From NCBI GenBank assembly GCA_012295275.1, contig CM022672.1, positions 19,964,001-20,028,000 of the forward strand: a stretch of DNA of 64,000 bases. Reading direction: 5' to 3'. Both the position numbers and the translations under genes were made by a program. A model generated the notes under the pieces. That model was not told where the DNA came from and made no database searches. It saw only the letters and a program-made list of their open reading frames with translations. The stretch is from Chrysomallon squamiferum. Lineage: Eukaryota > Animalia > Mollusca. Below, piece after piece: positions 1 through 64,000 of the stretch (positions are counted from its first letter, which is position 1; every line of letters begins with the position of its first letter).

Positions 1-385
1 CTGACTGTTGATTCCAAATTAAAAATGATAACAAAACAAATATATGTTTAAAAAAAAATCTTTCACAATTTTCAAACACCAATTTTATTCTCCCAAATGA
101 ATAAATGTGGAGAAAAGAAGGAAATGTGTATGTGTGTGTATGTATGTATGTATGTATGCGTGTATGTGTATAAAGTGTGTATCTGTGTATGTAAATATAT
201 TTACATACAAAAGTTATTCCCATGTTATTTAATAAATTAACTTTAGATGATTCAGTGGAACTACTGTTAAAAACCTATCTACCAGAACATTAATAATAAA
301 CTAAAAAAAAGAAAGAATTTTATGTAAGTTTCGTACAACAAAGCTTTAAACGCATGTGACATTGTGATCTATGTGAATGACATAC

Positions 386-1598
386 TCTGTTATCCTTGTG
401 TCCAGGTTACCAATCCACAGTCGATAGTCATTCTCATCATTTGTGTCTGGAGTGGGAGGTACTGGAATGGAGCGACCTGGCTCCAGCACTGTAAACACAA
501 AAGTTTTTTTTTTTTTTTAAAGTATGCAATAAAAGCACAGATTTGTTTTATTAAACTGTTGGTAGACTGCATAAACAATTTGATGTAAACCACACGTCAT
601 TAAACTACATAAGACTTTCACTTCTGTTTGTCCAGCCTGATCATTTGGATGTGACAAGTGTAAGAATGACATCAGACCAAGCAGTAAAATATGGAATTCT
701 TATCAAACCATAAAACCGCACATTCTAAATGAAAAACAAGGAGCGGCTGTGTTGCCATGCACACTCAGAAAATATCTGAAACTATGTCAGGTCATGACAG
801 TGAAGGATAAAACATTCAAGAGGAATCATACCAAAATAAATAACAAAAATAATAATGAAAAAGAGAATCTAAAATCACAAACTGTTTCACAAAACAAAAA
901 AATAATGCATTTATTACTTCATTTTCTTCTCCTCCTGAAATGCATAAAGCCATTTCTATTCTGTTCATAAATATATAGTAATCTAATAAATACACTAATG
1001 GCAAGAAAAAATAACCAGAATTATAATAAAAGAAAAAACCCAGTTAAAACTGTAATTCACATTATATATCAATCAGCAACTGCCAGTGATGATAAAATGT
1101 TTTATAAAGACAGAATAAGGATGAAATGATTATTTTTGGTTTTCATTTTAACAATGAAAATAAAATAACTGGTCAAAAGAAAAAAAACTTAATGAATTCT
1201 AATAAGACATTTTAAAAGATTACTAATGTGAAATCTCCATTATGCATTTTTAACAATATAAAAGATAACCTAAACCATATTCATTAATGACTCTCAACAT
1301 GGGTCATGGGTCACTGACAAATTAAATGAAAGAATTTAAAAAAAATTATGTCTGAATCTATGAATTATGATGCCAGTCCTTTTTTTCTTTCAAAACCAAA
1401 TTTCCTCAAGAATAAATTTTAATATATTAAAATTCAGTATAAAACAGATTCTTTTAAAATTCTTAAAACAAGTTCTCTATGAAATGAAATTTTTCCATCA
1501 CATTTTTTCTTTCAAATATTTCTTGCAGTGTTCACACTAAGGTGCATCATCCTTCTTCAGGATAAATGGCTGGGTCAAGTACGTATGACCGATGCCAT
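386..1598 (-). CDS. RBM18: Probable RNA-binding protein 18 (RRM), 5' exons only; gene continues off the left edge
   Basis: Exon 488..386 (ttacag|TG...GA|gtatgt) encodes LEPGRSIPVPPTPDTNDENDYRLWIGNLDTRITE, matching the RBM18 RNP2 motif RLWIGNLDxxITE. A candidate 22-nt start exon 1604..1583 (ccttctctcttctag|CACCTCATGGCATCGGTCATAC|gtactt) supplies an in-phase ATG at 1598; this exon is less certain. Confidence 0.8.
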
Positions 1599-3018
1599 GA
1601 GGTGCTAGAAGAGAGAAGGAAATCAGTACAAACTGTGCTCAGTGACATGCATCAGGAAACTTCGTACTTAACTGATTAGACAGTTCAAGTGGTAAGCAGA
1701 GGACTATATTTGGCAATGCAAATACCACAAGAGAGATTGTTGCTACTTGGAATAGTTTCATATTTATAAATCTCAAATTAGTTAAACCTTGTATATCAAA
1801 TGGTGAATAAATGAAAAATAAAAGTTTTTTTTAATACAGAAATTTTATTTGTTCTTTCTTTAAGCTGCTTATTCAAAGGAAGCTTAAATCTTTAATTATG
1901 ATCTCCATTGTTAATCTGTTTATATCATTTTTATACTTAAATGTAGATGTAATAATTAAATGCAGGCATTCTCAAATTAATATCAATATGCTGAAAAATC
2001 CATATTACAAAGTGAAAATAAATAAAACAGTCAGTAAAAAAGAAAATATAAAATTTACTTATGATGAATATACGTAAGTACTACTACAACACTGAAAATT
2101 CATTAATACTGATGCTCAAAAAAAAAAAAAAAAAAAAAATTGAATCCATTAATTAATTTAAAATTTAAAATCTACTATATCTCTGTAAATAATATTAATT
2201 TTATCTAAGTACATAGTTACACCCATATCATGACAAATAATAACTTGACACCATTTTAAAGCACACTATACTATTTCCCTAAATTCCACTGCTTACACAT
2301 CCAACAAATGTAATTATTCATACATACATCAAAATATTTAACGATGAAAATACTCACAGCCTGTCTAAGCAAAACAAACAACACAAAAAGCTTTATTAAC
2401 TTTATTAAGCATAAATAAATAGGAAATTCTAGCAATGACAATATGTTGTTGTTACTTATTTGTGATTATTATGATTTATTTTTTGTTTAAGCTTATTACA
2501 GAGTTGTGATTATCTATACTGCCTCCACCGTCAGATCCCCAACATCACAGCAAAATAAATAATAAAGATAACAATCCCAAAACATATTAATCCAAAATGG
2601 ATGCCGTTTAAAAAAGCCATTTTCAAAACTTTACTAAGCTTAAATCAAGAAATGGATTTCTGAACTCAGTAATCAGTAAAATGTCATTAAGAGCAGCACT
2701 GTTAAAATCAAATTATCTACCAAATTTTGACAATGTTTTATATCATTGAGCATTTATGCAACTCAGAAAAAAAAAATATATATATATAATTAAGCTCTTA
2801 AGTCTACAGTTAAAATATTTCTTTCATTTGCATTTATTATTAAATATGCAATTTTATCAAATATTGTTAATTATTCACTATTATAAAATATACTGACAGA
2901 AAAAAAAAAAAAAAAAAAAAATTACCTGAAATTAGTATCAACAACTGAACAAGCACATTATAATATTAAAAATATCAGATCAGTTCTAAGTAATATGGCT
3001 GCATGCTTTATGGATTGT

Positions 3019-3639
3019 TTAAGAATGTTTGATAGGAATGACTTTTTCTGTTTTGTCCTCAATGGCAGGGAGAGGAGCCTCAATGGACAGCAGTCCTTCA
3101 TAACTGAGTTTAGAAAGCAGAGATTCTGGATTGACCTGATCTGGAAGCAGATACTGTCGATGATATTCACGGAAGCTTGATTTGTTTTCTCCTTTGTCTT
3201 CATGTCGAGCATGAACAGAGAGCATCCGGCCATCAGTTTTGACTGTGATTTCTTCAGGTTTGAACTGTCTCACATCAAACTGAAGTCGGAATTTTTTCCC
3301 ACTTCCATCCTGCACAATTGGATTATCCAAAAGATAATTTTCTCGCATTCGCCACGAATCTGGGTTGGAATCAAATGGCATAATGTGCTGCATATGAGAG
3401 AATACTCTATTGATTTCTTCCTTCATTTTTTTCATTTCTTTGTCCATCGTGTGCAGAGAGCTGGGTGGATCGTAAGGAACCATTGACAGATTGGAATCTC
3501 TGGACCACCAATCCAGATCATGGATTCCAGAACGGAAATTGGAATCTCGCATTTCTCTGTCCATCATTCTGAGCTGACGTTCTGGATTGAAGGAATCCAT
3601 GTCCCAGCCTTGTCTTACCCAAGATGGGGAGCATTCCAT
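3019..3639 (-). CDS. Small heat-shock protein (HSP20/alpha-crystallin domain), single coding exon; true start may be 3668
   Basis: 206-aa ORF with the alpha-crystallin domain FRLQFDVRQFKPEEITVK...HARHE...REYHRQYLLP...LSYEGLLSIEAP and a C-terminal IPI motif. Confidence 0.93.
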   Translation of the reverse strand: MECSPSWVRQGWDMDSFNPERQLRMMDREMRDSNFRSGIHDLDWWSRDSNLSMVPYDPPSSLHTMDKEMKKMKEEINRVFSHMQHIMPFDSNPDSWRMRENYLLDNPIVQDGSGKKFRLQFDVRQFKPEEITVKTDGRMLSVHARHEDKGENKSSFREYHRQYLLPDQVNPESLLSKLSYEGLLSIEAPLPAIEDKTEKVIPIKHS

Positions 3640-3910
3640 GAAATGGGCACTTGGCGAACAAGAGACATCTTTAAAATCTTTTCACAAAACTGTTATCTAA
3701 AGAAATTCCCAAATGAGATAAACACAAATAATTTATACAGTGGGTTTCTTTTGTTTTTGTTCTTTTTATGGCTTTGTTTATCTTGTAAAGAAAATAGTGA
3801 AACCTTACTCTGTTAAATGTAACTGTCTTGTTAGAAAATTAAATCTTAACTCCTGACTACTTCCCAGTTTCAGTGTTTGATTCTGTGAGAAGCCTGTTTG
3901 ATGTGCAGGT

Positions 3911-3917
3911 ATTTATA
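3911..3917 (-). promoter_or_regulatory. TATA box of the sHSP gene
   Basis: TATAAAT on the minus strand about 245 nt upstream of the ATG. A possible 5'UTR intron 3808..3697 (GTAAGG...ttctttAG) lies between. Confidence 0.45.
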
Positions 3918-5343
3918 CTTGTAGTTACTAGGCTTGGCTTCTTTTCGTCAGAAACATCTTGTACTGAGCCATCACATAACTATTAAATGAGATAAAATGA
4001 ATCTTCTTCTGTTAAAAGTTTGACCTTGGTTCCTCACTAGAAAGGCCCTAAAGAGGCCAATGATATTCATGTCTAATGCAAAAAAAAAAAAAAAACTTTT
4101 GTATGTGAAAACTTAAATTTTAATTTAACAAGTTGTATTTTTCCAGCCAATTACTACTGTTATTAATTTCTACTTTAAAGCAGATGCAAATGTAAAAGGT
4201 ATATTTTTAGTTGAAAATACTGTAAAACAATTTTAATACATACATAATGAACAATATACTGATACATAAAACTTTATCGTAATTGGATACATTTATATAA
4301 AAAAAGAAAAGTTTGAAAATTAAAAATCATTATTATTACGATTATAATTAATAACAGTAATAATACATGACTTTAAGCAACATACTACAGTAGCAAATTA
4401 TATTACGAGTAACAGGATTTCACAACCATCCTTTACCAGTATTTAAATCTAACCTTTGAAAGTAATTGTAAAATGTGAATAGAACTTCAACAGTATCTCT
4501 GTAACAGAACCACCAACTCGGATTTTTCATAGATTGGCATGAACAGCAATCATAAAAAATAAGCACAGTAATTTATTAAAATGAAACCTCCACACTGATC
4601 AGTATTTTTAATCATAAATTTATCACAGGAAAGTGAAAACAGATATGTTAAAATTAAGCTTTCATTACTTTATTTTATCAACCTTTCTGAGAAAAACAAT
4701 TAAAAATTGCAAATATTTGTTTTAGCTCACTTGTTTTCTAAATCACCCAGAAAAGGCCTCCAAAAATTGTGGTAACAGTATCAAATACACAGTGGAAAGG
4801 ACATCAAAGCATATAAATAAGTTGAAAAACTTGTTTAATCTGCACAAAACCCATGTACAACATTTTTCTTTCTGTACAGTGAGCACTGAAGATTTTACTT
4901 GAAGATTTCACATCACAAAAAAAAAAAAAAAAAAAAAATTAAGATTAAAATTAAAAGGTTAACAGAAGCACATACACAAGTTAGTACAAACGTACATATA
5001 CATCCAGGCATTCAAACACAAATACATGCACAGACACAAATGTTAGTAAACAGGCTAGCCCACATATAAATTAATAAGGCTGTCATCTTGACACAGGACT
5101 TTTGGGGTTGTAGAGAAAAAAAAAAAGTCCAGACTGTCAAATGAAAGTGAAGAAAATATAATTTTATCAGATTTTTAATATAACTTTAATTTTATCAGGA
5201 ATCCCTGAAAAACATAGTGACATTATCATGATTATAAATACACTGTCAGTTTAACAGAAAAGTTGAAGTTTTTGTTGATTATTATTATTTTTTTTTTTTT
5301 TTTTCTAGCTCTTAAAGCATATTTTTTCATTTGTTTATTATTC

Positions 5344-5346
<3 letters not shown>

Positions 5347-5401
<55 letters not shown>
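5347..5401. repeat. (CT)n microsatellite
   Basis: Uninterrupted CT run. Confidence 0.95.
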
Positions 5402-5403
<2 letters not shown>

Positions 5404-6232
5404 AAATTGCTATCATCAGAAATGAGCAACATGTTCTTATTTAAACTAAAATATAAATGCAATATTGTTAATCAGATAGTTAATGGAGAGGTAACCAAAT
5501 AGTCAGAGTGATGCAATATTAAACGTAACAATGATATATGTTTAAATGCATTTCGGGACTAATGACTTCAGATTTTAACATTCAGAAAAATGTGCTTTTT
5601 AGTTATAGTTCTGTCGTGAGACGACTCAATGTAATAAAATCAAACATTTAAAAATACTAATAATAAACAACCGTTGTTAACTTACTTTCAATCACATCGA
5701 ATATGCCTTTTTCAATAAAGAAAGAATTTAAAGTTAAAACTGAAGAAAAAAAAAGAAAAGAAAAGAAATAAAATGAAATATTGTTTACAACATTACTGTA
5801 TACCGAAGGGAGATAATTCACATATCAAAATGTTTGACTACTGTTTCACACCCTTTTACCGATTGCCCCATCTTATTATCGTCCATTACCAAGATACATA
5901 ATATTTTACTTCAGGTGATTATTTACTTTGAAAATATACTACATAATTATAGTGTACAAACAGAACAGGTTGTTTTTTTATCACCAACTTCGCGAATATA
6001 GAAGTCTTTCCTTTTTTCTTTCTCCAGTTTTCGAAGGACTCCAGGGGCAGGACAAACTGTATTTATTTGCATTATATAACAACTGCAATACAGAAAGTCC
6101 GCAGTTACAAATACTTATCGTTATCGTAAATGCTAAATGATGATAGCGTCTAATTAACAACAGATACATATAAATTTTATTAAAACAATTCAATGTCGTT
6201 TAAAAATCAGAATCAAAGTATATCATTTAAAT

Positions 6233-6263
<31 letters not shown>

Positions 6264-6719
6264 ATGTGTATATGTGTGTGTGTATGTGTGTGTGTTTTTC
6301 AAGAGATTTAATACTTTTAGCTCTGTATAGATATTATTATTATTATTATTATTATTATTATGTCATCTCAGAAACTGAGTAGATTTTAAAGAGATAATTA
6401 TTTTCTGGTAAGTATATATCAGTAATAGTTTCCTTTTGTCCTTTAGATGATAGAAACGTTAACACAAAATACGTCCCATCAAAACAGTTATTGGATAGAA
6501 ATTGGCCTATCTGTAATTAAGTCGTCCGACATTTCCCGAATGAGAATATCAGAGGCCGAGATACACCGAATGCTACCAACAAATACTAGTTATATTGTTA
6601 TGCATCCAAAATATATAATGTAATCAGAAAAGATATTTAATGTTTAAAAGTATTGCAAATATACTTGCCCTTAGTAAAATAATTATTAATACTATCCAAC
6701 ATACAAAAGTCTCGTAATC

Positions 6720-6751
6720 CCGGAAGTGCGCGTGATTCAGTGTCGGCCATT
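6720..6751. promoter_or_regulatory. Housekeeping-type promoter core: ETS/GABP motif CCGGAAGTG and YY1-like CGGCCATT
   Basis: Motifs lie in a locally CpG-rich patch about 100-125 nt upstream of the F-BAR ATG. Confidence 0.55.
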
Positions 6752-6844
6752 ATTGATCAACGAAAGAAGGAAATAGGTTCAGAAATAGTAAAAGATTAAT
6801 TTTGTTTATTAGCTTGTATTTTGCTGAATTGCACCTATGCAGTC

Positions 6845-9800
6845 ATGAGCTGGGGACAAGAGTTGTGGGTAAGATTATTCAACATAACGCATTTTTTTCG
6901 AGTTTTTGCATTGTACTGAAGAATGTTTTGATCGTGACAGGTCAGACCAATCCTCTGTCAGACTTATCTCTGTCTGCCCCACTGTCACTATGATAAATAA
7001 CTAAAAATTAAAATAACAAGCATGTTTTAGATTAATAGATATAATATATAAATATATCCACTTATAAATATATAATCTTTTTAAATATTTTTTTAGTAGA
7101 ACCCTTACTTTTCTGATGTGAAATGCTTACTTTTGAATCATTAATGAACAAAATCTAATAAATATTACGAATTAACTTATTAAATAACAAATTATTTATT
7201 CACAGTTTTTACCGTCCGGAAAGGAAGGCTGTCTTTGTTTGATTAATTTAAATATATTTTACTTACTGTCACCCTTCTTTCAAACTGATAAAATAAGTCA
7301 TGTGTTGGTTTAACTGCTTGTTTGCACATCTTATTTAAATTAAGTTGGCGAGTAGACAGAAAACTCAAGGTTCTTCCTTTGGACTATTTTACATTTCAGC
7401 CTGAAAACCTCTGGCTGATCCTTATAAATAACAATAACATCTGAATTATATTTAATATAATTATGATAAATATGATTATTTCTTCTGATACAATTAAATT
7501 TTATATATCCAGTGATTGAATATTGATATATGTTATTAAACTTTTAGTAGCATCCTGTGCCAGTAATTGTAATAATGCCCTGATTCATAAAAAAATTTGA
7601 TCTCTATCTGGAATTAGTATGTATTATACTGGTTTCATAATACTTATTTTCAATTGTGTTTCACACACTCACACACAATTATATATATATATAGGCCCTA
7701 TAACTTAATAGGTTAATACAAAATTGTAATCAGAATCATTTTTGTTCTATTCTAATTTTCAACAGTTTTCCTTATAATAAATGTTTTTATAATCTAAACT
7801 CTGTAGAAAATGAATGAAAAGCATTATATTTTAATACAAATATTTGCTTATATGCATTATCACTGAAGATTTCAAGTAGTTGCTTAATTGTAATGTATCT
7901 CAAATTACACTAAATATTTCATTGCTGTTATATAATCAACAATAGCTGTTGTGATTTTTTCTTAAAAAGTATTTGATTTATCATGTTAATTTTTTTAATT
8001 TTATTTTTTTAATCAATTTAAAGAAAAAGAAAAATATGATAATTTTACTCACATTTTCAGTACTGTTCACATAACTGAAATTGAACAGTATTAAAGAGTA
8101 TTCAAATCCATTGCTAAATATAAATTAAGATGCTTTAGTCAGTTATATTGAGATGCTGCAGAAAACATACAATTCACCAATGTTAGATTAGTTTATAATA
8201 TCCCTTAAAATTACTTTGATTTTCATTCATTTTAATTCATCATATACACATAGATAAATCTAGTGGAAATTGTGTGTATAAAACATTACTATGGTAATTA
8301 ATATTTTTTATTTGTTTATATTTGAAATTAATGTCGAAATACATTTAGCATTAATGTTATTCGATAACAGTTTGTCCCTAGTTTTAATTTTTAAATATGT
8401 TTTCATAACATTAATAAACTAATCATACATACCAGCATTTGTGGACTTCTAAAATCAAGAACTAACACTTATCATATCTTTGCATTTATTAATGTCTTAA
8501 AAGTAGTTAGTATGGACTAATGACAAAAATGGACACGTTATTATGACATTATAAGCAGGATGTTCACATTGCTTTCCCTCAGCCTAAGGCATATAACTGT
8601 GTATATTTCACACTGAATGTGAAATGCCATCATGTGTCAGTGTATTTAGCTTTTATGTACAAGTGTACCTGCAACCTAATTTGAGAAAGTTTGCTTTGGT
8701 GGACTGATTACACAAGTTCGTGTGTGAACTGTTGTAATTGGACATCCATCTCCATTAGAAGCTATGCAGCATTTGCAGGTGGCTGTCTCACTAAAAGCTG
8801 GAGTAATGAAGGACCAGCCAAATTTTACACTTTCAGAGCTGAAAGCTAATTTGACTGGTACTTCTGTATCTAAATGGGTATTTGTTTAATTTTTATTTAA
8901 CTATATTCTTATTTTTTTATTATTATTTCACAGACTCTTAGAGTCTAACTTTTGATTACATAATAATATCTTGTCAAACTGAAATTTGTTTTGCTGATTG
9001 TGGTCAGGTACAATATAAAGTTTTAATCTTAAAACATTGTATTTTATTATTAATCAGATATCAAACATGCAGGTTTTGTAAATAATGAAATATGAAATCC
9101 ACTGTTGTAACATCCAAATCTTCTTTTATTAGCATCTAAGGTATTTTTGATTGTATTGATATTAGTCATGGAAGATTAGCTGAAGTGGAAAATGGTATCT
9201 AATTTTATAATTATTTGCAATAAAATAAAACCAGAGGTTTTTCATCTACAAATTGTGTCAATTTGATGGGTCTGAATATTTTTGTATGCTGTTGATGTTT
9301 CACACTACCACATATTTAAATTCCAAATTGCAGTTGGTTTTAATTTTAAATAAAAATTAAGTTATAAATAATTAGAGAAATATGTTTATATTAAGGTTTT
9401 CTTTATAAGATTAAAGACATTATTAAATATTTATGCTAATAATAATACAAATAGATACTGTAGTGTACCTGAACATTTGTCTGTTTCTTTACAGCAGCAC
9501 CAAAATAAAAAAACAAAAATAATCATTAATGATTGTTTAGATATAAATTAATAAGTACGAATAATTCTAAAACTTTGGAAGTAAAAAATACAGAGCTACA
9601 GATGAAGAATTCTTTAATGACTTTATTGTTTTCAAGTTTTCTTTTTCTGTATATTTATTTCCTATATTTAGGCATTTTCCTTTCTTGATCTGACATTAAT
9701 ATATTATTTTCCAGGACCAGTATGATAACGTCGGTCAGCACACAGAAAAGGGTATTTTATTTTGTGAGAAATTCACTCACTTCCTGAAAGAACGCTGCAC

Positions 9801-12800
9801 AATTGAACAAGAGTATGCAAGAAATCTCAAGTGAGTAAACACTTTCTTCTTATCAATTGTAGTCCAATTTGGTAGATAATTAATAAAGATATGGAATGAA
9901 ACAAAATAAATGTGGATGTGTTATCATGTGATAGGTTGTTGGTAGGGGCAGTTAAACACACCATAATTTTTTTTAATTTTTTCCCAGATTTTCTTTCTGA
10001 ATATTTTATTTTATTTTATTTTATTTTATTTTTTTCATTTAATAGTAAAAAAAAGATCAAGAGTACTTTTTTTTAGTATTATTTACTATTATTTATATTT
10101 TTTTAATTATTATTTGTGATTATTGAAGATTGACACTAATTATGTTGCCAATCTGTTATGAATGAAGGTCAGGTGAGGTAAAAAAAAATAGGACAATTAA
10201 TGCAGACTCCTGTTGTTTAATGTCAAACTGTTTTGTTTTTCAGTTTGTTTTCTCATTAAAAAACAAAAACTTAAAAGTAAAATAAACAAAGATGAAATTT
10301 GATTCTGTTAATTCTTTAATCTGATTAGTAACTTAAAAATGTATTTAGTTTTACACTAGTTTTACATTATTTGTTTTTCCTTTAAAATCTGACTTTACCA
10401 CATTAGTTTTTTCCCTTCTTTGTAATACATGTCATAATTTGTTGATTACAAATCAAATACTTCCTTAGTGGTCATTGATAGTTGTTAGAATTATTTCACA
10501 GTGTCATATTTTATATTATTATTATTAGTTCAAACAATTGGAAACTTGATATGATGTACTTCCTTCACATGAAATTATAATAGATTATGAATCAAGGTGT
10601 TGTTTAGAACTGATATGCATTTTATTCTTTTTTATATTTATATTTTTTATTTTTAAATTGAAATGTATTCATTTTGTACTAGACATTTATTACTATATAA
10701 TTATTTGATATATGTCAGCAATGTCATTATAATTTATAATATAAAACTTAAAACTGAAGTCAACATTTTTATAGTTCTTGGGAACATTTATTTCTTTAAA
10801 TTCATGATCTTAATGATCCATCAATTTTTATTTATTTTTTTGTTTATTTTTAAAGATATTTATAAAACAATACTGAACAAATATTTTGTTAGATGGTCAT
10901 TGTTTTTTCTTTTTTCCTTTTCTTTATTTTTTTTATTTTTTATTTGACATTTGTAAAAGAGAAAAACTTGTTTTATTTTCTTCATGTTTGCACTAGAAAA
11001 TTATTAACATTTGGTGTAGCAACATTTGAGGTTTACATGTACATTTGAGATGAATGTGTTGATAAAGCAATCCCAGGCAGGTGGGCTTTGTTTGTAGCAC
11101 ACACAGGACTTGTGCCAGGTCACTGGTAAGGTGATATTTGACTGGCTGTACACTTGAAAAGTGACACTAATTATGTGGCCAATCTGTTGTTATAAAAGCA
11201 GGTCAGATGAGGTGAAAAAATAGGACAGTTAATGCAGACCCCTGTTGTTGAACATCAGATTGTTTTGATTTTCAGTTTGGTTGTTTTCTTGTTAAAATAA
11301 AACACCCTCCAAAAAAAAACCAACAACTAGAAATTAATTCTTTATCTGATTGTGCTAGTTATTTTCCTTTTCATCATGTATGTTTGTGTGCGAGTTACCA
11401 GCATAAAAAATTTACTGAACATTTTTAATTAATTTCTGTACATACTTTAATGTAATTTAATTAAATATGTTGTTTACATTTGTTTTCACATTTGTACTTG
11501 TTTTAAATAATAACTAGAAAAATAGTAAGATAAAATTTTTATGTTAGTATAAAAAGTCATTTTTAATAATTACATGAGCTTTTATTTTTAAATAATTGGG
11601 TACAAGAGAATACTAAAGATACATGTTAATTGTTATGGCATTATTTGAAACTTCCATACAAGTGCAACACAACCCAAATTGTTATAAAATTTACTCACAT
11701 TGTTTTATTGGTTCTTGTATGTTATAAAACTTTCTGTGTGTTTAAAATTTTTGTTTAATGAGTATGAGCTGCAGCGTATGTGTATCAGTTTCAACAATTA
11801 ACATAACTTTTGGAAGTAATAGGTGTTCCTTGAATTGTTTGAACATGCCCATCTTGACTTTATCATTTTCTTCAACTCTTTGTTATGCAGATATTTGAAA
11901 TATGTCTGTTTGATTTACCTCTTGAAGATGAAACCTCTTGGGAACATATTTTTCAGTCCTGTGGCTTTATTACTTAAAACTGTTTAACATACCAAAAACA
12001 GGAAGAGTAATTTATCCACATACTTTTTGAAACCTGAGTTTGGGAATTGTGTTATTTTCTCCTATGGTGTGCTTATTTAGTTTCATTAAATGTTTTGTTG
12101 AAAGACTCAACTTTCTTATTGTTGTTGTTGGCTGTTGTCCATCTATTGTATAAGATGGATTTACTTAGCTGTATGGACACCATCTGTAGATTATAAGTGG
12201 TTGTGACATAGTCTATTTATCTGTGTAAAGTTTACACAACTGTTTAAACAAAACATAATGCAGGCTAAAAACCAATGGGTTTTGTATGTTTGTTATTGTT
12301 TATATTATGTGTACACATTAATACATTTACATAATAGTGATTTCCAATGCTAGTAAGAACTAAAATAAATCTACAGATTTTAATTTAATGAAATATTTTA
12401 TGAGAATATACATTTATTTTCATTTCTTCCCATTTCTGAGATTTTTAAACAAATTTTAAATAATAAATATAGAACTTTTTTGTTATTAAACTCAGAGACA
12501 AAGGCAGAATTACAATGAGTTGTTTATTAGATATAAATCTTCAGTTATGTTTGTAAAACAATTAATTTTATCCATGCAGCACCTGTAGAAAAGCCATTGT
12601 AATTTGTATTATGAAAAATATGTGATTAAATTAAAATAAAGTCATAAAATTTGTAACTGAGATATTAATTAATATATATAGTTATTTCCTTAATGATAAT
12701 ATTGCATGCATTTTAAACCATCTCTGTAATTTATTGCACACTGCTAACTAACTTCTCCACCATTTAGGGATATTTTGTTTCCAAAAATATTTAAAAAAAC

Positions 12801-14797
12801 CTACTTAATGAAATCATAAGTCCATGTATTAACTGAAATAATTGTATTTTACATATACAAAGACTTGTCATTTACATACCACTGTTTTTCCAGCACATAC
12901 TAATTAAAATGTAGTCAGCTTATCACTTTGGAAATTCGATTTTTAAACATTTATTTATTCTTTGTATGAAAAGTTCATTAAATGTTATTATTTAAGTCTA
13001 AACAAAAGTCTGAACAACAGTTACTTTGATAAATCAAAGATTTTCTATAATTTTTGCACATTCCGCGACTGTATTGTTTCTGTTATGAGTTAAAGCAACA
13101 GTGCTCTACCCTGTGGGTCTTTGCACAGGGATAGCATATGGCTGCATAGTGCAGGGTATTGAATTATTTCCTTTCGAATAAGCCTCTGTGTAAGAAGGAA
13201 AACGATGGCAGTGAAATTTGCCTGGCCAAGGCATGCCATTCCTCTGTTGAGTGTATGTACTGATACATGCATTGTACACCTCCTGGCACAGTTCCCTGCA
13301 TGGAACAACAAAAGGAATTTCCTGTCTTGTCTCCTTTGTACAGTATGGCATGTAAGTGCCACATAGGAAGAAACTTAGGTGTTCAGAACATCCTGACTGA
13401 ATCAATGGCTTGTACTGTTCCAGTTCTTTTTCCATTTCTCTCACTGATGACTGCAAATACATATTAGGGACTGAACCATATGTATATGGCTCCTTGTTGT
13501 CAGCACAGATAGATAGAGTATTTTTCTGGCATATCACATATTGCAGCCTTCTTTGCTTCTTTCTTTCTTTCGCTGGAGGGATACATCTTCTGGATCTTTC
13601 TGACAAGAGACTTGGACAGCGAAATCCATAGTTCACCCAAGGACGCCCCTGTCGTCTCATATCCAGTGAACAGGCATTTTTAGCTCGACGGCAGGTTTCT
13701 TTGCATGGAATTTGCACTTTTGTTGATCCAGGAGTGCACTTTGGTAAATACATCCCACATAGCAGTAGACGCAAGTTTGGTGAACATCCCATATCCATGT
13801 AGGGCCACCATGGCTGGAGTGCCCAGTAGACTTCATTCTGATTTTGGTGGCCATACTGATTAGGCATTCGGGTCATATTATATCCTACTAGCCCTTTGCA
13901 CATAGGGACTTCAACTGGTTCACATTGCGTATTTTGAGCAGCAGTGAAATACCTTCCATTGCAGATAACATCCAGAATCAGCAACACCAAAACTACTACA
14001 CCATCCATGGTGCCATGCACAAAGCTGTCTTTCTTCTTTCCACCAACCTGTTATATACTTTATAAAACAAACTTTTTATCAGACTGTTCAGTATCTTAAG
14101 TAAATGTCCTAGTTGTACATTGGTGGAGAATGTTTCATTCAACCTACAGAAAATTAAAGACATGTGTTTGGCCTGGTGCTTTGGTAATCAAATCTGACTT
14201 GGTGTTTTAGTTGCTTCCATTTGTTATAGGAGGGGTAAAAGATAATTTGGTTGGTCAGGGTCAGTTACTGCATGTTGCATGCTGGTGGCTATTAATGATG
14301 TTAGATTTGGCATGTGGCATTACAAGAACAGTTGCTGAGTTCATGACAAGCTATCTGTCTTGATAATTGGTTTTAATGGGCTACTTGTGTTTTAGTTCCT
14401 AGACCCTATCTTGAAGTGGCTAAAGCACCATTCAGATATTAAGTTAAAATCTAGACTTGAATAAGTCACTTATAGACACAAGATACTCTAATCTAATAAG
14501 ATGTCAGGTCTGTGCATGTAGGTTATCTATTAAATAGAATAACAGTTTGCTGATAACATTGTTTTGGTTAAATAGTGCATGTAACACATTGTATAATTAC
14601 ACATGTGAATTGTTGATAAAGACATTTTAAATATATTGTCATGTTATCTGCATGTTGTCGTTTGTACTAGACAGTTTTGGATTGTTTTATTTTTTATTAT
14701 TACATATAGTATGAACAAAATAAAAACACAGAAATTAAAAATGAAACTTTAATGTATTAACTAAAGGCATTTTGTACATGTATATGCAGGAATAATA

Positions 14798-14833
<36 letters not shown>

Positions 14834-17800
14834 TGTGTGTGTGTGTGTGTTATATACTTCCAAGAAAGAAATAGTCTTCAAAATATATCACTTTACAATC
14901 AAGTGAAAATAAGTCTATGTAAGGTAACAATACTTACAATGAAAATCTTTGTTGTTTTTTTTTTTTTTTTTTTTGTTTTTTTAAAAAAAAAAAAACATAG
15001 TACAGTTTAGGTCAGAATAATCTGGAGCAAATGTTCAATTGTTTTCAGAAAAGACTTTTATTTTATTTCATATTTCAAATGCCTAAGTTTATTGTACATT
15101 TTTATGTTGTAAAAGAAATAAAACCACTTTTTCCAATTTTATATATTCTGTTGTGTACATAGAGATGCAAATAATATTGTTAGCTTATTTCTAAAAGTAC
15201 AACATTCTTTTCACTGGAAATGTCTTTAAATTTAAATGTTTGCTTGGGCAATTTTATTTCATCGTTCAGTCAAAACATATTCTGATACCAGTACATTTTA
15301 ATTCTGATATATTGGCAAAACAAATGAAATAAATATGATTATATATAGTTAAATTTTAAGACACATTTTCAGATTCTAGTTTAGAAACTATTTCTTACAG
15401 TTATACAAAATAATTAAAATTTTGTTTAGCTATTAATCTTTTAATTCCTAGAAAAGAGTATAAAGCTTCAGTCAGAAAATTATATATCATGGATATGGAA
15501 TGATATTATATAGTGCCCAATCATTTACAAGTAGTATAATATAACTGTAAAGTAATACAGCCACATATTATAAATATTGTTTGAAGCAAAGTATATATTA
15601 ACTTTTATTCTATTAAATTTTTTTAAAAAAGGAAAAAATTATAAAGAGATGGAATAATTTATTTTATAAATAAAAAATGATACAAAATGTGTTAAAGAAT
15701 AAGCTTTAGAGGCAAATTCCAGTCCACATATGTAATGGGTGGAAAAAGGTTTTAAAATACATATAACAGATTTTAAATTACAAACATACATATATACAAA
15801 CAAATATTCTGAGAGAAGATAAGGGAAAGATTTAATTTTGTTGTTGTCAGATGAAACGAAAAAGCATTCAGTCTAGGGTAATTTGTGTATGCTTTGCCTT
15901 TTCTTTTACTCTGCATATGTTCACATATGTCGTATGGTTTATTGAAGTTTATCAAAGCATGATGAAAGCACTAGTTATTTTTGCACTTGCCCAGACTGAT
16001 AAATGTTTGAAGACTTCTTTTTTTTTTTTTTTTTTTTTTTCTATTTTAACTTTTTACTTTCTATTTATTTGTTTATTTATATTACAATTATTTTTATTTT
16101 TATTTGTGTTTGTATTTTAAAAAATAGTGCTTTAAAAATGCCAGTACCACTGTTTCTAAAACTTGTATAGGTTTCATTTTCATTTTGTAAATAAGGCCTT
16201 ATAATAGTTTTTTTTTTCACATCATTACTATTTCTAGGAGATTGGTGCGAAATTTTCAACCAAAGAAAAAAGAAGAAAATGAATATCAGTAAGTACAGAA
16301 AGTGGTATTCTTTACCACAGACATGAAACTTTTTATTATGTGAATTATTCTTAGTTCAAATTAATCCTTGAACATTTAAAAAAAAAAAAAAATGTGTGGT
16401 CTACTTCAGAACAAATGAAATTTTGCTTGTTTTTATTATTTTCTCCTTGGGCAGAATTTTTCAGGTTAGATGACATTACATTTGTAATTCATCATAATTT
16501 TACTTTAAGTATAAAAGATTTGTGGGTAATGATAGCTTTCGTAATCTGCCTTCAGTGTTTTAAAGTATGTTATAGAACATTTAATATGTGAAATAGAAAT
16601 ATAAGCAAGTACAAGGTGTGACAACTAATTGATTGAACTTTACTTCCTTTTTTTTTTTTTTAGCCTCAGGTTAGTGATAAATGTCAATGTTTAGTACAGA
16701 ATCGGTGGGAGAAAAATTCTGTAATCACTTTACTGTGTGGTATTAATGTGTTGTTGTTGTGTTTTTTTGTTTATTGGTTTTTTAATTATATACATCTTTG
16801 GTGTCATTGTTTTATATGTGTGATATTCAGCCATAAGCCAAGTTATAATTATTTTATTTAGTAGCAGCTGACTGAAAGATGTTGGCATTGCCTAATTAAC
16901 TATTTGTTTTTGCACACAAATGTATACATCAGCTGTAGGTTATATTTACATTCTTGCCTCTATAAATAGAGGCACATACACAAAAAAAGAAAAAGAAAAA
17001 GACATTTTGATCATTAACATGTTGACATATTTGGTGTGTCACAGAATAATTTATTTGAGGTGTTGGTATATAAAAACACAAGTAATGACTAGTTGCAAAA
17101 AATGTATGTATTCAGGTTAAACACAGAGATTAACACAAGTCTAGTATCTTTTTAAAAGTTGTACAAATTTGCCATAACCACAAGATATTCTCTTATTTAT
17201 TCCTTTTCATTTTTAGATTAACCATAAAGAAATTGAGGAAAAAGGAATATCTTCAATATAAGTTTTATTATGTGGACTGAACACATCTTAATACAAAGAT
17301 AGAAATGGTATTTTTTGTTTGGGATTGAAAGACAGAAGACAATAAGGTCATTGAATCAAATTATTTAATACATATATGTAGGTGGTAGTCTGACCAGTTT
17401 TGGGGAGAGAAAGAAACTACAAAAAATATTAAAGATCTTGGAAAACTGTTCATTCTTGCTCAAGATTTATTTGTATGTTTATTTTTAGATTTTCTTGGGC
17501 AAGGGCATTTGTTGACATGATCAAAGAGCTTCATGATTTGGCAGGCCAACATGAAGTAATAGCAGAAAACCTCCAAGGAACTGTTTCTAAAGATCTTCAG
17601 TCTCTCATATCTGAATTAAAACAGGAAAGAAGAAAGGTTTGAAATGAAGGTCAAATTTAGAATGTACAGTTAGTCTTCTGCAGTTATGACTTCTTAAAAT
17701 ACAATACAAAATTCCCTTCCTTCCAATGACCACTCAAAACTGCAGTATATATTATTTTGAATGTTGATGTGTGAATGAACTACTAATTTAGTTATTGAAT

Positions 17801-20800
17801 TAAGTAATAATTGATATTAAAAATAAAATGGATATTAATAAAATTACAGTATTAAGTTTAAATAATAATAATTGAAGAAAATGTTTTTATAATTGAATAT
17901 ATATATATATATAAGTGGCATCAGGATAAAAGTTTATATTTTAGAGTATTCTTTTTATTTCCCTTGTCTTCTTAACTGGTTATTAAATTAAAAATATATT
18001 GCAGAAATTCAATGTTTTTTTTTGTTGTTGTTTTTTTTCTTCTTATAGCATTTAGCAGAAGGGTCAAAACTGCAGGAACAGTTACAGAAATCAATCAGTG
18101 CATTAGAAAGGGTAACCAGAATAAATCAACAAAATACTTTTATAATTCTAACTTTTTATAAATCTTTAATTATGAAGGCCTAAATTTCAAAATAAATAAT
18201 TTTTGCAATCACCATTCTTGTGAAATGATGATTAAAGTTTCTTTTTTATCCAGTGAATGACGAATTCAGTTTGCATGTCTGTAAAAAAAAAAAAAAAATA
18301 GACAGTTTGTGCTGACAGATGTTTTTAATTTTTTAAGATTTGCTTTTAATATTATAAATAATAACTTTAATAATTCATAACTTAAAGCAGCATTTTTTTG
18401 TTGTTGTTATTAAACTTTTTATAAATTGGGTAGGGAAAGTGATGTCTCAAATCTGAATGATGTACTTCACTGATTAGTTTGTAGTTACTGTTAAACATGA
18501 ATCATGCTGCTATGAAACTAAAGACGCTGACAGTGAAAAACTGCATTATTCACAACAAACTGATGTCTTAACTGTTGAAACAATAACAGTTTTAGTCTCT
18601 GTTGTTGTGTAGTCCATTAATTCAAATTTCTTATATTCTGGGTAGTTGATAACTCAGAATTATTTTTTCTTACCTTCTGTGGAACTTCTGTTAGTTTAGA
18701 AAATATGCTACATTTCAGGCTAAACGTCAGTATGAACGGGCATTCAAAGAATCAGAAAAAGCTTTGGAGAACTACAGAAAAGCAGATGCTGATATTAATC
18801 TATCTCGGGCAGAAGTGGAAAAAGTAAGCATAAATTTATGAAAATAACCATGCATTCGAATATTTCTTAAATAGGTAATGTTAATTTTTCTTTTCCTTTT
18901 TTTTTCTTTCTTTTTCTTTTTAAATTTTTTTCCCTTCTTTCTTTCTTTCTTTTTTTTTTCTTTCTGTCTTTCTTTCTTTGTTTATTTTTTATTATTTTTT
19001 TAATTTATTTAATTTATTATTTTTTTTATTATTATTATTAATACTTTTTTCTTTCTTTTAATAGTGTTACAAGATTAGTATATATTTTTGTAATAGTTCA
19101 CAAAAGTTTTTTCAAATGAACTTCAGAATTTATTCAAAATTTATTATATACAAAAATTATACTAATTCTTGTTTGTTTTTATCCTTTTGGGGTTTTCCTT
19201 ACATAGACCAAATAAGAATAAGTTACTTTCTTGATATTCAAAATACTATTTAAATTGTGAACAATTTTCTTCAGGATATCAATTTGTTAAAGCTGAAAGC
19301 TGAAAAAGTAAGAAGCCATTTGAACCCTATTTATGATCAAAATATATTTTAAATGCTTCATTTCCTTCCCCACTCATAAAATATAATTATTTTACCAAGT
19401 TCTAAAACAAAATGTTAATTTCATTCCAAAAGAAAATTGTTTACCAAGTGAAAAGAATATTGCATAATTAAAATAGTACATTACCAGTGTCCCTTATACA
19501 TGATACCTTAAAGCTTATTCAAGTCGAGAACCTCTCACCAATTCCACAATGCAAAACCAAGTTGTTTTATAAATTACTTAGCAGTCATTTTTCAATGGCC
19601 AATATACCTTCCCAGTTAAAACTGACTTTTATTGACAAAAATGATGTACTGTTAATAGAATTCAAATGTAATTTTAAACATTTAATAATGGTCTTCCTCT
19701 TATTGTTTCATATATTTTTTTATTTTTCTTATTTTTCTTTATTTATTTTTTCTTTATTTATTTTTTATAACATTCCATATTGAAAAATTGTTTTACAAAC
19801 CAGATTCACAGCATTTTCTTAATGCAAGAATCAGGGTCTGTTAAAAATTATATCTGATTGTAGACTCAAAATGTATTGTTCACTAACCAATATCCAGTTA
19901 TTATAAAATTTTAAAATATTAATGCACTTTTTATTATTATTGTTATTATTATTATTATTATTATTCTGAAAAGATAGTTCTTTTTTTTTTTTTACCTGAA
20001 TGGAACTAATAAAAATCATAATTTTTTTTTTGATATACCTAACTTATGGCAGTTCCTTTGGAGCAGAAGCTTAGTTACAATACATTTGATTACAGTATCA
20101 TTATTGAAAAGTCTTGTTCAAGTTTTGTTATAGGATCTTTTTGATTTCTGGGATTAGATTTTTTTTCTACAGTGTTTGATTAAAATCTTTTATAATAAAA
20201 CTATTGAATTCTCTGTAAAATTATGTCAAAACAACTTTCCTGCTTGATGCATTAACATGTATTCCAAATGCTTTGTTATTCATATGATGATTAAAGCAAA
20301 TCCCTAATTATGACATATTGTTTCCTTGATTAATTCACATATAAATAAAACACGTATTTCAAATACACTGCTGTGAGCCTTAATTGTTGTTACAGAATAC
20401 ATTTCAGATACATAATAGTTTAATAGTTTAAACTTTATTTCTTTTTATATTATTATGTAATTTCCATTTTTCCAATACTGGTTTTGTCACTATTTAATTT
20501 TTTTGTTTTATTTATTTATATTTATTTTTTACAATTGCTTTTTAATAAATATTTTTTGTATCATTGGTAAAGCTGAATTAGGTAAAATTACTAACCAGTT
20601 TGCTATCATTTCTGTTAGTAGTTACTTTTCACCTGCTGGTAACTGGCTGTTTGTATGCTATTAAATAATCTGATTTTAATTATTCCAGTACCGACTTACT
20701 ATGAACACAAAGGCCACACAGTGTGAAGAAAGTAAAAATGAATATGCTGCAACACTGCAGACCACCAACCAGTTTCAGAGAGAATATTATACAATACTTA

Positions 20801-23800
20801 TGCCAAAAGTTTTTCAGGTTTGTTCTTCACAGATATTATCTTTGTATTCATATACAAAAAAAAAACTTTTCATTTAATTATTTTGTCTTTTTTTTTTTAT
20901 TACATGATTTTATGTATTTGTGTGTGGTGTTAGAAATATGTTTAGCCAGTATTAATTAGGTTTTCATATATTAAGTATGTAGGATTTGAAAAAAAATGAG
21001 CATTGTTGTGTTTGTGCTTCTTTTGAATATTAGTGCTACAAGGGAGATAAACTGATAAATTTGAATCTAGAATAATATTTTTTTTTTTTTTTTTTTTTTA
21101 TTATATACTAAAGCTGTATATTTAACATCTTGTCAGTTTATTAAGTAGGTAGTTAGTTATTAACTTGTTAATCTTTCCATTGGAAAGAAACACTTTTGTT
21201 TTTTCCAGAGTTATTCTTATGCCTGAATAATTCCCCCAGTTTATGGTTTTGGACACAAAAATTGCATTCAGTGCATTTCATTCACTTATCTCACTTGTTT
21301 GTTTGTTGTTGATATCAGGATCTGCAAGACATAGACGAAAAAAGAATTAACAAAATCCAAGAGTTTATAGGACAGTGTGCCAATACCGAGCGAAATGTGA
21401 TACCAATTATCAACACTTGCATTGAGGGCATGAATAAAGCTGCAAAATCAATTAATGCCAAGGAGGTAAGATTATTCATGACACTGCAGCATTATTTTGT
21501 GTTATCAGAAAATTGTTTATCCAGACAACCTGTTGATAGGAAATCTGTGTCACATACTGACCATCAGAAATGATTAATGAGGTCAAGATGCAGTGCAGGG
21601 CCAGCTAGGGACAGTGGGATATAGATGCCATTAAATGTTATTAATTTAGGTACATTATCTTTTAATAAGAATATTATCTTTTGATACTGGAATCTGTATA
21701 TAATGGTTCTGTATTTTGTGCTAGGATTTTTGTATATTTTATTTTATTTATTTTTTTTGGTTTTTGGTTTTTTTCTTCAATATTTTAGTTAAAACAAACA
21801 TAAAACCTTAGTCTTTTAAACATTTACAATCATGTGAACGAAACAAATCATATTTATCTAATAGGAATATGTACAGATCAAGAAAATTGGTTTTCTGTAG
21901 TTCGTTATTTATTTATTTATTTATTATTATTATTATTATTTTTAAATATCAATTTGTGCGCTTAAACATTTGTGTTTGTTGACATTTGCAGGATTCAAAA
22001 TCAGTGATAGCACGATACAAGTCAGGCTATTCTATACCAGAGGACATTCCATTTGAAGATTTGAGTGTTGCACAAACTAATGAGAATAATCACACAGCGC
22101 CTAAACAAAAAACACCCTCAGATAAAAACACACTGAAGTCATCCACTATCTCTGGCAGACAAAAAGGCAGAAAAGGCCTTTTTGGCATTTTCAGTGGATC
22201 CAAAGTGAGTATTGAATCAGTGAAAGAAAAAAAATACATATATATCTATATACAGTATATTAATGTTGTTATTATTAATTTGTTTTTCCTGATTTATCCA
22301 TCTGTTCAGAAAACAAAAAAGCTGAAAGATATTTTATTGTTTGTGCATTCTAAAAGAAAACGTATTTTTTTAAGGGGTTTAGTTAGAGGACTGGTAGGAT
22401 GGTAGACAGCCTGAGTGGGTTCAATTTAAATAAAATACCTTTGTGATTATAATTTGTATTGTAAACGTCATTGTTATTACTGTTATATCTAGGTTTTAAA
22501 ACATAATTAATACTGGTACTAATTTTGAAAATATTTCTTTTTTGTTAGCTTCACATGTGTTTTGTTTTGTCATGACGTCTCTCTGTATGTGTATTCCTGT
22601 AACATAATCAGTCGTAGGTTTGATTTACGACTTTCTGATATATTATTAGTAAACTTTCTTTTAGTGTTACTTTTATTCTAGGGATGAAGCTAGGTATAGT
22701 ATATTTACTGTTATATCGAGCTGTCATTTTATTCTTTTTTAATTTCTAACAGATGAAAAATTAATAATTAAAAAAATAATTGGGTTTTTAGTATCGTTTC
22801 TGTTTGAGGAGGGAGACAAGGTGTTGTAGAGTATATGAAAATCAGAAGATCAAAGAAAGGGCATGATTGTTTCAGATTGTTTGTTCCTAATGTAAAGAAG
22901 TCAGTGTAATACAAGTTTTAATTTGAGAGTAATTAAACAACATAAAATTAGAACATTTTAGCTGTATTAAAGAAACAGATTGTTCCATTTTTGAAACTAT
23001 AATATACTGATGCTTGTCAGATTATTATTTCTGTGTCTGGAAGAAAACAGTGTTCTATTTGATATTTATAAATTCATTGTCTCATATTTTCTCTACATCA
23101 TCATTTTTTTTTATTTAATGCTTATTTAATAATGGTTAAAATTCATTAAGCTATTCATATTTCATCTTTCTTCCCCTCGCAATCATCCGGCATCAGAAAC
23201 ATTCACAGGTCTGTGGAATATCATACATGTGTATATTTATATGTCTGTGTATTGTTATCTTGTAAGTCTTCCTTAACATGTAAAATCACTTTTAACTCAC
23301 AAGCGGTGAATTCTTCTGTAGTATGTAACTGTTATCTTATAAAAAAAATGTGTCCTTTTATCCTTTTATTATTATTATTATTATTATTATTAGAAACTAC
23401 TAATATTCTTAGTTCTGTGCATGAACAATTTAAAAACAAAGCACATAATGCAAATCTGCACGTTCTCTCCTTCACATATGCCCAATTGGAGACATTTTAA
23501 AGTAACTGTGCAGTGTTTTGATATAATTAGAAAAAAAATGATATTGTTAATTAAATACAATTTTTTTTTTTTTTTTTTTATAATTGGATAATAAAAAATT
23601 ATATTCACACTATGTGCACTGTTTCTGATTTATTGAAAATTATTGTTTGTATACTTAGATAGTAACTACAAGAATTTTTCTTTTTATTTTTTCTCCCCCA
23701 CCCACTTTAAGCCTTTTAAATAAAACTTTTTTTTTTTTTTTTATATATATATATATATATATATAAAGGTTCAAATTTTAATAATAATACCAAACCTTTC

Positions 23801-25219
23801 TTCATATTTGTTAGAACTTTACTCTTATGGATTTCATAATAAACCGATGTTGAGGAAGACTTATACAAATTTTCTTAAGTTGATCACTGTTGTTTTGTAC
23901 ACTGTCGTTATGGCATTTAGTAGAATATTTTATAAAACTGATTTTTGTTTTACTTTTCTCCAAGATCATTGGACTCTTGGTACGTAGCGTGTTTGCTCAT
24001 TTTTTGACATGTGTTCACTGGACGCTTACAGTGGTGCATTTTCTCCCTTGTAGCTGAATTTAGTTCCATTTGGTTCTTAGTTTGCTTTTCGCATTTTGTT
24101 TTCAGTTATTTATTAGGTAATTTTATTTTGTGTGGTATTTTTTTATTTTTTATTTTGCAGTCCATTCAACTTATTTTATAGACTTTGTCTGTTGTGAAAT
24201 TAAATGTCTGTTTATAGCAGTCAGCTTATTTTCATTTAATGGAAGTTTCGGAATGTTTATCTGTTCAGTCCAAATAATGATTTTTTTTTTTTATTAATTA
24301 TTATAATTATTATTATTTTTTTTTTTTTCATTTTTAAAAAAATTACATAAATCACTTTTCCAAATAAATATTACTTTTTTTTTTTAAATCAGATGGTTGG
24401 ATGATGCTTGAATATATATTCTAATGTCAGTATGTTTAAATGTTCTTTGTTCAAGATTTGGTTATACATTCTTTCATCTTTGTTAAACCAGTACATATAG
24501 TTCCTATCATTTGGGGGGGGGGTTGGAGGGTCATTTTTTTTTTTTTTTTTTTTTTTTTTTCCATATTTGATGATACTTGGAAATGTATTTGATGTAATTT
24601 TTATCAAAATAATGTATCCTACCTAGAAAGAATCTATACCCTGGCAGCTAACTGATAATTGTTCACATAACTTGCATTGTAAAGTTGTTTTTAGATTTGT
24701 GCCCCTTGTTTCCTGCATGATTCTTCATTTCTTCACGTAGAATAAATAATTGATAAAACCAATGCACCTTGGTCATGGTCTGGAATGTTCGGAAAATTCA
24801 GTTGTAGTAGATCTTTAGTGTGTTTTCTAGCTTTGTTTTCAGTTGTTTAAAATAAAACTGAATATACCTTTCATTATTTTTATTTAAAGAAAACATATTC
24901 ATTTTATGTTGGGTTTTTTTGTTGTTTTTTATTATTATTATGTGCATAAACATATATATTTAGCATTTAATGATTTAACTTTTTTAATTATAATTTTTAT
25001 TTAAAAAAATAAAAATAAAAAATGTTTATATATAAATATGAAAAGCTTGATTTTTTAAAGCTTTATTTGTCCTATTATGCATGGCATGATCCTGATATTT
25101 ATTTAGATGTTATAAATCTAAAATGCAGCTTTAATGTATCTTAAATATTTTTAAACATTTGACTCCAGGATTTTTGTCCCTTTTTTTATTTAATTTTTTT
25201 ATATTTACTATCTTTTTTT

Positions 25220-25253
<34 letters not shown>

Positions 25254-27361
25254 GTCAATATGCAAATTATTAAACAGTCGAGTTTAGAAAACTTTTTTTT
25301 TTTTAATTTAATATAATTTGACAGTTCTGTCATAGAACATGAATTCTATTATATTTTAGGGTATGAACAATTAGTGAAGTAATAGCTAAGACCTATTAAG
25401 AATAGTCATTGATTATACTTTTTTTTGGTCTAATTGTTCCAAAAATTAACATAAACTGGAAAGTATAATTGGTTCCTATTTTTATTGCTATCACTGCAGT
25501 TATTTATGTTTTGGAAAAAGTATAAAATATAAATTACTATGAATAATAATTTGGGAGGACAGCAACAAGACTGTTTTTGGGAACAGCCTTACGGTATCTG
25601 TATCCTATTGGACATGATTGTGAAATTTATATGTGTATAGTTATTATCTCAAGATTTTTATTAAACGTGATTTTAATTGTATTATAAATTGTTTCAGCAG
25701 ACCGATAACCAGAATGAAGACTTCAGTGATCTTCCGCCTAATCAGCGAAGGCGGAAGTTACAGTCTAAGATTGATAACATAAAGAAAGATATGGCAAAGG
25801 AACATGCTGAAAGGTGAGTGCTTGTGGGACAGAGGTACATAACACACATATTCACACATACACAATAAATAACTGAAATTTTCTGTTCCGCTTATGATGT
25901 ATGTAGTATGTTACCACTGTATAGGATTTGTTTTGTTTGCTTTCTTTCAAATTACAGAAAAAGAAAAGAAAAAATATGTACCGAAAATGCTTTTTTAAAT
26001 ATTTGAAAGAAAGGTCAGCTTCTCAGAGATTCTGTTAAGAAACTTACTAATTTTATGAATGGAACATTTAAAAAAAAAGAATTAAAGATATTTAATAACT
26101 GAAAGAATTGACATCTTAGTTACTACTTTTAACAGTTGTAAAAACTGTAAAGCATTCTCCACAATAAATTCTGTATTTGCTTTGAAAAGTAGCATTTATT
26201 TCTTACTCATCTGTAAATGTATTTTTAATCTGTAGAGAGGGCATGTTAAAGATGAGAGATGTTTATGCAAGTAACACAGCTTTAGGAGATCCCAGCTCAC
26301 TCGATAAAAAGATTGAGGAAAATGCTCAGAAGATAGATGCATTGCGTCATGAACTTCAGAAATTTGAGGTGAATTTTAAACATGTTTAATACATGTCACA
26401 AAGTACTTTTTTCATAAAAGTTTCATTTCTTGATTGATTATTTTTGAAAGTCATGTTTAGAAACATGATTTACAATTGTGTTTTTAGATTTTATATTATG
26501 ATCACTGTATTGTTTCAGTCATACTTAGCAGACTGCGATGGCAAACATCGTCGACATAGTGCTTCAGATGATTCCCTGTCACAGAGCATGTCTGAGGGAA
26601 GTGTCCATATAGCGCACATACAAGATCAAGACCAGAAACAGCCAGAGTCCAGTCCAAACACATATCAGTAAGCTTTCAACATCTGTTTCAATTTTCAAAA
26701 ATCAACCATCAGAGGCAGCTTAACATCACCAAATTAGTTTATAACAGATTTTTTTTTTTTTTCAAAATATTATAGCCTGTTAAATTTATTTCTGCACAGA
26801 TTATTTGTTTAGTAATTTAATCCAAATATTAATTTCTTAACCTTATTTATTTCAAAATATTATGTTTATCAGTTAATTAAAAAATTTATGTAGATTAATT
26901 TATTCAGAACTTAGTACATTTATTCAGTCTACAGTTATGAGCAGTTAATTAAGTGTTTACCACAAATGATAAAAAATATTATACGTAAAGATAAAATAAC
27001 TCTTCTGAATTTTGAAAGTCATGCTCTGCTTTAGAACTGATTTCAGTTTGTAACATTTGCTACAAAATTAAAATGTGAAATCATTCATGTAATAAATTTT
27101 GTAGAAGAGTAATGATGCTTATCAAATATTGATTTCTTTACAACTGATCTATTTACAGAGCCGTGGAAGGTGATTTTACAGATGGTGATGAATTTGATAA
27201 TTTTACTGTGATTGGAACTTGTCATGCAATGTATCCATTTGATGGTTTGTACATTTAATATCAATAATTTGATGTTATGTGTTCCTATAAGATTTTATTT
27301 TTTATTATTTTTTTTTAATGGAACTCACATCTTCATAGTTTCATTTTTTCAATGCAAAATT

Positions 27362-27402
<41 letters not shown>

Positions 27403-27778
27403 GAAAACTCAGGTTCACAAAACCTAGATGTATGTCACAAATAAAATGTATTATTTAATTGGTTTGATCATCTAACCAAATATTCTAATAGAAAGTTTTT
27501 CAAAAAAAGTATTTTCTTCTGTCAGTTGACTAAAGCATGTTGTGGAGATGTGAAATGTTGATAATACATGAACTGCAATAGTTAGCTAAAAGAGGTTGTT
27601 TGCTTTTTGCACAGGAGGCAGTGACGGCTCTGTTGTGATGATGGAGAACGAAGAGATGTTTGTGCTAGAGTTGGACCAAGGAGATGGGTGGACGCGTGTG
27701 CGTCGAAATGACGGTTCCGAGGGATTTGTGCCAACATCCTATATTAATATTCACCTTTATGAGTCGGACCAAGTGTGA
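6845..27778 (+). CDS. FNBP1L: F-BAR/HR1/SH3 protein of the FNBP1/FNBP1L(TOCA-1)/TRIP10(CIP4) family, 14 core exons
   Basis: GT-AG, phase-consistent exons: 6845-6868 (MSWGQELW), 9715-9830 (DQYDNVGQHTEKGI), 16238-16288, 17489-17636 (DLAGQHEVIAENL), 18049-18111, 18719-18823 (ADADINLSRAEVEK), 20689-20817, 21319-21465, 21992-22204 (YKSGYSIPEDIPFEDLS), 25698/25701-25813 (EDFSDLPPNQRRRKLQ, HR1), 26236-26368, 26519-26667, 27159-27244, 27615-27778 (SH3: DQGDGWTRVRR...EGFVPTSY). The symbol stands for the family; the gene is likely co-orthologous to all three vertebrate paralogues. Confidence 0.95.
8764..8877 (+). CDS. Candidate alternative first coding exon of the F-BAR gene
   Basis: Open 38-codon stretch MQHLQVAVSLKAGVMKDQPNFTLSELKANLTGTSVSKW ending TGG|gtattt, in phase 0 like the canonical exon 1. 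Confidence 0.55.
10131..11351 (+). repeat. Diverged ~190-bp direct repeat pair (10131-~10327 and 11162-~11351)
   Basis: Both copies read TGACACTAATTATGT.GCCAATCTGTT...AGGTCAG.TGAGGT.AAAAAATAGGACA.TTAATGCAGAC.CCTGTTGTT... Confidence 0.85.
13106..14008 (-). CDS. Secreted protein with two tandem Frizzled cysteine-rich domains; uninterrupted CDS nested antisense in F-BAR intron 2
   Basis: ATG at 14008 in GCACCATGG context, 300 aa. Hydrophobic signal peptide VVVLVLLILDVICNG. Two CRDs of 10 Cys each (CEPVEVPMCKGLVGYNMTRMPNQYGHQNQ...; CSEHLSFFLCGTYMPYC...PCRELCQEVYNAC...WPGKFHCHRFP). No transmembrane or netrin domain. Confidence 0.92.
   Translation of the reverse strand: MDGVVVLVLLILDVICNGRYFTAAQNTQCEPVEVPMCKGLVGYNMTRMPNQYGHQNQNEVYWALQPWWPYMDMGCSPNLRLLLCGMYLPKCTPGSTKVQIPCKETCRRAKNACSLDMRRQGRPWVNYGFRCPSLLSERSRRCIPPAKERKKQRRLQYVICQKNTLSICADNKEPYTYGSVPNMYLQSSVREMEKELEQYKPLIQSGCSEHLSFFLCGTYMPYCTKETRQEIPFVVPCRELCQEVYNACISTYTQQRNGMPWPGKFHCHRFPSYTEAYSKGNNSIPCTMQPYAIPVQRPTG
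23197..23208 (+). CDS. Candidate 12-nt microexon (KHSQ) of the F-BAR gene
   Basis: ttcatctttcttcccctcgc...catcag|AAACATTCACAG|gtctgt, frame-preserving in a phase-0 intron. Confidence 0.4.
23965..23979 (+). CDS. Candidate 15-nt microexon (IIGLL) of the F-BAR gene
   Basis: ttttacttttctccaag|ATCATTGGACTCTTG|gtacgt, frame-preserving in a phase-0 intron. Confidence 0.6.
27365..27397. repeat. (AC)n microsatellite
   Basis: AC run in F-BAR intron 13. Confidence 0.9.
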
Positions 27779-30371
27779 TGAGAACAGAGAACCACATGGT
27801 GCAATTACAACAAGTTGTTGTTCTCACTTTGTGTACACAGTCATTTATATTACACTGGCAGTGGCTGTCATCATGAAGAGTTGCAAAATAAATTTTTTTT
27901 TTTTTTTACAAAACCCAGTTAAACAAAACAATGCCTTTATAAAGCAACTGGTAGGTTGTAATAAAACAAAAACAAATAATAAGTAACATTGAACTGGTCT
28001 GACAAAACTAACAGCCTTTGCCCTGATGTCTTAATAACAGGAACATATGTTTGCTTTTTAGCAAGATGATGTGTTTAGAACATTTTTTTCTGACATGAAC
28101 AGTTACTGCTGTGACATAATTTGCTTCCATTAGTCACTTAGCAATAGCATACTGTATGCCTTCCAGATGGCTGAATGCAAGTTGCAGAACATGATGTACA
28201 TTTCAGCTTTGCTGACAGGAAGCAGTTGCATTGAGTCCCAGAAGAGAATGAGAACACCATTTGATTGCCACAGTCTGACAGACAGGAAAGTGCATTCTCT
28301 TTTATTTGTCAGGTCAACGTATGCTCTTGTTATTGTCAGGGAGGAAGCAAGAATAATGATTCATAAGGTGTTTTAAGTTGTATTTTAAAACACGTCGTTT
28401 TCTTTTTGAATGTCAACTTTACAAAATGAATATTTGACCACGAAGCCCATACAGTACCACCAGCAGAGAAAAGAGGATTAATATTGTCCCCAAAATGATG
28501 AAAAGTGTAACTGTTTTATTAAAGATATTGTAAATAGAATGGAAATGGATTAATAAACTTAAATGATGTTTACAGCATTATATACCACACACAGAAATTT
28601 TCGCTTGATCTTAATTACTATTGTAAGAGGTTGACCACTCATTTTAAAAAACACAGGGAATAGATTCAGTTTTGTAATCTCCTCTGTATGTGAAATGTTA
28701 CTTAATGTTTAATAATTCTTTAAAAATTTTATTTTGAATTCTTTACTGTATATATTTCAAGGCATAAATTACAAATGTCACTTAGAAATTTTATTAATGT
28801 ATCAATTTTAAAATTAGCGTGCTAATTGATTTTGTACATTTTTTTTTTACACATCATGTTAAAGCCAAAAAGAAAATCAAACTTGGATTCATAGTAATTT
28901 TTATTTAGATACATTTTATCAGTCAGTGCTTTGGCTTTTTAAGTCTTAGTTGTTTAAAACAGTTTAATCTTCAGTGTCACTATAGAACTCTATGTCACTA
29001 GTTGGTATTCACTTTTTTTTAACATACACTCATAAGAATGATGCTCCGGTCTTTACATCTTAGTTAGCTCAAATACACACCTACGCAAAATGTGCAATTC
29101 CATTAATCCATTGGTTTTATTTCATCATAATTATTTTTAAAAAAAATCTAAATTGTTACTTTAATTTTTATCGATAAGCAAAAGGTGAGAAAGAAAGGTA
29201 TAATGTTTGTAAACTACTATTAGTTTAGATCATTCTGAAACAACTGTATTGAATTGTCAATAAATATGTAATGAACAGAAAGATTTCATTATTAAAAAGA
29301 AACCAGAGAAGTTTGATTTCAGCTTTAAGTAATGGGCATTATACCAGAAAGAGGCTATGAAAGATAAAAAAACAAAAAACCATTTAGTTACTACCTATAA
29401 TACAAAATATTTTTATACCTTCATATTTTATTTATTTATAACTTTTGTATGTACTCATCCCTTTCTTGTTTTCTTTCTGTTTTTTTTTTTTTTTTTTTCT
29501 TTTTTTGTTAAAAATACAATTATGTCCATTACTAATTTACATTAAAATTGAAAAAAATTCTCTTTAATTTACATGTTATTTTTTTTTGTCAGTAACACCT
29601 TTTTTTGTTGTAAATTTGTATATTGTTTTTTGCTCTTGACCCACCGTGATCATTCCTTGTTTATGTTACTTTGCTATATTTAAGATGTTACTTGTTGTAA
29701 AATTTCATAGTATAAAGCCCAGTGTAAGCAGAGCTCTGTTGTCAGTTGATAATTGTTTTTAATGTTTCCTGCTTGTTTGTTTTTTTAATAGGTTATCTGT
29801 TCTGTTGACTGCTTGCCCCTGGTTAGAAGTGTTGCATTTTTGTGTTTGGAAACATGTGAAAATGTTTGTGTACATTTTATTCACTTCAGAAGGTGCAAAA
29901 TATTATATTTTATAAGGTAATATAATAAAAAAAATAATAATAATAAACTATAACTTCATATTAATTGTAAATATAGGATGAATAAGCCAATTCATTCACT
30001 TAGAAAATATACAAGAAATAACAGTTTTAGAAAAGTTGAATATATGTACATGCTGCACATGTATTGTTTATTGGAGTGAGAAGAGACAGTAGAATATATT
30101 ATCCCAGGTCATTGTAAAGATTCATGTAACAAATATGCACAATATATCACATAGAAAAGGCGCATGTAGTAATTAGTGTGTGTGTGTACAACAGTACCAG
30201 TGGGTCTGGAAGAAGTTCGGTTCTTATTAAAATTAGTTAAAAAATAATAATAATAAATTCTGTAACTAAATGAAAACTGAAGTGACCAAATTATTTCTCT
30301 TTCAATTATTCATATTATAATCTTTAAATGTTAAGTTTGTTTTTATAGTGTGAAAATTATTTGTGAAGTGT

Positions 30372-30406
<35 letters not shown>

Positions 30407-31076
30407 ACTGACCAGGTAATGATGTTGAAGGTGTTGAAAGAAACATGTTGGTAGAGAGTGTTTGAAGTGAAAGTTATTTAGTCCAAAAGAAATATACATA
30501 TCTTAAGTGATTATTAATATTTAAATGTGTCAGCCATTGTGTGGAAACACTGACACTTCACTTTAGAAATGCGTTTTGTTTGTTTTCTTATTTAAGTAGT
30601 GATTTGTAACAAAAAACTTATTTGTTAACCAGAATAATATGGATATTTACATAGATAATGTCACGTTTAAAGTTGTAATCCATATTAACTCCTCAGGAAA
30701 AAATTGTAACCAAATTATGTTTGTAGATATGGCAGCAAAATAAAGTTTAAAAATTATTTAAAAAATTAATCAAAATAAATATGTATATTTTGAAATTAAT
30801 TTATTTACTGTCAGTTGTGAATAATTTTTGGTGTAATATTTCTTTTTCTATCTTGTTAGGCTTTTCTCTTTTTTTTTTGGTTGAATTTGTGTCAATTTTT
30901 ATTCTTTTTACACTGATCTTTAAAAAAAAAAAAATAATAATAATAATAATGAAATTAAAAATCTAATAATACTACAAACTGTTAAAAATCTTAACAAAAT
31001 TGTATTAAATTGAAATTGTACTCATTATACAAAGTATTAAATGGATATACAATCACAAATGGAGAACAACAATCAT

Positions 31077-31118
<42 letters not shown>

Positions 31119-31863
31119 CATGTATTTTAAGAGAAGGCAAGACATTTAATATATATGTACATAGGTAGATCCAGTATTAAAGAATAGTTTTCAGGATACA
31201 GTTATCAGCATGAAACAGATTTGATCATACAGGTAAAAATATTAGTTAAAGTCACCATATAACTAGACAGAAATAAAAGTTACTTGATTGTTAGAGAATC
31301 ACCTTTTTTATGAAAAATTAATAATAAATAAATAAATAAAATTTAAAATGTTAAGAGTACATACTATCATGAATTGTAGAAAATATTTAGCTAACAAAAA
31401 CTTTTTTCTTCTTTTTTTTTAATCGGCTTTTCCATGATAGTTTATTCTAAAAATTTGTTTTTAGGAGTCCTGTCAGTTTACTAAAAATTAAAAAACTGAC
31501 TACATCCTGAAAAATTGATTTTATTATTTATCTCTGCCAAAGTATTGTCAAGAGATAAATACGGCTTGTTGATTTTACAGAATGGTAGATTCCAATTGTG
31601 AATAATATATTTTATAGATGTATTAAAAAGAAATTATAATGAATAAGTTACAATTCCTGTCATATTAAGGAATATTTCATTAGTGTACTGGAGCAACTTT
31701 TGACATTCAAAAAAAATTTAAAAATGAAGAAAAATATTTATGGTTTATAAAGGGACTATTTAATAAGTAATTGCAGAATCAGGTTTTGGGGGATTTTAAG
31801 TAACTCATGAGTCAACATTGGGCTTAATGATAATTATCTTGCCTTCAGTGTTTAGAAATATCA

Positions 31864-31900
<37 letters not shown>

Positions 31901-34900
31901 ACTAATGAAATTGAAGCTTTTGTGTACACTGTGTGCTTTTGCTAAAATTAATATTTAAAATTTTATATGTTGCAATTTCATGAACTTATTATTATTCTGG
32001 TTTTATTTGTAAATATATATTTTTTAATGCTAATGTTTATTAAGTCAAGGACTAATTAACATGTCAAGTAATTATCACAGAAGGCCTTGATTGGTAGTTT
32101 TTACACTACAAAGTTGGTCTAACATTATTAATTGTGCCAGAGGGGCACCAATCTCATCACATGCTGCGATTATAGTATTGTATAAATGCTAAGTTTTTAT
32201 CCAGTTACTAAAGAGCTATGTGTAAACTACAGAATCAGTCCTGATGTTTTTAATCAGTATTTGAATGTCGAGCGAGTGTATTAGTGAGGTATCCTTTTTA
32301 TTATAAACAATTGTGTACAAAGCTGATTTAATTAAAGCTTATAAGTATACAGTATCATCTTACATATGTATTATTAAAACTTTTTTTTTTTAACCAATTT
32401 TGATTTTTGTTATTATTTTTCTAATGTGTTAGTGAAGATATGACTGGGTGGGTTTTTTTTCAGAGCACACAGTATGCAGTTTCAAGATATAATGGTCAGA
32501 GAAAGTCATTAGTATGTACTGGATTAAACATACATAAAAATATATTTAAAATTTAATCAATAAGGGTTATGCAGAAACATTATGAGAGTAACTTAGGAAC
32601 AATATTAAAAGTCCTGAGTACTCATTAAAAATAAAAGATAAATATACACCTCTGATAATTGTGGCAAGGAAACTGGGTTCTGTTATGCAACCTCATTTCA
32701 GAGTGCAAGTGAAATTAAAGTTCCAGTGAAAACAAGAAACTGCTGATAGTGTGCAGGATAAGCATTCTGATGTTAGCTGTAACTACTACTTCAGATACTT
32801 GCCATTTTATAACTAACAGGAAAAAATAAATATTGTTTAATAAAGAAACTCAAGTGCAGAGGAGGAGGAGTAGCTTTATTATCAGGAATGAAATAGAAAT
32901 ATACAAATAGTAATACACAAGAACAAGTAATCATTTACAATGCAGAAATGATAGAGACAGACAGAAACTGTGAAAGAAAATATTGAGCAAGTGAAAGCAT
33001 TAGCTAATTTACTTCAACCTGTACATACACAAGTGTGCGTTTATGTTTTACTTATCTGGGACTTTTCAAAAACCAAATCCCCATAATAAAACTAGAGTAG
33101 TTCTTTTTACTTGGTTTCTTCAGTAAAGTAATAAAATATTAAATATTAACAGTTTTAGATTAAAACTTCATACATTTTTTAAATTATGTCAGTATATATT
33201 TTCACCCTTCCTTGAAATAATAGAATATGTATTAATTCTGTTACAAAGTTTTCCCCAAAGTGAAATTTAACATGGTATTAAATAAAATGATAAACTTTAG
33301 AATAAGGGCTATGTGTTATATGTTGTTCAGTATAATGTATCTGACATATAGGTTTTTTTTATATTTTTTTTATTATATGAAACTGATATGGTACAAAGTA
33401 ATTTCAAAACATATACCAGACCTTAATCAGTTAACACAGATGGGGAAAACATTACTGTTTGATATGAACTTAACATTAAGGGAATATGACATCAGTACAA
33501 TAAATACAAGGACTGACATATCAAAAAAATAAATAAATAACTGCATTGAAATATCAATTTTAATAAAAGAAATACATATGTTTACAGTCAAAATTTTATA
33601 GTATTAAAATTATACACCGGCTATAAAATAAATGTTAACATAAATAAATCACTTCTCACCAAGACAAAACAGTTGACAATAATTTTTTTTTTTTTTTTCT
33701 GTAAACAACCTACAGTTTACACATATTTTAAGTAAATATTTTGAAATGATTTGTCTAAAGAATAAATTATTAATAATTTATTGTAAAAAACAATAAAGTA
33801 AAAAATGAAAAAAAAATGAACTGTCTATTTTAGTTTTTAATTTTTATCTATCCATTTTAATTATCTGCAATTCAAAATCTCAGCTCCACCACTGAGTTAC
33901 AAGTTTTTATGTGACAGATCCAGAATTTTAGAAACTGTCCATCCTAGCATGTATATGTAACTAGGATAAAATTAATTCTATGAAGATTACAAAACCCACT
34001 AACAAGACAGGCCAAAAAAAAAGTAAACTTATTGTCTATGGAACAATTTTCAAAGTGAATTGGCATCTATTAAAGAAGTCAGGTAAACCCAACAAGTATT
34101 AATTTGACGTGCTAATCTTAATTAATGTAAAATTTAACTGCTACACAAGAACTGTAATCTTATTAAGAAACCTTACAAAATATCTGAGAAATAAGTAAAT
34201 TTCCTATAAATTCACATTAACACTTGAAGGAAATTCTGATTAAAACATGAAAAATTACAATATATTTACTTGCCTGTTAAGCTATTTTGTGACTAATTTT
34301 GAAATAACAATTGTGCGTAATAGTGTTTGTCAAAAACAGGGTTTTTTTGGGGGGGTGATCTGCTAAATTCAGTTATAGATTGTGTTGAAGTACTATTACA
34401 ATTAAATTCATCCAGTGCAAAAGCTACATAGCAGGAACATACAATTTGCTTCATTTTAATGAAGATAAAGCATTAATACAATAATAAAATTAATGCACAA
34501 GCTTCAAATCAAGGGTAGTTATATATAACTGAATCTCATTCATACACATTCTAAACCTGATAAAATACTGTTCAAAACTGACATGCCTTTTAAGTGTTCA
34601 GAATGTAACACATATTTTAATTCTGAAGAAACATATAAAATAAAATATTCTAAACATTTCCAAGAAATGCTAAACCACAGATCTCCATGAATCCTAGTTC
34701 TTTCCTAAATATACTACCATTTATACCAATACTCAAGCATTCATTCAGTGTTAAAGCTTAGTTTGTAAACTGTAATAGCTTCCAGATCTAGATAAATGCA
34801 TCTAAATATTATACTTCTGAAAACAGAAAAAAAAATAATAAATTGAATCAAAATGGGCATTTTAATATTATTCCTAATAAATGCAACTTTCACTGCAAGA

Positions 34901-35378
34901 AAGAGCAAGAGCTAAATTTGTAAACATCCACTTTCTACATCTGGAAATTTATCGAAATATTATGTATAATTTTCAAAAATTGTTTTCAGCACAAAATATT
35001 CCACCCTCTTAAATGAAGATGTTTGTATACCTAATATCGATTAGTAACAGATCAATCAAAATATGGGGAGGCTCAGCCTCTTTATACTCAATAATGCCCT
35101 ACTGGGGTCCCTAAGGACTAGAGATTAAAACCCAATACTTCAAATGCCTAAAGGTGTTTAAACATGGGAAGGGTATTCTACTCTAAATTTTCAAATGACT
35201 AAATCAATATAAGTGGAAGCTTGGTTTATAAAAAGGTGGAAAGTGTGTAGACTTAGCACTCTGTTATGAGACATTCAGATATCGATCAACATAATTAGTT
35301 ACTTAAAAGTTAAAAAACAAAACTGCATTAAAAAAAACAGCATTAATAACAATCACAAACAATATATTAAAATGTAAT

Positions 35379-35527
35379 TAGGGCGATGCCAGAAAGGGAT
35401 GGCAGGGGTAAAGGTCCAGTCTAATCCATGGAAGTGACCTTCCATTTCAGGCTTTATCCCAAATCACACTTCACCCATTTTATCACACCGAATCCCACCA
35501 CCAACACAAATTCTAGATCTGACCCTG
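35379..35527. mobile_element. Possible degenerate MITE remnant
   Basis: GC-richer patch with weakly inverted ends (TAGGGCGATGCCAGAA / TTCTAGATCTGACCCTG). Confidence 0.25.
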
Positions 35528-36417
35528 AGATATTTGGTAAAAACAAAAACAAAACAAAAAAAAATCACATACATGCCACTGAAATAAAAATATAAAACGT
35601 TCTTGTTCACTTTTACCCCTTTAAGCATGTACTTTAGGCCATTACATATAATCCATTTCAAACCTATTTGGTTCAGTACGGTTTTATCAAATACAACAAT
35701 AACCAAAATTCAAATTTATTAACAATGAAACAATTATGTCAGCACAATGAGATCATGAAGATAAATAACATCACAAGAATTAGCAGCAGAAAATGATATT
35801 TAAAGTTTTTATCAATGAAACATTTATATTAATCATGTATGTATAGGTAACAGCATGAGAAAACATACTGATTTTAAAACAAAAGTAAAGTCTAAATGTT
35901 GCTGAAAACTAAAAGTTTTATGAATTTTATTTATGATTAATTAGCTATGTGCACAAAAGTGCATGAAAATAAACTTTTACTAAAGTAAAAAATTATTTTT
36001 GCCATTTATATCAAAACTTAAGATATATGTTAGCAATAAATATTTACTGGAAATGATTCACTTAGACAAAATGATCACAGTTTAAAGAACCTGCCCCCCA
36101 AGAGCTATCAAATCCATGAATTAATGATATTATAAAATAGCACTAGTATTAGAACTACTACTAGATAAACAAGCAGATGGTTAGCAAAGTTGCCGCATCT
36201 ATCAGTCTTGCAGCCTTATTTACTGTATATGACTTTACACGTTAGGTTTTCAAGAATTACAAACATTATTAAAGCCAGAATTTGATCTCAGGACAATCTT
36301 TTCTCAATAGACTAACTTTTCTTCTTTTTTTTTTTTTTTTTTTCTTAAAACCCTTCTCTGTCTGGGAACTCTTACCAACCTCTAAGAGAATCCCCAATGT
36401 CAAACACTGTTCTAGAC

Positions 36418-36702
36418 CAGGAGTCTCAAACACTCAGCCCACAGACTAATTGTAAGTGGCCCACGATCATCACTTTGTTTGCATGTAACATCATTCTGTT
36501 ATTGCCACAAGCTTGCTGTATTTCAGAAAATAAGATCTGATATTCAATAAAATGTCTGATGTATTTACATTTATTCATTTATTAGCTTTGCTGTGTAGCT
36601 CCTGAAAATGATAACACCCACACCTCCCCATTCCATACATGTATTCTTGGCCCGCTGTACCTATATAATGGCCCTTTACTTTCCTTGCGTTCGAGACCCC
36701 TG
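36418..36702. mobile_element. Non-autonomous hAT (Charlie-like) DNA transposon/MITE, 285 bp
   Basis: Terminal inverted repeats CAGGAGTCTCAAAC / GTTCGAGACCCCTG, subterminal GGCCC motifs, and degenerate 8-bp flanks TTCTAGAC / TTCTAATA resembling the NTCTAGAN target of Charlie elements. Confidence 0.7.
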
Positions 36703-38143
36703 TTCTAATACAATAATAAAAAAAAGTTACTGAAACGATCTGTTAGCATCATCTAAAGTACATCTTCCAACAATCAAAATGAATGTGTTTCTAGGTAAAG
36801 AAAAGAATAAAATTTTATAAAGTGTTATTTCCCAAAACTGTTTGGGCCATATAAACATGAAGACAAAATATCTCAACCAGAAAAAAGACCTAATTTGTTT
36901 ATTATATTTACAAATTTTGACTGTGTATGCATGTTTATATATATGTACATATGCATATATATACACACAGTACATTTATGTATATGATTAACAAGATTAT
37001 AGAAAAAAGTGCAGGAGAGAAATTTAAATTGAACATGTTTTTATTATTTTGTTAAAATGTGCCTGGAAAATATAAATTTCTACAAGTGGATGATTTGACT
37101 ATGTTATGCCAAATCCAAGCATAAAGTCTAATATTTCACAACCATGACTATTCACAAAATAAACTTAAGGATATATATACTAAATTTTAAAACATTTCAA
37201 TTGATATTTACTGATGTCTGTGATAGCAGTTTCAGTTCTATATCTCTGGCTCTTGGATAACAAGTGTGTATTCCATTGTCTAAAATGCTAGTCAAAATAT
37301 GAAAAGTTGTCAAAGCCTGTTCACGCTACAAATAAGAAAATCTCACAATGACGAATTCAGCCAAGAGACATTAAGCATCTCACTCTTCAAAAAATGCAAA
37401 CAAAGGTGCATTAAATTAAAATATAATTCATCTGAATATTTGTTAAAATTAATTTTAAGCATTTCTTCAGTTATAAATATAAAATAAAATAAACAAAAAA
37501 AAAATACCATAGACCCTATTTTCCATTTAACATCTTCACCCATTAAAGCTATTTCTGGGTACAAATGAAGATACCAGACACATTTTTTTTTTTTTAACTC
37601 TTTGCAGTTACTTCATAACACAGGCATATGAACATTTCTTAACACTGTGGATCAAATTTCAAAGAGCCTCCTGTGGACTGATTCTGAAAAGCTCTCTGTG
37701 TTTGTCAACGTTTTCACAGAGACATGAAAGAGGATAGACAATAAACTACACACAGAACCGTATTTATCACAGCCTTTATAACCATAAGCTTGTCGTTATT
37801 AAGGCAACTGTTGCATGATTTAAAGAAGTAAATAATAACAAAAATAAAACTAATACAACTAATCTGTTACATAAGTAATCTACAATGAAGGTTTATTCCT
37901 AGGTTATGCTAAGAAATTAAATAAATCTGCGTATGCTTTTTTGTGTTTTTCTCACCAACTACTCATGATTAAACATAACAATAACTTTCTGGTTGCATTC
38001 TGCAACAAAATGCTTGGTTAAAAGAAAATCAAGTTCTGCTTTTAGACTGGACGTCATGGTGTCAGGTCATGAACTGATGTCTAAGCAGTGCATTGGAATA
38101 GTTTTTCACAAGAACAAAATAATTATTTAAAATTTGTATATGC

Positions 38144-44219
<6,076 letters not shown>

Positions 44220-45442
44220 GGCTTTAACATAGGACGATGAACTCTAATTGTATATAATCCTCCATTAAAAGTTACATTACCGACGAGAATCACTCCTCTT
44301 GATTCGATTGGATGAAATTCTGTGTAACAAACTAACTACTCTCTCTTTCCCAAAGAAGTGTGAAGCTAATTATTTTGATTCTATATTGATTGTGAAGGAG
44401 CATTACACATTTTAAATATATATATTTTTTTATCCCCTCCAAAAAATTAATATAAATAAATAATAAATAAATAATAATAAATAATAATAATAAGATGAAG
44501 AATATAAAATTGAAAAAAAAAAACAACAACAAACAGAAAAGCAATACATAATATATTAATTATCTCTTTTGTGTAAAATAATGCAGACTTTCAACACTAT
44601 AAATGATTATGCCTCACTATTGAACATAAAGCCAAAATGCATTTTTATACATTGTACTTTAGAGTGATTGTAATTATTGTTGTTGTCGCGTTGATGTGGT
44701 GGGGTTTAAATGTGTTGCTGTTTAATCTTTTTAATTAGTTTCTCTTATAATAATAATTATTATTATTATTAAAACATTATTTTATTTTATTTATTTATTT
44801 ATTTATTTATTGGATTCTGTTTGATTTATTAGTGTTCATTTATTTTAATTCTTTATTATATATACCTCTTCTTTTTTTCTTTTTTTTAAATTCACATTTA
44901 AAACATCTTATGTATCGAGAAACTATGCTTCCTATTAAATATGTATTTAATCGTGATTAATAGTAATACTAACAACCTATCACTTATACTATCAGTGATC
45001 GAATTAGCTTGTTTTTGTGTTGGTGTATATTTTTTTGTTAGCGCATAATTATGTCCATTAAAACTTAAAAGGCTTTTGTTTGTCAGACAAATTCTAGGTG
45101 CAAAACTAAATTTAAAAACATATACATAAAAAGAACACAATATCAATGATTAAAATGTAATTTATATTAAACCAATGAAATATGGCTGTGGGTTTTCGTT
45201 GTTTCTTTTAACAAATAAATAAACAAAGGCAACGCGACGACAAAGATAGAAAGAAAGAATATATGATAAAATCGGTGGAGATAACAATTTAAGAAAAAAG
45301 ATAATGATAAATTTACACACACACACGCATATATATATTCTTATTAAAAACAGGTGTATCGTCTGTCATACTCACAAAAAGTCTGTAACTTCAAAATTTA
45401 CAGAAATAAACGGACCAGATTTAAAAAAAAAAAGTATTGTTA

Positions 45443-45570
45443 TTTATTATTATTATTATCATCATCATTATCATCATCATTATTATTACCATTATTTTTA
45501 TTATTATTATTAAATTATTATTTATTATTATTATTATTATTATTTAATTATTATTTATTATTATTGTTAT
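45443..45570. repeat. (TAT/CAT)n trinucleotide low-complexity repeat
   Basis: Visible trinucleotide runs; they explain the spurious poly-Y/H/L ORFs here. Confidence 0.85.
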
Positions 45571-45691
45571 TTCAATCATTTTTACTAGTAGTGGTTGTGG
45601 TAATAACAGTAGTAGTAATAGTGGCAGTAGCAGTAAAATGGTAAACAACTAAAATATACGATGATAATGTATTGTTTTTTAAATATTATTT

Positions 45692-45696
<5 letters not shown>

Positions 45697-45748
<52 letters not shown>
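45697..45748. repeat. (AG)n microsatellite
   Basis: Uninterrupted AG run between the divergent SCaMC and MEGF8 starts. Confidence 0.95.
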
Positions 45749-45750
<2 letters not shown>

Positions 45751-46686
45751 AATACATTAACTACTGTTATATCAGTTTTTAAATATAATGTTTGTTTAAT
45801 GAATATTACTCCAGATAACCTAAAATAAGTATGTTTCTTCTAGAGACATTAGGTGATAAATAATAAAACTATTAATATTTCGTATTTGTGATTCAGTTAA
45901 TTAACAGTCCTATCAAGCCGCAATATGTCAACGATTGCATAGTATTTATAACGAATTGTGTATTAAAGATCTTGATATGAATTTTCCTGTTTATGTGAAT
46001 ATGCATACAAAATTATCTATCTGCTAACGACTGATAAGTAGTATCGAATTTCGTTATACATATCATAATGCAAAAAACTAATGATTTCATCTATTACTAT
46101 TCTTTTACTTTATTTTAGTATATTTAATGACCACTTACGAGATCAAATAAAAATAAAGATTCGCACATTGAAAGAATAAAGATTTGGGAAGTTAATATTC
46201 ACTGAGCTTTTTGTAGATTACTCTTATTAATATACACTAATTAGTATTATATACTAATATATACTAACCTATTTATTGTTATTATTATAAAATTAATTGT
46301 TTGTAAAATGACATCTCATCCACGAAACACGATTTATATCTATTCTGAGGAGGACAGATAATTTTGTTTGTGGTTACTATTATTTTAAACTAAGATCAAT
46401 ATGAACTTACCTGTAAGTTTTATTCGCTATAAAATAGATATATTAAGTGAGTAAATATTATTTGATAAATTTATGTAATAATAAAAAAATCACCAAAATC
46501 AGTAATAATTATCATAAATAATCATGTAATATTAGGCTTAAATAAATAGTAAGTAAATAAAAGTCTCTAACAACAAAATATGCAAAAGATAAAATTTAAA
46601 TGCTTATGAAATATAGTATCCGTATAGCAATATGTAGATTAATCAGAAGGGAAGAAAGTTTATTGGAATGTCGTATCGAGAAAATC

Positions 46687-46695
46687 AGCCAATCA
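46687..46695 (+). promoter_or_regulatory. CCAAT box upstream of MEGF8
   Basis: AGCCAATCA (NF-Y consensus) in a CpG-retaining patch about 400 nt upstream of the ATG. Confidence 0.45.
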
Positions 46696-47088
46696 ATGGA
46701 CGACAATTCCGTCAGCTGCAGAACAGCTATTTTGGGAACAAAGCAATGGACACCTTGCGTTTTAATCTGTCAAAGTGAACACTTTGCTATCAGCTGATCT
46801 GATGCATGTTTGTTATGCTAGAATAATGCTTTTTAGTTTTGATCCACCTCGATGAAAGTAGACCCAGGGTGCTTCACTCTGGGCTTACGAATGGTGATAT
46901 TTAAAATGGGATGATCTGGGAAAACCACTTCGACCAAAAATCACTTCTTGGTCGAAGGTAAAAAGAGGAGTAAAAAAAAAAAAAAAAAAAAGTCAACAAA
47001 ATCAACAAAATAATATATACTGAAGAAAAACATTTAAAAATTCAGTGTCGTGCCTGTTTTTGATGTAAAATATTTGAATGAACAAGCC

Positions 47089-50000
47089 ATGCAGTGTGCA
47101 GCAGTTGGTGTTGTATGCATTTTCCTGTTGACGGGGCTTAAGACGACGACGGCTTCATGCAGTGGTCGCAAAGTCCTAAGAGGACAGAAAGGCATGATTT
47201 CAGATGGACGAGGGAACTACCTCGCCAACGCCCATTGTGAATGGTTAATTGATGGTAAGTAATATATATTCATAATATTGCATCCAAAATTCATAGTTGT
47301 AACTGTTAAATGATTAACACTAATTTTACTTTATTATTAGTTTTTAATACATCGTTGTTATTGGTTTTTTTTTGTTTGTTTGTTGTTTGTTTTTGTTTTT
47401 TCAATAATTTTATTTATTTAATATATTTATTTATTATTATTATTATTATTTTAATGTATTAATATCCAGATAAATTTATCCAAGATAAATTCAAAATTTT
47501 ATCTTTCTCTCTTGATTGCAATAAGCTTTACACATTTTCCTAGCTGGAAACATATTTGGTTGTAAGCATATAAAAGCAAACATACACAAACTTGTCATTA
47601 AATTATTTTCTAGCGTACTAATAATCAGTTGTTATCATTTTGAAACAGAAAAGACAATTTTCATATTATTAACATAAATATAAACAGCAATGACACTTTC
47701 TATATATATATATATTCAATTATGATATTTAAAATAATAGTTAAGTATTTAAATGTATAAACATCTCGTTGTTAGAGATGACCTAATGTAGGTTCACTTG
47801 TTAGATGTATTGAAAAAACAGTAGCCCTTGTAGTTTGCAGAATAAGTTACAAGTGACGGAAAGGAATATACAGATAGGTATGGGATTCAATTACCCTGTT
47901 AGATCTGACATAATAACTTATAAACTTCTCATTTTCTCTGGAATGTTATTTTATCTAAATTATTTTGCCACCTTTAGTTCCTTGTTTAGAAGTATTATAA
48001 TTAGTAAAAAGATGGTGTTAATAATTCACACCTAAGTTGTAAGAATTCATGGCAAAAATTTTTTCTGAAGGGCATTTCACAGACACACCAGAAAACTAAC
48101 AAAAATCCATAAAGTAAGGTTAATGTATGTATAGAAAAATTCTGAAATAGATAATTATTTTGAAAAAAAATAACCTTAACATAAATGTTCAGATGTTCAT
48201 TTATAATTATGACTGTTATAATTTTATATATGGTGACTTTTTTTTTTTTTTGACATTTTGTTTGTGTTTTGTAAACATTGTCAAAAAATGGACATCTGCT
48301 TTAGCATGTTTTGGAATAAAATTATCTGATGATGATAATACACAAATAGAGAAAATAGGACCAAATTTGGCAAATATATACCAAATCAGAAGCAGTGTTA
48401 GATACTATCTAATTTTTGCATGAAAATATCTCTAAATAAATCATGTATCATTTTGTGTATTTACTTGTTTAAATTAAGTCATTAAATTTCAGCCAGCTGT
48501 CAGATCTTGACAACCTGTATATCAAACGTTGTTAACTGGGATATGGTGGTTTAACACAATCTGAATCATGCTTGTATAATACATTCTGAAGGATTTATCA
48601 TTTTTCAGTCTTGAAATTAATAGCTCTCTGTATTTAATCAGTGTTGCTTAACCAGAAATTCTGAACACACATTGAATAAAGCTAGTGATTTAACAGCTGT
48701 GATAATAAACCATCAGGTATCTAGGACATGGTAGAGGATTTTGTTTTTCAAAACTTTTAAAATAACATATTCATCCCTGAAGTTCCTATTCATGGCCCTA
48801 GATACTTCTTGTCTACAGGTTTCATATATTCATTTGTGTGTTCCTGAACTTTGAATTATGAATTTATCAAAACATAGCAAAAATATATTCTGAACTCTTC
48901 TCTGAATAGTCTAGATAAATATTTATAATCTTCCTGTTTTATGTTCCACATCTGTAGTGTAACATGATATTATGTTTACATGATTCTCACATAGGAATGA
49001 AATTAAATTTTAAAAATGCACAACATTACAGTTTACTTCCTTAAACTTTAAAGAAACATTATGTGGGGAAACTAAATGTATTTTGTTATTTCTTATGATG
49101 ACTATGCATTGATGCAGTTTCTCTTCTTAATAATGTATTTTTACATAAAAACATATTTACAAAGCAATAAATTTATTTTCTGTTACACATTTCTTGGCTT
49201 GCTATATAATAATTTCATGTTTCAGCTGGCAGTCCAAACAAAACCATCCATCTTGAGTTTAAGAGCATGGCCACAGAATGCTCTTTTGACTTTCTCTTTA
49301 TATATGATGGAAATTCATATGCAAGTCCCTTGATTGCCAGTTTCAGTGGTGACAGTCCACCTAATCCTGTTCTGGCTAAATCTGGATATGTAAGTAATTT
49401 AAACTATTTTTCATAGAAATATTTCAATAAGAAAATTTCAGTTGAAAACAAGATAAGAAGAAAAAGGTCACAGAACAGAACAAGCCATATTTATATATTA
49501 CTGTTGGTTTTAAAACATTTTTATGAATTTTAGTTCCTGTGCATTTAAAAGAAAAAAAAGGAAAAGAAATAGGCTTAAAAAAAGTCAATTAAGCCTGAGA
49601 AAAATCATTAGTAAATATTATTTCATTTCAGTGCAGCTGATCTATCTGTGTCAATCTCTCTTTTATTATTCATCAGATTTCAGAATTAAGTTATTGCAAT
49701 AATAATAAGTTTGCAATATTATTCAACACTTTCATCACCTTTTGCAATATGTTTTATATGCATACACACACAATCACATGCACATACATGCATACCACAC
49801 AGTCACAACCTTTTCAAAATATATATTTTAAGATGTCTTTGATTATGGTTTCTGTTTCAGATGTTACTGTATTTGTTCAGTGATAGGAACTACATGAAGG
49901 AAGGTTTTGAAGCAACCTATATGGTTCTTGATTGTCCTTGGAACTGCAGTGGCCATGGAGAATGCATCAACCATCAGTGTCGATGTTTACCAGATTACAG

Positions 50001-53000
50001 AGGATTAGCATGTGAACATCAGTCATGTCCTGACAACTGCAGCAATCACGGTGTCTGCAAACCTGCTGGACAGTTTCCAAGTAAGTGTGTATGTGAGGCT
50101 GGATACATTGGATCTAACTGTGGCTTGTCTGTTCTTGACGAAACTGGGTCTGGACAGTGGTATTCATTGGAAGTGACAAGCCCACATTTTAAACCACGAA
50201 CCTTTCACACCGGTGCATTTTTAGAATCAACCAACTGTTTATGGATATTTGGTGGTTATGATTTAAATTCAGTGTTAAATGACCTTCTAAAATTTTGCGT
50301 GAATAAGAATGAGTGGGAGAGTGTGTTGCAAACTGACCCTTGGCCTAGTGCTAGAAAAGGACATGCAATGGCTGCTGTCTCAGATGGCTTCTATGTATTT
50401 GGTGGGATTCTACAAAATGGTTCTCACAGCAATGATTTGTGGTTCTTCAATGTCACCAGCAACAACTTTACTCAAAAGGCTGTGAATAGCACTGTCATTC
50501 CTCTGCCCATAACAGGGCATACATTAACCAGGGCAGAATCTTGGATTTACTTGTTTGGTGGGAAATCTGAAGATCGCATTTTAACTGATTATATGTACAG
50601 AATTGATACAGATAAAGCAGAACAGTGGGAAAGGGTTCACTTCAAAGGAGGCAATTTTCCTAGAAAACGCCTTGTTGGACATTCCACAGTATATCACAAG
50701 GAGTCCAAATCGCTGGTCGTGTTTGGAGGATACTTACAAAGGAGTGCCCTGATCAGTGAAAGGACCAATCACATTCACATGTTCCACATCGAAGATAACT
50801 ATTGGGCGGATCTGGACAATCGCAGGTCAGACAAGTCTTTGGGTCCGATCCATGGAGCGTTCCATTCTGCTGTGATAATGGGGAACTACCTCGTTGTTTA
50901 TGGAGGCAACACACACATTCATCATCATTTGGAGGTCTGTTATAACGATGGTTTCTACTTTTATCATCTTGGCTGTCATGTCTGGGTCAATCAGACTATC
51001 TTTTCAGGTAAATATTATTACTGTTTTTATTATTTTTAAATATTCAATTTTTTTTTTTTTTTTTTTTTTTTGCTATTTAAAGATCAATTGTTTTTATTTG
51101 GCCTTGAATTTTGATGCAGCTGTTTGATGAGGTAATAATATATAGTGTTTGGCAAACAGAAAGCTTTTATATAATATTTAATAATGATATTTAAGTATTA
51201 ATCATTCAGCACTTGTAATTGGACAAACCATTCTACCAAATTATGTTGTAAGAAAATCATTTTGTTGATTTGCTTGTTAAAGAATGTTGTTATAAAGCAT
51301 ATTATTATGTTCATGCACTCAGTCCAGAAGCCAATCTTATTAGTTGCCAGTATATTACCTGGTGATTAATAGGTCAGACTATTCAAGATTATTGAAAAAG
51401 ATGACAAGAGAGATCTTTCACTTTGCCAGTGAGCACTCTAAAAGATCTGGTGCCAGAACACAATCTATGTTTAATTAAACAATAGATTATGGATTGCAAC
51501 ATCAAGGGACCACTTGTGATAAATTATTTTATATGCTCATGATAGCGTGTGTACAAATATTTTTATTATATACATGATAATGCAGCCATTCCTAATTTCT
51601 AGTTTTTCTTCTTTTTTTGGTGGGAGAAACAATCCTTTAAGGAAATCTGAATGCCTCCTGTAAAAAAAATGATACAGCATGAACAGATATACAGAAAATC
51701 CCCTTCCTATATTTTTCATTTCATGGCTCCTTCAAATATGCCAAAGTCCCTAAGGCAATCTTTATGATAATGTACAAAATAAGTTCAATATGTCTCATGT
51801 ATGAATTTTTAATAATGCTATAGGGCACGTCACTTTTTATTAACAATGATAAAAATGATAATGACCCTACAAAAAATATAGTAATATTACCTTAACAATA
51901 ACGACATAGCTAAACATCAGGAGATAGTAATGTAAATAATTAGTACAGAGAAATATAATTAAATCTATAAACTAAATTACTTATATAACATAATATATGA
52001 AATATACTGATGCACAAAAGGTCAATCAATATGTAGTCCTGTAACTAGTGATTAGTTTTAATCATTTTAAAGCACAACATTTTTATAAGTACAGATTATA
52101 CAAATGTAGTGTGGCACTTTTAAAAATATTTTGTCACCAAATAATCTTTTCATATCAACTTTGTAAATTATTATGATTAAATCCTTATGAAGAAAAAAAA
52201 AAAAAAAGAAGAATTCTTATGATTGTTTTTTTAAAAGTTACTTAATTTTATGATTTGTGTTTACATATCAAAATATAGACACAGTTGCACACACACACAC
52301 ACACACACAAACACATATGCATATATTACACTGGCTACTTAATAATTTCTTGACAATTATCAGATCGTTAAATTATCCTGTAAAAGCAAAATGTTCTGAT
52401 TATATTATATCTTAATAATAAATAAGCAATTTACTAACTTTGTCTTGTTTTATTTTTTTTTTATTTAACTAAGATAAGCTTAATTTTTATATTTTATAAT
52501 TGTATATACTTTTTGCAAAAATTATAATGACAATAACAATTTTAAAATGGCTATGGAATATATTATCAGTAAATTATTGCTGAGTAATGTATTATTCATC
52601 ATACAATTTTAATTATTATCCAGAGACAAATTTATGCTGTATTTGCAATTGTAATGGCTTATATATGAAATTAGGTATGTTAATATTATGTGTTCATTAA
52701 AATAAAAAGCTGATAGCATACTGACTACATTGAGGTAAATGAGGCAAATGTGTCATACTGAAATTGACAATTTCTAAATATTATTATTTTTTTTTTTTGT
52801 ACAAAGCTTTTATTTTAAAAATATAGAATATAAATCTCTATTCTGATAGAAATGATATCCATTGAATGAATGCCATTTGAAGTCTACCAACATCATTGCA
52901 ATGAAAAACTTAGGTGTCCCCAAGACCCCTTGCCCAATTTGTTTTGGATGGCTCATCTCAGCGATTAAGTGTTTTTACCTCATTTCAAAAAGAGTCTAGT

Positions 53001-55252
53001 TATGGCCATGGCATATATGTTTACGTAATCTTAATAAAGTATCCATTTATAAATGTTTAAGACATTTTTAAATATATTGAAAGATTAAATTTTACTTAAT
53101 CAAGAATTTCTTTGTGTATTTAGTTGGTAGGAGTTCAATTAGCTATACAGTACATTAAAGATTCTTTTGTGTTTATACCTCAAGGATGTTTTTTTCTTTA
53201 AAGCTATTATTCTTTCAGTCTATACCACACACAGTACTTTTCTATAAATAGATGGATTATTTCTATATTAGGAACTTCAGGATAACTGAATGAAAGCTGC
53301 AATCAAAAAAATACCATTACCAATTTTTAAATAGATCTTGATTTAATTAAGTACATTAGTGGAGTAGTGCACAAAATAAAAAGATACAGCATGCACTTAG
53401 AATTTGTTATTATTTTCCACTTTTTCTTCTTACTCTTAACTTGAATCAAAAAATAATTGTCTACTGATTATTATTATTAGTTATGTGAAACCAATGCGAA
53501 CAGGAAATTTACTTGAAATAATGATGAATATTGTTAATAACAGAAACCTGCAGGCTTTGAAAATTTAAGAAACTGATTTTGATTCTAAAACATGGATGGA
53601 ACCAAGAGAATAGATCAATGTAATTGCTGAAGAATATTTCTTGGTGACTGCCAACCCACTCATTTCCTACTAATCAATAAGACTTCTGCATATTTAGATA
53701 TATGATGTTATTTCTTATTGTAAATAAATGCTTCTTTTAGGTAGCCATGGTAATAATGCTAATGATTTTTATATTATGGTGCAGTAATTAGAAAATGGAA
53801 TATAATCACACAATGTTATGCATTCATAAACTTGTAAGGCATGCATTTATTTTTTAACCTTTTTTTTTTCTTTAAAGGATATAATTGGTATATATATATA
53901 GGCATATATATTGTTTTAAAAAGTGTGTGACCATTTTGAATTTTAAATATTAAAATAACAAAACCAGCACTGCTTATTGATTTTGATGTCTGGATAATAC
54001 CATGGGTTGAAGTAACATAAATACAGCAGTGTTTAATTAAATCAAATTGTTATAATTAAACAGGCAGCTGCAGTCCTTTAGAGAGTTTAATAGATGTAAC
54101 TTAGCAAGTCCTTGAAACTGTGCCAAAACAATGTTCTGTTGATATGTAACACTTGGTGATAAAAAATAAACCCCAGAGGAAACAAATTTACATTATATGA
54201 ACAAAAGTTCAGTAGGTTACATAAATATTTATATACCTATATTGATTCACAAAATTAATATCAGTATGTATAGGTAACTTTCAGACCTTTGTAATGTCAT
54301 TACTGAATTATTATTGTTGTTGTTATTTTTTTATTATTATTTTATTATTAATATTTAATGTTTTCTTTATCTAAATAATCAATTAATTTTGTAATTTAAT
54401 AGCTACATTTATTTTATTTCTGGTTAAGTAGCAAACAATTTAACTTACATAAAATAAAAGAAATGAAAATTGTTAAATATTCTGAATATATAGATTATGA
54501 TAAATTAATATTCATTGGGTTTGTTTTGATTTAATTTGTTGATATTAGTGAGAATAAAAATCAATGTTGAAAACTGAATTATTGAATTAAAAAAGAAAAT
54601 ATGAAATAACATGGGTTTATTTTCTTGTAATATTTTTGGAGAAAATACTCTGCTTAAAACATTTATTAAATTATCTGTTTAATAATGTTAAAATAAAATA
54701 TCTGAAACAGAAATTAAATTATCAAAAAATAAAAAACACTAAATTTTTGACAGAAACTGACTGTATAATTTTCCACTGTATATTACCTCATCTTCAAATG
54801 AAAAGAAGAATATCAATGTTTTTATCATTAATTTAAAATATTTATCTTATTTTGTTTTGATTTTTAATTTTAAATACTTAATTAATATACTTATGTAGAC
54901 TGATTCTACATTAGTTGTTTTTTTTTTTTTTTTTTTTTTCAAAGCATGAAAAAACCAACCTCTATGATCTATCAGAAACAATTGATAAGACACAATATTT
55001 TTGAAGGTGTCAATATTTTAATTTAAATTTACATTTAATTTTTTTTTTTTTTTTCATTCTTTCAGGACTTTCATCACAATTGCCAAAGAAGGGTCGTTTT
55101 GGACATATCGCAGGTGTGGTCAATAGCAACATACTGTTGATTGCTGGTGGCTATTCAGGACAGGTTCTGGGAGATCTGATAGCCTACAAAGCACCCCCAG
55201 CTGTCTCACCACACCAGGTGAAAAGATGAATATTCATATTATCTTTATATGT

Positions 55253-55289
<37 letters not shown>

Positions 55290-56574
55290 CCAGTGTATGC
55301 TGTCAGAATCTATTTAAAAATACCTTCCAGCTTCTTTTAATTTATTATTCATTAATAAAACTTATATCTGGAGAAAGCAATGAAATTTTGGTTATTTTTT
55401 AGCTTATTCTTGTGAGGCCTCTATATATGTATGAAAAGATGCATGTGTACATAAGTAACAGGTTATATTAAAAAAAAAAAAAATTATCATATTAACAGCT
55501 CTATATATATATATTGTTGAGGTATGGATAGATATACATGAATATGTATGTGTAAAAATGTGTATAAAATGTGTATTTATATATATATATATTTTTTTGT
55601 TTTGTTTTTTATTTTGACCAGTCATCACTTGACAAAGACTTGGACCATTGTCTCAATTACACTAGTTGGTCAAACTGTCTCGGAGACCCAGAATGTATTT
55701 ACTGTAAATTCAAACCCAACAACGAATCGAAAAACATGTCTCAAGAATCATGTGTGCATAGAACCCGTACTGAGGTAAGTGTAATTAGATTACATTTCTC
55801 TTCTTTTTTTAAAACTTTTATACAAATCACATAGCCAAACCAAATTAAATAAAAAAAAAAAAAAAAAAAAAATACATTTTACAAGTGTTACTCTATATTA
55901 ATTCTTAAATACATATTCATTTAAATCATTCTCTTAGCTTTTCTTAGTAAAGTTAGCTTTATCTGTCATTGTGTATCCCCATGTATTTAATGCAGCATTT
56001 CAAAAATTACTGGATATTCAACACCAACAGCAATTATTTTTTTTATTTAAGATTTTCTTCTTTTTATTATTATTATTATTATTCAATTAGCAATGTGAAT
56101 CTACCATCAACATTACTCACAATCACTGCCCAGGGATATGCCCTGCCCTACACACCTGTTCTACCTGTGTTAGCCAGGGGAAGGGGGCATCATTGTTTCC
56201 ATCTTCTCCTCGACGACGTGTCTACAGTGAACAATGCAGCTGGTGTGTAAAACAAGCTGTTTGTCAAAGCAGAGCTGGTAGGTTTCTCTCACACTTACCA
56301 ATAATTAATACTTTAGTATTATGAATAACAAATGTAATGTTATTGTCATGATGGCACTTCAGGTCTCTACTGACTAATATGCACAATTAATGTGTTTATA
56401 TTAATCTCTGAAAATCTAACTTTGTTGATAATATATATAAAGATATAGATATACATACATGTGCATGTGGATATACCCATGTACAAATTCACACATCGAC
56501 ATCCACTTAAACAAAGATATGAAGTGAAATAAAAAAGTGATTTTCTAAAAATGTGTGTGTGTGTGTGTGTGAGA

Positions 56575-56605
<31 letters not shown>

Positions 56606-59600
56606 CAGAAGGTGTGTGAGAAAGGCAGACAGCTAAAAACAACTAAAGTATTTTATAAATCTTTGTGTTCTCAGCTCCTCAAGGAACATGTCAAGCTGCT
56701 GACAACACAGAGTCGGGAATACAAGGCTGGTGGAATGGACTAAGTGCCAACCTGACCACTCTACAACAATGTGTGACTGAAGATTTCCCTGCTGGACTCC
56801 ACTGGATCAGATACAGACATCCAAAAAACATGTCCTTCCCTGATGAGGTTTGTTGTAATATTTGACATAAATTTGTTTGGAATATACAAAAATTACATTA
56901 GTTTAATGACAATATTTTTCTTTTGTGCTATAAAATACACATAGAGTGACTTCATAAGTAACTATGTAGTGTCTAACTGCAAAAAACAGATAGCAAAGGT
57001 TTGTGTTGATACAATTGAGAAAACTTATAATTTATTTTTAAAAAATAAATTACAAACACTAATTTCAGTGGAAATTTGGAATCATATACTGCCCAGTTAC
57101 TTGTGTATACATATATATATTATATATTTCTGTGTATGGGTAGGTGTGTTTATATATATGTGTGTGTGTATATGTAATGTTGGTTTTTTCTGTTGTTCTT
57201 TTTCCTTAATGGTTTTTCTTTTCTTTTTTTTTTTCTTTTTTTTGCCTAATAGGCAATAAATTATAGTTTTGTTGTTGAAAAAAAATTCTCTTGCAGGTGA
57301 GCATTGTCCGTACAACAAACCAGGTGCTGCAGTTTGAAGATGTCTTTGGCAAGGAACTGGAGTCTGTGGAATTTGTTTACAGTGCGCAGCTCATTGGATT
57401 CATCCATCCACTGAATGCCCCTCCACCTCAAGATAAAAAGCTTCAACTGTTTCTTGGAACACAGGAAGCAAAGGCAGTTCTCTATCTGAGCACAGATGCA
57501 GTGGAAAGAAACAAAGTTAGAAAAACATTTTTTAAAACTTTTAATTTTTTTTTTTTCGAGGTTTTTTCCTTTCTTTTTTTTTATTTATTGATCTTTTTCT
57601 TTCTTTCTTTCTTTCTTTCATTCTTATTATTTCTTTTTTTTTTTTTTTTTTAGAGAAGAATCAAATAGTGTTTCTTTTAGTTTTTATTATTATTTTTACT
57701 GGAGGATATTTTTTCTTTTGCATTTTTTAAAAAAACATTTATCACAGGCACAGCCTGGAGAAACATGTTGTGCATTTCCCTTTAGTTTCATCTTTTAAAG
57801 TCATTAATGTTGCTCCCTTTTTCTAAATATGCACGTCAACTCTTGTTTTGTAGCAGTATGCAAATGTGTTCATTCATGCTTATAAGTAATAATGTAACCA
57901 GGCATAGCCTTTTAGACTATTTCTTTTTTGTAAACATGATAATAAAAATAATTCAGACTCATTTTTATTTTTGTTTTTTTTTGTTTTTTTAGGAACTTGT
58001 TGTCAACATAGCTGCTCAGTCAATCTTCAACATCACTCCAGCCAAACGCTACAATGATAATGTGCTCATATTTCCCAATGTTGCCCGTGGTTACAAGTAC
58101 TACATGGAGCAAGAGACCAGGCAGGAAGTGAAAGACAAAAAGAACAACTACCCTAAGTCTAACATCAAGTTAGAATGGAATGGTGCAGTTAGAAGTCAGC
58201 TACAGGTAGGATGAACATTTGTTTTTGATTCTTCATATCATGAGCGTAGAAAATTACACTGTTGTACAAACCTTGCTTTTAAAGAAATGCTCTTACTATA
58301 CATCAGGTCAGTCTAAACAGTCCATTGCTGTTGAATAGTATCTAAATTATAAAGACTTTGTTAACAGAAAAATGACAAAACTGCTCATGTAAAACAAAAT
58401 TTTAAGTTTTCATTTTTTTTAAAGTTTATTTCACTACATATGAGGTAATTTTTTTCTATCTGGAAGAATACTATTTTTTTTTTTTTTTTTCTTAAGATAT
58501 CTCTTACACATGTCATTTTATTTTTATATATATTTTTTTTTTTTCTTCTTTTTCTTCCTATTTTTAAACAAATATATATCTGTAAGAAGACATTTATTTT
58601 ATAATATCATCAAAATTCATTTTAACAAGAGTTTAATTTTATTTTTGTAATAACATTTGACAAATATCTGTAAACAAAATCCTACTTATTTTGATTTTTT
58701 AAAATATTTTATTCTTATTTTTAAGTCCTGTGATTCAGATATTGAGAAAATCACAAAGTTATTTTTGTTTGGAGAAAAGTCTGATGATATTTATTTGTAA
58801 TGTCATTGTAGGTGGTGTGGACATATTTATAAAATAAAAACACTGAATATTCCTTATCAACTATATTTGTACACCTGAAAGGTTGGGAAAATACTATTTT
58901 TTTATTGACATTTTTTTGTTGTTATTATTTTAGCATCATCCTTTCACTTCTGAATTCCTTGAACCATACAACAATGGATCATGCTGGAAGTACAACAACT
59001 GTCTTGCTTGCATGAAAGATACTCTGTGTGGCTGGTGTGAAGTTCTTCACTCTTGCATCAGACGAGACAATGTCACTGAGGGCTGCACTGCACTTGAAGA
59101 TGAAGCTTACCTAATCACTGTGCCAACAGAGTGTCCACACTGTGACGACCACGTTTACTGTCATACTTGTGTGACTGTGAGTGTTTGTTTATGTAATTCT
59201 TAGTATTGTCATACATGTGTGACTGTTAGTGTTTGTTTATGTAATTCTTAGTATTGTCATACATGTGTGACTGTGAGTGTTTGTTTATGTAATTCTTAGT
59301 ATTGTCATACTTGTGTGACTGTGAGTGTTTGTTTATGTAATTCTTAGTATTGTCATACTTGTGTGACTGAGTGTTTGTTTATGTAATTCTTAGTATAGTC
59401 GTATGTGTGTAACTGTGAATGTTTGTTTATGTAGTTCTTAGTATTTGTGATTTAGAAATGTTACAGTCATGGAAGATTAATAATTGTATGTTGATGCTGG
59501 GGAGTTCATTTTAGAAGGAAGGTATTATTACTATTACTGTTATTGTTGTTGTTGTTTTGTTATTTTTAATTGCTTCAGTCAGGTTTAAAAATAGATAACT

Positions 59601-62600
59601 CAACGAAATCTTTAAAAAAAAAAATAACCTTAACCTTATATATGTATGAAAGTCTGGGTTAGTGGTATATTTAATTTTTTAATAATGATTATGGACTATA
59701 CATTTTTGTTTTTCAACTGGTATGTAAAATATATATATAGATATAAAAAATATTTAACCTTTTCATAAATATTTAATGAATTTTTTATTATCTGTTATAA
59801 CTGCATTTTGTATTTTTAACTTGTATTATTACTTTGTACAACTTAGGTTATTATTATTTATTACTTCCATAAAAGTTAGACTGTATATTTCATTTCAGGT
59901 TTGAACTTAAATCTGTTTCAAGTTCTGTGCATATTTCAGTCAGTGTACATGTAAAAGGTTCTATTTGTATTTTTAATTTTTTACCAGGATTCTTTATGTG
60001 AATGGGTGACCACTGATGGCCAGTGTACACGAAGAGGTCGGGTCAACAAAGCAATTAGAAATATCACTAAGTGCAAGCCACCCTGTCATCAGTGAGTACT
60101 GATGTATTTTAAGTGTAATATAGGTTCAGTCTCCCTTCTTCAAATGCAAATATATACTGAAGCTGTCTAGGCAGTTTTCTGTTCTTCAGTGTATTATTAA
60201 AAAATAATTGATAAAACCACCGGATATGATGACCATAAGATGCTCAAAAAAATACAAATGGTTTCACATTTAGACTTGAACTGTGTTCTTTAATTATCTC
60301 ATTTCAAAATCCAAAACAGTTCTAATTTCGAAAACAGTTTTATGTTTAGATTTGGATTCTGTTCTCACACCATCTCAATCCAGAACACAAAACATTTTCA
60401 TTTCAGTGACATATGAAATAAGTTTACAGCTACACTATTACTTCAGTAAATATACTTAATTTTTATTTATTGTTATTTTTCTTAATCAAGGCAAGATCTG
60501 TTAGCAAACTTTTTGTTAAAACTGTTACACAATACAGTTTCCTTGAGTCAAGTAATTTGATGATATAACATTTTGTTTTTTGTTCAGACGTAGCTCCTGT
60601 TCTGACTGTATTGCCAGCAAAGACGAATGTGCTTGGTGTGAGAATACAGAAACCTGTCTGCCATTCTCTGACTATGTGACGAGGTACCTGCTAGGGCAGT
60701 GCACAGGCTGGGTGGACAGTGAGAATCCAGGCAACATGTGCCATGATTGCTCCACATTTGACACCTGTAAAAGGTGTCTGGGTAACTTCAGGTGTGGCTG
60801 GTGTTACAATACTGAAAACCCGACCATTGGTTACTGTGTGGATGGTGATTTTACGGGTAAGTTGTTGTTTTCTTATGTATGAATTTTTAATTTTTAATTT
60901 TATTTTAACTATATTTTTTTTTAATTAATTTGAAATAGTATGAAATCAAAGCTGAAAAATTTCCTTTTGAAACTTGTTCTCAAAGAAAAATTTCCTCAGA
61001 TTAATTTTCATTGTAAAAACAATACACACAATAAAAACACATGCACACACCATGTACCATACATTACTTAATTCATATATAGCCATAAGCAAATGCACAT
61101 ATATACATATATAAATATTTCAAACTTTCATTCTATATAATAAACAGGCCCTCTTAGTGACACAAACTGCTCAGCAGTGATCAGCAACCATCACAACATC
61201 ACAGCTGATGAATCATCTGACTGGTCGTATGATGTCTGTCCTGATGTTGAGGAATGCTTGCTAGGACTACACAACTGTCATGCTAACGCCACCTGCCACA
61301 ATACACCTGAATCATTTGACTGTGTTTGTAACCAGGGATTTAAAGGCACTGGAGATGTTTGTGAAAAAACGTATGTTTAATTTCAACTAATAAATTATTG
61401 TTTTGTTTCATGATTTATTCTTGTGAATTTGGGGAAAGAGATAGGTATTCCTCTAAAGTATAAGCTCTTTTGCAGTTTTCTATAACTCACTGGAGTATAT
61501 TTTGAAATTTACTGCTCACTGCTAGAATATTTTATATTGTTAACAGAATTGCTAATCCATTTGTCCAATTTTATTTCAAGGTAATTGCTTCAGTTTATTT
61601 TTATTTTTTACTTACTACAGCAATCCTGACATGCTTAATAACAAAATAATAAATATTTATATAACTATATTATCTAGGTGTTTTGGGGAGTTCTTGTTAA
61701 TTTTTCTATGTATATCAAACCTCAAAAATAGTAAAGTAAACTAACATGTTGTTCTGTTTTTTATTTAAAACTTTTCTTAGTTGCTACTATGATTGCTCTC
61801 TGCATGGCAACTGCTCTGGACCTCCAGATTTTGAATGCAAGTGTGAAATTGGTTGGACTGGTGAAGACTGCAGCCAGAACTGTGGTTGTCACATGCACAG
61901 CACTTGTGCAACTGGTGTTGGAATATGTGACTGGTGTCAGCATCACACAACTGGTCCAGACTGCAGTCTTTGCAGTCCGGGAAGCTTTGGAGATCCACTT
62001 GATGCTGAAGGTTAGAAATGTCTAAATATACTCTGATTTGATTATTTTGCACAGAGCTACTTGTTATAAGTCATAGTATGTACTGTACTGTACATTCAGT
62101 TTGTTTCAGTCAGTTGATAAAATATATCAGTGGAAGGCAGCCTACAGTATTTTTTCCAAAGTATTATTTAAAAATGTGCAATTGTTACTACACCACTTAT
62201 TCTGGTGTTTCTTCTTCTTTTTTTTTTTTCTTTTTTTTTTTCACGTGACATTGACAGTTAAAGTTTGGCTGTTTGAGGATATAGCAACTGATTTTATAAC
62301 AATAGGTTTTATTGGTAATATTATTAAATTATACTCATTTTATTTTAATTTATGTTATGTCACTTCACTTCACTTTTCTTTACTTTACTTTACATTGTAT
62401 TTTATATATCCAGGTTGTAAGCCATGTAACTGTAATGGACATGGAGATGCCAGCCTTGGAGAGTGTAACAATGTCACTGGTGAGTGTTACTGCATGGACA
62501 ACACTGAGGGCTGGCGCTGTGACACATGTCAGGAAGGTTACTATGGCAACCCACGGTAAGAATGGTTTAACCAGTCAAAATAGTTCATATCTGTTTACTT

Positions 62601-63767
62601 GTGTATTTATAATAACTGTTCTGAATGTATTTGTGTGTATATAGTCAGTGTTAGTAAATTAAAAATTAATTTATTGTACATGTTTTTAATAAGCAAATAA
62701 AATATTTATAAAATAATAATTATTTTTTTTTATCTAAAATTGCATATCAGACCTCTTTTATGAAATAAATTTTATATGATGTTGAGATCATGTTAATTTA
62801 TTTTGATTACAATGAAAGTTTATTTAAATCTTAAAATTAGATATAAAATTCAAATAATTGTTATGATAAAAAGTTTAATATTTATAAAATGATTTAATAT
62901 AATTTATAATTTTTCAGAATTCGTGGCAAGTGTTACTTGCAGTGTGATGGAAGGATGATTGTCCCAGAGATCACTAGAGGAGCTCTCGGCACACACAGAG
63001 GTCGAGGTGTTGAAGGTCGTGCCAGTGCCTATTGCTTATGGATTCTTACTCTAGGCAAATCATTGTCAGAACCACTGAAGACAGACAACATGCCTGTGAT
63101 AACTCTAAGAGTTGAAGGAGACCTGGAAGTGGAATGTAGCAGGGTAAGATTTCAGTACATGCCAGTATGCATGTGTGTTCTGTCAGTATGGAAAGACACA
63201 TTTGCTTGATACAGTGAATAGTTTTACAAATTAAAATTTTCATTATAATGCAACAAAAATAGAGTAATACATACAAAAATATATATGTTAAATATTTAAA
63301 GTTTTTATTTGTATTATTTTTAAAATTTATTTAAAAGAAGTTTTTACTGACATAAACTGAATTCAGTAAAATTTTATTACATATATTAAAATTTGTAATT
63401 GTAAATTTATACTATTCTCTATTATTAATTTCTACATGGGATGATCTCTTATTTTTTTAATAATTAATCAATGGTTTGAATTTGCATATTAAACAAAATC
63501 CTCAAACTTCCACAACAAACATGCAAAAAAGATTTCTAGTTGATGTGTAAACTATTTTCGTTATATCCACAAAAATTGATGAGCTTCAAAACTTGTATTT
63601 TCAGGATTTTATTTACATATATGATGGTGTCCCTACATTTGTGAGTGGCAACACTGAAGATGAGATTCCACTGTTGGGTGCTTTCTGTGGCCACAACCCT
63701 GGTTCAGATCTTGTTGTGCAGGCACGATCAGGAATCATCACTGTTTATTTTGAAGCCACTTTACAAG
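47089..63767 (+). CDS. MEGF8: Multiple EGF-like domains protein 8 (CUB-EGF-kelch-PSI-EGF/laminin EGF-CUB), 3'-partial
   Basis: Exons 47089-47254 (signal peptide, CUB start GMISDGRGNYLANAHCEWLI), 49226-49389, 49861-51007 (EGFs and kelch repeats), 55066-55217, 55622-55774, 56091-56277, 56675-56847, 57297-57515, 57993-58205, 58934-59176, 59988-60091, 60588-60856 (PSI), 61148-61370 (EGF-Ca CPDVEECLLGLHNCH), 61781-62010, 62414-62555 (laminin EGF), 62918-63143, 63605-63767 (second CUB). A second CUB and EGF-Ca domain distinguish it from attractin. Confidence 0.93.
52715..53010. mobile_element. Possible degenerate non-autonomous DNA transposon remnant in MEGF8 intron 3
   Basis: GAGGTAAATGAGGC near the left end, ACCTCATTT near the right end, internal CCCCAAGACCCC; ends are not cleanly resolvable. 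Confidence 0.25.
55257..55288. repeat. (TG)n microsatellite
   Basis: TG run in MEGF8 intron 4. Confidence 0.9.
59156..59444 (+). repeat. 48-bp minisatellite, 6 copies, spanning a MEGF8 exon/intron junction
   Basis: Unit TA(C/T)TGTCATAC(T/A)TGTGTGACT-GTGAGTGTTTGTTTATGTAATTCTTAG at 59156, 59204, 59252, 59300, 59348 (46 bp) and 59394 (diverged). Confidence 0.95.
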
Positions 63768-63955
63768 GTGAGAATCGTTATTGTAGAGAGGAATCCATAT
63801 CACAGGAATGAGTTGTTTAGAGAATACATGTTATAGTGGTTAGTTGATGACAAATTTATAAACAAAATTATGTCTGACATCTTTGAAACATTACAAGATT
63901 TTTAAAGCATTTGTTTATATTTTTTTAAATTTTCTTTTTTATATTTTTTTAAATT

Positions 63956-63987
<32 letters not shown>

Positions 63988-64000
63988 TATGCTGAATGAT

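What the first reader, a model, noticed from the sequence alone, without database searches (positions are those of the whole stretch)
13106..14008. Nested antisense gene encoding a secreted 'double-CRD-only' Frizzled-related protein
Seen: signal peptide, two complete 10-Cys Frizzled CRDs (CRD1 keeps YNMTRMPNQYGH with its N-glycan site; CRD2 is more divergent at its start), a short tail and nothing else. The CDS is uninterrupted and lies antisense in intron 2 (9831-16237) of the F-BAR gene. Established: CRDs bind lipidated Wnts (or sterols in Smoothened). Canonical sFRPs have one CRD plus a netrin domain, Frizzleds add 7 TM helices, and corin's two CRDs come with LDLa and protease domains. This architecture fits none of these. 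Inference: a lineage-specific bivalent Wnt sink, carrier or cross-linker, possibly retroposed; pipelines would likely mislabel it corin-like or frizzled-like. Acceptor-like sites at 14048 and 14144 suggest an upstream non-coding exon.
Basis: partly seen in the sequence, partly recalled or inferred. Interest (0 to 1): 0.82.

Follow-up and report, generated by a model that had tools for sequence, protein, structure and literature searches.

The report
Mollusc-wide secreted twin-Frizzled-domain protein family
A snail gene lying backwards inside an intron of another gene encodes a small, likely secreted protein made only of two Frizzled-type domains; it belongs to an apparently undescribed family found across molluscs that likely tunes Wnt growth signals, which nobody has tested.

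Summary
An intact 300-codon ORF (13106-14008, minus strand) encodes a hydrophobic leader, two 10-cysteine Frizzled CRDs and a short tail, inside intron 2 (9831-16237, confirmed by spliced RNA contigs) of an FNBP1/CIP4-like gene. It is not species-specific: homologues with the same two-CRD layout occur in gastropods, bivalves and a chiton, labelled frizzled-4/-5/-6, sFRP4 or hypothetical. The window gene belongs to a gastropod clade (99/100 support) whose accession numbers are consecutive with FNBP1 in 10 of 13 species; 0 of 8 family members outside it share a contig with FNBP1, and one of these relatives has introns, which fits retroposition in early gastropods. RNA contigs cover the ORF unspliced, but are unstranded and intronic background exists. 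CRD2 keeps most lipid-groove residues; CRD1 has polar changes at the groove rim and is strongly basic. Most likely a matrix-held Wnt modulator (about 0.5), not a symmetric bivalent sink. Ten literature searches found no description of the family, but secreted multi-CRD proteins are a known kind (sea urchin sFRP-1). Verdict: new variant of a known kind, interest 0.45.

The parts
13106..14008 (-). Uninterrupted CDS, 300 aa, two-CRD Frizzled-related protein (P0001)
   Evidence: orthologue in Gigantopelta aegis 87% identical; covered end to end by single RNA contigs in 3 of 3 RNA runs
13937..14008 (-). Hydrophobic leader, predicted signal peptide (about residues 1-24; cleavage site not determined)
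   Evidence: hydropathy; predicted helix 3-17
13583..13924 (-). CRD1 (C29-C142): 10 Cys, sequon N44, net charge about +9, polar residues Q120 and R122 at two lipid-groove positions
13532..13582 (-). Short basic linker (residues 143-159)
13151..13531 (-). CRD2 (C160-C286): 10 Cys, near-neutral, keeps Q198, Y199, L202, Y252, M259 at groove positions; family motifs PNMxLQ and KxxCHR
12516..13105 (-). Likely 3' UTR; AATAAA at 12959, 12735 and 12528; RNA contigs end at 12769, 12597 and 12516
   Evidence: contig ends are a weak hint only
14009..14789 (-). Upstream region carried unspliced in the same RNA contigs; 22 upstream ATGs; acceptor-like site at 14144 not seen used; two contigs stop at a TA repeat
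9831..16237 (+). Intron 2 of the host FNBP1/CIP4-like (F-BAR, HR1, SH3) gene
   Evidence: RNA joint 9830>16238 GT..AG in 3 of 3 RNA runs; exon map; domains of the orthologue
6845..27778 (+). Host FNBP1/CIP4-like gene, start codon to stop region

Best explanation
It is an intact gene, conserved across gastropods next to (here inside) the FNBP1 gene, for a predicted secreted protein of two Frizzled-type CRDs that likely modulates Wnt signalling outside the cell, probably binding the Wnt lipid mainly through CRD2 while the basic CRD1 and linker likely hold it on heparan sulphate or similar matrix. Shown: ORF, two CRDs, family across molluscs, gastropod clade, linkage to FNBP1, groove residues and charge. 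Inferred: secretion; transcription from the minus strand; origin of the gastropod clade by retroposition (or relocation with intron loss) of an older intron-bearing gene; Wnt as ligand; polyanion binding by CRD1, which would play the part usually given to the netrin domain of sFRPs; net effect (sequestering or spreading Wnt) unknown.
For: Both halves are Frizzled/sFRP-class CRDs by sequence (best hits Frizzled-5/-8; Smoothened only 24-39 bits) and by fold (Z 17.1, rmsd 1.8 A to FZD4 CRD; Z about 10 to ROR, MuSK, Smoothened). All 20 cysteines are kept in 16 of 22 full-length family proteins and conservation is high across about 500 My (clade mean identity 61% CRD1, 56% CRD2); the three RNA differences listed in the CDS are all synonymous. 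Groove positions named for FZD4 in PMC5458758, mapped through the PDB alignments: in CRD2 the F72, L75, M122 and F127 equivalents are hydrophobic in 13 of 13 clade members and Q71 is kept in 13 of 13; in CRD1 F72, L75 and M122 equivalents are hydrophobic in 13/13, 13/13 and 13/14. CRD1 net charge median +12 (range +4 to +19, n=22) against median -4 for 460 other CRDs, of which 32 reach +7. Precedent: sea urchin sFRP-1, secreted, four tandem CRDs, no netrin domain, antagonises Wnt/Fzl5/8-JNK signalling in knock-down experiments (PMC5778778, abstract and passages).
Against: The groove rim is altered: the Y125 equivalent is glutamine in 14 of 14 clade CRD1s and polar in CRD2 (two-residue insertion, mapping uncertain); the F127 equivalent is arginine in this protein; L121 equivalents are mostly polar; I78 is S/T in CRD2. 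Several retained residues may be kept for folding rather than lipid binding. CRDs do not always bind Wnt (Smoothened binds sterols; Sizzled inhibits Tolloid proteases; recalled, not from a call). RNA evidence is unstranded, from one study, and other intronic stretches are also covered at depth 2-10 against 11-17 over the ORF. The family falls with no canonical class in the trees, which lacked named sFRP and corin sequences.
Confidence: 0.5

Rival explanations
1. The two CRDs pack as a fixed unit with their grooves end to end, a single-chain copy of the lipid-bridged Frizzled CRD dimer, and bind one Wnt lipid (or a free fatty acid) between them with high avidity.
For: AlphaFold2 pTM 0.76 and 0.83 for the whole chain, pLDDT 82-94 across the linker in the deeper model, which suggests a fixed orientation; short linker in all but a few members; one palmitoleate bridges two FZD4 CRDs end to end and Wnts may generally engage two CRDs (PMC5458758, passages).
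Confidence: 0.2
2. It has left the Wnt pathway: the CRDs bind another partner, for example an extracellular protease (as Sizzled does), another growth factor or a lipid, in matrix or mucus.
For: Family-specific invariant surface motifs absent from Frizzleds (PNMxLQ, KxxCHR); clade-wide polar substitutions at the groove rim; long branches separating both CRDs from other CRDs; Arg-rich low-complexity extensions in many members.
Against: Closest solved relatives by sequence and fold are Wnt-binding CRDs; core groove residues are kept; the only tested multi-CRD secreted protein found in print acts on Wnt signalling (PMC5778778).
Confidence: 0.22
3. The ORF is one exon of a larger membrane or protease gene, or is not expressed and the RNA cover comes from host pre-mRNA.
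For: RNA contigs are unstranded and intronic background is present; 22 upstream ATGs in the unspliced 5' region would hinder translation; one unnamed fragment (P0120) has a hydrophobic stretch after CRD2 and one Elysia model (P0168) a long N-terminal extension.
Against: The ORF has its own start, leader and stop; no joint enters or leaves it; 48 of 49 family proteins are 119-384 aa and none has a third CRD by my profiles; the 12 family proteins scanned carry no Pfam family but Fz; orthologues are annotated as separate genes in 13 gastropod species and occur in Logan run assemblies.
Confidence: 0.05

Closest known systems
Sea urchin sFRP-1 (Illies 2002; Khadka et al. 2018, PMC5778778)
   Same: Secreted, tandem Frizzled CRDs with 10 cysteines each, no netrin domain, no membrane anchor; lineage-restricted; the best functional precedent (Wnt/Fzl5/8-JNK antagonist).
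   Different: Four mutually similar CRDs plus an Ig domain, echinoderm-restricted, CRDs related to sFRP3/4; here two dissimilar CRDs (33% identical), no Ig, molluscan. Orthology not tested (sequence not in hand).
Platynereis fzCRD-1, -2, -3 and an Aplysia CRD-only gene (Bastin et al. 2015, PMC4669655)
   Same: Lophotrochozoan, signal peptide plus CRD only, no netrin domain, proposed Wnt modulators.
   Different: fzCRD-1 is 208 aa with one CRD and clusters with sFRP3/4; the paper describes no two-CRD gene in its three molluscs in the parts read. Its sequence tables were pictures and could not be read, so overlap with the Aplysia gene is not excluded.
Canonical sFRP1/2/5 and sFRP3/4
   Same: Secreted, N-terminal Frizzled CRD, about 300 aa; feature search ranks sFRP3/4 fragments first (0.93).
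   Different: Second domain is a CRD, not NTR; by sequence CRD1 is nearer Frizzled-5/8 (99.7 bits) than sFRP3 (63.7).
Frizzled-5/8 receptors
   Same: Best sequence match of both CRDs among solved structures.
   Different: No seven-helix domain; two CRDs; altered groove rim.
Corin
   Same: Two Frizzled CRDs in one chain.
   Different: No membrane anchor, LDLa, SRCR or protease domain; the two CRDs are adjacent.

Membership tests
Frizzled-type CRD domain (Pfam Fz) | Ten conserved cysteines, profile score above cut-off, CRD fold | tested here: met
   156.9 bits, two stretches; 10+10 Cys; Z 15-17 to Frizzled/sFRP CRDs for both halves
sFRP | C-terminal netrin (NTR) domain | tested here: not met
   No NTR hit; second half is a CRD; 12 family proteins scanned show Fz only
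sFRP | Single CRD | tested here: not met
   Two CRDs
sFRP | Cleaved signal peptide, secretion | tested here: inconclusive
   Hydrophobic leader only; no predictor, no experiment
sFRP | Binds Wnt through the CRD | not testable with these tools
   No Wnt sequence was in hand for modelling; groove residues partly kept
Frizzled receptor | Seven-helix membrane domain after the CRD | tested here: not met
   No hydrophobic segment after the leader; stop after residue 300; no RNA joint out of the ORF
Corin | Type II anchor, LDLa repeats, SRCR and trypsin domain | tested here: not met
Sea urchin sFRP-1 type | Four tandem CRDs and one Ig domain | tested here: not met
   Two CRDs, no Ig against PMC5778778
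Sea urchin sFRP-1 type / fzCRD-1 | CRDs cluster with sFRP3/4 | tested here: inconclusive
   Feature search favours sFRP3/4 fragments, sequence scores favour Frizzled-5/8; trees lacked named references
Retrogene | Intronless CDS | tested here: met
   (window gene only; other clade members' exon structure not seen)
Retrogene | Intron-bearing parent gene at another locus | tested here: inconclusive
   One relative (L002) has two GT..AG introns in the CRD1 region; paralogues outside the clade lie on other contigs than FNBP1 in 8 of 8 cases; the direct parent was not identified

The most novel reading that the evidence does not exclude
A pan-molluscan class of secreted Wnt regulator missed by surveys of the lophotrochozoan Frizzled toolkit: a covalent, asymmetric CRD pair that pre-assembles in one chain the two-CRD lipid tunnel that Frizzled receptors form only on binding Wnt, anchored to matrix by a basic CRD1, with a retroposed gastropod copy kept inside FNBP1 since the origin of snails.
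Probability: 0.2. Interest if true: 0.72.

Novelty: new variant of a known kind. Interest (0 to 1): 0.45.

Why it matters
It adds a conserved, apparently unnamed family to the molluscan Wnt-related toolkit and corrects annotations that count it as frizzled-4/-5/-6 or sFRP4, which can inflate or confuse Frizzled gene counts in snails. Several molluscs are reported to have lost or altered sFRP3/4 (PMC4669655); a second secreted CRD family is a candidate to fill that role and is testable in Lymnaea, Biomphalaria, Patella or Haliotis. If the two CRDs form one lipid tunnel it would be a natural single-chain model of the 2:1 CRD:Wnt arrangement. The gastropod clade also gives a datable, long-lived nested gene.

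Tried and rejected
Complex prediction of CRD1 with CRD2 as separate chains gave no answer (score 0.01, alignments not used by the tool); it is no evidence either way. A model with Wnt could not be run (no Wnt sequence among the session's proteins). No whole genome is held for this window, so paralogues in this species were not counted. The wide fold search found no solved chain aligning over both domains, which does not exclude one. Rfam found nothing in the intron. Earlier findings of the scan: nothing by sequence or words. The idea that CRD1 and CRD2 arose by a recent internal duplication is not supported: each forms its own clade (100/98, 100/99) and they were joined in 0% of 200 bootstrap trees, though 119 columns resolve little and an old duplication is not ruled out. 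Breaks of automated FNBP1 models at residue 46-48 (Bulinus, two Biomphalaria models, H. cracherodii) were considered as proof of nesting in intron 2 and set aside, because a bivalve model (P0254) breaks at the same place. Splicing at 14144 or 14048 was not seen, but 209 loose ends were not shown and contigs drop rare forms. Papers opened that held nothing on this family in the passages seen: PMC6425005, PMC11414264, PMC6386478, PMC11589774, PMC8194122, PMC6938638, bioRxiv 10.64898/2026.07.29.741434.

Full report
1. The observation. Window 13106-14008 on the minus strand is one open frame of 300 codons plus stop. It is far beyond chance: the longest stop-free stretch in the intron is 314 codons against a maximum of 124 in 100 shuffles, and the CDS is 44% GC in a 26% GC intron. 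Pfam gives two Fz stretches (156.9 bits, cut-off 32.1) and nothing else above cut-off. Each half has ten cysteines. AlphaFold2 on a 33-row alignment gives pLDDT 89.3 and pTM 0.83 (82.8 and 0.76 with 16 rows), and both halves match Frizzled/sFRP CRDs at Z 15-17. The leader is hydrophobic, but no signal-peptide program was on hand.

2. Host gene and RNA. The surrounding gene is FNBP1/CIP4-like. Contigs of three RNA runs from one study join 6867>9714 and 9830>16238 at GT..AG ends, so the ORF lies antisense in intron 2 as stated. The same three runs each hold one unspliced contig of about 2 kb over the whole ORF (12516-14507, 12769-14789, 12597-14789). No joint links the ORF to anything in 6700-17500, and none uses 14144 or 14048. 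Against a firm claim of expression: contigs are unstranded, other intronic stretches are covered too (depth about 2-10 against 11-17), and the tool warns that contig depth cannot rank genes. The fourth run, of unrecorded kind, had no cover over part of the ORF. The three letter differences listed in the CDS are synonymous (15 further rows for the whole stretch were not shown).

3. The family. The protein search returned 15 relatives among 164 candidates; a profile search of 1.84 billion representatives, best 150 listed, added more. Profiles for each domain separate a family in which the first domain scores as CRD1 and the second as CRD2; the best other protein reaches 112 bits. I assigned 49 proteins to the family by these scores and by inspection; 48 are 119-384 aa, one Elysia model is 663 aa through an N-terminal extension without a Pfam domain, and none has a third CRD by my profiles. 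Every member with a species name is a mollusc: gastropods (Gigantopelta, Haliotis, Patella, Littorina, Elysia, Plakobranchus, Bradybaena, Bulinus, Biomphalaria, Lymnaea), bivalves (Mactra, Argopecten, Pinctada) and a chiton (Liolophura). Many members are unnamed, so a wider range is not excluded; no cephalopod name appeared. The nearest named protein is from Gigantopelta aegis (87%). Database names are frizzled-4, -5, -6, sFRP4 or hypothetical.

4. History. In a tree of 29 two-domain cores the window protein falls in a 13-row clade (99/100) whose ten named members are gastropods. Patella and Haliotis also have a paralogue outside it. For the clade, accession numbers or locus tags are consecutive with the FNBP1 orthologue in 10 of 13 species (G. 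aegis, H. rufescens, P. caerulea, E. chlorotica, Plakobranchus, Bradybaena, Bulinus, B. glabrata, B. pfeifferi, Lymnaea); two more share a contig of identical length (H. cracherodii, P. vulgata); E. crispata has them on different contigs. For named members outside the clade, 0 of 8 share a contig length with FNBP1. Consecutive numbers show adjacency or nesting, not which intron. One genomic relative outside the clade by inspection (L002, close to the Mactra protein) has two GT..AG introns in the CRD1 region. Inference: an older intron-bearing molluscan gene gave an intronless copy that landed at FNBP1 before limpets, abalones, vent snails and heterobranchs separated. Only one intron-bearing locus was seen, so relocation with intron loss remains possible.

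5. The two domains differ. They are 33% identical over 87 residues; each forms its own clade across the family and they do not group together among 39 other CRDs, though the tree is short and poorly resolved. I mapped the palmitoleate-groove positions given for FZD4 and Fz8 in PMC5458758 (passages) onto the protein through the alignments; the Fz8 numbers other than L121 and Y125 are derived by offset or recalled. In the gastropod clade CRD2 keeps Q71 (13/13) and hydrophobic residues at F72, L75, M122 and F127 (13/13 each), with a polar, inserted segment around Y125 and S/T at I78. CRD1 keeps bulky hydrophobic residues at F72, L75 and M122 but has glutamine at Y125 (14/14) and, in this protein, arginine at F127; members outside the clade are mostly hydrophobic at Y125 (13/18). 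CRD1 is basic in all 22 full-length members examined (median +12) whereas 460 other CRDs have a median of -4; CRD2 is neutral.

6. Mechanism. The most likely reading (0.5) is an extracellular Wnt modulator with divided labour: CRD2 binds the Wnt lipid, CRD1 and the linker bind matrix polyanions. That basic patches bind heparan sulphate, and that the sFRP netrin domain does so, is recalled knowledge. The high pTM suggests a fixed domain arrangement, which leaves open a single-chain version of the end-to-end CRD dimer seen for FZD4 (0.2). A non-Wnt partner is about as likely as that (0.22). Nothing here demonstrates binding.

7. Comparison with what is known. It fails membership of sFRP, Frizzled and corin on domain content. 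Secreted CRD-only proteins are, however, a recognised kind: Platynereis fzCRD-1 to -3 and an Aplysia CRD-only gene (PMC4669655; abstract, passages, sections 13 and 27 read; supplements 1, 2 and 6 are pictures and could not be searched, and may list relevant sequences), sea urchin sFRP-1 with four CRDs and a shown antagonist role (PMC5778778; abstract and passages), and more than 80 tandem CRDs in amphioxus (PMC3516229; passages). Among the 150 best library hits, 21 proteins outside this family also have a hydrophobic leader, two CRDs and no strong membrane segment, so the layout has arisen elsewhere. Ten searches of the held library, one by six accession numbers, found no description of this molluscan family; most rows were seen as listings only, subscription journals are not covered, and the domain surveys of Yan et al. 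2014 and Pei and Grishin 2012 were seen only as citations.

8. Verdict. Real and well supported as a gene and as a family; probably undescribed; a new variant of a known kind rather than a new kind of system. Interest 0.45.

Noticed in passing
library proteins P0017-P0163: Many unnamed proteins with 3 to 15 tandem Frizzled CRDs, some with only a leader, some with a C-terminal hydrophobic segment, Ig or Sushi domains; 21 with a leader and exactly two CRDs outside the molluscan family. A large, little-charted set of multi-CRD proteins.
   Followed up: partly
P0126: 907-aa protein with Fz, NTR, a second Fz and a Frizzled membrane domain; an sFRP-Frizzled fusion or a merged gene model.
   Followed up: no
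window 10123-10250 and 11154-11282: Direct repeat of about 130 bases, 87-91% alike in two blocks, 1031 bases apart in host intron 2; the second copy lies in a stretch (10949-11420) covered by RNA contigs in all three RNA runs. Possibly a short interspersed element.
   Followed up: partly
window 3019-3681 (-): Single-frame small heat-shock protein (HSP20) ORF, head to head with the FNBP1-like gene about 3 kb away.
   Followed up: partly
window 39242-39523 (-) and 49843-63200 (+): Exon of a mitochondrial carrier gene, and exons of an EGF/Kelch protein of the attractin/MEGF8 type.
   Followed up: partly
FNBP1 models P0210, P0254, P0298, P0337, P0338, P0339: Automated gene models of molluscan FNBP1 often lose the first 46-48 residues (exons 1-2) and with them the FCH domain call.
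   Followed up: partly
family proteins P0003, P0014, P0033, P0044, P0046, P0051, P0066, L001:153-1208: Long Arg/Asn/Gln-rich low-complexity extensions before CRD1 or after CRD2, adding to the basic character of the family.
   Followed up: no
P0070 cluster: A long-branch family member seen on 166 contigs of public runs with no name; could be a non-molluscan member.
   Followed up: no
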